Shown: one piece after another, positions 1 through 64,000 of the stretch
Position numbering within the stretch: position 1 is the first letter of the stretch
How the letters are laid out: each line of letters begins with the position of its first letter
Source of the DNA: an uncultured Candidatus Rokubacteria bacterium
GTDB taxonomy: Bacteria > Methylomirabilota > Methylomirabilia > Rokubacteriales > CSP1-6
Assembly: GCA_963758635.1 (NCBI GenBank)
Contig: CAVWWD010000002.1
Span: 64,001-128,000 of the forward strand
Reading direction: 5' to 3'
Length of the DNA: 64,000 nucleotides
The notes under the pieces: generated by a model
What the model was told of the DNA's origin: nothing
Seen by the model: the letters and a program-made list of their open reading frames with translations, nothing else
The model's database searches: none
Made by a program: the position numbers and the translations under genes

Positions 1-2476
1 CGCGGTAGAGGTTGTAGTGGGAGATCGTGTCCGGCCCGGTCGTCGGCTTCACCGTGACCAGCGTGCTGAGCGGCACCATCTGGGGCGCCTGGCCGTTCGG
101 CCCCGGCAGGCTCCGCACGTAGAGACGAGACACGTCGGCGGGCGTGGCCCGGAACGCGGGCTCGGCCTGCAGCTGCACGCGGTACACGCGCCCGAACGCG
201 TTGAAGTCGTTCACGTAGAGCGAGCCGAGGAAGATCTGGAGGCTCGAGAACACGTCGGAGAGCGGCACGCCCAGGGCCTTCGCCTTGGCGCGGTCCACCT
301 CGGCGTTCAGCTGCGGCACGCCGGGCCGGAACGCGGTGAAGGTCGAGGCCAGCTCCGGCCGCTGGCGCGTGGCCTCGATCAGCCGTCGCGTGGCGGCGTC
401 CAGGTCCGCCAGCGAGCCCCCGCCCACGCTCTGCACCTCGAACTGGAAGCCCCCGCCCGAGCTGATGCCGCGGATCGGCGGCGGCGGGAACACCAGCACG
501 AACGCCTCCTGGATCCCGGACAGCCGCGCGCGCAGGCGGCCGAGGATCGCATCGGCCTGGAGCTCCGGCGACTTCCGGTGATGCCACGGCGCGAGCCGCG
601 GGAAGAGCGAGGCCACGTTCGGCCCGTTCACGCCGGTGATGAAGCTCCGGCCGCCGATCGCGACGACCGTCTCCACTCCCGGGGTCTCCCGCAGGATCTG
701 CTCGATCTGGCGCACGACCGCGTCCGTGCGCTCGAGCGACGCCGCATCCGGGAGCTGCACGTTCACCAGGAGGTACCCCTGGTCCTCCGTCGGCGCGAAC
801 CCCGAGGGCACCGCGCGCAGCAGGGCATACGACACGCCGCTCAGCACCAGCAGCGCCACCACGGCCAGCGCGGCTCTTCGCAGGATCCGCTGGACGAGGA
901 GGTCATAGCCGCTGGTCACGCGCGCGAACGCCGCGTTCCACGCCCGCGTCAGCCAGCGCTGCCGCCTCGCGCTGGCCGGGCGGAGCAGGAGCGCGGACAG
1001 CGCCGGCGTCAGCGTCAGCGCATTCACCGCCGAGAGGGCCACCGACACCGCGATGGTCAGCGCGAACTGCCGGTAGAGCTGGCCCGTGATGCCGGGCAGG
1101 AAAGCGATCGGGATGAACACCGCCATCAACACGAGGGCGGTGGCAATGACGGGCCCGACGACCTCGGCGGTCGCCCGCCGGGCCGCGTCGCGGGCGCCGA
1201 TGGCGCCCTCGTCGAGGTGGCGCCGGGTGTTCTCGACCACCACGATCGCGTCGTCGACCACGATGCCGATCGCCAGCACCAGCCCGAACAGGGTGAGCGT
1301 GTTGATGGAGAAGCCGAACACGCTGATGACCGCGAACGTCCCGATCAGGGACACCGGGATCGTGAGCGCCGGGATCAGCGTGGCCCGCCAGTCCTGGAGG
1401 AACACGTACACGGTGATCACGACGAGCGCGATCGCCACGAGGAGCGTGACCACGACCTCCTCGATCGAGACGCGCACGAACTCCGTCGTGTTGTATGGCC
1501 GCGTGTGGGTGACCCCGCTCGGGAACGCGGGGGCCAGCCGCGCCACCGTCGCCTGCACGCCCTGCGACACCTGGAGCGCGTTCGCGCCGGGCAGCTGGAA
1601 CACGCCGATCAACGCCGCCGGCCTGCCGCCCACGCGCCCGAACGAGCCGTAGCTCTGGGCGCCCAGCTCGACGCGCGCCACGTCGCGGACGCGGAGGACC
1701 GACCCGTCGGCGCGCGTCCGCAGGATGATCTCCTCGAACTCCGCCGGCACGGAGAGCCGCCCGCGCGTCGTCACCGTGTACTGGAACTGCTGCCCGGGCA
1801 GTCCCGGCGGCTGCCCGATCTGGCCCGCGGCGGCCTGGAGGTTCTGCTCCCGCACCGCGTCGGCGACGTCGTCGGGGGTCAGGCCGAGGCTGGCGAGGCG
1901 GTCCGGGTCGAGCCACAAGCGCATGCCGTAGTCTCGGCCGTTGAACACCGTCACCTGCCCCACGCCGGGCACGCGCGCCAGGACGTCCACGACGTTCAGC
2001 GTGGCGTAGTTCGACAGGTACAGCTCGTCCCGGCTCCCGTCCGGGGAGGTCAGCGCGACGATCTCGACGAGGTCCGGGGCCTGCTTGACGACGGTGATCC
2101 CCTGCCGAGTCACCTCGAGCGGGAGCTTCGCCTGCGCGATCTGCACGCGGTTCTGCACGTTGACCGCGGCGATGTCCAGGTCGGTGCCGACGCGGAAGGT
2201 GATCGTCAACGACATCGTCCCGTCGCTGCCGCTGCGGGACGACATGTAGATCATGTCCTCGACGCCGTTGACCTGCTGCTCGATCGGCGTCGTCACCGTC
2301 TGCTCGACGACCTCCGCGCTCGCGCCCGGATACGTGGCGGTCACCACCACCTGAGGCGGCGTGATCTCCGGGAACTGCGCGATGGGCAGGAACGGGATCG
2401 CCACCGCGCCCGCCACCACGACGACCATGGCCAGGACCGAGGCGAAGATCGGCCGATCGATGAAGAAGTTGACCAT
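1..2476 (-). CDS. RND efflux permease, HAE1 (AcrB/MexF-like); runs off the left edge
   Basis: Translated by hand from the ATG at 2476: MVNFFIDRPIFASVLAMVVVVAG...IAQFPEITPPQVVVTATYPGASAEVVEQTVTTPIEQQVNGVEDMIYMSS; also contains the GIVVDDAIVVVEN motif. Absent from the ORF track because it is truncated. Confidence 0.97.
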   Translation of the reverse strand, partial: MVNFFIDRPIFASVLAMVVVVAGAVAIPFLPIAQFPEITPPQVVVTATYPGASAEVVEQTVTTPIEQQVNGVEDMIYMSSRSGSDGTMSLTITFRVGTDLDIAAVNVQNRVQIAQAKLPLEVTRQGITVVKQAPDLVEIVALTSPDGSRDELYLSNYATLNVVDVLARVPGVGQVTVFNGRDYGMRLWLDPDRLASLGLTPDDVADAVREQNLQAAAGQIGQPPGLPGQQFQYTVTTRGRLSVPAEFEEIILRTRADGSVLRVRDVARVELGAQSYGSFGRVGGRPAALIGVFQLPGANALQVSQGVQATVARLAPAFPSGVTHTRPYNTTEFVRVSIEEVVVTLLVAIALVVITVYVFLQDWRATLIPALTIPVSLIGTFAVISVFGFSINTLTLFGLVLAIGIVVDDAIVVVENTRRHLDEGAIGARDAARRATAEVVGPVIATALVLMAVFIPIAFLPGITGQLYRQFALTIAVSVALSAVNALTLTPALSALLLRPASARRQRWLTRAWNAAFARVTSGYDLLVQRILRRAALAVVALLVLSGVSYALLRAVPSGFAPTEDQGYLLVNVQLPDAASLERTDAVVRQIEQILRETPGVETVVAIGGRSFITGVNGPNVASLFPRLAPWHHRKSPELQADAILGRLRARLSGIQEAFVLVFPPPPIRGISSGGGFQFEVQSVGGGSLADLDAATRRLIEATRQRPELASTFTAFRPGVPQLNAEVDRAKAKALGVPLSDVFSSLQIFLGSLYVNDFNAFGRVYRVQLQAEPAFRATPADVSRLYVRSLPGPNGQAPQMVPLSTLVTVKPTTGPDTISHYNLYR

Positions 2477-2482
2477 CCGGCG

Positions 2483-3892
2483 CTACCCGCGAGACGCGCC
2501 CGCTCCGCCGGGCGCAGGGAACCGGGCCGTCGCCGGATCGGCGGCGGCCGCCGGCAACGGCTCCACGGTAGGTGTCACCTTCGCGCCCGGCCGCGCCAGG
2601 TGGAACCCCTTCGTGATCACCGTCTCGCCCGGCTTGACGCCCTCCTCGACCACCCACAGCGGCCCGAGCCGGGGGCCCATCTTCACTGCGCGCGCCTGGA
2701 CGGTGCCGTCGGCGCCTACCACGAGGACGGACGCCGAGCCCTGGCTCTCCACCACCGCGGCCTGGGGCACCACCACCGCGTCCGGCCGCTCCTCCAGCAG
2801 CACGCGCAGGCGCACGTACTGTCCGGGCTGGAGCAGGCGCTCCGCGTTCGGGAACGTCGCGCGGAGGGCCAGGGTGCCCGTGCGCGGATCCACGGCGCGA
2901 TCCACGAAGTCGAGCCGCCCCGGATGCGGATAGGCGCTGTCGTCGGGCAGGGTGATCGTGATGCCGGAGCCGCCGGGCCGCGCCTGGCGGCCGCGCCACA
3001 CCTGGAGCGCCTCGCGCTCGCTCACGCTCCAGTTCACGTGCATCGGATCCTGCGTCGACACGGTCGCGAGGAGCGTGGGCTCACCCTTGCCGACCAGCGC
3101 GCCCACGCGCACCTCGGCCCGGCCCATGCGTCCGTCGAGCGGCGAGCGGATCACGGTGTAGCCGAGCTGGAGCTGGGCCTGCTCGACGGCGGTGTCCGCG
3201 GCTCGCACCGCCGCCCGCGCGTTCTCGATCGTCGCCATGGCCGCGGCGAGCGACGCCCGCGCGTTCCCGATCGCCGCCTGGCCCGCCTTCACGGTGGCGT
3301 CGAGCGCCGTCATGTTCGTCCGGATCTGATCGTACTGCTCCAGCGCGATCAGCTCGCGCTCGAAGAGCGTGCGCCAGCGCACCTCCTGGGCGCGCGCGTT
3401 GTCCGCCTGCGCGACGTCGCGCGCCAGGTTCGCCTCGGCCTGCGCCACGTCGGCCTGCCGCTGGACGAGCGCTGCCTCGGCCTGGCGGAGCCCCGCCGTC
3501 TCGCGCGCCACGTTCGCCTCGGCCTGGCGCAGTGCCACCTCGAACGGCTTGGGGTCGATCACGAACAGCACGTCGCCGGACTTGACGTCCGCCCCGTCGG
3601 GCGCGACCTGTCGCCCGACGTAGCCCTCGACGCGCGCGCGGATCTCCACCGTCTTCACCGCGTCGGTCTGGCCGACATAGTGGCCGTACACGGGAACCGG
3701 CCGCTGGGCCGCCGCCACGACCGTCACGGCCGGCGGCGTCTGCGGCGGCTCGGCGGACGGCGAGCCGCTGCATGCCGCGCCGCCGGCGAGCGCGGCCAGC
3801 AGAAGCGCGATCGCGCCTGCCGTGGTGCCGAGACGGCGGCGCGAGACTCGGGCGAAACGCCCGCTACCGCCTCTCATCGAACCGAGACCCAT
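2483..3892 (-). CDS. RND efflux periplasmic adaptor (MFP) subunit
   Basis: VEIRARVEGY, GDVLFVIDP, long coiled coil, LGYTVIRSPLDGR and VDPRTGT motifs; directly upstream of the RND permease; exact start uncertain. Confidence 0.95.
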   Translation of the reverse strand: MGLGSMRGGSGRFARVSRRRLGTTAGAIALLLAALAGGAACSGSPSAEPPQTPPAVTVVAAAQRPVPVYGHYVGQTDAVKTVEIRARVEGYVGRQVAPDGADVKSGDVLFVIDPKPFEVALRQAEANVARETAGLRQAEAALVQRQADVAQAEANLARDVAQADNARAQEVRWRTLFERELIALEQYDQIRTNMTALDATVKAGQAAIGNARASLAAAMATIENARAAVRAADTAVEQAQLQLGYTVIRSPLDGRMGRAEVRVGALVGKGEPTLLATVSTQDPMHVNWSVSEREALQVWRGRQARPGGSGITITLPDDSAYPHPGRLDFVDRAVDPRTGTLALRATFPNAERLLQPGQYVRLRVLLEERPDAVVVPQAAVVESQGSASVLVVGADGTVQARAVKMGPRLGPLWVVEEGVKPGETVITKGFHLARPGAKVTPTVEPLPAAAADPATARFPAPGGAGASRG

Positions 3893-4139
3893 GTCTCACA
3901 CTCCCTGGATGCAGAACGAGCAACATGACCTTCGGATGGCGACGGGCCGCCCCCGGCTTCTCGTGCGCGCGCGAATTGTCGCGGATCGACGATTCTGCGG
4001 GGTGCCTACTCGAGAGGGCGGCCGACGCCCGGTGAAGCAACCTCAGGCCTTGCGCCACGATACGAGGGGCCTTCACGAGACCCCCGAGCACGATCAAAGC
4101 GTACCGCGGACCACGTCGTCTGCCCAGCCGAGTCGCTGG

Positions 4140-4205
4140 TGCAACGCCATCAAGGCGGATCTGAACAGCCACACCGTGGTCGTCGGCATCTCGCTGAGAT
4201 TCTGA
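4140..4205 (+). pseudogene. Orphan C-terminal fragment of an outer-membrane beta-barrel protein
   Basis: NAIKADLNSHTVVVGISLRF* is an amphipathic last strand ending in Phe; no upstream body. Confidence 0.35.
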
Positions 4206-4425
4206 TCGCCCTGCCCAAGACCGGCGGCGCGGCGCCCGACCGAGAGCACGGGGCGACGCGGGCGGGATGTACTCTGCCGCCGCGCGTCGCTACAGGACGA
4301 TCCGCGAAGCTCCCTGCACGTCGTTGATCACGGTCACGAGCTCCGTCGTGGCCTGAAAGATGCGGCGCGGTCAGGCTCGTGTATCGTAGCTATCAAAGCC
4401 CCCACATGATAAGGAGACCGTCGCC

Positions 4426-5462
4426 ATGAAGGCAGAGCTGAACGCCACCGCCAGGACGCTGGTGTCCGAGGGCAAGGGCATCCTCGCCGCCGACGAGAGC
4501 CATCCGAGCATCGCCCGGCGCTTCGCGTCGGTCGGGGTCGAGAACACCGCGGAGAACCGCCGGGTCTACCGGCAGATGCTCTTCACCACCAAGGGCGCGG
4601 CGGAGTTCATCAGCGGCGTGATCCTCTACGACGAGACCATCCGCCAGGCCGCCGACGACGGCACCCCGCTGAGCCAGGTCCTGTCCCGCCAGGGCATCCT
4701 CCCCGGCATCAAGGTGGACAAGGGCACGAAGCCGCTCGCCGGGGCCCCGGGCGAGCTGCGTCACCGAGGGCCTGGACGGGCTGCGCGAGCGGCTGGCCGA
4801 GTATCGCGAGCTCGGCGCGCGGTTCGCGAAGTGGCGCGCCGTCATCACCATCGGCCCGGACATTCCCACCCCGGCCTGCCTGGGCGCCAACGCGCACGCC
4901 CTCGCGCGATACGCCGCGCTGTGCCAGGAGGCCGGCCTCGTCCCCATCGTCGAGCCCGAGGTGCTCATGGACGGCGACCACACCATCGAGCGCTGCGAGG
5001 CCGTGACCGAGGCGACGCTCGACGCGGTCTTCCGAGCAGCTCAAGGAGCAGCGCGTGCTCCTCGAGGGGATCCTGCTCAAGCCCAGCATGGTGCTCTCGG
5101 GCAGCCAGTGTCCTCGCCAGGCCACGGTGCCCGAGGTCGCGGAAGCCACCCTCCGCTGCTTCCGCCGCGCGGTCCCGGCCGCGGTGTCGGGCATCGTGTT
5201 CCTGTCCGGGGGGCAGCGCGACGAGGTGGCCACCGCGCATCTGAACGCCATGAACGCGATGGCGGAGCCGGCTCCCTGGCCGCTCAGCTTCTCCTACGGC
5301 CGCGCGCTGCAGGCGCCCGTGCTCGCGGCCTGGCGGGGCGAGCCCGGGCGGATCGCCGCGGGCCAGCAGGCGTTCTACCATCGGGCCCGCTGCAACAGCG
5401 CCGCCCGCTACGGCCGCTACACCGCGGACCTCGAGCGCGCGGGCGCCTGCGGCACATGGTGA
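4426..5462 (+). CDS. fba: Class I fructose-bisphosphate aldolase, frameshifted (~4760, ~5040)
   Basis: GKGILAADES, GIKVDKG, FAKWRAVI, VPIVEPEV, LLKPSMV and LSFSYGRALQ spread over three frames; RBS AAGGAG. Confidence 0.93.
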
Positions 5463-5478
5463 AAGGTCGCGGGACGCG

Positions 5479-6731
5479 ATGAAGACACTGGCGATTCTCG
5501 TGGGCGGCGGCCCGTCGCCCGGCATCAACGCGGTGATCGCCGCCGCGGCGATCGAGGCGCGCAACAGTGACCTGCGCGTCCTCGGCTGCCACGACGGCTA
5601 CAAGTGGCTGATGCGCGGCGATCGCGTCCCACGTCCAGGAGCTGACGATCGACGCACTGTCCCGGATCCACTTCGAGGGCGGCTCGATCATCCGCACCTC
5701 GCGCGCCAACCCGACCCGGACCGAGGACGACGCTGCGCCGGGTGACGGAGAGCCTCCAGAACCTGGGCGTCTCCTACCTGCTCACCATCGGCGGCGACGA
5801 CACGGCCTTCGCCACCGCGCAGGTGGCGCGCGCGCTGGAGGGGCGGCTCGCCGTGGTGCACGTGCCGAAGACGATCGACAACGACCTGCCCCTTCCGCCG
5901 GACGTGCCGACGTTCGGGTTCAACACGGCGGTGAACCTGGGCAAGGACCTGGTCAAGAACCTGATGAACGACGCGGCCACCACCGACAAGTGGTTCTTCG
6001 TGACGGTGATGGGGCGGCACACGGGACACCTGGCGCTCGGGATCGGCGGGTCCGCCGGCGCCACCCTGACCATCATCGGCGAGGAGTTTCCGGAGCCCCG
6101 CGTGCCCCTCGCGCGCGTGGTGGACATCCTGGAGGGGGCGATCATCAAGCGCCGCGCCGCGGGCCGCGAGCACGGCGTGGCCCTCCTCGCCGAAGGCCTC
6201 CTGGAGAAGTTCGACCCGGAGACGCTGGGCGGCGTCTCCCACGACAGTTACGGCAACGTACGGCTCGAGGAGCTGGAGCTGTCGCGGCTCCTGAAGCAGC
6301 GGGTGAGCGCCAGCCTGAAGAGCCGCGGTGTCGAGGTGAGCATCGTGGCCAAGGACCTTGGCTACGAGCTCCGCTGTGCGCCGCCCGGCGCCTTCGACAT
6401 CACGTACTGCCGCGGCCTCGGCTACTGGGCCACGCGTTTCCTGCTCGACGGTGGCACCGAGGCGATGGCCACCATCCAGGGCGGCCGGTTCGTCCCCATC
6501 CCGTTCACGGAGATGATCGATCCGCGTACCGGCCGCGTGCGCATCCGCGCCGTGGACATGGCCTCCGAGGCCTACCAGACGCTCCACGCGTACATGATCC
6601 GGCTCAAGGCCGAGGACTTCACGCGCCCCGGACAGGTTCGCGCCCTTGCCGAGGCCGGACGGCTCACCGAGGAGGCGTTCGTCGACCGCTTCGGCGCGCT
6701 GGCGGACATGCCCGCTCCCCGCCGGTCCTGA
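5479..6731 (+). CDS. pfp: Pyrophosphate-dependent phosphofructokinase, frameshifted (~5620, ~5735)
   Basis: GGGPSPGINAVI, TIGGDDT, VPKTIDNDL, VMGRH and KDLGYELRC motifs; GGDD plus the Lys of PKTIDND is the PPi-type signature. Confidence 0.88.
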
Positions 6732-6785
6732 CACGCCGGGACGGCGCGGACGGCCGAACCCGGCGGACGACGGCGACCGCGACGA

Positions 6786-7685
6786 TCAGGCGCCCTTGAC
6801 CTCGATCCGCGCCCACGACTCGAACAGCTTGACGATGGCCGCGAAATCGTTCGAACCCTCTCCCAGGGCGGCGCAGGCGTTGTAGAGCTGATGAAGCAGA
6901 CTCGTCGCCGGCACCGGCACGTCGTGGCTGCGGGCCATGTCCACGGCCAGGCCGAGGTCCTTGCGAGCGAGATCCACCGTGAAGCCCGGCACGAAGTTGC
7001 GGGCCAGGATGTTGGGGAAGCGCTTCTCGAAGTGGTACGAGCGGCCGGCGCTCGTGCGGAGGATCTCGAGCAGGCGCTGTGGCTCCATCCCCGCCCGGAC
7101 GCCGAGCACGAACGCCTCGGCGGCGACCAGCACGTTGCCCATCGACATGACGTTGTTGACGAGCTTGACGACGTTGCCGGCGCCGGAGGGCCCCGCGTAG
7201 TGAACGGCGGGCCCCAGCACGGCCAGCACGTCGCGGACGCGGTCGAAGGCCTCCCGGTCGCCGCCCACGATGATGACGAGCGCGCCGGTCTCCGCCTCCC
7301 GCCAGCCCCCGCTCACCGGCGCGTCGAGGTGATGGACGCCGCGAGCGGCGGCGGCCGCGCTGACGGCGCGGGTCGTCTCCGGGTCCACCGTGCTCGTGTC
7401 CACGGAGATGGCGCCCGGCCGCGCGCCCTCGAGCACGCCGTCGGATCCCAGGTAGACCGACCGCACCGTGGCCGGCAGGGGCAGGCTCGAGAAGACGATC
7501 TCGCTCCGCTGCGCCACCTCCCTGGGGGAGACGCAGGCAGTGGCCCCGGCGGCGGTCAGCGCGTCGACCTTGGCGCGGTCGACGTCGTGAACGGCGAGGG
7601 GGTGACCCGCCCGCGCCAGCGTCCCGGCCATGCGGCTGCCCATGACGCCGAGGCCGATGAACCCGATCCGCGCTCGCTCGCTCAT
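6786..7685 (-). CDS. NAD(P)-dependent beta-hydroxyacid dehydrogenase (3-hydroxyisobutyrate DH family)
   Basis: IGFIGLGVMG, DAPVSGG, KLVNN and KDLGLA motifs. Confidence 0.93.
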   Translation of the reverse strand: MSERARIGFIGLGVMGSRMAGTLARAGHPLAVHDVDRAKVDALTAAGATACVSPREVAQRSEIVFSSLPLPATVRSVYLGSDGVLEGARPGAISVDTSTVDPETTRAVSAAAAARGVHHLDAPVSGGWREAETGALVIIVGGDREAFDRVRDVLAVLGPAVHYAGPSGAGNVVKLVNNVMSMGNVLVAAEAFVLGVRAGMEPQRLLEILRTSAGRSYHFEKRFPNILARNFVPGFTVDLARKDLGLAVDMARSHDVPVPATSLLHQLYNACAALGEGSNDFAAIVKLFESWARIEVKGA

Positions 7686-7727
7686 CGCGTGGTCCCCTTC
7701 AGGTGGTCCGAGGCGCGGCGGCAGGGC

Positions 7728-8036
7728 TCAGAGCTTCGAGAAGTCGATCTCGTCCGCGCGCGTCCAGTCCAGGGCCCGGCCAGCGCCGACCTTCCCGCGA
7801 AGGTCGCGGACGAACTCGTGGCCTTCCACGGTCAGCTTGAAGTGGGCGGGGGGGCCGACGGGCTCGATGAGGCCGGTCTCGGTGAGACGCTTGATCGCGG
7901 CCGCGCGCTCCGCGGCGCCTCCCGTCTTGCTCGTGAACCACGCCCGGCTTCGGCCGCCCTTCTGGATCTCCAGCAGGACCTCGAGGTGGAAGAGCTTCTG
8001 GCGAAGATTGCGGGCGCTGTCCAGTAGACCGGCCAT
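7728..8036 (-). CDS. Hypothetical protein, possible winged-helix
   Basis: 102-aa ORF with AAIKRLTETGLIE...FKLTVEG; TAGACT -10 box 8 nt upstream of the ATG. Confidence 0.65.
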   Translation of the reverse strand: MAGLLDSARNLRQKLFHLEVLLEIQKGGRSRAWFTSKTGGAAERAAAIKRLTETGLIEPVGPPAHFKLTVEGHEFVRDLRGKVGAGRALDWTRADEIDFSKL

Positions 8037-8201
8037 GGCCCGACAGTCTACTCCAGTGCCGCTCCAATCTCATGTGGCCAGCGTGGAGGGATAGCCGAGG
8101 TCGCCAGCCGTGACGTTGCGCGACCGGCGCTCCTGCGGCATCGTGATCGAGTCGTTACAGGGAGCCATCGTGCCCCGCCACGAGATCGAGGAGGAAGGCC
8201 C

Positions 8202-8897
8202 GTGCCGCGTCGTCACCTCGAACGTCATCGTTCTGGTCGTATCGGCTGGCTCCGCGCCGCGGTCCTCGGCGCGAACGACGGGATCGTGTCCACGGCAAGC
8301 CTCGTCGTCGGAGTGGCGGCCGCCAGCGCGCCCCACCGCCAGGTGATCGTAGCGGGTGTCGCCGGCCTGGTGGCTGGGGCGATGTCCATGGCGACCGGCG
8401 AGTACGTGTCGGTCAGCTCCCAGGCGGACACGGAGCGCGCCGACCTCGACAGGGAACGCCACGAGCTGGCCACCTCTCCCTCCAGCGAGCGTGCCGAGCT
8501 GGCGGCCATCTACGTCGGGCGCGGGCTCGATCCCGTCCTGGCCGGCCAGGTGGCCGAGCAGCTCATGGCCCACGACGCCCTGGGAGCCCACGTGCGAGAT
8601 GAGCTGGGGATCTCGGACATCCACACGGCTCGACCCATCCAGGCCGCGCTGACCTCGGCCGTCACGTTCGCGGTGGGCGCCCTCCTGCCTCTCGTCGCGG
8701 CCGCCCTGTCCCCCCGGGCTGTGATGATTCCAGTGGTGGCCGTCGCCTCCTTGCTGCTCCTGTGCCTGCTGGGCGGTGCGGCGGCGCGGGCGGGCGGTGC
8801 GTCGGCTCTCGTCGGCTCCGTGCGCGTCGTCTTCTGGAGCGCCCTGGCCATGGCCCTGACCGCGAGCGCGGGCATTCTGTTCGGCGCGGCCGGCTGA
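8202..8897 (+). CDS. VIT1/CCC1 family Fe/Mn transporter
   Basis: WLRAAVLGANDGIVS and GAMSMATGEYVSVSSQ motifs. Confidence 0.95.
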   Translation: MPRRHLERHRSGRIGWLRAAVLGANDGIVSTASLVVGVAAASAPHRQVIVAGVAGLVAGAMSMATGEYVSVSSQADTERADLDRERHELATSPSSERAELAAIYVGRGLDPVLAGQVAEQLMAHDALGAHVRDELGISDIHTARPIQAALTSAVTFAVGALLPLVAAALSPRAVMIPVVAVASLLLLCLLGGAAARAGGASALVGSVRVVFWSALAMALTASAGILFGAAG

Positions 8898-8975
8898 GCC
8901 TTACCCGCCACCGGTGAAGACGCGAGCGCGCCATGCTCTAGATCGGATACTCGTCCACGACGATGCCGTGATGTC

Positions 8976-9200
8976 TCACTCCTTGGTGGGTGTCTTCGTA
9001 GCCCCCGCGTCCAGCGTCTTCCGCACGAAATCAATGCGGATGCCCTCGTTCGCGCCGTAAGTTCCCGGCAGTCCGTGCAGGCGCGGCATCTCTCTTGCGC
9101 CAGCGTGGTGGATGGCGATGACCTTCCACAGAGCGTTGAACACGGGACTCCCGCCGCTGCCCGGCTCGGTCGGCGTCCGATAAATGTGAAGTGCGCGGAG
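8976..9200 (-). pseudogene. C-terminal remnant of a trypsin/V8-like serine peptidase
   Basis: LHIYRTPTEPGSGGSPVFNALWKVIAIHHAG...ANEGIRI; N-terminal catalytic His/Asp part is absent. Confidence 0.7.
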
Positions 9201-9254
9201 TCGAGCCGCGGGAACACACGCAGGACGTGCCATCGTGTTCTCCCGGCCGGCCCG

Positions 9255-9323
9255 GCCGGCGTCACACAGCGTAGCGCCGGACGGCGTCCTCGTCCCACTC
9301 GATGCCCGCGCCCGGACGCTCGG
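9255..9323 (-). repeat. Diverged duplicate of the 3' end of the racemase gene (9458-9526)
   Basis: 69-bp direct repeat with 6 mismatches; both copies encode ERPGAGIEWDEDAVRRYAV*. Confidence 0.9.
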
Positions 9324-9464
9324 CCGCTGCCGGCGGTGGGTAACCGGCTATCGAGACTCGGCCTAGTCGAATGCCCCCTGGAAGTCCACGGCCGCGCCGA
9401 TCGGCTTACGGGCCGGCCGTAACAGGTCGGAGTGGGCGACCGTGTCGCGCGGCGCCCGCCGGCG

Positions 9465-10541
9465 TCAGACGGCATAGCGGCGGACGGCGTCCTCGTCCCA
9501 CTCGATGCCGGCGCCCGGGCGCTCGGGAATATGGGCCACGCCGTCCTTTACTCGCAGGGGCTCCCGCAGCAGCGGCGCCGCCCAGTCCATGTACTCCAGC
9601 CAGTGGCCCGTGGGGGTCACCCCGAGCAGGTGCACGCTGAACTCGGGGAAGAGGTGGCTCGACATCTCGATGCCGTGGGCGTGGGCGAGCGCGGCCGCGC
9701 GCAGCCAGCCGGTGACGCCGCCGATGCGCTGGACGTCCGGCATGACGAAGTCGAGCGAGCGCGCGGCGATGGCCCGCGCCATCTCGAACGTGTCGACCAG
9801 GTTCTCCCCGGTCTGGATGGGCGTGGCCACCTCGGCCGCGATGCGCGCGTAGCCCTCGTAGTCGTCGTGACGGATCGGCTCCTCGATCCAGTAGAGCCCC
9901 TCGCCGTCGAGGGCGCGCGCGCGGCGAAGCGCCTCGCTCACCGTGAGGCGCTGGTTGAAGTCGCACATGAGGATCGCGCCGTCGCCGATCCGCTTCTTCA
10001 CCGCGCGCACCGCGGCCAGGTCCTCCGCGAAGGCGTCACGGCCGACGCGGAGCTTGACGGCGCGGAAGCCCTCGCCGAGGAGCGCCTCCGCTTCGTCGGC
10101 CAGCCCGTCGACCGGCTGGATCCAGAGACCGGTGCTGTTGTAGGCCGGGATCGCCTTCGGCGCGCCGCCGAGCAGCGAGACGAGCGGGACCCCGCGCGCG
10201 CGGGCCAGCGCATCCCAGGCGGCCATGTCGAGCCCGGCCAGGGCCAGGCCCACGAGCCCCGGGCTATCCAGCAGCGCGAGCTGGCGCCGCAGCTTGGCCT
10301 CGATGTCGGCCGGCGCCAGGAGATCGCCCTTGACCATCTCGAACAGGCCCTGGGCGCACCCGACGATGGGGGCGAGCGCCCACGGCGCGAAGCCGAAGAC
10401 GTAGGAGCGTCCGGTGACGCCCTCGTCGGTCTCCAGGTCGAACAGCACGAGCGCCGCCCTGGCGATCGCGCCGCTGGCGCTGACCGGGGGCCGGCGGAAC
10501 GGCGGCAGCACGGCGCGGGCGCGGAGGGCGGAGAGCTTCAT
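9465..10541 (-). CDS. Mandelate racemase/muconate lactonizing enzyme (enolase superfamily)
   Basis: AVKLRVG, MCDFNQ, WIEEP, QTGEN, MPDVQRIGGVTGW and SSHL motifs. Confidence 0.93.
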   Translation of the reverse strand: MKLSALRARAVLPPFRRPPVSASGAIARAALVLFDLETDEGVTGRSYVFGFAPWALAPIVGCAQGLFEMVKGDLLAPADIEAKLRRQLALLDSPGLVGLALAGLDMAAWDALARARGVPLVSLLGGAPKAIPAYNSTGLWIQPVDGLADEAEALLGEGFRAVKLRVGRDAFAEDLAAVRAVKKRIGDGAILMCDFNQRLTVSEALRRARALDGEGLYWIEEPIRHDDYEGYARIAAEVATPIQTGENLVDTFEMARAIAARSLDFVMPDVQRIGGVTGWLRAAALAHAHGIEMSSHLFPEFSVHLLGVTPTGHWLEYMDWAAPLLREPLRVKDGVAHIPERPGAGIEWDEDAVRRYAV

Positions 10542-10560
10542 GGCACAGGGATCGCGTGCG

Positions 10561-12789
10561 CTATGACGCGAGGTGACGGATCGTCTGGGTGGCGCGCCGC
10601 AGCCGGCCGCTCACCTCGCGGGCGAGGCTGCCATGCAGGCTGATCGCGATGGTGGGGTGCTTCGCCTCGAGCTCGCGGAAGGCCGCCTCCGTCAGGACGA
10701 AGCACGTGAGCTCCTCGTCCGCGACGACGGTGGCCGAGCGCGGCGCGTGATCGAGGAGCGCGATCTCGCCGAGCACGGCGCCGGCGGAGACGCTGGCGAT
10801 CCGCGTGACGCGGCCGTCCGGCTCCCGCAGGTGCACGCTCGCGCGGCCGCGGGTGACGAGAAAGAGATCCGACTCCGTGGCGCCTTCGGCGATGACCACG
10901 TCGCCGGCCGCATAGCGACGGGTCTCCAGCGCGCCGCGAAGCGTGGCGCGGTCCGTCACGCTCAACCCCCGGAACACTTCCAGGTCCTCGATCTCGAGCG
11001 CGCTCGCGGCAGCGGGCCGATCGACGGCGTCGTCGCCCGCGGCGGCAAGGATCTGGTCCTCCGCCCACTCGACGGCCCGATCGCTGTCGGGAAACGGCTG
11101 ATCACCCGACCCCGGTGTCGTCACGCCAAGGTCGCGCAGCGTGCGCCACCACTGGCTGTGCTCGATCCGCCCGGCCAGGAGGAGATGGCCGCCGCGCGTG
11201 GCCAGATCCGCCTCGATCTGCGCGAGGAGCCGCCCCCCGGTGCCGTCCACGTCGGTCACGCGGCCGAGGTCGAGGACCAGGAAGCGCGCGCCTTCGGCCA
11301 CCGCACGGTCGACGGCGTCGGCCAGCCGCCCGACCGTCCCGAAGAAGATGGCGCCCTCCAGCTGGAGAACGTGAACGAGTCGCCCGTGCTCGGCCAGGAG
11401 GGCCCGCTGGCGCGCGCCGCGCTCGCGGCGCGACGGCACCGCGTCACCACGGTAGGTCCGCCGCACCAGCGAGCTGCTCATGCGCAGGATGAACAGCACG
11501 ATGGCAATGCCCGCGCCCAGGAGGACGGCGTGGACGATGTCGAGCACGATCGACAGGGTCGCGACCAGCAGGATCACGAAGAGGTCCAGCCCGAGGCTGG
11601 CGCGGCTCGCGACGCGACCCGACGCGAGCCGCCTGACGAGCTGGATCGTGGACGGATCGACGTGCTGGATGGCCACCACCATGATGACGGCCGAGAGCGC
11701 CGCCCGGGGCACGTGGCCGAGGACGGGCAGCAGGAGCATCGCGGCCGCGAGCACCGCGGCGGCGTTGACGAGAACGGACAGGGGGGTGCGCGCGCCGTAC
11801 GCGCGGTTGATGGCGCTCGGGCCCAGGTTGACGCCGCCCGTGATGCCCCCCGAGCTGGCCGCCGCCATGTTGGCGAGGCCCAGCCGCATGAGCTGCCCGT
11901 TCACGTCCGGGCGCGGATCCCCCGGGCGAGCGAGAAGCTGGGCGCACAGCAGCGCGTCGATCGACGCGATGATGGCGAGCCCCAGGCCTCCCGTCACCAC
12001 GACGGGCAGGATGTCGGTGACGCCGGGCTCCGCGACGAGCGCCCCGAACGCCCACAGGTTCCACGGCCCCGGCATCGCGGCCGGCGTTGGCCCGATCGAG
12101 GGGCCGAGCCAGGTCGAGAAGCCCAGGAAGGCCAGCGCGTGATGCGTGGCCGTGCCCGCGAGCAGCCCGGTCAGGAGCGGAGGCATCGCCGTGGTGACTC
12201 GCCGCGCCTGCCACATGACGGCCATGGTGACCAGCGTGACCGCCACGGACAGCGGCTTCGCCGAGCCCAGGTTCGGCACGACCTGGGCAAGGCGCGTGTG
12301 TGTCTCGTACCCCAGGACGTTGCCGAGCTGCACCAGGAAGAGCAGCAGCGCGGCCGCGTTCTGGAACCCCGCCATCACCGGCTGCGGCGTGTGCTTGATG
12401 AGCGTGCCGAGCCGCACGAGGCCGAACAGGGCCTGGAAGGCGCCCGCGACGAGGATGACCGAGAAGACGACGGCCAGCGTGTGCTCGACGTTGTGTGTCC
12501 GGATGATGGGCGCGGCGGAGTGCGCGAGCCCGAAGACGAGGGAGCCGAGGAAGAACGTGGTGACCACGCGCGGCGCGTAGAGGGTGTGCGTCCGGTCGCC
12601 CGTGGCCACGGACACGAGGCCCACGATGACGGCGGTGCACAGGCCCGCGAGCACCCCGTGCCCGAAGTACCCGTCGCCCAGCGCGACGAACGCGAACATC
12701 CCGAAGCCCATGGCCAGCGGGATGGCGAGGGCGGCGGACACCAGTCCGCCCACCACGTCGTTCCGGGCCCTCACGAGCCACGCACGCAT
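10561..12789 (-). CDS. SulP/SLC26 anion transporter with STAS and cyclic-nucleotide-binding domains
   Basis: Starts MRAWLVRARNDVVGGLVSAALAIPLAMGFG; STAS (LEGAIFFG, DVDGTG); CNB (LGEIALLDHAPRSATV); the ATG overlaps the upstream TGA. Confidence 0.92.
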   Translation of the reverse strand: MRAWLVRARNDVVGGLVSAALAIPLAMGFGMFAFVALGDGYFGHGVLAGLCTAVIVGLVSVATGDRTHTLYAPRVVTTFFLGSLVFGLAHSAAPIIRTHNVEHTLAVVFSVILVAGAFQALFGLVRLGTLIKHTPQPVMAGFQNAAALLLFLVQLGNVLGYETHTRLAQVVPNLGSAKPLSVAVTLVTMAVMWQARRVTTAMPPLLTGLLAGTATHHALAFLGFSTWLGPSIGPTPAAMPGPWNLWAFGALVAEPGVTDILPVVVTGGLGLAIIASIDALLCAQLLARPGDPRPDVNGQLMRLGLANMAAASSGGITGGVNLGPSAINRAYGARTPLSVLVNAAAVLAAAMLLLPVLGHVPRAALSAVIMVVAIQHVDPSTIQLVRRLASGRVASRASLGLDLFVILLVATLSIVLDIVHAVLLGAGIAIVLFILRMSSSLVRRTYRGDAVPSRRERGARQRALLAEHGRLVHVLQLEGAIFFGTVGRLADAVDRAVAEGARFLVLDLGRVTDVDGTGGRLLAQIEADLATRGGHLLLAGRIEHSQWWRTLRDLGVTTPGSGDQPFPDSDRAVEWAEDQILAAAGDDAVDRPAAASALEIEDLEVFRGLSVTDRATLRGALETRRYAAGDVVIAEGATESDLFLVTRGRASVHLREPDGRVTRIASVSAGAVLGEIALLDHAPRSATVVADEELTCFVLTEAAFRELEAKHPTIAISLHGSLAREVSGRLRRATQTIRHLAS

Positions 12790-14027
12790 CAGGAGTAGAC
12801 GGCCTTCCCCGTGCCCGCCGCCCCGGTGGCCTTCACCTCGCGCACCGCCGCTCCGAGGTCGGCCAGGTATTCCTCGAGGACCCCCGCGTGCACGGGGGTG
12901 ATCATCAGGTGGATGCCGCGGGGCTCCCGGATGCGGCCCGGCCACCAGCCGCGGGCGGTCAGCCGGTCCGCCACCGCGTGGATGTCGTAGCCCTGCGCCC
13001 CGATGCCCACGGCCCACAGGTCGGGCTCGCCCCACACGTGCAGGCCCGGATCGACGCCGCCGAGCGCCTCGAGCAGGCTGCCCCGCGTCCGCATCACGGT
13101 TTCCGCGATGCGCAGGTAGCCGCGCTCGCCCAGGTGCTGCAGCACGGCCCACGCCGCGGCGATGGCGCCGCCGGGGCGCGTCCCCACGAAGGTGTGTGTG
13201 CTGTAGAGCCCGGACGGCCACCGGTCGAAGTCGTACCGCCCGGCCGCCTGGTGCTCGGCGGTGCGGAACAGCACGACGGAGGCCCCCTTGGCCGCGTAGC
13301 CGGACTTGTGGACGTCCACGGAGACCGACGTCACCCCCGGCACGCGAAAGCCGAACTCCGGCACCGGGAAGCCGAGCCGCCGCACGAAGGGCGCCAGGAC
13401 GCCGCCCACGCACGCGTCGACGTGCAGCCACAGCCCGCGCGCCGCCGCCAGCTCGCCCGCCGCGGCGATCGGATCGATGACGCCCAGCGAGTACGCCGGC
13501 GCCGAGACGTAGCACATGACCGTGCGCGGGCTCACCGCCGCGGCCAGCGCCTCGACGTCGGCGCGGAAGTCCGGTCCCGTGGGCACGCGGACGACCCGCA
13601 GCCCCAGGTAGTGCGCCGCCTTGTCGAGCGCGGGGTGGGCGGAGAACGGCGCGACGACCTCCGGCACGGCGACGTCGGGCCGATGTCGTCGCGCCCACTC
13701 GCGCGCCGCGTGCACGGCGCAGAAGATGCTCTCGGTGCCGCCGGTGGTCATGTGGCCGGCGACGGACTCCACCGATCCCACGAGATCGGCGACGATCCCG
13801 ACCACGTCGCCCTCCATCCGCCGGAGGCTCGGGAACGCCCGAAGGCCGAGCCCGTTCTCCGTCATGAAGAGCCCGTGCGCCTGCCGGACGACCTCCTCCA
13901 CCTCGTCGTCGGCATGCCACACGTACGCCGCGTGCCGGCCTCGGCGCCAGTCGAGGTCGTCGCGCTTGAGCTCGCGCATCTCGCGCTCGAGGTCCTTCCA
14001 GTCACGTCCCTCCGCGGGCAGCGGCAT
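12789..14027 (-). CDS. PLP-dependent group II decarboxylase/sphingosine-1-phosphate lyase-like protein
   Basis: MTTGGTESI, SAHPALDKAA, WLHVDACVGG, SVDVHKSGY (PLP Lys) and GTRPGG motifs. Confidence 0.9.
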   Translation of the reverse strand: MPLPAEGRDWKDLEREMRELKRDDLDWRRGRHAAYVWHADDEVEEVVRQAHGLFMTENGLGLRAFPSLRRMEGDVVGIVADLVGSVESVAGHMTTGGTESIFCAVHAAREWARRHRPDVAVPEVVAPFSAHPALDKAAHYLGLRVVRVPTGPDFRADVEALAAAVSPRTVMCYVSAPAYSLGVIDPIAAAGELAAARGLWLHVDACVGGVLAPFVRRLGFPVPEFGFRVPGVTSVSVDVHKSGYAAKGASVVLFRTAEHQAAGRYDFDRWPSGLYSTHTFVGTRPGGAIAAAWAVLQHLGERGYLRIAETVMRTRGSLLEALGGVDPGLHVWGEPDLWAVGIGAQGYDIHAVADRLTARGWWPGRIREPRGIHLMITPVHAGVLEEYLADLGAAVREVKATGAAGTGKAVYS

Positions 14028-14048
14028 GGCGGCGCTGGATCAGCCTCT

Positions 14049-15275
14049 CTACAGCACGCCCTCGGCCTTGAGCGCGGCGATCTCCGCGGCGTCCATCCCG
14101 AGCCAGGCGCCCAGCACCTCCGCGCTGTGCTCGCCGAGGAGCGGCGAGGGCTTGATGCGGGGCGGCTTGCCGTCCACGCGCACCGGCCAGGCCGGCATCT
14201 TGAACGGCCCCTTCGGGTGCTCCATCACCTGCATGATGCCGCGCTCCTCGAACGACGGATCCTTCTGCAGCTCCATCGTGTCGAAGACGGCGCCGGCGGG
14301 CACGCCGACCCCGCTGACCAGCGCCATCGCCTCTTCCTTCGTGTGCTTGCGCGTCCACTCGCCGACGATCGCGTCCACCTCGGCCTCGCGCTCGAAGCGC
14401 GCGGCGCCGGTCGCGTAGCGCGGATCGTCGATCAGATCCTCGCGCCCGATCAGCCGCATCAGCCGGCCCCAGTGCTCGGGGTTGCCGCGGCTGGTCGTGA
14501 TGTAGACCCAGTCGTTCGGGCCGCCGGGATGGCACGGGTACAGGCCTGAGGGCGAGTTGTTGCCGCCGGCGGTCTTGCCGCCGCGGCGCGGCGCCGCCTT
14601 GCCGGTGCGCGCCTGCGCGGCGAAGCAGGTCCGCATGTAGTGGAGCATCGCGTCCTGCATGGCGACCTGGAGACGCTTGCCCTGGCCCGTCCGCTGGCGC
14701 TCGTACAGCGCGCCGAGGATGGTCACGGCCATCAGCATGCCGGTGCCGGTGTCGCCGAAGCTCGGGCCGGGCTTCACGGGAGGCCGGTCGGCCTCGCCGG
14801 TCACGCTGATCATGCCGCCGGCGGCCTGCGCGATCATGTCGAAGGCCAGCCCGCTCTCGTACTTGCTGCCCGTGCCGAACCCCTGGATCTGGCAGAAGAT
14901 GATGCCGGGGTTGATCTTCTTCACCTCGTCGTAGCCGAGGCCGAGCCGCTCGATCGTGCCCGGCGCCATGTTCTCGACCGTGATGTCCGCCTTCTTCAGC
15001 ATCTCTTTCACCACGGCGAGGCCACGCGGCGACTTGAGGTTGATGGCGAGCGACTTCTTGTTGGCGTTGAACATGTGGAAGTACCACGGGTCGTCGTCGG
15101 GCTTGCCCGGGCGCAGCCGCCGCCCCGGATCGCCGGTCTTCGGGTTCTCGATCTTCACCACCTCGGCCCCGAGCCAGGCGAGCGCCTCCGTGCAGGACGT
15201 GCCCGCCTCGAACTGGGTGAAGTCGACCACTCGGACACCGGCGAGACTCTGGAGGTCCTGGCTCCTGTCGCTCAT
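14049..15275 (-). CDS. Class III CoA-transferase (CaiB/BaiF, formyl-CoA transferase-like)
   Basis: LAGVRVVDFTQFEAG, NANKKS, ENMAPG, FDMIAQA and PLLGEHS motifs; start set at MSDRS after AAGGAG. Confidence 0.93.
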   Translation of the reverse strand: MSDRSQDLQSLAGVRVVDFTQFEAGTSCTEALAWLGAEVVKIENPKTGDPGRRLRPGKPDDDPWYFHMFNANKKSLAINLKSPRGLAVVKEMLKKADITVENMAPGTIERLGLGYDEVKKINPGIIFCQIQGFGTGSKYESGLAFDMIAQAAGGMISVTGEADRPPVKPGPSFGDTGTGMLMAVTILGALYERQRTGQGKRLQVAMQDAMLHYMRTCFAAQARTGKAAPRRGGKTAGGNNSPSGLYPCHPGGPNDWVYITTSRGNPEHWGRLMRLIGREDLIDDPRYATGAARFEREAEVDAIVGEWTRKHTKEEAMALVSGVGVPAGAVFDTMELQKDPSFEERGIMQVMEHPKGPFKMPAWPVRVDGKPPRIKPSPLLGEHSAEVLGAWLGMDAAEIAALKAEGVL

Positions 15276-15525
15276 CGTCGCTCCTTCGCGCCGTGGGCTG
15301 CTCGTTTCGTCCCCGTCCCCCGTGACCGACTCGACGCCGGGCGCCGGTGGGCCTCGGGGCACACGCCGGAGAGTCACCCTCCCGGCGATGATGACACGGT
15401 TCTCGTCAGCCATCGCGGCCAGACTCGCGCGCTCCGCGCTATAGTCGTCGAGCGCTCAAAGCCCTGGCGCCCGGTGCAGATGTTCGGCCCGTCAGTGGCG
15501 CGACGACACCTGGATGGAGGACCCC

Positions 15526-15740
15526 ATGACCCGGCGGGAACTGCGCACTCAGGGCGAGGCCACCCTCGCGGACCTCTTCGGATCGGACGCGCAGACGCGC
15601 GGCCTGGCGAACCTGCTGACCGAGGCGGTGTACGGGCTTGACGCAGACCGAGGTGGTGGAAGCGATCATCCAGACCGCGCCGGCCACCGGATTCCGCCGG
15701 CGCTCAACGCCCTGGGCGCCATCAGCGCCGTGTTCGGTAG
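15526..15740 (+). pseudogene. Carboxymuconolactone decarboxylase-family remnant with internal deletion
   Basis: RBS GGAGG then MTRRELRTQG...LLTEAVYG, joined out of frame to GLTQTEVVEAIIQTAP(A)TGF..PALNALGAISAVF; the central part is missing. Confidence 0.65.
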
Positions 15741-15839
15741 CGCCCGGGACGTGCGCTCCTCGGCGGGGGGCCTACCGAGGGAACCCATTCGACGACGTGG
15801 ACGAATGTCGTCGCTCTCCGGGGGCGAGGCCCGGGTTCC

Positions 15840-16307
15840 TCAGGAGGCGGCAGGCACACCGTCCCGAGGAGAAGGCCCTTTGGAACCGACCATGCGCGCC
15901 CTCGCGAGCCGCCCCGGGCGGACGATCACTTGCCACGAGTTGCCCAGGAAGACCATGGAGAGCCCGAGCAGGTTGAGCGCGATTGGCGTGATCTTCCCGG
16001 GCAACGGCGCATACACCCAGTACGCGAGGGTGCTCGTGGCCAGGAGTGGCACGAGGAGCAGAGCACGGGGCGGCCAGTGACGCTGCCATAGCCGAATGAG
16101 CGCTTCGCCCAGGTCGCCTTCGAGCCTCTTGTGGAGAACGAGCCATGACACCCACGCGGCCACGACCAGCGCGGGGAGCCATTGCTCCACCCACAGGGCG
16201 GACGTGACGAGCAGAAGCGTGCCGGCTCGCCGCCGGTGGCGGTCGTCGCTCACGGTCCCGGAGCGGATCATCGCGCCTGCGTGCTCGTCTCCATGCATCG
16301 CCGTCAC
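15840..16307 (-). CDS. Hypothetical membrane protein
   Basis: Several hydrophobic segments; 4-nt stop/start overlap (GTGA) with the upstream mlaC-like gene. Confidence 0.55.
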   Translation of the reverse strand: MTAMHGDEHAGAMIRSGTVSDDRHRRRAGTLLLVTSALWVEQWLPALVVAAWVSWLVLHKRLEGDLGEALIRLWQRHWPPRALLLVPLLATSTLAYWVYAPLPGKITPIALNLLGLSMVFLGNSWQVIVRPGRLARARMVGSKGPSPRDGVPAAS

Positions 16308-16976
16308 GGGCCCTGATTGGCCCCGGGTATCAGGCGCGCTTCGCGAGTCCGCAGCCTGTCGAGCAGGGTGGCGAAGGAGGAGGTCTTGATGATCGAGCCG
16401 AACTGGCTCCGATAGCTGGAGACGAGGCTCACGTCTCCCGCGACGACGTCATAGACCGCCCATTGCCCCACGCTCTGCTGCAGGCGGTACTCGATCGGGA
16501 TCTCCGTGCGGCGGTCGGTGAGGATGCGAGAGTACACGCGGGCCGACGAGCCGTCGACGGACTCGCGCTGGAAGGTGATCGTCGCGAGACGGTAGCTCCC
16601 GATGACGGTCAGGTACGACCGCTCGAGGAGATTCGTGAAGAGGCGGACGAACTCCTCCTGCTCCTGCGGGGAACGGTCGCTCCAGTGCTGCGCCAGCGTC
16701 CGCCGGGCCATCTCGTTGAAGTCGAACAGCGTCACCGCGACCTCGCGCACCGCGGCTCGTCGCTCGTCCGTGTCCGGCTGCGACTTCACCAACGCCATCA
16801 CGCGTGAGACGGACGATTCGACCAGGCGTGAGCGGCCCTATCGACCCGGGGGAGGTGCTCTTCCCAGCGTCCTGGGCAGGGGCCGGCTGTGGTCCGAGCA
16901 CGAGGGCGGCCATCGCGATGGCGAGCAGGAGCAACCGGCGGACGTGACGCGCGAAGAACTCGGTGAGCTGGCTCAT
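16304..16976 (-). CDS. mlaC: MlaC/Ttg2D-like periplasmic binding protein, frameshifted (~16830)
   Basis: Signal peptide in one frame; FDFNEMARRTLAQHW...FTNLLERSY...W.VYDVV...VSLVSSYRSQF in another. Confidence 0.85.
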
Positions 16977-17057
16977 GACGTGGCACTCCTTCCGTGACGG
17001 GCGCGTGCGGCGTCTCCCACGGGCTCAGACTAGTCCTCGCGATTCCACCTGCCCACC

Positions 17058-17071
17058 AGGACCTTGGTCCA
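17058..17071 (-). promoter_or_regulatory. Palindromic box AGGACCTTGGTCCA; -10 TAGTCT at 17027-17032 (minus), for mlaC
   Basis: Matches the recurring consensus; 25 nt from box to -10. Confidence 0.75.
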
Positions 17072-17136
17072 ATGCGCCGCCCCGACGGCGCCCGATGCCG
17101 GTCGCCGGAGGACGCTATCGCTTCCGCGGAAGACCG

Positions 17137-18313
17137 CTATTGGACCGGTCTCGCAAGGCGGGCGCGCGCAGCGGCGGACAGATCACTGTTGGGCTCGAGC
17201 ACAACGAGTCTGTCTCTCTTCAACTCTGCGACCGATCCCTCGTCTTCGTCGCCGTCGACGGGAGACTTGTCGGGGGCCTGCAAACGTCGCGCAACGATCC
17301 GGACGGCCGCCATCACGGGGGCGGCGAGGAACATTCCGGCCACACCCGCGATCTCACCGCCCGCCAGCACACCCACGATCACCAGAGCGGGATGGATGTC
17401 GATGCCGCGGGCCATGACGAGCGGGTTGACCGCGTAGTCCTGGATCAACCGCCATACGAGGATGAACAGCGCGAGCAGCCAGGGGTGCTCGTAGCCGGCG
17501 AACAGGCACACCCCGATGGCGACGACGCCGGCCGTCAGCGGGCCGACGACCGGAACGACCTCGAGGGCGCCGCCGATCCCGGCGAGAACGAGAGCGTACG
17601 GCGCGCCGGCGGCCAGGAATACCGCCGACCAGGCGACGAACGTGATCAGGGCCAGGAGCAGGAGCGCCCGGACGTACTGGCCGAGCAGAAGATGCAGGTC
17701 CTCGGCGATGCCCCACCACACGCGCCGGCGGCGCCCTTCATGACCGAGTCGCCATATCGCCGTCGAGGTGAATCGCTCGAACGTCCTTCAGGATGAAGAA
17801 CGCGAGGACGGGGATGAGCACGATGACCCACGCCCCGGCGAGCCACTTCAGGACCGACGCCGCGGCCTGTTGAGCGTAGAGGACGATCTCTCCCATGTGG
17901 CTCTGCACCAGCCGGTCGATCTCGCGGATCTGCTGCGACTCCCATCCCCCACGCGCAAGGAAACCGACGACGATCTCGCCGTTCTGGATCCGCTTGGTCA
18001 TCTCCGGAAGCTTCTGCGCCAGCCCCTGGACCTCGGCGGCCAGGCGTGGCCCGACGGCGATCGCGGCCCCGCCGAGAATCGCGAGGACCACCAGGTACAC
18101 CACCACGATCGTCAGCGCCCGGCTGCGGATCCCCCGCCGTTGCACGAAGTGGACAAGGGGGAACAACAGGTACGCGAAGAACAGGGACAGCGCGATGAGG
18201 AAGAGCACCTGCCGCAGGGCATAGGCCAACCCGAGGGCGGCGAGCAACACCAGGATGGTCCATGTGACTCTCACCGCCCGCAGGTCGAGGCCGAACCGGC
18301 TACTCCGGAGCAT
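17137..18313 (-). CDS. AI-2E family transporter (PerM-like), frameshifted or partly deleted near 17720-17780
   Basis: FAYLLFPLV, VLAFFILKD, LEVVPVVGP, IQDYAVNPLVM and IHPALVIVGVLAGGEIAG motifs. Confidence 0.88.
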
Positions 18314-18351
18314 CGATCGGAACTCTAGCTCGCCCGGGGCGGCCGACCTAT

Positions 18352-18365
18352 TGGACGAAGGTCTA
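18352..18365 (-). promoter_or_regulatory. Palindromic box TGGACGAAGGTCTA; -10 TAGAGT at 18322-18327 (minus), for the AI-2E gene
   Basis: 24 nt from box to -10; ATG 8 nt further on (leaderless-type). Confidence 0.75.
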
Positions 18366-18386
18366 AATCCGCCTCACGTCACCAGT

Positions 18387-18417
18387 CCCGCGTAGCATGA
18401 CTCGCCCGCGTAGCATG
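18387..18417 (+). repeat. 13-bp direct repeat CCCGCGTAGCATG x2
   Basis: Copies at 18387-18399 and 18405-18417. Confidence 0.8.
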
Positions 18418-18467
18418 TGACCCGCCCTCCTCAGGCAGAGCCGCCTTGACGGACGGGGACGCGGCAC

Positions 18468-18481
18468 TAGACGTAGGTCCA
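18468..18481 (+). promoter_or_regulatory. Palindromic box TAGACGTAGGTCCA; -10 TAGAGT at 18506-18511
   Basis: 24 nt from box to -10; upstream of a 23-aa ORF. Confidence 0.75.
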
Positions 18482-18532
18482 ATGTGTGGGCGGCGTCATG
18501 ACGGCTAGAGTGACGGGAGAGGAGGACAACTC

Positions 18533-18604
18533 ATGAACATCTTCTACGTCATCGGGGTCGTCGTCGTGGTGCTCGCTGTCTTTGGATACCTCAGGCTCGG
18601 CTAG
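18533..18604 (+). CDS. 23-aa single-TM small protein MNIFYVIGVVVVVLAVFGYLRLG
   Basis: Strong RBS GAGGAGG and a dedicated promoter; too short for the ORF track. Confidence 0.75.
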   Translation: MNIFYVIGVVVVVLAVFGYLRLG

Positions 18605-18705
18605 AGTTCGCCACGTCTGGGCTTGCCCCAGACGCAAAATCGCTCTGGAGCCCCGCGTTGGATCGGGGCCATGCAGTGGTCCGGTGAACAAGGAAAGGAG
18701 AGCCT

Positions 18706-18894
18706 GTGAGCTTGATAGGGATCGTGCTGACGCTGGTGGTGGTCGGGGTGCTGCTCTGGCTGCTGAACAACTACGTGCCCATGGATGGGAAGATCAAGTC
18801 GATCGTCAACGTCGTGGTTGTCATCGTCGTTGTGATCTGGGTGTTGCAGGCCGTCGGCCTTCTCGGGTCCTTGCAGAACATCCGTATTCGGTGA
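18706..18894 (+). CDS. Small two-TM membrane protein (Thivi_2564-like)
   Basis: LVVVGVLLWLLNNYVPMDGKIKSIVNVVVVIVVVIWVL; RBS AAGGAG. Confidence 0.85.
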   Translation: MSLIGIVLTLVVVGVLLWLLNNYVPMDGKIKSIVNVVVVIVVVIWVLQAVGLLGSLQNIRIR

Positions 18895-19027
18895 CGCGCA
18901 GGTCCGGTGCGATGTGGACGCAAGGGGAAGGGGCGCGCCCGGCGCCGCGCCCCTGCTCAACGGGGGTGAGCGACAGAACCAGCCGAGACGCGTCAATCCG
19001 GCGAGGCGGGGAGCTCGAGGACGCCTC

Positions 19028-20890
19028 TCAGGCGTTCGCGGTGCCCTGCGCGGCCAGGAGCGCGGTGAGCGTGTCGCGATCCACGACTTCCTGTTCGATC
19101 AGCACCTTCGCCAGCGTCTCGAGCACGTTCCGCTTCGCGGTCAGCGTTTCCCGGACGCGATCGTGGCCCGCCTGCAGCAGGGCCCGGACCTCCCGGTCGA
19201 TCATCCGGGCCGTGTCCTCGCTGTACACCCGCTCGGTGGGGTTCGGACCGTTGAGGAACAGCGCCTGGCGAGGACGCTCGAACGTTCCCAGGCCCAGCGC
19301 ATCGCTCATCCCGTATTGCGTCACCATGTGCCGCACGAGATCGCTCGCCCGCTGCAGATCGTCGTGCGCCCCTGTCGAGACATCCCCGAAGATGATCTCC
19401 TCGGCGACCCGCCCGCCGAGGAGCACGTCCAGCCGGTCCAGGAGCTCCGCCCGCGTCATCAGGTACCGATCCTCCGTCGGCTGCTGCTGCGTGTAGCCAA
19501 GCGCCGCCACCCCGCGCGGAATGATCGATATCTTGGCCACCTTGTCGGCCCGTTCCCGCGACTCGGCGACCAGAGCGTGGCCGGCCTCGTGGTGAGCGAC
19601 GATCTCCTTCTCCTTGGGGCTGATGATCCGCGACTTGCGCTCGAGACCCCCGACGATCCGGTCGATGGCCTGGTCGAAGTCCGCGGCGTCCACCGCCTCC
19701 TTGTCCTCGCGCGCGGCGTGGAGCGCCGCCTCGTTGACGAGGTTCGCGAGGTCGGCGCCCACGAATCCCGGTGTGCGCGCCGCGATGAGGGACAGGTCGA
19801 GTGCCGGGGCCAGCGTGACCGTTCGCGTGTGGACCTGGAGGATCTTGGTCCGGCCCTTGAGGTCCGGTCGATCGATGACCACCTGACGGTCGAATCGACC
19901 GGGGCGCAGGAGGGCCTGATCGAGGATCTCCGGGCGATTGGTGGCGGCGAGGATGATGACGCCGGCTCGCGAGTCGAACCCATCGAGCTCCGCGAGGAGC
20001 TGGTTGAGGGTCTGCTCGTGTTCGTCGTGTCCCCCGAAGCCGGGGGTGATCCCCCGAGCCTTTCCGACGGCATCCAGCTCGTCGATGAACACGATGCTCG
20101 GCGCCTTCGTCTGCGCCTGGGCGAACAGGTCGCGCACGCGGGCGGCTCCCACACCGACGAACATCTCCACGAAGTCGGATCCGTTCAGGCTGAAGAAGGG
20201 GACTCCCGCTTCCCCGGCCACGGCCTTGGCCAGCAGGGTCTTCCCGGTTCCCGGCGCCCCGACCAGCAGCACTCCCTTCGGGATCTTTCCGCCGAGTCGC
20301 CGGTAGCGCTCGGGCCTCTTCAAGAAGTCCACGATCTCCATCAGCTCACCGCGGGCCTCGTCGATGCCCGCGATGTCGTCGAACGACACCCCCGTCTTCT
20401 GCTCGACGTAGACCTTGGCCCGGCTCTTGCCGAGGCTCATGAGCCCCTTCTGCGGATTCATTCGGCTCACGAGGAAGAACCAGAGGCCGAAGAAGATCGC
20501 TGTCGGCACGATCCATGACAGAAGGGTGAAGAGCCACGTGCTCTCGGTATGCCCCGTGAAGCGGACGCGTGCGACTTCGAGCTCGGGCACGAGGGCGGCG
20601 TCCTCGACGCGCGTCGTCACGAACGCGTACGTACCCTTCCCGAGGCGCTTGATCTTCTCGATCTTCTCCTTCGAAAGGATGGCGTCGAGGCCCGCGGGCG
20701 ACAGCGCCCCTTCGATGGTGTCCCGGTACAGGGCCACCTCGGAGACTTTTCCCGCTTTCAGGAGGGCCTTGAACTCGCTGTACGAGATGTTGTCCGGATG
20801 GGGCGCCAGGAACAGCGCCTGGCCGCCCACGAAGACGGCGATCGCGATCAGTGCGTACCACACGGAGAACGTCCGCTGCTTCAGTTGCAT
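19028..20890 (-). CDS. ftsH: ATP-dependent zinc metalloprotease FtsH
   Basis: [32 protein letters not shown] and HEAGH motifs. Confidence 0.97.
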
Positions 20891-20974
20891 GGTCCCTCTT
20901 GCAGGCCCGCGGCGGGACGGCGGATCGACGCTCGGCGGTGGTGAGCGTCCCGTACGCGAGGTCGAGGTCGGGAG

Positions 20975-21415
20975 CTACGGCACCTTCGACGAGAAGGTGA
21001 CGCGTCGATTGGAGGCCCGGCACGCCGCCGTGCTCTCCGTGCACGCGGGGCGCTCCCCGCTGCGTGACTGGATCTCGAGCCGATGCGCCTTCACGCCCCG
21101 CGACACGAGATAGGCCTCGGCCGCGCGCGCCCGGTCTCGGCCCACCTCCGCGCTGAGAGCGCGAGCTCCCGGCTCGTCGGTATGCCCCTCGATGAGGAGC
21201 CCCCGGTGTCCGGCCCGGCTGAGCCACACGACGTGGGCGTCGAGGACCGTTCTGTCACGCGGACGGATGTCCGTCGTCCCCGCATCGAAGTAGATCGGCT
21301 TCAGGGTCGTGGCGTTCACCGGCGCACCCTGCACTTGTGGATAGCTTGCGACAATGGCGACCAGGGCCATGACGACGGGAGCCACGAGACATGCGGTTCT
21401 CCAGCCTCTCGACAA
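20975..21415 (-). CDS. OmpA/Pal-like peptidoglycan-binding protein
   Basis: IYFD, IEGHTD, RARAAEAYLVSRGV and NRRVTF motifs; signal peptide. Confidence 0.88.
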   Translation of the reverse strand: MSRGWRTACLVAPVVMALVAIVASYPQVQGAPVNATTLKPIYFDAGTTDIRPRDRTVLDAHVVWLSRAGHRGLLIEGHTDEPGARALSAEVGRDRARAAEAYLVSRGVKAHRLEIQSRSGERPACTESTAACRASNRRVTFSSKVP

Positions 21416-21502
21416 GCCAAGTCTCCTAGTCCCGCCTGATCTCCGCGGCTCGCCGAGCGGTCCGCACCTGTGAATCTAGTCTCTCGCCCGCTGCGTGCCT
21501 AT

Positions 21503-21516
21503 TGGACCTTGGTCGC
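21503..21516 (-). promoter_or_regulatory. Palindromic box TGGACCTTGGTCGC; -10 TAGATT at 21473-21478 (minus), for ompA-ftsH
   Basis: 24 nt from box to -10. Confidence 0.75.
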
Positions 21517-21531
21517 CCTGCCGGTAGCCAC

Positions 21532-23602
21532 TCATCGCTCCTCCTCACGCCGCGCCGCGGCCCCGCTGGTGTCATCGTAGAGGCGGTCCTGGGCGCGAAG
21601 GGCGGGCTCGCCATCGGCCCGGATGCGGACGGATCGACCGTCCGGGAGGATGCGCCGGGCCTTCACCGTGTCGGCGAGCTGGATCTCGAGGATCTCCTGG
21701 ACGCGAGACTGCAGGCCGGGATCCAGCACCGGGAAGGCGATCTCCACCCGGCGGTCCAGGTTCCTGGGCATCCAATCCGCGGAGGCGAGGAGGCACTCCG
21801 GCTGCCCGGCGTTGGCGAAGTGGACGATGCGCGCGTGCTCGAGGTACCGATCGACGATCGAAATGACCCGAACGTTGGCAGAGAGGCCCGGCACCCCGGG
21901 ACGAAGGCAGCAGATGCCGCGCACGATCAAATCAATCGTCACGCCCGCGCCGCTGGCGGCGTACAGCTCCTCGATCAGCCGGCGGTCCACGAGACCGTTC
22001 ATCTTCGCGATGATCCGCGCCGGCCTCCCGGCCCTGGCATGGCCGGCCTCCCGGCGGATGCGCTGGACGAGCCCGTCGCGCAGATCGGCGGGCGCGACGA
22101 GCAGGTGATGGAAGCGGGGCGGCCGTGCGCAGCCGCTCAGGCGGTCGAACAGCTCGGTGACGTCCTCGCCGAACGAGACGCGGCTCGTGAAGAGGCCCAG
22201 GTCGCCGTAGAACGTCCCCCGTCCGCGCGTTGTAGTTGCCCGTGGCGAGGTGGCAGTAGAGCCGGACCCCGTCGGCTTCCTGCCGGACGACGAGGCAAGC
22301 CTTGCAGTGGGTCTTGTATCCCGGGAGGCCGTGGACCACGTGCGCACCCACCTTCTCGAGCTCGCGGGCCCAGCGGATGTTCGCCTCCTCGTCGAATCGG
22401 GCCTGGAGCTCGACGAGCACGGCCACCTTCTTCCCGTTCTCGGCCGCCGTGCGCAGGGCCTGGGCGATAGGCGAGGCCGGGCTCACCCGGTAGAGCGTCA
22501 TCTTGATCGCGAGGACGGCGGGATCGAGGGCGGCCTCGCGCACGAAGCGAGTGACGCTGGCGAAGGCCTGGTAGGGGTGATGCACGAGGACGTCCCTGGC
22601 GCGGATCGCGCTCCAGATGTCCGGCGCGCGCTCGAACGCCGCGACGGAGTGCGGCGGGCGCGGCCCCTCCTTGAGCCGGGGCAGGTCGACGGCGGCATAG
22701 AGCTGGAGCAGATCGGTGAAGGCCGTGAAGCCCGTGCTCGCGTAGAGGTCCTCGGGCGCCAGCTCCAGCTCGTCGACCAGCGTGGCCAGGACGTCGGCGG
22801 GCAGCTCCGCGTCGTACTCGAGGCGCACCGCGGCGCCGAGGCGGCGGTCGCGCAGGCTCGCCTCGATGCTCGCGATCAGATCCTCGGCGCGGCCCCGCGT
22901 CGCCAGGGTCGCGTCGCGAGTCACGCGGATCGCGTGGCTCCATACGACATCGCGGCCTCCGTGGATGCCCGACAGGTACGGCCGGATCGCGTCCTCGAGC
23001 AGCATGAAGGCGTGCGGGCGAACGGAATCGGGCACGGCCACGAAGCGCGGCAAGGCTGGGCTCGGCACGTGGATCACAGAAAGCGAGCTTGCGGCCATCG
23101 CCGAGGCGGCGGCCGGGCGGATCGAGGCGACGATACACAGCGATCGGTTGCCGAGGTAGGGGAAGGGACGGCCGGGGTCGACGGCCAGGGGCGTCAGCGT
23201 GCCGGGCAGCAGGCGACGGACGTGCTGTTCGACGAAGCGCCGCTGCTCGGCGGTAATGTCCTGGTGCCGGAGGAGGACGATGCCTTCCGCGGCGAGGAGC
23301 GGCAGGATCTCGAGGAAGCAGCGGCGGTGCTCGTCGACGAGCTCGTGGACCCGGCCCGCCACCGCCGCCAAGGTCTCCGCCGGCGTGAGCCCGTCGGGCC
23401 CCGCCTGCGCCTCGCCCGCGTCGATGCGGCGCTTCAGCGCGGCCACGCGGACCATGAAGAACTCGTCCAGGTTCGCGCTGAAAATGGCCAGGAACTTCAC
23501 GCGCTCGAGGAGGGGCACGCTCGGATCCTGTGCCTCCTCGAGCACCCGGCGATTGAACTCCAGCCAGGACAGCTCGCGATTGACGAACGCCGCCTCGGTC
23601 AC
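21532..23602 (-). CDS. ppk1: Polyphosphate kinase 1, frameshifted in a G homopolymer (~22218)
   Basis: NRELSWLEFN, NLDEFFMVRV, HHPY, KMTLYR, ARFDEEAN, KTHCK, DRYLEH and SADWMPRNLDRRVE motifs. Confidence 0.95.
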
Positions 23603-23603
23603 G

Positions 23604-24567
23604 TCAGTCCCGCGTATTGAACGTCTCACGCAGGAGGATGCCGTCACGGACTCCCCGCGTGCAGACGACGAGCGTCAGGTATCCGCCGAAGACCATGGTC
23701 TCCTCGATCACCATTGCTCCAGCCAGGATGATGTCGGCGCGCTCGGACTTGAGGCCGGGGACCTTCTCACGGTCGTGGTGCGTGAGGCCTTCCAGGCGCT
23801 CGCGCACCGCCGTGACGTCGGACTGTCGGAGCGAGAGCCCGTGGCGGTGCTTGCGGGCGCCGCGGCGGGCGCGGAGATGGACGCGGGCGAGGCTGCGCAC
23901 GATGCCGCCGAGGCCGACCAGGACCTCGCCGGGCGCAGCGACGGGCAGAGCGCCTCGGAGCTGCTCGCGGATGGCGCCCCGGAGGGCGTGGACCTCGCGT
24001 GGGGTGGGCGGATCGTGCCGGAGAAGACCTCGCGTGCTGCGGATGGCTCCAAGCGGGAGGCTCGCGCTGGACACGATCCTGCGCGCCCGGACCCGGCTGA
24101 GCTGCAGGCTGGCGCCGCCGAGGTCCGCGACGGCCCCGTCCTTGAAGGGGAGGCTCTCGAGCGCCGCGCAGACACCCAGCCGCGCCTCGTCCCGGGCGCT
24201 CAGCACGTGCACCGTGATGCCCTCGTTGCAACGGAGGGGATGGAGCAACTGTTCCTGGTTGCGCGCGTCCCGGACGGCCGAACGTCGCCACCGCCACGAC
24301 GCGCGGGCCACCGCCACTCGGCGAGACCCGCGCCATGAAGTGGTGGACGGCCCGAAGGGTCTGGTCGATCGCCGCGCGGGGCAACGTGCCGGGCGGGCCG
24401 CCACCCAGCCGGGTCGGCACCCGTTCCTCCGCCAGCACACGGTAGCCGGTGCCCGGGGTGATCCGGGCGAGCAGAAAGCGAACGGCGGTCGATCCCAGAT
24501 CGACCACGGCCACCAGCTCCGCCCGCTCAGCCACGCGAGGGCGCACAGGTTCCGAGATCCACGACAC
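23604..24567 (-). CDS. ppx: Exopolyphosphatase Ppx/GppA, frameshifted (~24280)
   Basis: VVDLGSTAVR, VLSARDEARL, DLGGASLQ, ERADIILAG and GVRDG motifs; start approximate. Confidence 0.9.
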
Positions 24568-24693
24568 TCCTCCTTCAGGGGCGGCCGCCAGTCCCGATAT
24601 CCGCCCCACACCCGGAAGGCCCCAAGCGCGGACCAGCATGAGAAGGAGATCGCGATCGCCTGCACTCTAGCCAGGCCGATTCACCCCGCCCAT

Positions 24694-24707
24694 TGGACCT
24701 TCGTCCA
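24694..24707. promoter_or_regulatory. Palindromic box TGGACCTTCGTCCA serving two divergent -10 boxes
   Basis: TAGAGT (minus, 24664-24669) lies 24 nt to the left; TAGACT (plus, 24733-24738) lies 25 nt to the right. Confidence 0.8.
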
Positions 24708-24800
24708 GTGTTCTGCCCGTGGAGTCGATCCTTAGACTGTGGGGGTGGGGAAGACGTCGCGGCGGCGGTTCGATACCTGGGTTGAAATCGGGAGAGAGAC

Positions 24801-25148
24801 GTGGCAGAGATAAGCGGCCTCATGACGGAGCTCAATGACCTTCGCGAGCAGAAGCATCTGACGTGGAGCGAGCAGGAGGCCGGATGGATCGGGACGCCGG
24901 CCGCGATCTTGGACGCGCTCGTCCGTGATGGATACGAGGAGTGCCAGCGCGAGACCACGACGAGTCATCGCGATGGCCGCCCGGCCGGCGGCCTCTGGCG
25001 GGGAGTCAACCCGCGCACGGGATCCGTGGCGTCGGCGATCTGGGTGACGCGCCCGGCGGCGGCAGCCTTGGTGTTCATCCAGATCGATGGGGAACTGGTG
25101 GCACGACCGGGGAGGGGGCCGCATGAGGAGGAAGGCGGGCAGGGCTGA
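24801..25148 (+). CDS. Hypothetical protein
   Basis: 115-aa ORF with RBS GGGAGAG, downstream of the box promoter. Confidence 0.65.
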   Translation: MAEISGLMTELNDLREQKHLTWSEQEAGWIGTPAAILDALVRDGYEECQRETTTSHRDGRPAGGLWRGVNPRTGSVASAIWVTRPAAAALVFIQIDGELVARPGRGPHEEEGGQG

Positions 25149-25189
25149 CGCTTGCCGGGCCGCAGGCTCGAATCTATGAGGAGGCCACA

Positions 25190-25252
25190 ATGAAGAACGT
25201 TTCTACGATGACTCTGCCGTGCCCCCAGGTCCCGTGGGGCCGCCGCCGATGA
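25190..25252 (+). CDS. Putative 20-aa leader peptide MKNVSTMTLPCPQVPWGRRR
   Basis: RBS GAGGAGG; its stop overlaps the desaturase start (ATGA). Confidence 0.5.
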   Translation: MKNVSTMTLPCPQVPWGRRR

Positions 25253-26001
25253 TCGAGCTCGGGATCATCTTCCTTGTGACCATGGCGCTCACGCAGACCG
25301 CGGTCCTCGCCACGACGGTCTACCTGCATCGCGCCCTCGCGCATCGCGCCCTCGTCGTCCACCCGGTCACGGACGTCTTCTTCCGGACCGCCCTCTGGCT
25401 CACGACGGGCTTGAGCCGCCAGCAGTGGGTGGCTGTCCATCGCAAGCATCACGCCTTCACCGACCGGGACGGCGATCCTCACAGCCCGCGGCTGCAAGGC
25501 ATCTGGCACGTCCAGATCCTGAACGCCTACTACTACATGCGGGAGGCACGGAACCCCGAGACGCTGCGGAAGTTCGCGGCGGACCTCCCCGAAGACCGGC
25601 TGGATCGCCTGCTCTTCTCCCGGGGCTGGTGCGGCCTCGGGATCGGGATCACGCTGCTTTGCCTCGTCCTCGGTTTCTGGCCCGGACTCATCGCCAGCCT
25701 CGTGCATGCCATCCAGTACGTCTTCATCGTGGCCCCGCTCATCAACGGCCTGGGACATTGGCGAGGAGCACAGAACTTCGCGAGCAACACCGCGTACAAT
25801 TCACGCGTGCTCGCCTGGCTGACGGGGGGCGAAAGCCTCCACAACAACCACCATGCGCATCCGCGGGCGCCCAAGTTCAGCATGAGACGCTTCGAGTTCG
25901 ATCCGGCGTGGCTCGTGATCCGCGCCCTGGCGCGAATCCGTGCCCTCGCGATCCTCGGGACGACGGTCAGGCTGCAGACCGGCGCGGGGCCGGCGCGGTG
26001 A
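25249..26001 (+). CDS. Membrane fatty-acid (delta-9/acyl-CoA type) desaturase
   Basis: His boxes HRALAH, HRKHH and HNNHH; DPHSP motif. Confidence 0.93.
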   Translation: MIELGIIFLVTMALTQTAVLATTVYLHRALAHRALVVHPVTDVFFRTALWLTTGLSRQQWVAVHRKHHAFTDRDGDPHSPRLQGIWHVQILNAYYYMREARNPETLRKFAADLPEDRLDRLLFSRGWCGLGIGITLLCLVLGFWPGLIASLVHAIQYVFIVAPLINGLGHWRGAQNFASNTAYNSRVLAWLTGGESLHNNHHAHPRAPKFSMRRFEFDPAWLVIRALARIRALAILGTTVRLQTGAGPAR

Positions 26002-26084
26002 CCGTGGACGGCGGGGAGCGCGCCACGCGCGACGACCGCGCACCCTCGAATGGATCGACCCTGAATGTCTCGAAGGGGAGGGAC

Positions 26085-26453
26085 ATGCAGGCACTGAAAC
26101 GGATCGGCCCGCCCGTGCCGACGGGTGTGCGCGGCGACGAATACGACCTGAGCGTTCCCCTGAACGGCACGCCTTCCGTGGACTGGCGGCGCGCGTTCCA
26201 CGCCTCCGAGAAATCGACCGAGCTGTGCCATCCGACTCGCGTCACGGTGAAGGACCGCGCGCTGACCTTCACGAGCGAGGAAGACCACGTGCGACTGTGG
26301 ATCCAGCTCATCGACGAGTGGATTGCTGGCGCGAATCAAGCGTGCGCCGAGCGGCCCACCTCCACGTCGAGACGCGAGGTCGAGCAGAGCGACGACGAGC
26401 GCGAGCGCCAGCGGCGGATTCGGGAGGCGGTGGAACGCTTCAAGAACCTGTGA
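26085..26453 (+). CDS. Hypothetical protein
   Basis: MQALKRIGPP... after RBS GGGGAGG; charged helical C-terminus. Confidence 0.65.
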   Translation: MQALKRIGPPVPTGVRGDEYDLSVPLNGTPSVDWRRAFHASEKSTELCHPTRVTVKDRALTFTSEEDHVRLWIQLIDEWIAGANQACAERPTSTSRREVEQSDDERERQRRIREAVERFKNL

Positions 26454-26473
26454 CGCTCGCTCGAGACGGCCCC

Positions 26474-26487
26474 TGGACCAAGGTCCA
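26474..26487 (+). promoter_or_regulatory. Palindromic box TGGACCAAGGTCCA; -10 TAGCCT at 26512-26517
   Basis: Perfect consensus; 24 nt from box to -10. Confidence 0.8.
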
Positions 26488-26549
26488 GTAGGGCCACCCT
26501 GCCCGCTGCTGTAGCCTGACCTCACCGAGGACGCACGAAGGAGGAGACC

Positions 26550-26810
26550 ATGCACGTTCTACTCTTCATCCTGATCGGGTTGGTGGCAGGCGCGCTGGCC
26601 GGGCGGGTGGTGAGCGGCCATGGCTACGGCATGGTGGGGAACTTCGTCGTCGGAGTTCTCGGCGCCGTCCTGGGCGGATGGATGTTCACCACCTTCGCCG
26701 GCGTGACGAGCGGAGGAGTGTCCTTCAGCCTCTTCACGGCGCTCCTCGGCGCGGTCGCGCTGCTCTGGGTCGTCAGGCTGGTCGCCCCCGCCCGCGGCTT
26801 GAACCCCTGA
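26550..26810 (+). CDS. GlsB/YeaQ/YmgE (transglycosylase-associated) stress membrane protein
   Basis: IGLVAGALAG...GNFVVGVLGAVLGGW...ALLGAVALLW. Confidence 0.92.
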   Translation: MHVLLFILIGLVAGALAGRVVSGHGYGMVGNFVVGVLGAVLGGWMFTTFAGVTSGGVSFSLFTALLGAVALLWVVRLVAPARGLNP

Positions 26811-26841
26811 AACCACACTCGATGTCTCGAGGAGGCCACCA

Positions 26842-27084
26842 ATGCTGCGTTTCATCTTGGGGGCGATCATGGGCGGTGTCGCGGTCTGGGCATGGCGAGA
26901 CGAGCTCCGTGAGTACATCGCCGACGGCACCCGCGGCCTGAGGACGACGGCGGCCGACCAGCTCCAGGCGGTCCAGACAGCCGCGGAGGGCGCACTCAAC
27001 ACCGCGAGGGATGGGATCAGCTCCGGCCTGCAAAGTGGGCAGGACGCGATCCGCCCGGAGGACGCATCGCGACCGGCACGATAG
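26842..27084 (+). CDS. Small membrane-anchored helical protein (YtxH/LEA-like)
   Basis: FILGAIMGGVAVW anchor plus an Ala-rich helix; RBS GAGGAGG. Confidence 0.7.
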   Translation: MLRFILGAIMGGVAVWAWRDELREYIADGTRGLRTTAADQLQAVQTAAEGALNTARDGISSGLQSGQDAIRPEDASRPAR

Positions 27085-27124
27085 TCCGTTCCCGCTCCGA
27101 ACACCCGCACGAGGAGGAACCGTC

Positions 27125-27358
27125 GTGAATAGAGCATCCGCGCTTCCCGTGGCCGTCCACGTGCCACACCTGTTCCCTCGAGCCCTGGTCCGGACGGCAA
27201 GGTCGGGGATCTATCTCGTCCGTGGGGTTCCACGCGACCTGCAGCGCACGGCGCGCGCCCGGGCGGCGCGGGAGACGACCACCTTGAGCGCCGTGCTCCG
27301 GCAGGCCTTGCGCGAGTACGCCGCCGGTACCTGGACGCCCGAACCCGCCGACACATGA
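27125..27358 (+). CDS. Small ribbon-helix-helix-like DNA-binding protein
   Basis: YLVRGVPRDLQRTARARAARETTTLSAVLRQALREYA; RBS GAGGAGG. Confidence 0.65.
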   Translation: MNRASALPVAVHVPHLFPRALVRTARSGIYLVRGVPRDLQRTARARAARETTTLSAVLRQALREYAAGTWTPEPADT

Positions 27359-27389
27359 TGTGACGGCCGTTGCGCGGCCGTTGCGGCAC

Positions 27390-27403
27390 TGGACCTTGGT
27401 CCA
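27390..27403 (+). promoter_or_regulatory. Palindromic box TGGACCTTGGTCCA
   Basis: Perfect consensus; the downstream -10 is imperfect (GGCTAGAGACT at 27423-27433). Confidence 0.75.
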
Positions 27404-27477
27404 CTACCGTCTTTGCGGCGCCGGCTAGAGACTGACGTAGGGATCCGCCAAGAGAGCGGCCCTGGAGGAGGTGTCTC

Positions 27478-27849
27478 ATGCGAGTGCCAGTGTGGATCAA
27501 ACCGATGGTATGGGGCGGCGTCTTGGGCGCGATCGGGATCATGATTGTCGGATTCTCCTGGCTGGGGTGGACGCTCGACCACACGACCAAGAGACTCGTG
27601 ACGGAAGGCAGCGAGTCGGCCGTGGTCACTGCGCTGACTCCGTTCTGCGTCGCGAACTACATGAAGCAGCCCGACGCCGCTCAGAAGCTCGCCGTGCTCC
27701 GCGCCGACTCCTCGTCGTACACACAGCGCGAGATCATCGAAAAGGCCGGATTCGCAACCATGCCCGGAAAGACCGAACCAAGCTCAGGACTGGCGGCGGC
27801 CTGTGCGACCGCGCTTCAGACCGTCAGCCTTGCCGTCCCGAGCAAGTAG
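27478..27849 (+). CDS. Conserved-looking hypothetical membrane protein
   Basis: GAIGIMIVGFSWLGW TM segment and two Cys (PFCV, AACA); RBS GGAGGAGG. Confidence 0.8.
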   Translation: MRVPVWIKPMVWGGVLGAIGIMIVGFSWLGWTLDHTTKRLVTEGSESAVVTALTPFCVANYMKQPDAAQKLAVLRADSSSYTQREIIEKAGFATMPGKTEPSSGLAAACATALQTVSLAVPSK

Positions 27850-28151
27850 TCGACGATAAGGCCACGCGGCCGCGCGCTCGGGCGGAGACGCCCGGGCCGC
27901 GCCGCCTCAGGCCTACTCGTCCGTCCGCCTTGCGGGCGTGAAACGCCAGGCGGAGCTCCGCAGCGGATCAGCCGCGCGGGTCAAGAGATCGATCCCGTCG
28001 GGCCACGCACATACTCGCGCTCGATCTCCGCGATGATCTCGCGGCGCTCAGAACGGGTCCACCATTCGCTCGTCCTACGACGGGACGCAGAACTCGGCCG
28101 TCATAGCGGAGGTCGGCTCGCCGCCGCTCCGGCGCGTGCTGACCCGCGCAC

Positions 28152-28165
28152 TGGACCAAGGTCCA
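28152..28165 (+). promoter_or_regulatory. Palindromic box TGGACCAAGGTCCA; -10 TAGGCT at 28191-28196
   Basis: Perfect consensus; 25 nt from box to -10. Confidence 0.8.
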
Positions 28166-28300
28166 CTACGTTGCCCACGCGGGTGGCTGCTAGGCTGATG
28201 GCGTTCGCGCCACACCCACGGTTCGCGCACGAGACGATCCGATCGCGCCGGAGCCACACAGTCGGTGAACATATCGGACGATGCGCTCGGGAGGCCCTCC

Positions 28301-28489
28301 ATGGCGAAGTTCATCCAGATCTGCGCATCACAGAACGATCTGTTCGCTCTCGACCAGGACGGGGGCGTCCATCAGTACGACTTCAACACGAAGACGTGGG
28401 CGCAGCTCGCCCTGGACCGCCGCGACGAGGCGCCTTCGCGAAGTGACCGTCAGGCGAGCGGCGGCGCGCCGTGGGGGAGGCCGCCGTGA
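28301..28489 (+). CDS. Small hypothetical protein
   Basis: MAKFIQICASQNDLFALDQDGGVHQYDFNTKTW; RBS GGGAGG. Confidence 0.65.
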   Translation: MAKFIQICASQNDLFALDQDGGVHQYDFNTKTWAQLALDRRDEAPSRSDRQASGGAPWGRPP

Positions 28490-28625
28490 TCTCCGGCGAT
28501 TGCCCCAGTCAGATGGCTATCCCGTCGCAGTCTTCGCGTCCGCCCGTGAGTTCCTCGCCTCCGGGCCGCTCGGTCGCCTCGGCTGCCTCGTCCTGGACAT
28601 CCGCCTCGGGGAGATGACGGGCGGT
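28488..28625 (+). pseudogene. Fragment of a FixJ/TodT-like receiver domain
   Basis: LRRL..SDGYPVAVFASAREFL...GCLVLDIRLGEMTG; no start and no C-terminus. Confidence 0.65.
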
Positions 28626-28646
28626 TACCGCATTCTACGAGGGTCA

Positions 28647-28850
28647 TCAGACCTGCACGAGCGCCTTCCCGTTGGCCCCGAGCCACTCCACCACCTTGGC
28701 CCACGCAACAGGCTCCCGCTCCGTCCATGCCCTCACCGCCTGGGCGGGAACGACCACGTATGCGCGCTCAGGGTGCGCGGCCGCTTCCACCAGGCGGGCG
28801 AGATCGGTTCGGGATTGTCGAAGCTCCACGAGCAAGTCGCTGGTCGTCAT
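28647..28850 (-). CDS. Small hypothetical protein
   Basis: MTTSDLLVELRQSR...; RBS AGGAG. Confidence 0.65.
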   Translation of the reverse strand: MTTSDLLVELRQSRTDLARLVEAAAHPERAYVVVPAQAVRAWTEREPVAWAKVVEWLGANGKALVQV

Positions 28851-28971
28851 GAGTTCTCCTGGGAATGCAGCAATGGATTCAGCACCGGTCGGCAGCACGG
28901 GGTCGCGACCCTCACCCCGGCTTGGAGTGCGCCCTCTCGGGAGCCTATCTGGCCGCTCGTCGGCGCGCCAT

Positions 28972-28985
28972 TGGACCTTGGTCAG
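28972..28985 (-). promoter_or_regulatory. Palindromic box TGGACCTTGGTCAG; -10 TAGGCT at 28942-28947 (minus)
   Basis: 24 nt from box to -10. Confidence 0.75.
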
Positions 28986-29129
28986 GGAGCGCTCCGCTCC
29001 CTGATACTCACGCAGTCGTGATCGGCGAGGCCGCCCGGCTCATCAGCCGTGCTCAGGTTTCAGGGAGGCTCCGGGTTGTTGGCGACAACTCCAGATAGCG
29101 CGCTGGCGGTGCCGGACCCGCGACCGAGC

Positions 29130-30236
29130 TCAAGGCACGAACGCAAGGAACAAGAACGCCGCGAAGAGCACGAGGTGCACCGCCCCCTGCATCACGTAGG
29201 TGCGGCCGGTGCCGAGAGTGAACGCGCTCACCAGAAACGTCAGCATGAGCATCGCCATGTCCGCCGGCCCGACGCCCAGGACCAAGGGCAACTGGAAGGC
29301 GATCGATGCCAGTACCACGACGGGAACGGTGAGACCAATGCAGGCGAGCGCGGAGCCGATCGCAAGATTGATGCTGGTCTGAAGTCGATCGGCCCGGGCG
29401 GCCCGCACCGCGGCCCACGTTTCCGGCAGCAGGATCAGCCCGGCGATCACGATCCCGACCACAGCCCTGGGCGCATCGGCGGCCTCGACCACGCCCTCGA
29501 TCGTGGGCGAAAGCATCTTGGCAAGACCCACGACCGCCACGAGTGAGAGGAGGAGCAACCCGGAGCTCACCCATGCCTCCAGGGCCGTCGGCGGCTCGGC
29601 ATGCACGTCCAGGTTGTCCGCGCCGGCCGCCGGGATGAAATAGTCCCGATGGCGTACGGTCTGAACGAAGATGAAGATCGCCCAGAGCACGGCGGCCGTC
29701 ACGGCCACGAATCCGAGTTGCGAGCCGCTGTACGTGCCGGCGGGCGTGCTTGTCGTGAACACCGGCAAGACGAGCGTGAGGGTAGACATCACGATCAGCG
29801 CCGCAAGCCCTGCGCCAGCTCCCTCGATGCGGAAAGTCTGCTCTCGGTGCGCAAGACCGCCGAGGAGCACGCATATGCCTACGACACCGTTGCAGATGAT
29901 CATCACGGCGGCGTAGATCGCGTCGCGCGGCAGAGCGGCCATGTCCTCGCCGCCTGCAATCATCATCGACAGGATGAGCGCGGTCTCGATCGCGGTCACG
30001 GCCAAGGCAAGCACGAGCGTGCCGAGGGGCTCGCCCACGCGATGCGCGATGACTTCGGCGTGGTGGACCGCTGCGATGATCGCCCCGACCAGAGCGGCGC
30101 CGCACAGCACGGCGAGCAAGGTTCCCACGCCCGCGACGACCGCAGCCACGAGCAACGCGAGCGCCAACACGGGGACAAGCCAGGTCCAGAGAGGGATGGT
30201 TCGTCCTTGGCCCGGTGGTGTGGGCGTCACCACCAT
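29130..30236 (-). CDS. chaA: Ca2+/H+ antiporter (ChaA/Y4hA, CaCA family)
   Basis: VHHAEVIAHRVGEPLGTLVLAL, LLPETWAA and NLAIGSALACIGLT motifs. Confidence 0.92.
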   Translation of the reverse strand: MVVTPTPPGQGRTIPLWTWLVPVLALALLVAAVVAGVGTLLAVLCGAALVGAIIAAVHHAEVIAHRVGEPLGTLVLALAVTAIETALILSMMIAGGEDMAALPRDAIYAAVMIICNGVVGICVLLGGLAHREQTFRIEGAGAGLAALIVMSTLTLVLPVFTTSTPAGTYSGSQLGFVAVTAAVLWAIFIFVQTVRHRDYFIPAAGADNLDVHAEPPTALEAWVSSGLLLLSLVAVVGLAKMLSPTIEGVVEAADAPRAVVGIVIAGLILLPETWAAVRAARADRLQTSINLAIGSALACIGLTVPVVVLASIAFQLPLVLGVGPADMAMLMLTFLVSAFTLGTGRTYVMQGAVHLVLFAAFLFLAFVP

Positions 30237-30264
30237 CCCCCCACGCCGGGAATCGCGCAAGGGT

Positions 30265-32178
30265 TCATCCGCGCTCAGTCAGGTCTCGGGAAGGATCCGG
30301 GCTGTGGCGGGTCAGCACCTCGGCGAGGTCCGCAACGGTCGGCGTCTCGAGAAGCAGCCCGAGGGGCAGCGCGACCTGGAATCGCTCGATCACGCGGGAT
30401 AGGACCCGGGTCGCGGCGAGCGAGTGGCCCCCGAGATCGAGGAACGGGTCGTGGACGCCCACGCGGTCGAGGCCGAGCACGTCGGCCCAGATCGAGACCA
30501 AGGCCTCTTCCGTGACGGTGCGGGGCGCCTGAAACGCCACGTCGAGCTCTGGTCGCTGGCGCCCGGGATCGGCCAGGGCGCGCCGGTCGACCTTTCCGCC
30601 GGCGGTCAGCGGCAGTGCGTCGAGCCGGACGTAGGCTGACGGCAGCATGTAGTCGGGCACCCGGCCCGCGAGGGCGCGGCGGAGCTCGCCGATGGACAGC
30701 GGTCCGCCACGTTCGGGAACGACATGGGCCACGAGACCGGTCGCGCCCGTATGGTCCGCTCGCGCCGTGACCACGGCTTCCTTCACCGTCGGCAGGGCGA
30801 GGAGCGCGGACTCGATCTCCGCCAGCTCGACGCGGTTTCCCCTGATCTTCACTTGCTGGTCCGTGCGCCCCAGGTGGAGGAGGCCGCCGTCCGCCCGCAT
30901 GCGGCCGAGGTCTCCGGTGGGGTAGGTCACGCAGCCCGGCTCGGTCGGATCGGGCACGAAGCGAGCGCGCGTGAGCTCGGGTTGTCTCCAGTATCCCGGA
31001 GACAGATACCGGCTCCGGACGACGATCTCACCATGGCCGCCGGGGCTCACCACGCCGCCGTCGTCGTCGCGGAGCGTGATCTCCACGTCGTCGACCGGAT
31101 AGCCCACCGGCACCAGGTCATCCACTTCCGGGTAGGCGCCATCGAAGAAGCAGGTACACAGCGTGCCGGTCTCCGTGCTTCCCAGCCGGACCATCAGGAT
31201 GGTCGGCGTCGCGCGCCAATGGGCACGATACAGGTCGAGGTCGGCCCGGGTGACCGAGTCCGACCCGAGCTGGATGAGCCGCAGCGCCGGCAGCTCCGCG
31301 ACCCCGCCCAATCCGGCCACCCACTGGCGGAACACCGCGGGGACGGAGAAGTACACGGTGATCTCGTGTCCGGCCAGCCATGGCGTCAGCTGGTCGAGGC
31401 CCTGCCGCGCCAGGTCGAAGGGACAGAGCGCGGCGCCGTTCAGCAGCGCGGCGAGCGTGATCTTCAGGCCCTGGCTCGCGTGGCAGGGATAGAGGAGCGC
31501 GAGGCGATCCTCGGCGCAGATGCGCAGGCCGTTGGCGTAGAGCATGGCCTCGTGGAGCCCGTTCCGATGATTCTGCGTCACGCCCTTCGGCTGTCCCGTG
31601 GAGCCCGAGGTGTACACGATGTACGTGAGGTCGCCGGGCGCGATCGGAAGCGCGGGGTCGCTCGCGGGCAGCTCCGGGTCGAGCGCGTCGAGGTCCAGGA
31701 CCCGGCAATTCGCCGGCGCATGCGCGGCCCCGGTCGCCAGGCTCGCCCCGTCGGTGAGCATGAGCGGCGCCTGCGAGTCCGCGAGGACGGCTTCGATCCG
31801 CGCCCCGGGCCAGGACGGACCAAGCGGCACGAACAGCTTGCCCGCCTTGAGGATGCCGAGGAGCGCCGCGATCATGGCGGCGCCGGTCGGCAGGAGCAAC
31901 GCGATCGGCTCCTGGATCGAGCCCCGCTCGCGCAGCACCGCGTGGGCGATGCGGTTGGCGCGGCGGTTCAGCGCCTCGTACGTCAGCGTCTCGCCGGGGG
32001 TTCGGACCGCCACGCGATCGCCGTGGCGTGCGACCATCTGCGCGAAGCGCGCGGGAATGGATTGCTCGGTGTCCGCCTTGCTGAACGCGACGAAGGCGCC
32101 CGACGGATGCCTGGCCCTCGCCCGGATGGCGTGCTGTTCGGCCGGAAGCGCTGCGCTCGGGGCCGGCGGATCACTCAT
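30265..32178 (-). CDS. Stand-alone adenylation + carrier protein (A-T) didomain
   Basis: YTSGSTGQPKG, TGDLG, QVKIRGNRVELAEIE, GGKVDR and PCP LGGHSL motifs. Confidence 0.93.
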   Translation of the reverse strand: MSDPPAPSAALPAEQHAIRARARHPSGAFVAFSKADTEQSIPARFAQMVARHGDRVAVRTPGETLTYEALNRRANRIAHAVLRERGSIQEPIALLLPTGAAMIAALLGILKAGKLFVPLGPSWPGARIEAVLADSQAPLMLTDGASLATGAAHAPANCRVLDLDALDPELPASDPALPIAPGDLTYIVYTSGSTGQPKGVTQNHRNGLHEAMLYANGLRICAEDRLALLYPCHASQGLKITLAALLNGAALCPFDLARQGLDQLTPWLAGHEITVYFSVPAVFRQWVAGLGGVAELPALRLIQLGSDSVTRADLDLYRAHWRATPTILMVRLGSTETGTLCTCFFDGAYPEVDDLVPVGYPVDDVEITLRDDDGGVVSPGGHGEIVVRSRYLSPGYWRQPELTRARFVPDPTEPGCVTYPTGDLGRMRADGGLLHLGRTDQQVKIRGNRVELAEIESALLALPTVKEAVVTARADHTGATGLVAHVVPERGGPLSIGELRRALAGRVPDYMLPSAYVRLDALPLTAGGKVDRRALADPGRQRPELDVAFQAPRTVTEEALVSIWADVLGLDRVGVHDPFLDLGGHSLAATRVLSRVIERFQVALPLGLLLETPTVADLAEVLTRHSPDPSRDLTERG

Positions 32179-32208
32179 GGTGACGAGATCGTCCCATCCG
32201 CCCGCTCG

Positions 32209-32301
32209 TCACCGCTTCCAGCCGGAGGGCACCTGCCGGTGATTGGGGTTGGTGGGGTTGCCCGCATTCCAGAGGTGGATCTGCGCGTCCACGATCAGCA
32301 T
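32209..32301 (-). pseudogene. Collapsed amidohydrolase gene (N-terminus fused to C-terminus)
   Basis: RBS AGGAAGGAG then MLIVDAQIHLWNAGNPTNPNHRQVPSGWKR*. Confidence 0.7.
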
Positions 32302-32340
32302 GTCGTCTCCTTCCTGAAGAGCTTCCCCGGGCGCGCGACC

Positions 32341-32670
32341 TCAGCCCCCGGCTTTGTCCATGCGCCGGAGGAACACCTCGACCTCTTTCTTGGTCTGGAG
32401 GTCCCCCGTTTCCGCCGCCACCTCGAGGCCCTTCTCGTATGCCGCCCTTGCCTCGGCCGTGCGCCCCGCCCGCTCGAGGGCGCGGCCGAGCCCCCGGTAC
32501 GCTGCCGAGTAGTCCGGCTTCAGGCGGACGGCTTCCGCGTACTCCGCGGCCGCCGCCTCTGCCTGACCCGCATCCAGATAGGCGGCGGCAAGGCCGAAGC
32601 GGACCACGGGATCGTCCGGCATCAGCTCGGCCACTTCCTTGAACTCTGCGATCCGATCCTCGCCAGCCAT
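32341..32670 (-). CDS. Small TPR protein
   Basis: PDDPVVRFGLA...PDYSAAYRGLGRAL repeats. Confidence 0.9.
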   Translation of the reverse strand: MAGEDRIAEFKEVAELMPDDPVVRFGLAAAYLDAGQAEAAAAEYAEAVRLKPDYSAAYRGLGRALERAGRTAEARAAYEKGLEVAAETGDLQTKKEVEVFLRRMDKAGG

Positions 32671-32687
32671 GCGGACGCCTCCCTGCA

Positions 32688-32894
32688 TCACATCGAGTGG
32701 ATGCGCTCTTCGGGCACCTCGACCCGCTTGATCCCCTTGAAGCTGAACAGCAGCTCCACGAGGTACGTCGGTGGCGTCGTCGAGACCTGCTGAACGATGG
32801 TCCCGATGGCCTTCTGCACGTTCTGGCTGAAGAACACGCCCTTGATCGTCAGGTTGGATAGGTCGACCGTCACTCGCTGGTTGGGTTGGTACAT
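32688..32894 (-). CDS. Small hypothetical beta-rich protein
   Basis: MYQPNQRVTVDLS...VEVPEERI; RBS GAGG. Confidence 0.7.
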   Translation of the reverse strand: MYQPNQRVTVDLSNLTIKGVFFSQNVQKAIGTIVQQVSTTPPTYLVELLFSFKGIKRVEVPEERIHSM

Positions 32895-33336
32895 GCCTCG
32901 CTCCCGGAAGAGCCCCTCGCGCCGACCAACCTCATCATAGTCGAGCACCGGCTTGATCCGCTCGTACAGCTGACCGGCGCCCGCCCGAAGATGGCGGCTG
33001 TCCGGGGGAGGCTCGGTCGGGTGCTCGAGCTACGCTGAAGGCCGAAGCACGTCCGCGCGCTCCGGCATGTGGAACTCCCACGCAAACAACGACGATCAGC
33101 GGAAGCGAGGCGTGCTCACCCAACCCGGGCCGTGATTTCCGTCGCCTCGCAAGCGTGGTTGGCGCGCGAGAAAGCTGCTACTGTGCCTTGTGGCATCGGG
33201 CCCTTCTGCGTCGCCACTGTCAGAGTCTGGCAGCTCATGTCGCCATGGCGGGGATTCGCGCAGCGGCGATCGCCGTCGGAGGGCACTACAGTTGGTGTCC
33301 CGTTCTCCGCGGGCGCAGCGGCGCCAGTCGCCGTAG

Positions 33337-34521
<1,185 letters not shown>

Positions 34522-34610
34522 TCTGGGGAGAGCGACCAGTGGTAGAGTTCGGGCAAGTCGGAGGCACCTACCAACCGTCAACCTGTTCGGTGTCGAGAGG
34601 AGGATTTCCC

Positions 34611-34772
34611 ATGCCTCTCTACGAGTACTTCTGCGACCACTGCCGCAAGGAAGTCTCCGTGAGACAGACCATCGGCGAGCACGACAAGGGCGCGGCCTGC
34701 CCCGATTGCGGGAGCCGGACGATGCAGCCGCTGGTCGCCTCGTTCTTCTCGAAAACCTCCCGCAAGTCATGA
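34611..34772 (+). CDS. FmdB-family zinc-ribbon protein
   Basis: MPLYEYFCDHC...CPDCGS; RBS GAGGAGG. Confidence 0.9.
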   Translation: MPLYEYFCDHCRKEVSVRQTIGEHDKGAACPDCGSRTMQPLVASFFSKTSRKS

Positions 34773-34789
34773 AGGCGGCGGGGACGCGT

Positions 34790-35050
34790 GACGTGACCCG
34801 AGGGCTTCGAGCAGCATGCGCGCCGCGCACAGGTCGGCGGTGTCGAACCCTTCCGTGAGCCACCCGTAGACCCCGCCGAGGATCCGTCGCGCCTCGGGCC
34901 CGGCGGCGCAACTCCGCGAGGAGCCGCACGAGGCCAATGGCCGCGCGCAGCGTCAGGGAGCGCTCGTCGCGGGAGCGCGCCAGGGTCATCCACTGCCGGA
35001 AGCGCGGCTCGGCCTCGTCCGGGCGGCCCTGCGCGAGGGCTCGACGCGCA
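34790..35050 (-). pseudogene. C-terminal TPR tail remnant of a STAND/adenylate-cyclase-type protein
   Basis: AEPRFRQWMTLAR...SLTLRAAIGLVRL followed, after a frameshift, by VYGWLTEGFDTADLCAARMLLEAL. Confidence 0.75.
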
Positions 35051-35187
35051 GGCCCTCCATCTCCGGAGCGAAGAAGCCGCCGCGCAGCTCTCGGGGATAG
35101 CTGTAAACCAATCCGACGATTCCTACCCCGTAACGCTTTCGTGCCCATCAAGGGCCCGTGACGTCGAGCTTCAGCAGAGGGCGAGGC

Positions 35188-35204
35188 TTGGCACCTTCGC
35201 TGCA
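35188..35204 (+). promoter_or_regulatory. Putative sigma-54 promoter TTGGCACCTTCGCTGCA
   Basis: GG-N10-GC with TGGCAC; ATG follows 13 nt downstream. Confidence 0.55.
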
Positions 35205-35217
35205 TCGTCACCCTGGC

Positions 35218-35391
35218 ATGAACACCGTGATCGACCACCGATCGTGCGCATTCCCGCTCGGGCGCCTTGCGCTGTGTCTCGACTGTGAGATGTGCTTCGA
35301 CGTGGGGCTCAGCGCCTGCCCGGCCTGCGCAAGCAGGACGTTCGTCCCCGTGTCTCGATTTCTGGAGCGCTCGGCCCCCGGAAGCCGCTAG
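35218..35391 (+). CDS. Small CxxC...CxxC zinc-ribbon protein
   Basis: LCLDCEMCF...CPACASRTF. Confidence 0.7.
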   Translation: MNTVIDHRSCAFPLGRLALCLDCEMCFDVGLSACPACASRTFVPVSRFLERSAPGSR

Positions 35392-35451
35392 GCGCGCGCC
35401 GCGCGGGCTCGATCTACCACCGTCGCGGTGCGGGCCGTCTGTGGAGGCGCC

Positions 35452-38400
35452 TCACGAACCCGTCCCGACGAACCTCCGCAGCACCTCGCAGAACTCCGCG
35501 GTCGCCGTGAAGATGGGCAGGTGTCCGCGCCCCTCGAATACGTGCAGGCGTGCGTCGGGAATGTGCTCGGCCAGGTGCCGGGCGGCGGCCATCGACACTC
35601 GCCGATCCTCAGCGCCGTGCAGGACCAGCGTCGGCACCTTCACCTGTCCCAGGATCGGGGTGACATCCAGCTCCGGGTCGGGCGTCCAGGTGCTCAGGAT
35701 GCTCTCGCGCGGCAGCCGGAGCAGGTTGCGCGCGAACTGCTCGGCCAGCTCGCCGGTATCCGGATCGCTGACGACCGTGGCCACGAAGTGCGGCATCGCG
35801 CGCTCCAGATCGCCGGCCTTCAGCGCGGCGCGGAAGCGGTCGTCCTCCTCGCTGGGAACGAGCGACATGCTGCCAGGTGTGATGTCGAGCGGCGTGCCGA
35901 TCAGCACGAGCCGCTTCACGAGCGACGGCGCCGCCACCGCCAGCCTGACCACCATGTTGCCACTCTTGGAGATGCCCATCGCGGTCACCGGACCGTGCCC
36001 GGCGGCCTCGATCACGGCCCCGATGTCGGCCGCATGGTCGGCGGTGGTGTACCCGGCCGGGATCGGGTCCGAGCGGCCGGTCCCACGCAGGTCCATCGTG
36101 ATGATCCGGAACTCCTGGCAGAGGTGCTCCAGCACGGGCTGCAGGATCTCCAGCCCGTAGATGATCGGGTTCGTGAACAGCAAGGTCTCGCCGCCCCCGC
36201 CGTGCTCGTAGAACGCGAGCGTCGCGCCGGCGCGGCGGGCGAGCCGGGGCCGGTGGAGCTTGTTGGCGATCCGGCCCCGATCCGCCTCGCTGGTCTCGAG
36301 CATCAGCGCGGCGTCGTAGCTCTCGTTGGCGCGGTCGAGGTCGCCTCGAAGGCTCACAACGTCCCCGAGCAGCTCGAGCGCGCGTGCCCGATCGCTCCCG
36401 GTGTCCCCGCCCTTCGCCGCCGCCTCCGCCGCCTGGCGACACGATGCCTCGGCCGTCGCATAGGCGAAGCGCTGCTTCGCGCGCTCGGCCGCGCGCATAC
36501 GGTAGTGGACCGCCCGGGTCCACGCCTCGCCGCGCTCACAGTGGTCGGCCAGGACTTCCCCGAACGTCGGGCAGCCGGTCGGCCTGGAGCGTCTCGATCG
36601 CGTCGGCGATCCGCCAATGCAGGCGCGGGCCGCGCCACGGCGGGAGCTCGGCGTACGCGACCTCGCGGATCCGCTCGTGCGGGAAGCCGAGACGCTCACC
36701 GACGCTGGTGAGGAGTCGCCGGCGAACGAGCTCTTCCACGGCCTGGGCCGTCGCGTCGTCATCGAGCTCCCCGACCCGGCGCAGCATCTCGAAGTCGAAC
36801 TCGCGGCCGATCGCTGCGGCCACGGTGAGCAGTGAGCGGCTGCGCTCGGTCAGACGCTCGATCCGGCGGCTGATCACGTCGCGAGCGCGTCCGGGCAGCG
36901 CTGGGCTCTCCGGCAGCCCGCGCTCCTGGATCTCGCGCATCATCTCCACGGCCACGAGCGGGTTGCCCTCGCTGGCCGTCCAGATCCGCTCGCCGAGCTG
37001 CGCGGCGCGAACCGCGAAGCTGGCAGGAGTCAGCATCGTGACCAGCGCGGCCGTGTCGCCTCGCGACAGCGGGGCCAGGCCGAGCGTGACGACGTGCCCG
37101 GCGCGCGCGAGATCGGCCAGGGTGTGGCGCAGGAGCGCGGCGTCGTCGAGCTCCTCTTCGCGCGCCGTGATCACGACGAGCAGTCGCTCGGTCGGAGCCC
37201 GGCGCGCCAGGTACGCGAGCAAGCGCAGCGTCAGCTCGTCGGCCCAGTGGAGGTCCTCCAGCACGACCAGGACCGGATCGCGGGCGGCCAGACCCTTCAG
37301 CAGCGCGGAGATGGCCTCGAACAGACGCCGGTAGTCCACGGTGGCCGGCAACAGCGGGGCGGTCGCCACCTCGGGCAGCAGGCGAGCGAGCTCGACGCGC
37401 CGGGCCGGGTCCAGCGCATCGAGGACCTCGCGGTCGAGCTCCGCCATGCGCAGGGCGTCGACGATCGGACCGAACAGGAGGATCCGATCGCTCTCGTACG
37501 CCCGGCCCAGCAGCACGCGCGCGTGGCGCCGGTGCGCGTGGGCGATCAGCTCCTCGGCCAGTCGGGTCTTGCCGATCCCCGCCTCGCCCAGGACCGCGAC
37601 GAGCCCGCCGCGGCCGGCGCAAGCGCGCTCGAGGGCGTCGCGGAGACGGGTCATCTCCGTCTCGCGCCCGATCAGTGGGGTCTCCGCCGGCCGCCCCTCC
37701 GGAGTGCGGCGTCCTCGCGCCGGCTTCGCCACGCGGGCGGTGCCGCCGCCAGTCCCTCGCTGGAGGATCTCCCGGTAGAGCTGCCGCGTTTCGGCCTCGG
37801 GCTCGACACCCAGCTCCCGCTGCACGACGTTCACACACTCCTGGTACTGCCGCAGCGCCGCCCCTCGCTGTCCGAGCTGCGCGTACAGCCCCATGAGCGT
37901 TCGGTGCACCGGCTCCTGGAGAGGATCGAGCGCGAGCAGCCGGTGCGCCGCGTCGATCGCGGGCTGGAGCTGTCCCGCCTGACGCTGCTGGGCGAGCAAG
38001 CGCGTCACGCCATCGAGCGCGCGGTCGTGCAGTCGCGCCCGCTCGCTCCGCAGCCAGGCCTCCCACGGCTCCTCCTTCACCGTCAGTCCGGCCAGGAGCT
38101 CGCCACGGTACAGCGCGGCCGCCTGGTCGAGCGCCCGAGGTGTGCCGTCGTCGAGCAGCCGCGTGAAGGTCGCCACGTCGAGATCGATCCGGTCGACGTC
38201 GACGGCCACCGTGTCGCCTTCGACGCGAAGGAGAGACGCCGAGGCGGCCAGAGCGCCGCCGGAGCTCGTACAGGGCGTGGCGCAGGCTGCCGCGAGCCTG
38301 CTCGTCGGGCATATCGCCCCAGAGCATCGCGGCCAGGTTCTCGCGACGATGGACACGACCGGGGTGCAGGACCAGGTAGGCCAGCAGGGCCTCGGCCTTC

Positions 38401-38480
38401 CTGGTGCGCACGCTCACGGCAGGGCCCGACTCCAGTCGAGCCTGAAACCCGCCGAGAAGGCTGAGATGCACTCGTCGCAT
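35452..38480 (-). CDS. SARP-type regulator (wHTH-BTAD-AAA ATPase-TPR) fused to a C-terminal alpha/beta hydrolase; frameshifts ~38255 and ~36570
   Basis: LSLLGGF..RKAEALLAYL, LDPLQEPVHRTLM, GEAGIGKT and EDLHWAD motifs; hydrolase DLRGTGRS, GISKSG, HGAED and GRGH. Confidence 0.9.
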
Positions 38481-38550
38481 GCGCTCCCTGGCCCGTGGGC
38501 CGATCGTATCACTCCCGGAACGGATCACTCCGTCCGGCCCGCCGTGATGT

Positions 38551-38578
38551 TTCACGACGCGTCGACGCTGCGTTCACG
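38551..38578 (+). promoter_or_regulatory. Three direct repeats with 11-bp period (TTCACG, TCGACG, TTCACG), SARP-type operator
   Basis: Repeats start at 38551, 38562 and 38573, between the divergent regulator and hydrolase genes. Confidence 0.55.
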
Positions 38579-38640
38579 CCCCGCCGCGATAACGGGCCCA
38601 GTGCGCGCGCGTGGACGCGCACGGAAAGGGAGGACGCATC

Positions 38641-39582
38641 ATGAAGGCGTCACTGGCAACGCTCCTGGCTCTTCTCGCCCTGTGGGCCGTCACGGAGGTC
38701 GGAATGGCTCGAGACGCCCGGAACGCTCGCGACGGAGGCAAGCGCATGACCCTTGCGAAGATCGACGGCGCGGAGCTGGAGTACGAGGTGCGCGGCAGCG
38801 GCGAGCCGGTCGTGCTCGTCCACGCGGGCATCTTCGCCGACTGGTTCAAACCGCTCCTGGACGACCACATCCTCACGAGCCGCTACCGGGTGGTGAGCTA
38901 CCACCGCATCGGGTACGCCGGCAGCAGCCGCGTGGCCGGGTCGGTGAGCATCGCCGACCAGGCCGCCCACCTTCGCGGCCTGATGCGTTACCTGGGGATC
39001 GCGCGAGCGCACGTCGTCGGACACTCCTCCGGCGGGAACATCGCGCTGCAGCTGGCCCTGGACGCGCCGCAGCTGGCGCAGTCCATCGTGCTGATGGAGC
39101 CGGCGCTTCCCGTGCCCACGCTGGGCCAGGAGCGGATGCTGTCGATGCGAGCGGCGATGGCGCCGGTGTTCGAGGCCTATCGCGCCGGTGACAAGGCCCG
39201 CGCCGTCAATGGCTTCATGCGTGGCGTGTCGGGGCCGGACTATCGTGCCGTGATCGACCGGGTGCTCCCCGGCGCGTTCGAGCAAGCCGTGGTCGACGCG
39301 GACACGTTCTTCGGCCAGGAGCTGCCTGCCGTGCAGCAGTGGTCCCTCCGGCGCGAGGATGCCGCTCGCATCACGCAGCCCGTCCTGTCAGTGGTCGGCG
39401 CGAAGAGCCAGCAGCTTTCGCAGATCTGGACGGAGCGTCACCAGATGGTGCTTGCGTGGGTGCCGAACGCGGAGGGGTTCGTGCTGCCGGACGCGACGCA
39501 CCTGCTGCACGTGGAACATCCGCGCGCCGTGGCCGAGGCGCTTGCCGCGTTCTTCGCGCGCCACCCGGTCAAGGTGCCGTGA
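38641..39582 (+). CDS. Alpha/beta hydrolase, possibly secreted
   Basis: VLVHAG, VGHSSGG and ATHLLH motifs; signal-like N-terminus (alternative start at 38746). Confidence 0.9.
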   Translation: MKASLATLLALLALWAVTEVGMARDARNARDGGKRMTLAKIDGAELEYEVRGSGEPVVLVHAGIFADWFKPLLDDHILTSRYRVVSYHRIGYAGSSRVAGSVSIADQAAHLRGLMRYLGIARAHVVGHSSGGNIALQLALDAPQLAQSIVLMEPALPVPTLGQERMLSMRAAMAPVFEAYRAGDKARAVNGFMRGVSGPDYRAVIDRVLPGAFEQAVVDADTFFGQELPAVQQWSLRREDAARITQPVLSVVGAKSQQLSQIWTERHQMVLAWVPNAEGFVLPDATHLLHVEHPRAVAEALAAFFARHPVKVP

Positions 39583-39600
39583 GGCGCAGCGGAGGCTGAG

Positions 39601-41012
39601 CTAGCGGGCGGCGGAGACGGGCGCGACGGCGTCCAGCATCCAGCGGGCCATCGCCGTCACGCGGGCGTCCTCGTGCTGCTGGCCCATGATCTGGACGCCG
39701 ACCGGCAGGCCGCCGACCGCCAGCAGCGGCAGCGTGACCACGGGCGCGAACAGCATCGAGCTCGGCGCGTTGAAGACGAAGTCGCCGGTGGGACGCGGCG
39801 CCAGCGGCTGGCCCGGCACGTCGCCGGACCACAGGGGGGCGGGACCCGGGCACGACAGCGTGATGATCGCGTCGGCGAGGGGAGCCACCGCCTCGTGGCG
39901 AAGCTGCGCCGTGGCCCGCTCCATCAGGGCCGCGCGGTAGTCGTCAGGCGTCATGGTCTCGGCCTTCTCGAGCGTCGCCTTTGCCCGCGCGCTCACGCCG
40001 TCCGGATGCTGGTCGACCAGGTTGCGGATCGCCCAGCGGTTCTCCCAGCTCGTGATCGCGTTGCACACCGCGCGTCCGTCGGCGATGGCCTGCTCGAGAC
40101 TCTCGATCCACCGATGATCGCGGCGACCGAGGACCGTGACTCCGGTGCTCCGCAAACCTTCCAGCAGCGTTTCGAACGCCCGGCGGCTCGGGGCATCCAG
40201 CGCGGCCCAGCCCTCGGTCTCGAGGACGATCACTCGCTCCGGCTTCGCGGCGGCCGGCGGCGCCGGCGGTCCGAAGAGCCCGGGGCAGCCGCGATCGCCG
40301 CCGGCGCGGCGCGCGATCTCGATCGCCACCTGCCACATATCCTCGAGCGAGCCGGCGTGCACGCCATGCGTGCTCATGCTGGTCGCCTGGCGCTCCCCGC
40401 GGTTGATCCCCCCTGGGTCGGCTTGAGCGCCACGTTGCCGCAGTACGCGGCGGGCCGGATGATGGAGCCGCCCACCTGCGTGCCGATGGCGGCCGGCAGC
40501 ATCCGGGCGGCGACGGCCGCGGCCGAACCGGACGAGGAGCCGCCGGCGGTGCGCGCCGGATCGAAGGGATTCGTCGTGGGGCCGGGATGCGAGCCGCCCA
40601 GCTCCGCGGTCACCGTCTTGCCGACGATGACCGCCCCCGCCTGCCGCAGCGCCCACACCGCCGCGTTGTCCCGCTTCGGGAAGTTATCGCGATACGCGTC
40701 GCAGCCCATCTGCGTGGGCATGTCCTTCGTCTCGAGCAGGTCCTTGATGCCGATGGGCAGGCCGTCGATCGGCGAGCGCACGTGTCCGTCCTTCCAGCGC
40801 CTGGTGCTCTCGTCCGCCGCCTCGCGCGCGCCGGCCAGGTTCAGCGTCACGAACGCCCGCACGACGGCCTCGCGCTCCCCGATCGTCTCGAGGCAGCGCT
40901 CCAGGTACGCGCGGGGCGTGTCGGAGCCGTCCCGGAAACGCGCGATGGCGTCGTGGAAGGTCAGCGCCCGGCACTCCCGGGGGTCGTAGGTCTTCGGTGC
41001 CGTGGTGATCAT
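39601..41012 (-). CDS. Amidase signature family protein, frameshifted in a homopolymer (~40410)
   Basis: [23 protein letters not shown] and [12 protein letters not shown] motifs. Confidence 0.92.
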
Positions 41013-41095
41013 CGTTGGTCTCTCTCGCCCGTCCTGACCAGCCGAAGGTACTCGGACAGGCGCGCCTTGAGCTGCTTGACACCCACGGCCTTCAT
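41009..41095 (-). pseudogene. Truncated Phd/YefM-family antitoxin
   Basis: [24 protein letters not shown] then RDQR*; its stop overlaps the amidase ATG. Confidence 0.75.
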
Positions 41096-41205
41096 GCGCC
41101 CGTCATGGTAGTTTCCGGTAGTCATCGCGTCAACGTCTGCCGGACGCTCGCCGACCGAGCGGTTGACCGGGCCGTCCTCGCGTCGTAGGGTGCTCTGCGA
41201 AACCA

Positions 41206-44200
41206 GTGACTGATCGCCTGCCGATCTTGCTGCACTCCGCCTTGTACGCGGCGCTGCGCCGGCAGCAGCCCGAGCGCCGCTCTCGCTTCCGCCGTCTCGC
41301 CGACAGACTGGCCACCGGCCGCTGGGGCGGCGGCACCCGCGTCAAGAAGCTCCGCGGCGTGGCCAGGCCGGTGTTCGAGGCGCGCCAGGACGGCGGCGAT
41401 CGCGTGCTGTTCACCTTCGCGCGCTCGGCGGCGGCCGAGGAGAACGCGCTCGTCACGTACCTCCAGGTGTGGGACCTCGTGCCCCACGACGACGTCTCGG
41501 CGGCGGCGGCACGCATCAACCGCGCGGCGGAGGCGGAGTTCCTCGACTACGACGTGCTGGAGTCCGAGACGACGGACGCCCCGCCTCCCCACGCCGGCAT
41601 CACCTTCGACGAGGTCCCACCCGTCGCCGCGGGCCAGGCCGCCGGCCTGCTGGAGCTGATGCTGCCGCCCGAGGACTTCCGCCCCGCCGCCCGCGAGGAG
41701 ATCGAGGGTGGGGTGCGGTGGTACCTCCTGCCCGAGCGCCTCCTCGTGGACGACCCGCGATGGCAGGGCCTGATGGACGAGGACAGCGACGAGCTCGAGC
41801 TGAAGCTCACCGCCGAGCAGTACGCGGTGGTTCGGGCGGCGGGCCCGCTCTTGCTCTCGGGCAGCGCGGGCAGCGGCAAGACCACGATCGCCGTCCACCG
41901 GATCGCCGCGGCCGCCGCCACCGGCGCCGCGCCCCTCCTGTACGTGACCTACAGCGGATGGCTCCGGGACCACGCTCGGCGCCTCTACCGGGCGCTGTGC
42001 GCGTGCCGCGGCGACGAGCCCGGCGCCGCCCCGGACTTCCTCACGATGGAGGAGCTGTACCGCTCGCTCCTCGGGCCCGCGGGCGACAGCGTCGAGCGGC
42101 TGGCCGACTACGCGGAGTTCGCGCGGTGGTACGCGGGCGGCTTCCGCCGTCGCGACGCCGCGCTGGCCTGGGAGGAGATCCGGAGCATCGTCAAGGGCGC
42201 GTGCCTGGACGACGGCCGCGACCTCCTCCGCCGGGACGAGTACGAGACGCTCGGCAGGAAGCGGGCTCCGCTCTTCGTGGCCGAGCGGCCCCGCCTGCAC
42301 GAGGTGGCCCGCCGCTGGCAGGAGCACCTGCGCGCGGCGGGGCGCGCGGACGAGATCGATCTGTGCCGGAGGGCGCTGACCGCGCATCGTGCGCGCCCGC
42401 GCGCCTGGAGCCACGTGGTGTGCGACGAGGCGCAGGACCTCGCCGAGCTGCAGGTCGAGCTGCTGCTGCGGCTGCACGCAGGCCCCCGGCTCGAGGGGCT
42501 GTTCCTGGCCGGCGACCCCCAGCAAGTGATCAACCCCAGCGGCTTCCGGTGGGCCGAGGTGCGCACCGCCATCCGCGAGCGCGCCCGCGGAGGCGCGCGG
42601 CCGGTGGACATCACGTCGCTCCGGCGGAACTTCCGTAGCGTGCGCGGCGTGGTCGAGCTGGCGAACGCGCTCCTCGCCCTCAAGCGCGAGCGCACCGGCC
42701 GGAGCGACGGCGACGAGACCGAGGAGGCGGCGGTCGTCGGCCCGACGCCCATCCGCGTGGAGGGCGGCGAGGAGGAGCTTGCCGCCGCCGTGGCCGGGTT
42801 CGGCCCTCGATGCGCCGTGCTGGTGGGCTCGGAGGACATGCGCGGCCGGCTGCAGGCGCTGCTCGACACCACGCGCATCTTCACCGTCCAGGACGCCAAG
42901 GGGCTGGAGTTCGACGTGGTCGTGCTCTGGGGCCTGGTCGCCGCGGATCCGGACCCGTGGACCCGGCTCCTCGATGCCGCCCTCGACCTGAGAGAGGACC
43001 CGGCGTGCCGGCGCGCGCTCCATCACCTTTACGTGGCGGTCACGCGCGCGCGCCGCCACCTGGCCGTGCACGAGCCGCCGGGGGCGCCGCCCGTCTGGAC
43101 CAGCCGGTGGCTCGGAGCGCGGCTCGACTCCGAATCGTCGGCCTCGCTCGCGCGACTCTTCGTCCGGACGGCGGCGCCCGCCGAGTGGCTCGGCGAGGCC
43201 ACGTACTTCCTCGAGCGCGGCCGCCATCGCCAGGCCGCGGAGTGCTTCCGCCGGGCTGGCGAGGCGCGGCGCGAGACGGAGTGCCTGGCCTTGCACCACG
43301 AGCAGGCGGGCGACGGCGCGGAGGCGGCGCGGCTCTGGCTGGACCTCGGCGAGCGTGCGCGGGCGGCCCGCTGCCTCGAAGCATCCGGCGCGTGGGTGGA
43401 GGCGGGGCGCCTGTGGATGGAGGAAGGCGACGTGGCCGCGGCGCGCCGCTGCCAGGCCCGCGCCGCGGAGCGCACCCGCGACTGGGCGTCGGCCGGCGAC
43501 GCCTGGGAAGCGCTCGGCCAGTGGGCGGATGCCGCCCGGTGCTGGTCGAACGGCGGTCAGCGTGGCCGGCAGCTCCGGTGCCTCGGCGAGGGCGCCGAAG
43601 CGGAGCAGCGCTGGGCGGACGCCGCGCGGCACTGGGAGGAGGCTGAAGCCTGGGCCCGGGCCGACCGCGTGCTGGCAGCGCGCGGGGCGAGAGGCGGACG
43701 CGTCGCGCACGGAGGCGATGGGGCACGAGAGCGCCGGGCGCTTCGCCGACGCCTCGCGCGCCTGGCGCGCGGCCGGGAACGAGGCCCGCGCACGCCGGAC
43801 CGGTGCGACCGCCGCGGAAGACGATGAGCGCTGGGAAGACGCCGCCGCCCTCTGGGAGGATCTGGGTGAGATGCCGGCCGCGGCACGCGCGTGGCGACGC
43901 GCTGGCCGACTACGGGAGGCGGCGCTCTGCGAAGCCCGGATGCACGAGGCCGCGGGCCGGCACGCGCGCGCGGCGGAAGCGCTCGAGGCCGCGGGTGAGC
44001 TGACCGCCGCGGCCACGGCGTGGCGCCGCGCGCACGAGGCCAGCCAGCCTCCCTCGAAGACCGTCCCGCTCACGCTTCCGCCCGACGCGGCCCACCGGTG
44101 GACGGAGGGCGGCCGGCCCGCGCGGCTTCTCGCCAGGACCGCGGCGGCGGCCCGCTCGCACGCCGCACGCGACGCGCGCGTCCGAGGGCTCGCCTGCGCG

Positions 44201-45076
44201 GTGGCCGCGGCCGAGAGCGCCGGCAGGCTCGACGAGGCCGAGGCGCTGTGGACCACCCTCGGCGATCCGCACCAGGCGCTGCGCTGCCAAGTCCAGCGCC
44301 TCGAGCGCGACGGCGCGCTCGGAGAGGCCGCCGCCCTGCTGGAGCGTCACGGGCTGTTCCCGGCCGCGGGCCGAGCCTGGCGCGCCGCCGGCGACACGGC
44401 GGGCGTGACTCGATGCGAAGCCCGGCGGCTCCAGAAGAAGCGGCGCTGGCAGGAGGCGGAGGCGCTCTGGCTCTCCATCGGCGCCCAGGCCGAGGCGGCC
44501 CTCTGTCGCGCCCGAGAGATGGTGCTTCGCGGAGACTACCGAGCCGCCGCGGATGCCTTCGCCCAGGCGGGCCAGCCGGGGATCGCCCTCGAGCTCTCCG
44601 TGCTCGCCGCCCAGCAAGAGGGAGACTGGGACGGAGCGGTGGCCGTCGCGACGACCGGTGGCCGCACCGATCTCATCCGCCGCATCCGGAAGGCTCAGCA
44701 GGCCGCAGCCGCGCAGCCAGGTCCGCGACAGGCCGCGTCGGATGAACGCCGGGGAGACGGCAAAGAACACTCGGGCCGCCGACCCCCGCGAGCCCGAAAC
44801 GCCGCGCCGGCCCGCAGGTCGAAGTCGATGCGGGCGCTGTCTCGATCGAGACACCACCGGCGGGCCGGCGCGCGCGCCGCGGCTGCCTCCGACATCGAGA
44901 GGCTGGTCGCCACCGTTCGGCGACACCCGGGCGCGCGAAGCGAAGACCTCGCCCGCCTCTCGGGGATCCAGGGGCCGCGTCTGGCCGCGTTGCTGCGCGC
45001 GGCGGTGGCCGCCGGACACGTGGTCCGGTCCGGAGCCACGCGGGGCACGCGCTACTGGCCCCGGAGAGAGGGCTGA
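41206..45076 (+). CDS. RelE-like N-domain + UvrD/SF1 helicase + long TPR-like array + C-terminal HTH (TRANK1-like); one frameshift ~43665
   Basis: Helicase motifs GSAGSGKTT, VCDEAQD, AGDPQQ, RRNFRS, AKGLEFD and LYVAVTRAR; many W..AA..W...G repeats; C-terminal RSEDLARLSG...GATRGTRYW. Confidence 0.88.
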
Positions 45077-45264
45077 TCGCGCATTCTACAAGTGGCGTAC
45101 GCCCTTCAGGTGCGTGCCGATCGCGCCAGCCGGATCGGCTCGGAGGAGCGGTGGCCGAGTGATGCGTGGCCGGCGCGTTCTGCTGCTGCTGGGGACGGTG
45201 GCGTCAGAGGCCCGCCGGCTCGCAGCGCGCCGCGAGGAGATGGTGGCCGGTGCGGTCGTCGGTG

Positions 45265-45390
45265 CGAGAAGCAGGCCGCCTACTCCGTCGCTACCGCGGG
45301 CAAGATCGGCATCCGGAAGTCACGGCTTCCGGCAGGCCGCTCCGGCACGCCGGGCCGAACGCTTCTACGTCGAAGCCCGTGACGTCATCA
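45265..45390 (+). repeat. Degenerate copy 1 of a gene-like segment also found at 49766-49960
   Basis: CGAGAAGCAGGC.GCCTACT..GT.G.TACCGCGGGCAAGATCGGCATCCGGAA and ACGCTTCTACGTC are shared by both copies. Confidence 0.8.
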
Positions 45391-46073
45391 CCCGCGAGCG
45401 GCCACGGCCGGTCGCTCTGAGGTATCGGCCAGGCCCATGGCCAAGCCCGCCAGCCTCATCAGCAGGATGGTGACGGAGGCGGCGCCTGCCGCGCTTCTGT
45501 TCGGGCTAGTTCCTTAGCAGCGACAGATGATCAGGCAGGACGCGGCGACCGCCGCGACGATCGCCACCAGCTGCGGCTCATTTCCCTCTCGCATGGGCAC
45601 GCACTGAGGCGCATGCAGCGCGAGGCAGTCCCGCCAGGCAGTCGGGTGCGTGCGGTCAGGCGTTCAGGATCTCCAGGCCGCGTGAGCATGCCCGCGACGT
45701 TTGTCGGGTTGGTGCCGACCGCGGGTCCCGTGACTTCCCATCGGACATCAACCACTGTCGTTGCCTGGCGCAGGACCGTCGCCTGGACCGATATGACGCC
45801 GGCTTTGGGGACAGCCCTGACACAGCGTCCCGTTGATCTGGAATGGCCCCTGCTCCGTGACGAACAGTCCCAGCCATTCGTCTCGCATCGCGGTCTCCGG
45901 CGCGTAGGTAGCGAGATAGAAAGGCACGCCATCAGGCTTCATGGCTGCGCCGAACCGCGAGACAAGGCGAGATCCTGACGGCGTAGTGGTTGAGGCGAAG
46001 ACCCGTGCCATCTCTCGCACGCGCGCAATCTGTTCGTCCAGCAACGGGAAGACCGAGGGCGGGCCACCGTCAG

Positions 46074-49000
46074 TCAGTTGGCATGACATGGGGGCAACTC
46101 CTTTGCCCGCGTCGAAACCGTGCGCGGGCTCCGGACGATCGGCGGTCTAAGGTTAGGGGGCGTGTGGGGAACTGCTGCCAGGGATTCCTCGGCTTCGGCA
46201 AGCCAGCGGCTCATCTGCAGGGTACGGTACAGTTCCCCCGCGGCCGAGATGCTCCTGGCCGCGTCGTCCGCCCTTCCCGCCGCAAGCTCCGCGTGGCCGA
46301 GGCCGAGGCGGCAATGGGCCAGCAACGGATTGAGCTCCAGCGACTGGGCCAGCTCGATGGCCCGTGTAAAATGTGACTCGGCTTCCTCGGGGTTCTTGTC
46401 GGCCAAGCAGGCGAGCCCTAGGGCTCGCTCGGCGTATCCTTCGTATCCGAGCTCCCCGTGCTGTCGAGTACGCTCGAGCGCGCCGCGCGCAAGGTCCAGA
46501 CCTTCGGCCACGCGGCCGGCCAGCAGATACGCCTCGGCCAGACGCGCCTCCCAGACCGACTTACCCGCCTGGATCCTCACGTCAGTGCTCTGCTGGACGG
46601 CGAACGACAGGAGCGGCAGGCCCTCGTCGATCCTCCCGATCAGGACGTATCCGTATCCAAGGTGGGAGCTGGCCACACTCACCATGTGCGGCAGGTCCTG
46701 TGCCCGACACGTCTCGAGGGCTACCTCGGCGAGCGCAATAGCGGACTCGATGGAGCCTTGTCGAAGTAGCGCGAAAGCCCAGGAGGAGGTATTGGTGTGG
46801 ATAAGATCGAAGGGGCCGCCGAAGGAGTCCAACAGCAGCCGTGCCTCGCGTCCGTAAAAGCTCGCCTGATCGAACAATCCCAGCTCGGCAGCGGCAATGA
46901 CCATCCAGCCGCGAGAGATCACGGACGGAAGGCCGGGCATTCCGTACCGCTCGCGCGCTCGCGGTCCAGCGAGATAGTCGACGTTGTGCTCGAGTACGCC
47001 GAGGGCGGCGCGATTGCGCCCGCCCGCATGGAGGGCTTGGGCGAGGTGAATACGGGGGACGACCTGAAGATCCGGCCGATCCAGGCGCGCGGCCAGCGGG
47101 ATCGCGTGCTCGGCATGCTCTATCGACTGGACGAGCTGACCGGAGAGATACGAGTGCCCGGCTCGGAAGCCCGCGATGCGTCCCAGCCGGAACTCATCGT
47201 TGATGCGCTCGGCGAGGGCCTCCGCTTGGGTCAGGCACTGGCCGACCTGCTGCAGATCCTGCAACGCGAGGAACGCGGACCGCAGATCCAGCAGGCTGTC
47301 GATGGCGTGCTGGATCGTGTCGACGGATTCCGGCAGATGAGCCAGCGCATCCAGCGTTTGCTGCGCGTACGCAACCGCCTCGCGGATGGCCGGCCTGCCG
47401 AGCGCCTTCTCGGTCGCCAGCCGCAGATAGGTGACCGCTCGCTCCCAGCGCTCTCCGCGCACCGCGTGATGGCTGAGGCGATCCACATGCTCAGGCAGCC
47501 GATCGGCGTAGACCTTCTCGATCGCCGCCAGGATCGCAGCGTGCAGCAGCGCCGGCGGTCCTGCAGAACGCTGCCGTACGCGACCTCGTGGGTCATCGTG
47601 TGGGTGAAGGTTAGCTCGAGTACCGGGAAGAGGTTCGCCTCGTAGAGGAACTCCGCGCTTCGAAGCAGGGCGACCTGCTGGCGGATTTCGGCGTCGGGAA
47701 GACCGCTCACCGCCCGCAGAAGCTCGAAGGTACGTCCTTGCCGATGACGGCCGCGGACTGCAGCAGTCGCTTCGTGTCGGGAGGCAGGCGGTCGATCTGG
47801 GCCGCCAGGACCGCTTGCACGGTCTCGGGCACCTGGATGCTCTCCGAGGCGAATGGACGAGTTGATGGCGCCCTGACTCTCCGGCCAGGGCGCGCGTCTC
47901 GAGAAGAGCACGGACGCTTTCCTCGAGGAAGAACGGATTGCCGTCGGTGCGTGCAATCAACGCGCGCTTGACCGCATCGAGACTAGGGTCGTTGCCGAGT
48001 AGCCCTTCGAGGAACTTCTGCGAATCCGCGGGCACGAGGGGATCCAGCCGGAGCTGGGTGGAGAAGGTACGCCCGGCCCAGGTGTGTTCGAAGTCCGGCC
48101 GGTAGTTCAGCAGCAGCAGGATATGCGCGTCGGACAGATGTTCGATGAGATCGTCTAGGAGCGCGAAGGTCTGCGGATCCGTGATGTGGAGATCTTCGAA
48201 GATAAGGCAGACCGGCTGCACGAGGCTCTCGCGGAGCAGGAGCGTCCTCGTGGCCTCGATCGGTGCGCTGGCGCCGCTCGCGCGGATCGAGGCGTTCGAA
48301 GGGGCTGCCCGCGGGAAGGGCGTCGAGCAGGGCCAGCAGTGGTGGCACGATGCGACGCAGACCCTCCTCGAGGGTGAGCACGATGCCCGTGACCTTCGCC
48401 TGTATGCTCCGGACATCATCGCGGCTATCGATCTTGAAATAGCCGCGTAGGAGCTCGACGAGCGCGTGGTAGGCCGCCAGTCGCCCCTGGGACAGTGAGG
48501 CGCTCTCAAGTACGAGCCACTTCTGATGCGCCTGTCCGCGCACGAATTCGTAGAAGAGGCGAGACTTGCCGACGCCGAGTTCCCCGATAACGGCCACGAA
48601 CTGGCGGTGCCCCGCGTGAACACGTTCGAGCGCCCGGGTCAGCTGTCGCATCTCGTCGGTGCGCCCGACGAATGGCGATAGACCCCGCGCGGCCGTCGCC
48701 TGCAGGCGCGAGCGCACCTTGATCGCCCCGGTAAGTTCGTAGACGCTCAGGGCGCGGTTGAGTCCCTTCACCGGCACAGGCCCCAGTGCTCGAACCTGGA
48801 TGTACCCCTCGCTCAGGCGAAAGGTATCCGACGTGAGCAGAGTCGTCCCAGGCCGCGCCAGCTGCTCCATCCGTGCAGCGAGGTGGGTCGTTTCGCCGAC
48901 CGCGCTGTAGTCCATGCTCAGATCAGTGTGGACGGATCGCACGACAACTTCACCCGAGTTGAGACCGACCCGGATCTGGAGATCGAGACCTTCCGTGCTT

Positions 49001-49545
49001 CGTACATGCTCGGCGTATGCGGCGACGCGCTCGTGCATTCGGAGGGCGGCGTAACAAGCGCGGATGGCATGACATACTCGTGGGCCACCGGGGCGCCGAA
49101 GGGCGCCATGATGCCGTCGCCCATAACCTGGTTTACCAGCCCTTGTACTCGGGAACCGCCTCGACGATTCGCTCCGCCACGGCATCAAGGAATCTGCGTG
49201 CCTCCTCGGGGTCGCGGTCGGTGAGCATCTCGATGGGGAGAGCCGTTGAGATCCAGCGAACAGGACGGTAACTTGCTTGCGCTCCCCTTCTAGCAGGGCC
49301 AGGCGTATTGAGGAGTCCTTCGACCTGATAGGGGGGAGGGACCTGCTGGGCGATCTGCACCTTCAGTCGGTCGGCCTGGTCGTGCTGAGCCGAAGCGCGG
49401 TGCCGCAGGCCTTGCAGTAGCGATACGAGAAGGCATAGCTTGTCCGGCAGCGCTCGCAGGTCGTGACGAGTTTTGCGCCGCAATCGGGGCAGAAGCTCGC
49501 CTCCGCGGGCGCTCGCTTGTGGCAGCCCGAACAGCGCGTGGTCAT
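46074..49545 (-). pseudogene. Double zinc ribbon + class III adenylate/guanylate cyclase + AAA ATPase + TPR (STAND), multiply frameshifted
   Basis: CSGC..CPDC..CERC..CKAC, MGDGIMAPFGAP, IRVGLNSGEV, GELGVGKS, FEDLH and DGNPFFLEE motifs; about 7 frame breaks; visibly lower GC3. Confidence 0.88.
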
Positions 49546-49765
49546 TGCGGTCTTACTGCGCCCTTTGCGCTTCATCCGGAGCTAGTTACGCCTCCGATCG
49601 GTCGATGCTGGACGGCGCGCGGGCGGACTCTCCCGTGAACCAAGCTGAGACTAGACGTGAACCAGAGGGTGGTCAAGAGGGCCGGGCGCCCGCCTTCCGC
49701 GCCACCACGATCGCCCGTGGATCAATCTCGACCATTTGAACGCGGCGGAGATGGACGCCCTTCGT

Positions 49766-49960
49766 CGAGAAGCAGGCGGCCTACTACAAGCAGGCGGCCT
49801 ACTACGTGGATACCGCGGGCAAGATCGGCATCCGGAAATGGCGTGGTTTCGGCTGGGCACTTCCGCCGAGGCTGCTTCCGGTAGTTCGCTTCCCGCCGGC
49901 GGCTTCGGGCAGGCCGACGGACGCTTCTACGTCAAGCCTCGTACCACCGTCATCAACACC
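49766..49960 (+). repeat. Degenerate copy 2, with an internal 18-bp tandem duplication
   Basis: AAGCAGGCGGCCTACTAC at 49770-49787 and 49788-49805. Confidence 0.8.
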
Positions 49961-50306
49961 TAGCTAGTCTAGAGGGTGACGGCGGCGGCGACGGCCGCTA
50001 CCGCCACGAGAAGGAGGGCCACGAGTCCGACGAACAGCAAGTCGCTGACGCTGCCCCCGGCCGGCCTCACCCGGCGACATCGTCCCGCGGAGGCGCAGCA
50101 GGGCCGGGTTCTTCTGATTGGCCTTCCACGCGGCGTCGAGGGCAGTTGCACGAACTGCCGCAGCTACACCGGTCCGGTTGACTGAACACGCAAGAGGAAT
50201 GGCCCGGCCACAAGCCGGACCGCGACTACGTGGAAGCGCGGAGACTTGCGGCCACAGGCGGAAGGGCGCACGATCGGCCCCACCCGCGATCACAGGAGGA
50301 GCGCCC

Positions 50307-51176
50307 ATGGCGACGACCGTTGGAAGCGGCAGCTACCAGTACGAGCTGAACGAATCCTGGGCGAGGCTGCCAACCGGCTGGGCGTGGGGACAGGTCAGCG
50401 CGGTCGCGACCGACTCGCAGGACCGCGTCTACGCCTTCCAGCGAAAGGATCCCCCGGTCGTCGTGTTCGATCGCGACGGCAACTATCTGACCTCGTGGGG
50501 TCACAGCGCCATCAAGGATCCGCACGGCATCGCCATCGTCGACGACCTGGTCTATCTGACCGATCGCGACGACCACGTCGCCCTCAAGTTCACGCTGGAC
50601 GGCAAGCCCCTGATGATCCTCGGGACGCGCGGCCAGCCCTCGGACACGGGGGCCACCAAGGACATCGAGCTTCCACCGCGCTCGGCCGGGCCCTTCAACA
50701 AGCCCACCGAGATGGTCCCGGCCCCGTCGGGCGATCTCTACGTCTCGGACGGCTACCGGAACAGCCGGGTGCACCGCTTCTCGAAGGACGGCGCCCTGAT
50801 CTCCTCGTGGGGGACGCCGGGCAAGGAGGCGCCGGGCGAGTTTCACCTGCCGCACAGCCTCTGGGTGGGGCCCGACGGCTCCGTCTACGTCTGCGATCGG
50901 GAGAACAGCCGGATCCAGGTCTTCACCGCCGAGGGCAAGTTCGTCTCCCAGTGGCGCGACATCAAGAAGCCGACCGACATCTACTTCAACAAGCAGCAGG
51001 TGGCCTACGTCAGCGAGCAGCGGCCGTCGATCAGCATCATGGATCGGAGCGGCACGGTGCTCGCCCGCTTCGACACGCCAGGCTCGGGCCACGGGCTCTG
51101 GGTCGATTCCGCCGGCGACATCTATCTCGCCGAAGCCGGGGGCAAGCGGCTCACCAAGTACGTCCACAAGCACTGA
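50307..51176 (+). CDS. NHL-repeat beta-propeller (peptidyl-alpha-hydroxyglycine lyase-like)
   Basis: DPHGI, FNKPTE, YVSDGYRNSRV, FHLPHSL and YVCDRENSRIQVF motifs; RBS AGGAGG. Confidence 0.9.
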   Translation: MATTVGSGSYQYELNESWARLPTGWAWGQVSAVATDSQDRVYAFQRKDPPVVVFDRDGNYLTSWGHSAIKDPHGIAIVDDLVYLTDRDDHVALKFTLDGKPLMILGTRGQPSDTGATKDIELPPRSAGPFNKPTEMVPAPSGDLYVSDGYRNSRVHRFSKDGALISSWGTPGKEAPGEFHLPHSLWVGPDGSVYVCDRENSRIQVFTAEGKFVSQWRDIKKPTDIYFNKQQVAYVSEQRPSISIMDRSGTVLARFDTPGSGHGLWVDSAGDIYLAEAGGKRLTKYVHKH

Positions 51177-51202
51177 GACCGGCGCCACACCGGAGGAGAG
51201 AC

Positions 51203-52260
51203 ATGCCTGACGTGCTGTACGTAGGTCTCCAGGACGGCGACAAGATCTTGACGTTCACGATCGACAGCGGCGCCGGCACGGTGGCCCTCCAGGCCGAGAC
51301 GCCGGCCGCCGGCGCGCCCTCGGCCTTCGCAGTGAGCCCGGACCGGCGCGTGCTGTTTGTCGGGTATCGCGGGACCCCGGCGATCGAGAGCTGTCGCATC
51401 GACTCGGCCAGCGGCGCGCTGACCTCGCTCGGGCGCGTCGCCACCGAGCACCCGCCGACCTATCTGGCCACGGACCGCGCGGGCAAGTACCTCCTGTCGG
51501 CCTACTACCAGGGTGGCTATGCTGCCGTGCACGCGCTCGGAACAGATGGTGCGGTGCGCGGCCCGGCGGTCGACCGGCAGAACACCGCGCCCGGAGCGCA
51601 CGCGATCCTGACCGACCCGTCGAACCGCTTCGCCTTCGTGCCGCACATCGCGCGCCAGAACGACAACGTCCTGGAGCCGCCGAAGAACATCCCCGGCCCC
51701 AATTTCATCGCGCAGTTCCGGTTCGATCCGGCCAGTGGGCGCCTCAGCCCCAACGCGCCGTTCAAGCTCGAGCCTCGCGAGCCCATCGGGCCGCGGCACT
51801 ATTGCTTTCATCCCACGCTCGACGTCGCCTATTTCTCGGACGAGCAGGGGTGCAGCGTCACGGCCTACCGCGTCGATCGCGCCGCGGGAACTCTGTCCGC
51901 CATGGAAACGACTCGATCGCTGCCCGACGGCGTCACCGTGCGCAATACCTGCTCACAGATCCACCTGACGCCGTCGGCCCGGTTCCTCTACGTCGGCAAC
52001 CGCGGGCACAACAGCATCGCTGGCTTCGCGGTCGATCGGGCGACGGGGCGCCTGACGCCGGCCGGGCACGCTCCGACCGAGGCGGTCCCCACCGCCTTCG
52101 GTCTCGATTCCGGCGGGAGTCTCCTGTTCGCCGCCGGGACCGCATCCGGGCGGCTCGCCTCGTACCGGGTCAACGGCGAGACCGGCGCGCTGACCCCCTG
52201 GAGACCCACACGGTCGGACAGCGGCCGGCCGCGGTGCTGGCGGTACCCCTCGGGGGCTGA
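51203..52260 (+). CDS. Lactonase (6-phosphogluconolactonase/cycloisomerase-2 family); frameshift near the 3' end (~52200)
   Basis: GAHAILTDPSNRF, GPRHYCFHP and FLYVGNRGHNSIA motifs. Confidence 0.9.
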
Positions 52261-52303
52261 TCTCCTCGCGGCCGCCCGTCACCCGATGGCCACGGAGGGA
52301 ACC

Positions 52304-53320
52304 ATGCCCACCGGAGATGCCGACTGGCTCGCGTTGACCCCGGAACCGACCCTGGAGTCTGAGCTTCCCATCTGTGACGCGCATCATCACCTGTGGGAAT
52401 TCCGACCCGAGCCGGTGCCCTATCAACGGTATCTCCTGGCCGAGCTCGCCGAGGATCTCGGGAGCGGTCACAACGTGCGGGCAACGGTGTTCATCGAGGT
52501 CAAGGCGCGATATCGCTCCGATGGCCCGGAGGACATGCGTCCCGTAGGGGAGGTCGAATTCGTCGAAGGCCTGGCGACGGAGAGCGCCCGTGGTCGGTAC
52601 GGGCGCACTCGGATGGCCGCCGCCATCATCGGCTACGCCGACTTGAAGCTGGGCGAACGCGTCGCTCCGGTGCTGGACGCGATGCAGGCCGCCAGCCCTA
52701 CCCGGTTCCGCGGTGTCCGACACTCCGTCGGGTGGGATGCCAGTCCGGACCTGGTGAAACGAGAGATCCAAGGCGTGCTGTCCAGCGAACAGTACCGGGC
52801 GGGCGCCCGGGAGTTAGCGCGCCGAGGGCTGTGCCTGGAGAATTCGCTCTACCATCCCCAGCTGGAGGAGCTGGCCGCGTTCGCCCGAGCGGTGCCCGAC
52901 CTCACCATCGTCCTGAACCATATCGGCGGTCTGGTTCGGATCGGCGCATACGCCAACCGGGATGACGAGGTGTTGCCCGCCTGGAGGCGCGGTATTGCCG
53001 CGGTCGCGGCCTGTCCCAACGTGATCCTCAAGCTCGGTGGGGTCGGCCAGCGCCGGTTCGGCTTCGACTGGCATGCGCGCGCCAAGCCCATAGACTCGGA
53101 AGAGTTGGCCGCCGCGCTGGCCCCGTTGATGCACTACTGCATCGAGCAGTTCGGCCCCCGCCGTTGCATGTTCGAGAGCAACTTCCCCGTGGACAAGGTG
53201 TCCTACTCCTACAACGTCCTGTACAACGCCTTCAAGCGGCTGTCCCAGGGCTACTCACCCGCGGAGCGCGCGGCCTTGTTCCACGACACCGCGGCCCGCG
53301 TCTATCGACTCGCCGTCTGA
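52304..53320 (+). CDS. Amidohydrolase_2 family protein (lactonase-like)
   Basis: ICDAHHHLW, FRGVRH, VLNHIG and RCMFESNFPVD motifs. Confidence 0.92.
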   Translation: MPTGDADWLALTPEPTLESELPICDAHHHLWEFRPEPVPYQRYLLAELAEDLGSGHNVRATVFIEVKARYRSDGPEDMRPVGEVEFVEGLATESARGRYGRTRMAAAIIGYADLKLGERVAPVLDAMQAASPTRFRGVRHSVGWDASPDLVKREIQGVLSSEQYRAGARELARRGLCLENSLYHPQLEELAAFARAVPDLTIVLNHIGGLVRIGAYANRDDEVLPAWRRGIAAVAACPNVILKLGGVGQRRFGFDWHARAKPIDSEELAAALAPLMHYCIEQFGPRRCMFESNFPVDKVSYSYNVLYNAFKRLSQGYSPAERAALFHDTAARVYRLAV

Positions 53321-53555
53321 CCGAGCGCGGCCGTCACGCGCTCGTCCGTTCCGCCGCCACGCCTGTCATCTCGCTGGTCGAGCGCCGCAGCGGGGACCGG
53401 ATGGACCGCGTGTACATCGGCGCGGTCGCGGGCGGCTTCATGATCCGCGCCGAGAACAGCGCCCCGCACGTCTTCCGCTGCCAGTGAGGGACGGCGTCCG
53501 CCGGCGAGCGCGGTCGCGCTCGCCGGCGGACATGAGCGGGGGGCGGAGCGAACGC

Positions 53556-54600
53556 TCAGCTCGGTTTGGTGAGCTTGTTGTAGACCTGCTCGACGTTGGC
53601 GTCGATCCGGTCGCGGTACCGCCCCAGCGGGTGCTTGGACATCGGACTCTCGTATTTGCCGGCCAGGTCCGACGCGATCTTCGTCTTCATGTCGGCGAGC
53701 GGCATCTTGTCCGCCGTCCCCTTCTTCACGGCGCCGACGAGGTCGGTGAGGTAGCCGCGGAAGTACGTCAGGTGGCTCTTCGGCTGCGGATCACCGTGGC
53801 CGACAACGACCTGGCTGACATCGAGCTTCTCGAGCGCGGCGACCGTCGCGATCCAGTCCTCGGGGTAGCCGTCGTTGAAGAAGGGCATCCAGTCGATGAC
53901 GGCGTCGCCGGTGACGAGCACCTTCTCCTTGGGCATGTAGATGAACAGGTCGCCGTCGGTGTGGGCGCGGCCCAGGATCATGAGCTGGAAGTCGCGGCCG
54001 CCCTCCTTGAGGGTCATGGTGCTCGACACGCCACGGCTCGCGAGCGGGGGCTTCATCGTCTTGAGCTCGGCGAGGTAGGCCTCGGCCTGGGCGAGGTTCC
54101 CCTCGAGCCGGGCCTTGGCGTCGGCGTTCGACGCCTTCTGGATGTCGGCCTTGATCTTCTCGATGTCGGCCGGCATCGCCGCGATCTGCTTCTCGATGAA
54201 CGCGATGCCGCCGTTCATCGCGTTGGGGTCGGCGAGGCGGGCGCGGGTGCGCTCGGACGCGATGACCTCGACGCCGGCGTTGCCCTGGGTATAGGCCTGG
54301 TGTGCCCTGGGTATGGTCCCAGTGGAAGTGCGTATAGATGATCTTCTTCACCGGCTTCTTGGTGACGCCCTGCACGTCCTTGTAGAGCGCCTGAGCGGCC
54401 GACGGCTTGGAGTGGGTGTCGACGATGACGAGGCCGTCGTTGGTCTCGATCACCGCCGCGTTGGAGTTGACCTTGTACCGCGGGCCCGCGACCGCGGCCC
54501 ACACCCCGTCGCCGACCTTCTTGAGCTCGAACGATTCGCTCCCGGCGGTCTGCGCGTGGGCGCTCGAGCCGCAGCAGAGCTCGTGGGGATCCAGCTGTAC
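53556..54600 (-). CDS. Metallo-beta-lactamase-fold hydrolase, frameshifted (~54300); start unclear
   Basis: YTHFHWDH, GRAHTDGD, VTGD and VVGHG motifs. Confidence 0.85.
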
Positions 54601-54825
54601 ACCCTGCCCGACTCCCCCGCCACCCCCCTCCGTCGGGCCTCGTCGCCCGTGCAACGGGTGAGCCGCAGCGCCCCGCGCCCCGAGGATGCGCCCTGGGCGC
54701 CCCTTCGCTCCCCGCGGGCGCCTCGCCCGCGGGACGTGCCGATCGTCCTCCCCGGATCGCGGCTCTGTCAAGAAACACCCAGGCGATCTTGTTGCCCGTC
54801 GCACGCAGGCGGTAGACTCGCGAGC

Positions 54826-56742
54826 GTGGTGCTCGGCTCCGACGATGGGCGTGCCGACGAGCAGCTCCCGCCGCTCCAGCAAGAGATCCGCGCGCGCTGC
54901 CGGCATCCGACGGGCGCGTGGGAACCCTTCGACTGGCAGGGCGGAGAGGTCTCCGTGCCCGCACGACTCGCCGCCGTCGCCGCCCGCCATCCCGATCGCG
55001 TCGCCGTCCTGGAGCCGGCGCGCTCGCTGACCTATTCGGAGCTCGAGACCCTGACCGCGCGGGTCGCAGGCGCCATCCTGACGGGGGGCGCGTCCGCCTC
55101 CGGCGCGGTGGCCATCTTTGCTGGCGTGGACGCGCATGCCGTCGTCGCGATGCTGGGCGTTGTCCGGACGGGGCGGCTCTACGTGGCGCCGGATCGCTCG
55201 TTGCCGTTGCCGGCGCAGCGGCGCGTTCTGGACGACGCCGGCGTCGAGCTGATCCTGTCCGACGCGCCCCATCTCGGCGCGGCGAAGGACCTGGCCGGCG
55301 GCCACCGGCGGGTGCTCGCCCTCGAAGACATCGAGGACACGGGCGTCGAGGCGATCGGCCAGGGCGTGGCCCCCGAGACACCGGCCACGGTCATCTACAC
55401 GTCCGGCACCACCGGGAGACCTCGCGGCGTGGTGCACACGCATCGCACCTTGCTCGGCGAGGCAGGGATCGCCGCGAATGCCCAGCACTTCAGCTCCGCG
55501 GACCGCGTCGCCTGCGTGTCGTCGGTGAGCTGGCTGGCCACCACCTGGTGGCTCCTCGGACCGCTCGCGGCCGGCTCGTGCGTGTGTCCCTTCGACGTGA
55601 CGGCGCACGGGATCGATCGGTTCGCGGCATGGATCCGGTCGGCGCGGATGACCATCCTCAACAACCGCACCGTCGTCCGCCAGCTCCTGCAGAGCGAAGG
55701 GGCCGGCACGTTCCCGGACGTGCGCGCCGTGAACATGGGCGGCGACACGATCTATCGCCGCGAGGTCGAGGCGTGCCGCCGCGCCTTTCCCAGCGCCACG
55801 GTGATCACCGGACTCGCCACCTCCGAGGCGGGGCGCGTGACCTATCTCTTCCTCGACCAAGCCAGCCCGCTACCGGACGCCGTCGTGCCCCTCGGGTATC
55901 CGGTGCCCGGCAAGCGTGTCCGGATCCTCGGCGAGGACGGTCGAGATGCCGAGCCGGGCGAGGCTGGCGAGATCGGCATCCAGAGCCGGCACCTCGCGGC
56001 GGGCTACTGGCGTCAGCCCGAGCTGACCGCCGCCCGTCTCGCGCTCACGGGCCCCGGCGGTGAGCGGCTCAGCCTCACCGGAGACATGGGACGTCGCCTG
56101 GCCGACGGGTGCATCGTGCATCTCGGCCGGACCGACTACCAGGTCAAGGTCCGCGGCTACCAGGTGCCCATCAACGCCGTCGAGGCCGCGCTCCTCGAGG
56201 TCGATGGGATACGCGAAGCCGTCGTCGTCGCCCTCGGCAGCGGCGCCGACGAGCGGCGCCTGGTCGCCTACGTGGCGCCGCGCCCGCCGGCGGCGCCCGG
56301 GCCGGAGGGGCTCCGGCAGGCCCTCTCCGGGTTGCCCGCCCACATGGTCCCGAAGATCTTCGTCTCTCTCGACACTCTGCCCCGCACCGCCTCCGGCAAG
56401 GTCGCGCGGGACGCCCTGCCGCCGCCGGCCCGGTCTCGGCCCGACCTCGAGACGCCCTACGCGCAGCCGCGCGACGAGCTGGAGCGATGGCTCGCGGACC
56501 TCTGGGCGTCGGTGCTCGATCTCGACGAAGTCGGCATCGACGATCGATTCCTCGACCTGGGCGGGGACTCCCTCGGCGCCATGCGCATCGCCTCGCTGGT
56601 GCTGGCCACGCTGCGCATGGACCTCTCGCCGGCCGAGGTCCTGGACGCGGCCACGGTGGCGGAGATGGCCTCCGCGGCGCGTGACCACCTCAGCAGACAA
56701 GACAGCGGCCGCGCCGATAGCGAGGTCAGCGAGCCAGGCTAG
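54826..56742 (+). CDS. Second stand-alone A-T didomain
   Basis: YTSGTTGRPRG, TGDMG, QVKVRGY, SGKVAR and PCP LGGDSL motifs; TAGACT 7 nt before the GTG. Confidence 0.92.
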   Translation: MVLGSDDGRADEQLPPLQQEIRARCRHPTGAWEPFDWQGGEVSVPARLAAVAARHPDRVAVLEPARSLTYSELETLTARVAGAILTGGASASGAVAIFAGVDAHAVVAMLGVVRTGRLYVAPDRSLPLPAQRRVLDDAGVELILSDAPHLGAAKDLAGGHRRVLALEDIEDTGVEAIGQGVAPETPATVIYTSGTTGRPRGVVHTHRTLLGEAGIAANAQHFSSADRVACVSSVSWLATTWWLLGPLAAGSCVCPFDVTAHGIDRFAAWIRSARMTILNNRTVVRQLLQSEGAGTFPDVRAVNMGGDTIYRREVEACRRAFPSATVITGLATSEAGRVTYLFLDQASPLPDAVVPLGYPVPGKRVRILGEDGRDAEPGEAGEIGIQSRHLAAGYWRQPELTAARLALTGPGGERLSLTGDMGRRLADGCIVHLGRTDYQVKVRGYQVPINAVEAALLEVDGIREAVVVALGSGADERRLVAYVAPRPPAAPGPEGLRQALSGLPAHMVPKIFVSLDTLPRTASGKVARDALPPPARSRPDLETPYAQPRDELERWLADLWASVLDLDEVGIDDRFLDLGGDSLGAMRIASLVLATLRMDLSPAEVLDAATVAEMASAARDHLSRQDSGRADSEVSEPG

Positions 56743-57153
56743 AACCGCTGTACGGGCCGGGGCCTATGGTTTACTCTATGCGCTGCTTCAGAGGACCGAG
56801 CCCACCGGCTTGACGCCCACACCAACGAAAATTTACGGCGCATCACAGCCTGTGCTAGCGCGACTGTGTGAATGGGCGCGATCCCGAGCGTTGGGATCGC
56901 TCGGGCTTTGCTTCGTGCTGCTGCTCGCGGGCCCCGGTCAGCTCGCCGCGCAGGACAGTACCTCGCGACTCATGCCCGCGTCCGCCGCCGATGATCGGCT
57001 GGCGCCGAGCGAGACCGCGTCATCGATCCGACCGCATCCGGTCTATCGCCTGTTGCCGGACGAGCCGGCGATCACGACCCCTGGATCGCCTCCGCACAGC
57101 TCGGAACGGAGCCGCCGCTGACGCTCGGGCTGGATCCCCAGCGGCCAGGCAGG

Positions 57154-58125
57154 ATGCCGTTCGGGCCCGCCGACGGCCTGTCCGTGTGGCCCACCGAACC
57201 GGCTCCCTGGCGCGCCGCCTGCCCGACGGACCAGCCGCTGTCGGACAATTCGAGCGCGTGCGACCGGCGCATGGCGTCCGCGGCTCTCACCATGGACGCC
57301 TCTGCACAGCTCGAGGAGGCGGAGCCCGAGCTCCCGCGATGGGAATTCCTGGAGCGGCACCGACGACTGCTCTCGATACTCCTTCCGATCACGACGGTGG
57401 CGCTTGTGTCGGTGGACGCGCTCCTTCCGTATGAAAAGCGCAGTTTCTGGGTCGACTACGAGGGCTGGTTCGGTAAGAACACGGACAACGGCGGCGCCGA
57501 CAAGGCCTCCCACCTCGCCGACTACTTCATCATCGCCGGCCTGTACGAGGACATCTACAGGATGATGGGGTATTCGGAGAAGGAGGCGATCCTGTGGGGC
57601 TTCGGCGTGGCGGTCGCCGTGGGGCTCGCGACCGAGGTGAACAACGGGTTCTCGAAGGAATACGGCTTCTCCTGGGAAGATCTGACGATGGACGTGGCCG
57701 GCGCCACCGTTTCGAGCGTGCTCTCGCTGACGCGCACCCGGGACCTCTTCGGACTGCGAACGTCCCACCTCCCCTACGATACCTACAGTCACGACGTGTA
57801 CTCGGCCGATTTCAAGCTCTCGGGGCTCGGCAAGCGTCTGGGAATCAACCTCGGGCCTCTGCGCTGGCTGCTGTTCTCGGTCACCTACGGCGTCAAGGGT
57901 TACCGGGACTCACCGCCGATCACGCAGCAACGCCAGCTCGGCTTCGAGATCGGCCTCAACGTCCAGCAGATCCTGAACGACCTCGGAGTGAGAAAGAGCA
58001 CCTGGTGGGGCTACGCGCTTCATCTCATCGGCGACAATATCCGGTTCCCGTTCACCGCGGTCGGGATGCGCGTGGACCTGAACAGCGGCAAGTGGCACGG
58101 GCCGAATAGCGGCAACTACGACTAA
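57154..58125 (+). CDS. DUF2279/YfiM-like outer-membrane-associated protein; true start probably ~56860 with a frameshift
   Basis: WFG...GGADKASH and E..NGFS..YGFSWEDLTMD.AG motifs; signal peptide (FVLLLAGPGQLAAQ) upstream in another frame. Confidence 0.75.
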   Translation: MPFGPADGLSVWPTEPAPWRAACPTDQPLSDNSSACDRRMASAALTMDASAQLEEAEPELPRWEFLERHRRLLSILLPITTVALVSVDALLPYEKRSFWVDYEGWFGKNTDNGGADKASHLADYFIIAGLYEDIYRMMGYSEKEAILWGFGVAVAVGLATEVNNGFSKEYGFSWEDLTMDVAGATVSSVLSLTRTRDLFGLRTSHLPYDTYSHDVYSADFKLSGLGKRLGINLGPLRWLLFSVTYGVKGYRDSPPITQQRQLGFEIGLNVQQILNDLGVRKSTWWGYALHLIGDNIRFPFTAVGMRVDLNSGKWHGPNSGNYD

Positions 58126-58213
58126 GCGTACTGCACCGATCGCCGGGCCGGGCAACGCCGCTCGGCCCGCGGCGCGTGAGCCCCCAGCGAACCGCCCGGA
58201 GAAGAGCGAGGTC

Positions 58214-59743
58214 ATGAGGAAAGCGTCCCCGATCCTTCTGCTGGTCGTCCTGCTCGCCGCGGCCATCCCGGCCGCAACCACGTGGCGGCCAGAGCCCGTG
58301 CGCGCCGCCGGCAACACGCTGACGGTGGCGTTCAGCACGGACATCGTCACGCTGGATCCCCACCAGAACACCGACCTCAACACCATGCAGGTGCTGCTGC
58401 AGATCTACGAGCACCTGGTCGCCCTCGGCCGCGACGGGAAGTTCCACGGGGTGCTCGCGGAGTCGTGGGAGGTGGTGGACGATCGCACGTGGAGGTTCAA
58501 GCTCCGCCGCGGCGTCCGGTTCCACAATGGCGAGGAGCTGACCGCCGACGCCGTCAAGTTCACGCTCGACCGCCTCGCGGACACCAAGGAGCAGATGCGG
58601 GCGGGCCCGAGCTTCCGGCAGAACCTCGCCGAGGTCGTGGTCCAGGACCCGCTCACCGTGCTGATCAAGACCAAGGCGCCGTATCCCGACCTGCCCGCGC
58701 TGCTGCACCTGAGCGGCGGCATCATCCCGCCGAAGTACTTCCAGTCGGTCGGCAAGGAGCGGTTCGCACGCGAGCCGAACGGCACCGGCCCGTATCGCTT
58801 CGGCTCCTGGAAGCGCAACGTCCAGGTGACGCTCCAGGCGAACGACCGGTACTGGGGCGGCAAGCCCGCCTTCGCCGAGTTCGTGTACCGGCCGCTCCCC
58901 GAGGCCACCGCGCGGGTGGCCGCGCTCGTCAAGGGAGAGGTGGATCTGGCCGCGGACATCCCCGCCGAGCGCGTGAAGGAGCTCGAGTCCGGGCGCAACA
59001 CCCGCGTCGTGAGCCGGACGGGCCAGCAGATCTACATCGGGCTGGACACGCTCAAGGTGGAGCCCCTCAAGGACCGGCGCGTACGCCAGGCTCTGAACCA
59101 CGCCGTCGACGTGGACGCCATCGTGCGCGACGTGCTGGGCGGCCAGGCCGTCCGCCTCAGCGGCCCGTTCTTCCCCGGGATGATCGGCTACGATTCGACG
59201 ATCAAGCCATTCGCGTACGACCCGGACCGCGCGAAGCGCCTCCTGGCCGAGGCGGGCTACGCGAGCGGCTTCAGCGCGACCCTGGACGTGCCCGTCGGCT
59301 ACCAGGGCGCGATGAAGCTCAAGGACGTGGGCGAGACGGTGGCGAGCTATCTCGGCAAGGTCGGGGTCAACGTGAAGCTGAACTTGATCGAGCCGGCCGC
59401 GGCCACCGAGCGCTACCAGGCCAAGCAGTTCCAGATGTACTTCTACGCGTGGGGCGGCGACCTCGTCTCCGGACGCATCCTCGAGATCCTCCTGCACTCG
59501 AAGCTGCGCGGCTACTACTACCAGAGCCCGGAGGCCGACGCGGCGATCGCCGCCTACCAGTCGGCGATGAACCCGCGGCGGCGCGAGGAGCTCGGCCGCG
59601 CCGCGCACCGGTTCCTCCACGACGACGCGCCGTTCATCTTCCTCTACCAGGAGAAGGCCACCCTCGGGCTCGCGAAGAGCCTCGGGTGGGATCCGGTGCT
59701 CTCCGACCAGCGGCTGCGTTCCATGGAGTTCAGGTCCCAGTAA
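58214..59743 (+). CDS. ABC peptide/nickel-type substrate-binding protein (family 5)
   Basis: TLDPH, LAESW, FHNG, GTGPY and VRQALNHAVD motifs; signal peptide. Confidence 0.95.
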   Translation: MRKASPILLLVVLLAAAIPAATTWRPEPVRAAGNTLTVAFSTDIVTLDPHQNTDLNTMQVLLQIYEHLVALGRDGKFHGVLAESWEVVDDRTWRFKLRRGVRFHNGEELTADAVKFTLDRLADTKEQMRAGPSFRQNLAEVVVQDPLTVLIKTKAPYPDLPALLHLSGGIIPPKYFQSVGKERFAREPNGTGPYRFGSWKRNVQVTLQANDRYWGGKPAFAEFVYRPLPEATARVAALVKGEVDLAADIPAERVKELESGRNTRVVSRTGQQIYIGLDTLKVEPLKDRRVRQALNHAVDVDAIVRDVLGGQAVRLSGPFFPGMIGYDSTIKPFAYDPDRAKRLLAEAGYASGFSATLDVPVGYQGAMKLKDVGETVASYLGKVGVNVKLNLIEPAAATERYQAKQFQMYFYAWGGDLVSGRILEILLHSKLRGYYYQSPEADAAIAAYQSAMNPRRREELGRAAHRFLHDDAPFIFLYQEKATLGLAKSLGWDPVLSDQRLRSMEFRSQ

Positions 59744-59766
59744 GCCCAGCGCCGGTCGATCGCAGG

Positions 59767-60690
59767 ATGGTGCCCTGGTGGTACATCGGACGGCGCGTGG
59801 CGCAGACCGCGCTGGTCCTGGTCGGCATCACGCTGGTCGTCTTCTGGGTCGTCCGGCTGAGCGGCGACCCCGTGCTCCTGATGCTGCCCGCCGACGCGAG
59901 CCAGCAGGACATCCAGCGGCTGCGCGAGACGCTCGGCTTCGACCAGCCCCTGCACGTGCAGCTCTGGCGCTTCGTGGAGCGCGTGGCGCGGGGCGATTTC
60001 GGGACCTCTCTCCGGTTCCAGGAGCCGGCCCTCCCCCTGGTCCTGGAGCGCCTGCCGAGCACGGCCCTGCTCGCGCTGACCGCGCTGTCGATCTCCACGC
60101 TGGTGGCCATTCCCCTCGGGGCCGTCAGCGCCGCGCGTCGCGGCTCGGCGTGGGATCACGTCGCCATGTTCGCCGCCCTGCTCGGCCAGTCGATGCCGAT
60201 CTTCTGGACGGGCATCATGCTGATCACGATCTTCTCGGTCGCCCTCGACGTGTTCCCCAGCTCGGGCACCGGGACCCTGGCGCACCTGGTCCTCCCCGCC
60301 GCCACCCTCGGCTTCTTCTCCACCGGACGCGTCACGCGGCTCGTGCGCGCCGGGATGCTGGAGGTCCTCGCCCAGGACTACGTGCGGACGGCGCGCGCCA
60401 AGGGGCTCGCCGAGCGGCGCGTGATGTACCGTCACGCGCTCCGCAACTCGTTGCTGCCGGTGATCACGATCATCGGCCTCGAGCTCGGCTCGACGCTCGG
60501 CGGCGCCGTCGTCACCGAGATGGTCTTCGCCTGGCCGGGGGTCGGCCGCCTGATCGTGTCCGCGATCTTCGCGCGCGACTACCCATTGGTGCAGGCGGCG
60601 GTGTTCGTCGTCGCCACGATGTTCGTGCTGGTGAACCTCGTCGTCGACCTCCTGTATGCGATCGTCGACCCCCGTGTGCGCTATGCCTGA
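59767..60690 (+). CDS. ABC peptide permease (DppB-like)
   Basis: GDFGTS, DYVRTARAKGL, HALRNS and RDYPLVQ motifs. Confidence 0.95.
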   Translation: MVPWWYIGRRVAQTALVLVGITLVVFWVVRLSGDPVLLMLPADASQQDIQRLRETLGFDQPLHVQLWRFVERVARGDFGTSLRFQEPALPLVLERLPSTALLALTALSISTLVAIPLGAVSAARRGSAWDHVAMFAALLGQSMPIFWTGIMLITIFSVALDVFPSSGTGTLAHLVLPAATLGFFSTGRVTRLVRAGMLEVLAQDYVRTARAKGLAERRVMYRHALRNSLLPVITIIGLELGSTLGGAVVTEMVFAWPGVGRLIVSAIFARDYPLVQAAVFVVATMFVLVNLVVDLLYAIVDPRVRYA

Positions 60691-61576
60691 GCGGCGCGAT
60701 GGCGCCGCGTCGCCGGGCGCCGCGCGGGCGACCGGGCTGCGCGGGTCGTTTCGCCGGAACCGCCTGGGCGTGATCGGCGCGGGTGTCCTCCTCGCCGAGG
60801 TGGCGGCCGCGCTGCTGGCTCCGGCCCTCGCGCCCCATCGACCCCTGGACCAGGACACGACGCGGCGCCTCCGGCCCCCGCTCACCGCCTCGGCGGGAGG
60901 CGGGCGCTTCCTGCTCGGCACCGACCAGCTCGGCCGCGACGTCCTGAGCCGCATCCTGTTCGGCGCGCGCGTCTCGCTCCTGATCGGCGTCTGCGCGGTG
61001 GCCATCGCGGCGCCGCTCGGCGTCGCCGTCGGCGTGGTGGCGAGCTACCACGGCCGGCTCCTCGACGACGCGGTGATGCGCGTCGCCGACATCCAGCTCG
61101 CGTTCCCGTTCATCCTGCTCGCGGTCACGATGGTCGCGGTGCTCGGACCGAGCGTGGCGAACCTGATCGTCGTCCTGGGCGTCGCGGGCTGGGTGCCGTA
61201 CGCCCGGCTCGCGCGGAGCGAGGTGCTCGCGCTCAAGCGGCGGGAGTTCGTCGAGGCGGCGCGCGCGCTCGGAGCCGGCGACCCCCGGATCATGGCCCGC
61301 CACATCCTGCCCAACGTGGTGACGCCGGTCATCGTGGTGGGCACCTTCGCGCTCGCCAACACGATCCTGGTCGAGTCGTCCCTGAGCTTTCTCGGTCTGG
61401 GCGTCCAGCCGCCCCACCCGACCTGGGGCGGCATGCTCAGCGACAGCCGCGAGTACGTGACGCAGGCGTGGTGGCTCTGGGTCTTCCCCGGAGGCGCGAT
61501 CCTGGCGACGGTGCTCGCGACCAACTTCGTGGGCGACTGGCTCCGGGACGCGCTCGACCCGCGCGCGACGTGGTGA
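60683..61576 (+). CDS. ABC peptide permease (DppC-like)
   Basis: LGTDQLGRD, EFVEAARALGA, HILPN, LSFLGLG and GDWLRDALDP motifs. Confidence 0.95.
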   Translation: MPERRDGAASPGAARATGLRGSFRRNRLGVIGAGVLLAEVAAALLAPALAPHRPLDQDTTRRLRPPLTASAGGGRFLLGTDQLGRDVLSRILFGARVSLLIGVCAVAIAAPLGVAVGVVASYHGRLLDDAVMRVADIQLAFPFILLAVTMVAVLGPSVANLIVVLGVAGWVPYARLARSEVLALKRREFVEAARALGAGDPRIMARHILPNVVTPVIVVGTFALANTILVESSLSFLGLGVQPPHPTWGGMLSDSREYVTQAWWLWVFPGGAILATVLATNFVGDWLRDALDPRATW

Positions 61577-61661
61577 GCGGCCTGGCCCGCACGGGCGCTC
61601 GCGCGATGACGTGGGCGCACATGACCACGCGTGCGCACACGACGACACACGAGGAGAGGCA

Positions 61662-62606
61662 ATGACCGACACACCGCGATGGGCGTGGCTCGACGGCGAG
61701 TTCGTCCCCTGGAGCGAGGCGAAGCTCCACGTTCGCACCGAGTGCGTGATGCGCGGCGCCAACGTGTTCGAGGGCGTTCGCGGCTACTGGGACGACAGCG
61801 CGGCCGAGCTGCGGGTCCTGCAGCTCGACGAGCACCTGGATCGGCTGCATCGCTCGATGAAGGTCCTGCGGCTCGCGGTGCCCTACAGCCGCCGGGACCT
61901 CCGCGCGATCTCGCTCGAGCTCCTCCGTCGGAACGAGTTCCGCGAGGACGTGCACCTGCGCCCCACCGTCTACTTCGGCGAGGGTGACGGCTTCGCCCAC
62001 ACGCCAGAGACGATCCACATGGGCGCGTTCATCACCGCCACCGCCCAGCGGGCCCGGCGCAACACCACGGGCATCGCCTGCGCGGTCAGCTCGTGGCAGC
62101 GCATCTCGGACCGCGACGTGCCGCCCCGGGTGAAGGCCGCCGGCAACTACATCAACGCGCGCCTCGCCATCGTGCAGGCGCGCGTGGACGGCTACGACAA
62201 CGCGATCCTCCTGAACGCCGAGGGTAAGGTGACGGAGGCGCCGGCGGCGTGCCTGTTCCTGATCCGCGACGGCGTGGCGGTCACCCCGACGGTGACCAGC
62301 GGCATCCTCGACAGCCTCACCCGCTCCTCGCTGCTCCGCCTCTTCCGCGACGAGCTCGGCGTGGCGGTGGAGGAGCGCGAGGTCGATCGCACCGAGCTCT
62401 ACCACGCCGACGAGGTCTTCCTCTGCGGCACCCACACCGAGGTGCTGCCCGTCGTCTCCGTCGACCGCTATCCGGTGGGGTCGGGCGCGGTCGGCCCGCT
62501 CACCGCCACGCTTCGCGATCTCTTCTTCGACATCGTCCGCGGCCGCGTGCCGAAGTACGGCGCCTGGCTGACCCCGGTGTACGGCCGCATGCCCGCGTCG
62601 ACGTAG
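61662..62606 (+). CDS. ilvE: Branched-chain amino acid aminotransferase (PLP fold IV)
   Basis: VFEGVRGY, KAAGNY, ILDSLTR and ADEVFLCGT motifs. Confidence 0.88.
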   Translation: MTDTPRWAWLDGEFVPWSEAKLHVRTECVMRGANVFEGVRGYWDDSAAELRVLQLDEHLDRLHRSMKVLRLAVPYSRRDLRAISLELLRRNEFREDVHLRPTVYFGEGDGFAHTPETIHMGAFITATAQRARRNTTGIACAVSSWQRISDRDVPPRVKAAGNYINARLAIVQARVDGYDNAILLNAEGKVTEAPAACLFLIRDGVAVTPTVTSGILDSLTRSSLLRLFRDELGVAVEEREVDRTELYHADEVFLCGTHTEVLPVVSVDRYPVGSGAVGPLTATLRDLFFDIVRGRVPKYGAWLTPVYGRMPAST

Positions 62607-62692
62607 GACGGCGCGCGCCCCGTGGCGCCCGGTAGCGCGCCCTGCGGAGTAAGATGGTGCGGTCGCCATCAACGCTATCCGGAGGGCCCGCC

Positions 62693-63133
62693 ATGGACAA
62701 GTCCGGGTTCCAGCAGTCGCTGCTCGTCAAGCACCTCGAGGACACGAAGTTCGAGGCGATGGAGGCGAACAACGGCGCGCCGCGGCCGCAGTTCGTCTAC
62801 CGGCGGCTCGGCGTCGAGGAGGCCACCGGCGGCGCGTACGACGCGCACGTGATCAAGGGGGTGCCGGGCTCGAAGCCGCCCATCGCCGAGCACAAGCACA
62901 CCGAGCTCGACTTCCTCTTCGTCTATGTCCTCAAGGGCTGGATGAGCTTCCACTACCACGGCCACGGCGAGCACACGCTGAAGGCCGGCGACTGCCACAT
63001 CATCCCGCCGGGCCTGTCGCACACGGTCACCGGCTGGTCGGAGGACGTCGAGATCCTCGAGATCACCGCGCCTGGGCACTACAAGACGACCGACACGGTG
63101 AACGGCGTGGAGGTCGCGCCGGCAACCGCCTGA
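62693..63133 (+). CDS. Cupin domain protein
   Basis: HKH...VYVLKGW...GD..IPPGLSH motif. Confidence 0.88.
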   Translation: MDKSGFQQSLLVKHLEDTKFEAMEANNGAPRPQFVYRRLGVEEATGGAYDAHVIKGVPGSKPPIAEHKHTELDFLFVYVLKGWMSFHYHGHGEHTLKAGDCHIIPPGLSHTVTGWSEDVEILEITAPGHYKTTDTVNGVEVAPATA

Positions 63134-63224
63134 GGCGCCTCCATCAAGAGGCGCTCGACCACCGCGCGATCGCGGCTGACCTTCGCGGACGGAGAGTCTT
63201 CGCCGGCTCTGGTAGCATCAGTTG

Positions 63225-64000
63225 GTGAGACGTCTCCTTCATCCGTTCGTGCTCGTCGTGAGCGCGATCCTCGTGGTCGGCTACGCGTACATCGCCACGC
63301 GATTGGCGTCGACTGCGCCGGTCCGGGTGGCGCTGGCGGCGCCGTTCATCATGGTGTGGATCCTTCCCGTCGTCTACTGGTTCGGCGGTCGCGACCGCCA
63401 GGGCCGGGGGCACGAGTGGGTGCAGGCGCTGTGCTTCCTCTGCATGGGATGGCTCAGCTTTCTCCTCGTGCTGACGGTGGGACGCGACGTGCTCCTGCTG
63501 GCAACAGCCGCGCTGCCGTCGCTGGCCGCTGTGCACACGCTCCTCGATGAGTCGGGCGCGACGTGGGTGCCGGTGGCCGCGCTGGCCGCGGTCGGCATCG
63601 GCGCGCTGCCCGCGCTGCGGGGTCCCTACGTCCGTCGCGTCGATATTCCCGTGCATGGGCTGGCATCGGATCTCGACGGGTTCCGGATCGTGCAGATCAG
63701 CGATCTGCACGCCGGGCCGACGATGCGGCTCGCATACGTCCAGCGGGTCGTCGACATGACGAGGGAGCTCGCGCCGGATCTCATCGCGCTGACCGGCGAC
63801 ATCGTGGACGGGTCGGTGTCGCGGCTTGCCGCCCACGTCGCGCCGCTCGAGGCGCTGGCGTCCGAGGACCGGGCGTTCCTCGTGCTCGGCAACCACGACT
63901 ACTACTCGGGGGCGGCGCCATGGACGGCGCACTTCGAGGCGATGGGATTTCGCGTGCTCGAGAACGCCCACGTGACGATCGCGCGTGGCTCTGCGCGCCT
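63225..64000 (+). CDS. Membrane-anchored metallophosphoesterase (YkuE-like); runs off the right edge
   Basis: Translated by hand: TM segments, then IVQISDLH, LTGDIVDG and LGNHDY; TAGCAT just upstream of the GTG. Confidence 0.92.
   Translation, partial: MRRLLHPFVLVVSAILVVGYAYIATRLASTAPVRVALAAPFIMVWILPVVYWFGGRDRQGRGHEWVQALCFLCMGWLSFLLVLTVGRDVLLLATAALPSLAAVHTLLDESGATWVPVAALAAVGIGALPALRGPYVRRVDIPVHGLASDLDGFRIVQISDLHAGPTMRLAYVQRVVDMTRELAPDLIALTGDIVDGSVSRLAAHVAPLEALASEDRAFLVLGNHDYYSGAAPWTAHFEAMGFRVLENAHVTIARGSAR

What the first reader, a model, noticed from the sequence alone, without database searches (positions are those of the whole stretch)
17027..28985. Unannotated activator regulon: TGGACCWWGGTCCA box fixed 24-25 nt upstream of a TAGNNT -10
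Seen: nine intergenic copies of a 14-bp palindrome, starting at 17058, 18352, 18468, 21503, 24694, 26474, 27390, 28152 and 28972. Eight have a TAGNNT hexamer 24-25 nt away (nine promoters, as one box is bidirectional), always pointing at the adjacent gene. The ninth copy (27390) has an imperfect -10. I noticed no copies outside this ~12 kb. Known: a palindrome centred near -43/-44 is typical of class II activation, and GGAC-N4-GTCC resembles the mycobacterial DosR (NarL/FixJ family) box. Inference: one regulator co-activates mlaC, the AI-2E gene, ompA-ftsH, ppx-ppk1, possibly the desaturase, glsB/yeaQ and many small proteins, forming a general-stress or dormancy regulon in an uncultured lineage.
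Basis: partly seen in the sequence, partly recalled or inferred. Interest (0 to 1): 0.85.

Follow-up and report, generated by a model that had tools for sequence, protein, structure and literature searches.

The report
Cross-phylum FixJ-type activator box regulon
Nine copies of a short DNA palindrome sit at a fixed distance in front of promoter-like sequences in this uncultured bacterium and recur beside one family of two-component regulator genes in several phyla, so they are likely docking sites through which that regulator would switch on a set of probably stress-related genes by an ordinary mechanism.

Summary
All nine boxes and their -10 hexamers lie where stated. A matrix trained only on other genomes finds 17 strong sites in this genome: 17 intergenic, 13 with TANNNT 24-25 nt away (background 0.6%). 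The fuller motif is ATTGGACCAAGGTCCAATAG. It recurs with the same spacing in Rokubacteria, Burkholderiaceae and other phyla, usually next to a kinase / StyR-EL222-like FixJ-subfamily regulator / single-receiver locus. The 12-bp core fits the measured EL222 consensus RGNCYWWRGNCY, and the regulators share EL222's recognition helix. DosR membership fails (half-site, no tandem boxes, distant HTH). In this assembly the cognate regulator gene on contig C11 is deleted after about 14 codons; two sister paralogues on C6 remain. Targets look like a general-stress and envelope set; signal, binding and start sites are untested. The mechanism is ordinary class II activation; six literature searches found no description of this box. 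The scan has reported the same kind of box before on other genomes.

The parts
17058..17071 (-). box 1 (AGGACCTTGGTCCA); -10 TAGTCT at 17027-17032, 25 nt away; faces mlaC
   Evidence: 19.5 bits
16304..16976 (-). MlaC/HpnM-like gene, split by a frameshift in this assembly
   Evidence: PF05494; contigs of two runs lack one base at 16827
18352..18365 (-). box 2; -10 TAGAGT at 18322-18327, 24 nt away; faces the AI-2E gene
   Evidence: 24.5 bits
17137..18313 (-). AI-2E family transporter, in two frames
   Evidence: PF01594 on both pieces
18468..18481 (+). box 3; -10 TAGAGT at 18506-18511, 24 nt away
   Evidence: 21.2 bits
18533..18894 (+). 23-aa hydrophobic ORF (18533-18604) and Thivi_2564-family membrane protein (18706-18894)
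   Evidence: NF041949; no family for the 23-aa ORF
21503..21516 (-). box 4; -10 TAGATT at 21473-21478, 24 nt away; faces ompA-like gene and ftsH
   Evidence: 20.2 bits
19028..21415 (-). OmpA-family gene (20975-21415) and FtsH (19028-20890)
   Evidence: PF00691; PF01434, PF00004
24694..24707 (.). box 5, bidirectional: TAGAGT at 24664-24669 (minus, 24 nt) and TAGACT at 24733-24738 (plus, 25 nt)
   Evidence: 25.0 bits
21532..24570 (-). ppx-like gene (about 23604-24570) and ppk1 (about 21532-23602), both frameshifted here
   Evidence: PF02541, PF13089, PF02503, PF17941, PF13090; one-base difference at 24281 in one run
24801..26453 (+). 115-aa ORF, fatty acid desaturase (25249-26001) and 122-aa ORF; inferred to be read from box 5
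   Evidence: PF00487; homologues of all three follow boxes in other genomes
26474..26487 (+). box 6 (perfect); -10 TAGCCT at 26512-26517, 24 nt away
   Evidence: 23.8 bits
26550..27084 (+). GlsB/YeaQ/YmgE transglycosylase-associated protein (26550-26810) and 80-aa ORF (26842-27084)
   Evidence: PF04226
27390..27403 (+). box 7 (perfect); imperfect -10 GAGACT at 27428-27433; faces a 123-aa ORF (27478-27849)
   Evidence: 26.9 bits; similar ORFs follow boxes in L036, L042, L056, L095
28152..28165 (+). box 8 (perfect); -10 TAGGCT at 28191-28196, 25 nt away; faces a 62-aa ORF (28301-28489)
   Evidence: 28.3 bits
28972..28985 (-). box 9 (weakest); -10 TAGGCT at 28942-28947, 24 nt away; faces a 67-aa ORF (28647-28850)
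   Evidence: 14.8 bits; a similar ORF follows a box in L090

Best explanation
The nine palindromes are real, evenly placed promoter boxes that are likely bound by a dimer of a phosphorylated StyR/EL222-like FixJ-subfamily response regulator, which would recruit housekeeping RNA polymerase from a position overlapping the -35 region and switch on a probably stress-related gene set. Shown: the motif, its fixed 24-25 nt distance to a TANNNT hexamer, its intergenic position, and its linkage to a GAF- or PAS-kinase / regulator / box / single-domain receiver locus across phyla. Inferred: binding, activation, a centre at -43.5 or -44.5 (assuming the hexamer starts at -12), feedback through the box-driven receiver in the manner of FixT, and a general-stress or envelope role. 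In this assembly the regulator that belongs to the kinase-receiver locus on contig C11 is deleted, so the most likely readers here are the two intact sister paralogues on C6 (77678-78322, 89971-90609), which carry nearly the same recognition helix.
For: Spacing without selection: 36 of 55 secondary boxes with up to 1 mismatch have TANNNT at 24-25, no other distance more than 3 times; 29 of 48 new boxes in a second set. Own genome, matrix from 183 foreign sites: 17 of 17 strong hits intergenic, 13 of 17 with the hexamer, background 0.6%. Regulator linkage from the motif side: 34 of 153 loci hold a LuxR-type HTH and 32 of the 34 are this subfamily (some loci overlap). From the protein side: 18 of 27 regulator loci found by protein search and not overlapping the training set have a box of at least 14 bits within about 1.5 kb, against 1.1% of random windows; the 8 other GerE-type genes of this genome have at most 3.1 bits nearby, the two candidates 16.6 and 10.1. 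Co-occurrence in 60 relatives: 3 or more matches in 11 of 24 genomes with the regulator, 0 of 36 without (kin are not independent). A Paraburkholderia phenoliruptrix plasmid stretch picked by the protein alone has 4 boxes over 21 bits, all with TANNNT at 24. Biochemical analogue: EL222 consensus RGNCYWWRGNCY (PMC10521638, passages) fits 4 cores exactly and 5 with one mismatch; its helix aligns almost residue for residue; it activates when its site overlaps -35 (PMC5001607, passages). StyR activates from a site at about -40 (PMC2442086, passages). 37 of 40 regulator rows have a kinase within 1.5 kb.
Against: No binding or start-site data; RNA runs were contigs only and two contigs run through box 6. 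The cognate regulator is missing from this assembly, and its two paralogues fall in a sister clade whose own boxes are weaker variants; relatives in which only that clade was found mostly have 0-2 canonical matches. 9 of 27 regulator loci have no box of 14 bits and 8 of 24 regulator-bearing relatives have no pattern match. The EL222 consensus is degenerate, so a fit is not strong alone. 2 of 10 column-shuffled matrices also gave 8 and 14 genome hits, so the count of 17 is not evidence by itself. Kinase sensor domains vary (GAF in 12, PAS in 17, neither in 3 of 31), so one common signal is not shown. Many targets have no family.
Confidence: 0.75

Rival explanations
1. Same regulator family, but in this genome the regulon is orphaned: its dedicated regulator was lost recently and the boxes are relics that the C6 paralogues read poorly or not at all.
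For: Only about 14 codons of the regulator remain between the C11 kinase and the receiver's -10; a second copy at C6:82648 ends after its receiver domain; genomes with 3 or more canonical matches carry a regulator outside the C6-type clade wherever I could place it.
Against: 17 strong boxes are intact; the paralogues' helix differs little; one relative at 91% completeness in which only the sister clade was found still has boxes (G055); near-identical sequence of the target genes is in soil RNA libraries, though DNA may contribute.
Confidence: 0.08
2. The cognate regulator is intact in the living population, and the C11 gap is an assembly artefact or a single-strain deletion; it, not the C6 paralogues, reads the boxes.
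For: The assembly has many one-base indels that other contigs do not share and is 87% complete; in four related loci the gene is whole.
Against: The junction is clean and both flanks are colinear with relatives; no same-species sequence could be found to check it.
Confidence: 0.08
3. A DosR/DevR-type or other NarL-proper regulator binds the box and runs a dormancy regulon.
For: The core shares GGAC-N4-GTCC with the DevR half-site G4G5G6A7C8 (PMC3177182, passages); some targets (Hsp20, CBS proteins) recall that regulon (recalled).
Against: 2-3 mismatches to GGGAC-N4-GTCCC in 9 of 9 boxes; no second box within 80 bp, whereas DevR needs tandem boxes; NarL-type genes of this genome have no box nearby; the linked HTH is far from DosR.
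Confidence: 0.03
4. The box is a repressor operator that blocks the -35 region of otherwise constitutive promoters.
For: The promoter-side flank overlaps the -35 position; EL222 and StyR can repress from other positions.
Against: A two-position spacing window is what activator-polymerase contact needs, not repression; the -35 region is a poor match to consensus; several promoters have weak hexamers (GAGACT, CAGGCT).
Confidence: 0.04
5. A CRP/FNR-family protein binds this 5-4-5 palindrome.
For: The 5-4-5 layout resembles the FNR box (recalled).
Against: No HTH_Crp_2 match over cut-off in this genome; the cNMP proteins inspected lack that architecture; spacing is 24-25, not the 22 expected for a site at -41.5 (recalled).
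Confidence: 0.02

Closest known systems
EL222 of Erythrobacter litoralis (LOV-HTH; PDB 8a5r, 3p7n) and its RGNCYWWRGNCY site
   Same: Core sequence code (0-1 mismatch in 9 of 9); near-identical recognition helix; activates from a site overlapping -35.
   Different: Input is a receiver domain with a partner kinase, not a LOV domain; conserved flanks ATT/AATAG and a natural regulon with fixed spacing.
StyS/StyR, TodS/TodT, TmoS/TmoT of Pseudomonas (box ATAAAC-N4-GTTTAT)
   Same: Closest full-length structure (1yio, E 5.7e-54); same 6-4-6 palindrome layout; K-V-H recognition residues kept; activation from about -40.
   Different: Box differs at 5-7 of 12 positions; helix has EKT where StyR has EVT; targets are stress and envelope genes, not aromatic catabolism.
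FixL/FixJ/FixT of rhizobia and Caulobacter
   Same: FixJ-type fold; a regulator-induced single-domain receiver next to the system, as for FixT (10.1101/729053, abstract).
   Different: Below the NCBIfam FixJ cut-off (223.7 and 218.6 against 255) and a linked kinase far below the FixL cut-off (229.5 against 850); helix differs; no oxygen sensing shown.
DosR/DevR regulon of mycobacteria
   Same: GGAC-N4-GTCC core, NarL-superfamily HTH.
   Different: T instead of G at the outer position, single boxes, distant HTH.
Sigma-S and sigma-B general stress regulons
   Same: Shared target families: YmgE-type transglycosylase-associated protein (sigma-S controlled, PMC5437024 table row), lmo0937 family (lowered by a sigma-B inhibitor but described as PrfA-regulated, PMC3225968 passages), OsmY, Hsp20, SOD, GroES.
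   Different: Control appears to come from a two-component activator acting with a housekeeping-type -10, not from an alternative sigma factor (inferred).

Membership tests
StyR/TodT/EL222-like FixJ subfamily (class II activators) | Receiver plus LuxR/GerE HTH in the linked regulator | tested here: met
   PF00072 and PF00196 on both C6 proteins; StyR best structure
StyR/TodT/EL222-like FixJ subfamily (class II activators) | Recognition helix with K-x-H-R (StyR Lys175, Val176, His179) | tested here: met
StyR/TodT/EL222-like FixJ subfamily (class II activators) | Palindromic site with 4-bp centre near -40 to -45 | tested here: met
   position relative to +1 assumes the hexamer starts at -12
StyR/TodT/EL222-like FixJ subfamily (class II activators) | Phosphorylation-dependent binding and activation | not testable with these tools
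   needs EMSA, DAP-seq or a reporter
StyR/TodT proper | ATAAAC-N4-GTTTAT box | tested here: not met
   5-7 mismatches in 9 of 9
EL222 proper | RGNCYWWRGNCY core | tested here: met
   0 mismatches in 4, 1 in 5 of 9
EL222 proper | LOV sensor fused to the HTH | tested here: not met
   linked proteins are receiver-HTH
FixJ proper | NCBIfam FixJ equivalog cut-off and a FixL-type kinase | tested here: not met
   heme binding of the PAS kinases was not tested
DosR/DevR regulon | GGGAC half-sites | tested here: not met
   2-3 mismatches
DosR/DevR regulon | At least two tandem boxes per promoter | tested here: not met
   best second score within 80 bp is -5.5 bits; very degenerate secondary sites could be missed
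CRP/FNR regulon | A CRP-type HTH regulator in the genome | tested here: not met
   genome 87% complete
General stress regulon | Joint induction by several unrelated stresses or stationary phase | not testable with these tools
   gene content only

The most novel reading that the evidence does not exclude
A mobile, cross-phylum general-stress programme that is run by a two-component activator instead of an alternative sigma factor, travels as island-like gene clusters between Rokubacteria, Burkholderiaceae, Desulfobacterota and others, and in this genome has outlived its own regulator gene and been taken over by paralogues.
Probability: 0.25. Interest if true: 0.7.

Novelty: new member of a known kind. 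Interest (0 to 1): 0.47.

Why it matters
It assigns a likely binding site, promoter geometry and target set to a large, unstudied subfamily of response regulators, and it names cultured, non-pathogenic test organisms (Caballeronia glathei DSM 50014, Paraburkholderia phenoliruptrix BR3459a). It also groups dozens of small proteins of unknown function into one testable regulon in an abundant uncultured soil lineage. The EKT versus EVT helix difference against the GGAC versus AAAC box gives a simple specificity rule to test. The mechanism itself would not surprise a specialist.

Tried and rejected
Start sites: 8 runs were laid, all contigs. Some contig ends fall 4-27 nt after predicted starts (21459 for 21466; 24654 for 24657; 24763 and 24771 for 24745; 26532 and 26541 for 26524), but contigs of X2 and X4 run through box 6, one of X7 spans box 7, contigs cannot show starts, and DNA may be present; I count this neither for nor against. 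Checking the C11 deletion in a same-species sequence: an exact 28-base search of metagenome contigs found nothing and a protein scan, which covered 14 of 64 parts, reached only 67% identity; an 88% identical receiver exists (P0002) but its DNA could not be fetched. CRP/FNR and DosR were rejected (see rivals). A repeat element or RNA hairpin was rejected because the flanks are unrelated and the box lies upstream of the predicted start. A second motif that I first suspected near the C6 genes (ATGRGAC-N4-GTCYCAT) turned out to be a weaker variant of the same box. A plasmid search with ftsH gave only 68-72% identical top matches and no sign that the region is a known plasmid. Literature searches for the motif or system (listings only) found no description; the library holds only open-licence PMC papers and bioRxiv, and no regulon database or supplement was read. 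No fold or complex job was run, since it would not test DNA binding.
Full report
Observation. The nine boxes are present at the stated coordinates. With up to two mismatches the window has 11 matches against a shuffle mean of 3.54 and a largest value of 10; the two extra matches score under 6 bits on a matrix. Eight boxes have TAGNNT 24 or 25 nt away, box 24694 on both sides, and 27390 has GAGACT at 24. If the hexamer starts at -12 the box centre is -43.5 or -44.5 (inference). The window is C2:64001-128000 of a 6.17-Mb, 12-contig, about 71% GC assembly, 87% complete. The closest named protein matches and named homologues are Rokubacteria/Methylomirabilota, so that lineage is likely.

Is it chance? 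I trained a 24-column matrix on 183 sites from other genomes only and scanned this genome. All 17 hits of at least 18 bits are intergenic (confident genes cover 74%), and 13 of 17 have TANNNT at 24-25 nt, against 0.6% of random intergenic positions. Eight of the 17 lie in the 12-kb stretch; nine lie on C3, C7, C9, C10 and C11, ahead of Hsp20 genes, another AI-2E gene, a DUF5670 protein and small ORFs. The count alone is weak: 2 of 10 column-shuffled matrices gave 8 and 14 hits. The spacing holds where it was not selected: 36 of 55 secondary boxes with at most one mismatch, and 13 of 42 with two; 29 of 48 boxes in a second set of loci. The oriented consensus of 99 sites not matched by the selecting pattern is ATTGGACCAAGGTCCAATAG, with TAG (58), TAC (29), TAA (7) or TAT (5) starting the hexamer. 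TAG-type hexamers are also sense-biased in ordinary gene gaps (154 against 73), as for a housekeeping -10.

Spread. Box plus spacing plus TAGNNT occurs in 9 of 60 relatives, the reversed control in none. They are mostly Rokubacteria/Methylomirabilota, with Paraburkholderia, Caballeronia, Syntrophobacteraceae, Deferrimicrobiaceae, Binatia, Verrucomicrobia and Acidobacteria. The spread is patchy: Caballeronia glathei has 11 box-plus-hexamer matches, while 2 of 300 other genomes of its phylum have one each, no more than the control's 3.

The regulator. Of 153 loci, 34 hold a LuxR-type HTH and 32 of those are one subfamily (some loci overlap). The usual order is kinase, regulator, box with -10, single-domain receiver; 37 of 40 regulator rows have a kinase within 1.5 kb. 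Three tests start from the protein, not the motif. First, 18 of 27 regulator loci from relatives, after dropping one that overlapped the training set, have a box of at least 14 bits nearby (10 at 18 bits or more), against 1.1% of random windows. Second, 14 of the 18 top-ranked metagenomic relatives of the single receiver have such a box within 260 bp upstream, against 3 of 49 lower-ranked ones (7 short and 6 duplicate loci of 80 dropped). Third, a Paraburkholderia phenoliruptrix plasmid stretch has four boxes over 21 bits, all with TANNNT at 24. Across 60 relatives, 11 of 24 genomes with the regulator have three or more matches and 0 of 36 without it; for one or more matches the figures are 16 of 24 and 3 of 36. 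Matches count both strands, kin are not independent, and the protein search scored at most 50 candidates per genome.

What it resembles. The closest solved proteins are StyR (E 5.7e-54) and FixJ (1.8e-47), but the proteins fall below the FixJ cut-off. On the HTH alone FixJ, StyR and EL222 score 8e-16 to 7e-14 and DosR 1.5e-4. StyR-like proteins read ATAAAC-N4-GTTTAT (PMC5874301, passages), 5-7 mismatches from these boxes, and StyR activates from about -40 (PMC2442086, passages). EL222, a lead taken from earlier scan notes and checked here, reads RGNCYWWRGNCY (PMC10521638, passages), which fits four cores exactly and five with one mismatch; its recognition helix is nearly the same and it activates when its site overlaps -35 (PMC5001607, passages). 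DevR needs GGGAC half-sites and tandem boxes (PMC3177182, passages); neither is met. No CRP-type HTH passes cut-off in the genome.

Who reads the boxes here. None of the 10 GerE-domain matches lies in the window. Two intact subfamily members lie on C6, each with weak variant boxes beside it (16.6 and 10.1 bits; the other eight have at most 3.1). In a tree of 53 rows both fall in an 18-row clade (99/96) with weaker boxes, apart from a 24-row group (87/80, not firmly supported) with the strongest boxes. On C11 a GAF kinase is followed by only about 14 codons of a regulator, a stop, a TAGGGT hexamer and the single receiver; four related loci have the whole regulator and box in that gap of about 660 bp. 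A further copy at C6:82648 ends after its receiver domain. So the cognate gene is absent from this assembly. I could not tell a true deletion from an artefact. The assembly carries frameshifts in mlaC, AI-2E, ppx and ppk1, and other contigs lack the extra base at 16827 and 24281, so assembly errors do occur.

The regulon. Window targets are MlaC, AI-2E, OmpA-FtsH, Ppx-Ppk1, a desaturase, a transglycosylase-associated protein, a Thivi_2564 protein and small ORFs without family. In other genomes the first ORFs after box promoters include homologues of these and SOD, GroES, OsmY, lmo0937-family proteins, SixA, a DksA-like protein, NhaA, a Ca/H exchanger, cytochrome bd and SYLF lipoproteins (89 of the 141 listed foreign ORFs were scanned, picked by eye to drop repeats and evident receivers; many had no family, and starts came from a simple script). 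YmgE is listed under sigma-S control (PMC5437024, table row); lmo0937 falls with a sigma-B inhibitor but is described as PrfA-regulated (PMC3225968, passages). This reads as a general-stress and envelope set, which is inference. The kinases carry GAF (12), PAS (17) or neither (3) of 31 scanned, so the signal is open; I put the stress reading at about even odds to slightly better. The box-driven receiver would fit a FixT-like feedback role (10.1101/729053, abstract), untested.

Verdict. A real operator and regulon of a StyR/EL222-like activator: it works like a known class II two-component switch, is not a member of the StyR, FixJ, EL222 or DosR systems proper, and was not found in six searches of the held library. 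Eight earlier scan notes on other genomes reach a similar reading; my regulator assignment was made before that look-up and those notes are not counted as support.

Noticed in passing
G000:C11 about 58080-58260 (L155:4950-5260, minus): Regulator gene reduced to about 14 codons between its kinase and the receiver's -10; about 660 bp with the box are missing relative to four related loci.
   Followed up: partly
G000:C6:82648-83070 (L154:8650-9070): Second subfamily regulator, behind a MASE1-GAF kinase, ends after its receiver domain with no HTH found.
   Followed up: partly
window 16304-24570: mlaC, AI-2E, ppx and ppk1 are each split by frameshifts; other contigs lack one base at 16827 and 24281, suggesting assembly indels.
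   Followed up: partly
window 17113-19031 and 27987-28179: Contigs from public runs join across these spans (X2; X6), so related strains appear to lack the AI-2E segment or box 8: the cluster gains and loses box-led modules.
   Followed up: no
window 17134-17152: A degenerate half box (CTATTGGACC then divergent) lies at the 3' end of the AI-2E gene, about 70 bp from box 1; it scores under 6 bits.
   Followed up: no
L272, L275, L280 upstream of the receiver gene: A different palindrome of the type CCTAC-CAAG-GTAGG sits at the same 24-25 nt distance from TANNNT, perhaps the box of another paralogue.
   Followed up: no
window 29130-30170 and 30265-32178: A Ca/H-exchanger-like gene (PF01699) and a stand-alone adenylation-carrier-like ORF (my reading of the translation) follow the cluster without a box.
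   Followed up: no
window 16001-36000: GC is 67-69% against 71-72% in the first 16 kb, a mild island-like dip.
   Followed up: no

Follow-up and report, generated by a model that had tools for sequence, protein, structure and literature searches.

A candidate one-gene defence switch from a Rokubacteria genome: a RelE-fold, SF1 helicase and solenoid protein with likely TRANK1-like relatives in eukaryotes

The gene, its reading frame and its flanks

The window analysed here, a 64,000-nucleotide stretch of a Candidatus Rokubacteria contig, contains a long gene that encodes a predicted RelE fold, an SF1 helicase, a helical solenoid and a winged helix in that order (Table 1), which is the architecture that the original prediction had proposed. 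The halves of this single protein are encoded by two overlapping frames (41206–43827 and 43355–45076). Scoring of possible junctions against six intact homologues placed the break at 43662/43664 and afforded a protein of 1290 residues, in agreement with the length predicted after repair of one frameshift. In 28 of the 32 closest homologues the protein is encoded by a single open reading frame of 1197–1334 residues.

Table 1. Features of the gene and its neighbours, with positions in the window
Feature	Position	Strand	Basis or remark
RelE-SF1 helicase-solenoid gene	41206..45076	+	two overlapping frames joined, 1290 aa
RelE/YoeB-fold domain (modelled), residues 1–104, basic	41206..41517	+	model and fold search, Atlas, conservation, charge
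Acidic linker, residues 105–200	41518..41805	+	charge; modelled as one rigid unit with RelE core
SF1 (UvrD-like) helicase	41806..43080	+	Pfam, motif conservation, signatures WEEIRSIVKG and LGRKRAP
Connector and Trp/Ala helical solenoid (TPR, clathrin or IFT-like)	43081..44700 (3' limit approximate)	+	spans the frame change
One extra base causing the frameshift	43661..43664	+	X1, X2 and X4 contigs one base shorter here
C-terminal winged helix (weakly supported) and stop codon	44864..45076	+	Pfam EutK_C, HTH_24, PDB winged-helix matches
Amidase, split across two frames, divergent upstream neighbour	39601..41012	-	Pfam Amidase positions 3–173 and 181–444 in two ORFs
Zinc ribbon-adenylate cyclase-AAA-TPR gene, frameshifted, downstream neighbour	46074..49581	-	one of many paralogues

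The frameshift at 43661–43664 might mark this genome's copy as a pseudogene, and the near-identical record P0040 is likewise out of frame, but at different places. However, contigs from two DNA runs and one RNA run (X1, X2 and X4, from two studies), which are 97–99% identical to the window, each have one base fewer at 43661 or 43664; the fourth run compared does not span this position. In addition, rpoB and rpoC are each broken across frames in the same assembly (G000:C3:347817-355877), and every key residue of the protein is intact. Since the contigs of three runs lack the base and rpoB and rpoC are split as well, the extra base near 43663 is most likely an assembly error, and we regard a pseudogene as highly improbable. 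Given how many indels this assembly contains, a frameshift in this genome should not be taken as a sign of gene decay.

The flanks had been described as a conflict hotspot with an antitoxin remnant and a decayed STAND gene, and this description did not survive. Eleven reading frames of 45077–46146 gave no match to antitoxin families at E ≤ 1, and the window's flanks contain no adjacent cognate antitoxin gene of the type II kind. The supposed STAND gene is the downstream cyclase-AAA-TPR gene, which belongs to a large paralogous expansion (25 tblastn pieces on 11 of the 12 contigs of this genome); the frameshifts in it are in keeping with the errors elsewhere in the assembly, where rpoB and rpoC are also split. 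Neither this gene nor the upstream amidase is part of the system. The contigs of near-identical strains cease to match the window at 45081–45089, so the DNA to the right of the gene may be strain-variable. Two other features of this region were recorded. A 50-base direct repeat (92% identical, at 45269–45318 and 49788–49837) brackets a lower-GC stretch containing the cyclase-AAA-TPR gene, and a BTAD-AAA-TPR gene, with what seems to be an alpha/beta hydrolase at its end, is split over three frames at 35452–38555 on the minus strand.

Domains of the predicted protein

Residues 1–104 model as a RelE/YoeB fold, and the closest folds found with this model are ribosome-dependent mRNA interferases. 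This result places the domain in the RelE/ParE (BECR-fold) superfamily, as had been proposed. Five residues (K47, E58, R60, R66 and H94) do not vary among the 65 diverse relatives compared and are kept in 98–100% of the covered rows of a set of 145 sequences. In YoeB (PMC3814384), the residues to compare are Glu46, Arg59, Arg65 and, after the last strand, His83. K47, R60 and R66 are spaced as the first three of these are, and a histidine follows the last strand as His83 does in YoeB; this mapping is by spacing, with no printed structural alignment. With the same limit to YoeB-like spacing, all 65 relatives have the polar residues that the RNase branch of the superfamily conserves for catalysis. 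Judged from these residues, the domain likely carries a predicted RNase site of the Arg-Arg-His type. The net charge of the domain is positive in 72 of 72 relatives. The linker that follows carries a net charge of −17 in this protein and is negative in 71 of the 72, and a model of residues 1–200 (pTM 0.88) shows linker and RelE core as one rigid unit. We infer that the linker may serve as a built-in inhibitor of the RelE domain.

The helicase was predicted to be a full UvrD-type enzyme, and a Pfam UvrD match (E 4e-14) together with intact motifs I–VI assigns it to the SF1A UvrD-like helicases. The family signatures listed in Table 1 are missing from all of 81 other SF1 helicases. The Trp/Ala-rich, TPR-like solenoid is also substantiated: it matches the repeats of IFT144/WDR19 (PDB match to IFT144, E 1e-12), and 20 of 30 long distant relatives give TPR, clathrin or SNAP-like Pfam matches in their Pfam scans. 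This solenoid may act as a sensor. The winged helix at the C-terminus is weakly supported by Pfam (EutK_C, best E 1.6e-6; HTH_24 in five of eight members) and by PDB winged-helix matches at E 0.005–0.05. The predicted terminal HTH thus holds for this protein at that strength, and it is confined to the closest clade (25 of 119 listed homologues).

Distribution, gene neighbourhoods and eukaryotic relatives

A profile of the first 200 residues matches 228 clusters at 50% identity, and among the 150 matches listed all 30 long ones that were scanned have a UvrD helicase behind the RelE domain. The core is fixed and the solenoid end varies, with ankyrin or canonical TPR repeats, a winged helix, fusion to a TPR partner, or tandem duplication. 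Named members come from Acidobacteriota, cyanobacteria, Spirochaetia, Bacillus and one Heimdallarchaeota archaeon, and an intact copy is present in the cyanobacterium Crinalium PCC 9333 (WP_015205634.1). The holders of the gene are mostly soil and rhizosphere metagenomes. The distribution is patchy: the gene was found in 2 of 251 genomes of its own phylum and in 2 of 301 genomes of a class sample (four candidates scored per genome, many genomes incomplete), and in 35 of 81 genomes of one Thermoanaerobaculia family (Acidobacteriota). Only 2 of 72,556 plasmid records match the family, and none of the 50,697 phage records or viral contigs searched does. The Heimdallarchaeota protein belongs to a deep clade (P0189, P0191, P0248 and P0249), two members of which add an N-terminal OB-fold nucleic-acid-binding domain. 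A related helicase group (P0291–P0293 and P0302) of 1,500–1,800 residues has an N-terminal region of a different kind.

All eight further loci of the Thermoanaerobaculia family have the gene in one slot, between selB and argE, accompanied by a TPR gene that is either separate or fused, and three of the eight carry the family gene as a tandem duplicate. Among three gene-negative loci that were read, two show an empty slot within an intact operon and the third is rearranged. In L084, selA-selB likewise lies downstream of the gene. A conserved housekeeping context, which the original prediction had named as evidence against a defence role, is accordingly seen in part: the slot is fixed in one family, but it can be empty. 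In the tandem duplicates in L145, L146 and L147 (about 7,700–16,600), each copy is joined to a TPR protein of 450 residues; related genomes encode that protein in a gene of its own, downstream. In P0285 the C-terminal part of SelB is fused to the family protein, probably as an assembly artefact of the selB-adjacent slot.

In the closest clade the surroundings consist of changing metabolic genes and scattered toxin-antitoxin genes; toxin-antitoxin genes (HicA, VapB, ParE-like, HEPN, PIN) lie near several loci. The expected co-localisation with defence islands is found only to a degree: as a raw count, clear defence neighbours occur in 3 of 26 loci, but the gene lies mostly among ordinary genes. 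In L152 a separate, complete Gabija pair lies within 4 kb of the gene. Both plasmid copies are in defence-rich DNA, the one from Crinalium 1.6 kb from a complete Menshen system and the one from Euhalothece beside NERD-UvrD genes, VapC and cas1-cas2. On the latter plasmid (L156, 14837–23698), three small kinase-like genes lie between two NERD-UvrD genes, next to cas1-cas2, a group that is possibly a further defence module. No small partner gene is conserved across the family loci examined, and neither ArmA–C nor GajA partner genes occur in the same operon at the window locus or across the 26 loci.

The original prediction had suggested a resemblance to animal TRANK1. A search with the helicase only (residues 195–700, without the N-domain) against proteins of more than 1,528 residues returned 18 matches, comprising 4 family members and 14 distant proteins. 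Seven of the 14 are from named eukaryotes: the mollusc Dreissena, two Trebouxia, Allomyces, Gyrodon, Carpediemonas and Polarella. The Dreissena protein (XP_052214395.1, "TPR and ankyrin repeat-containing protein 1-like") matches at E 3e-23; no vertebrate sequence, human TRANK1 included, was among the matches of the searches run. A helicase-core profile scores the 14 distant matches at 120–246 bits (246 for Dreissena) and 81 other SF1 helicases, including the UvrD of this genome, at 95 bits or less. The Dreissena protein also carries WTEIMSFIKG and LGRKRAP, patterns found in none of the 81, and each strict signature pattern is matched by only 2–5 of 12 long matches. By score and shared signatures, the helicase is nearer to TRANK1-like proteins than to other SF1 helicases, which bears out the suggested resemblance.

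The link exceeds that earlier guess, because a RelE-like stretch is present in TRANK1-like proteins too. The RelE-domain profile finds such a stretch 172–235 residues before Walker A in seven of the 14 distant matches; one other gives a partial match and six give none. These stretches score 9–29 bits, compared with 4.9 for the best of 700 shuffles, and each of the seven keeps the equivalents of Arg66 and His94. Profile-profile comparison of the RelE domain with these stretches gives 97%, which is not an independent figure since the stretches were picked mostly with the same profile. No Pfam model marks a RelE-like stretch ahead of the TRANK1-like helicase. In the Dreissena protein the stretch precedes Walker A by 235 residues, and the helicase is followed by a solenoid. 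This protein and the bacterial one have in common the W-EI-S-IKG and LGRKRAP motifs, the RelE-like stretch, the helicase and the solenoid. Unlike the bacterial protein, which starts with the RelE domain and has no N-terminal ankyrin/TPR region, eukaryotic TRANK1-like proteins are 1,800–3,300 residues long, carry ankyrin repeats at the N-terminus or a further helicase of the Upf1 type, and conserve the RelE-like site only in part. The second, Upf1-like helicase is upstream in the fungal and dinoflagellate proteins P0289 and P0301. In the distant relative P0259, ankyrin and TPR repeats lie at the C-terminal end.

In two quick trees whose outgroups were of the HelD-like and similar kinds (the second tree omits P0289, P0300 and P0299), the family and the TRANK1-like proteins fall in one clade (SH-aLRT 100); in a third tree with UvrD, AddA-like and long-branch rows added, support for this grouping is 24. 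It is likely that eukaryotic TRANK1-like proteins and the bacterial family descend from the same cassette, in either direction.

Comparison with known systems and possible function

RelE-helicase fusions in defence are already known. ArmD, a RelE-UvrD fusion, is required for the anti-phage activity of ARMADA, which protects without cell death (bioRxiv 10.1101/2025.09.15.676423), and another RelE-helicase fusion lies beside Tiamat type I-K (bioRxiv 10.64898/2026.09.30.754977). As these sources describe them in the sections cited, ArmD (ARMADA type II) and the Tiamat-neighbourhood protein resemble the present family in their N-terminal RelE-like domain and helicase (UvrD-type in ArmD). They differ in belonging to multi-gene systems with a methyltransferase and other helicases, partners that are absent from the 26 loci of the family, and these descriptions, by which alone ArmD was compared, mention no solenoid. 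The stand-alone, solenoid-bearing form and the link to TRANK1 did not turn up in our literature search, although one older paper may mention such fusions.

The type II toxins YoeB, RelE, YafQ and HigB have the same fold and likely the same Arg-Arg-His site. The family differs from them in having no separate antitoxin gene and in placing a helicase and solenoid as the putative gate; relative to YoeB, a Lys takes the place of the general-base Glu. Cami1 (CARF-RelE) is likewise a sensor-gated RelE in one chain. SF1A motifs are common to the family and to Gabija GajB, UvrD, PcrA and HelD, but the family signatures are missing from helicases of these types, and Gabija has a GajA partner that is absent here. 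PADLOC helicase models give 75 bits or less for the family versus 882 for a true GajB. The PADLOC check suggested with the original prediction returned generic UvrD motif matches for the gene, and no system model fits beyond them. Nhi and Hna are single-gene nuclease-helicases. Together with Avs/NLR-like systems they share with the family an effector-NTPase-repeat sensor layout in one chain, but the NTPase of Avs is a STAND ATPase and that of the family is an SF1 helicase. NACHT and nSTAND3 match only at E 0.02–0.03, below the cut-off, and the PADLOC Avs, Nhi and Hna models have no match at E ≤ 1e-8 in 18 family members or close relatives. Membership in ARMADA, Gabija, Avs or a type II toxin-antitoxin pair was rejected on the absence of the partners, the STAND domain and the antitoxin gene.

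We propose, at what we judge to be an even chance, that the gene product is a self-inhibited one-gene defence switch that cuts mRNA once triggered. The acidic linker would hold the basic nuclease shut in the manner of an antitoxin, and the solenoid would bind nucleic acid or protein of foreign origin. By moving along nucleic acid at the expense of ATP, the helicase could then free the RelE nuclease from the linker, and the nuclease would cut mRNA, probably at the ribosome, so that translation and with it the invader would be stopped. The domain order, the fold model, the conserved site, the intact helicase motifs, the lack of a common partner gene and the patchy distribution are observations on which this reading builds. 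The fixed core with its variable solenoid ends, the empty sites, the defence genes near both plasmid copies and in L152, the ArmD precedent and the interferon-stimulated listing of TRANK1 also speak for it, and a role in defence is plausible. Since animal, algal and fungal TRANK1-like proteins share the layout, a one-gene anti-virus or stress switch is likely.

The main rival is a role in translation stress or quality control, where helicase and solenoid would find stalled or damaged ribosome-mRNA complexes and RelE would cut the message, with no action against invaders. The constant position next to selB in one family, the selA-selB genes downstream in L084, the retention of the gene in 35 of 81 genomes of that family and in distant eukaryotes, and the strict conservation of the core agree with such a function, as does partial cover in metatranscriptome contigs, which is not proof of transcription. 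Given that 249 of 251 genomes of the phylum yielded no copy, that empty sites and plasmid copies near defence genes occur, and that the solenoid ends are variable, we consider this explanation unlikely, if serious. A nuclease and a helicase in one chain might also unwind and degrade invader RNA or DNA directly, leaving the host unarrested. The winged helix of the closest clade would suit such an enzyme, as would two precedents: protection without cell death by ARMADA with its RelE-UvrD protein (bioRxiv 10.1101/2025.09.15.676423) and weak activity of YoeB on naked mRNA (PMC3814384). We find direct degradation improbable, because the closest folds are ribosome-dependent interferases and a long solenoid would seem better suited to sensing than to processive degradation. 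Finally, a basic toxin and an acidic linker in one chain, the toxin-antitoxin genes near several loci and the two plasmid copies could point to a selfish addiction module that secures the maintenance of the plasmid or locus carrying it. An addiction module has no need for a 1,300-residue helicase, and the scarcity of matches among plasmids, their absence from the phage and viral records and the clean loss of the gene from empty slots make this very doubtful.

Returning to the defence switch, its extension to eukaryotes is more tentative, and we would sooner expect it to fail than to hold. The family may be the prokaryotic counterpart of TRANK1, a single-gene immune protein whose solenoid and helicase gate a RelE mRNA nuclease, found in bacteria and in at least one Asgard archaeon. 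Eukaryotic TRANK1, which two papers include among interferon-stimulated genes (PMC10269786, PMC6880163), would then be an overlooked RNase of the RelE fold that arrests translation, and part of an ancient immune module common to bacteria through animals.

The predicted presence of a toxin-antitoxin-type RNase fold just ahead of a TRANK1-like helicase gives a poorly understood eukaryotic family a testable biochemistry, and the bacterial form offers a single gene with five invariant residues open to mutation. If the protein is defensive, it joins the short list of immune modules common to bacteria and animals; if it is not, it would represent a new RNA quality-control factor, coupled to a helicase and conserved between domains of life.
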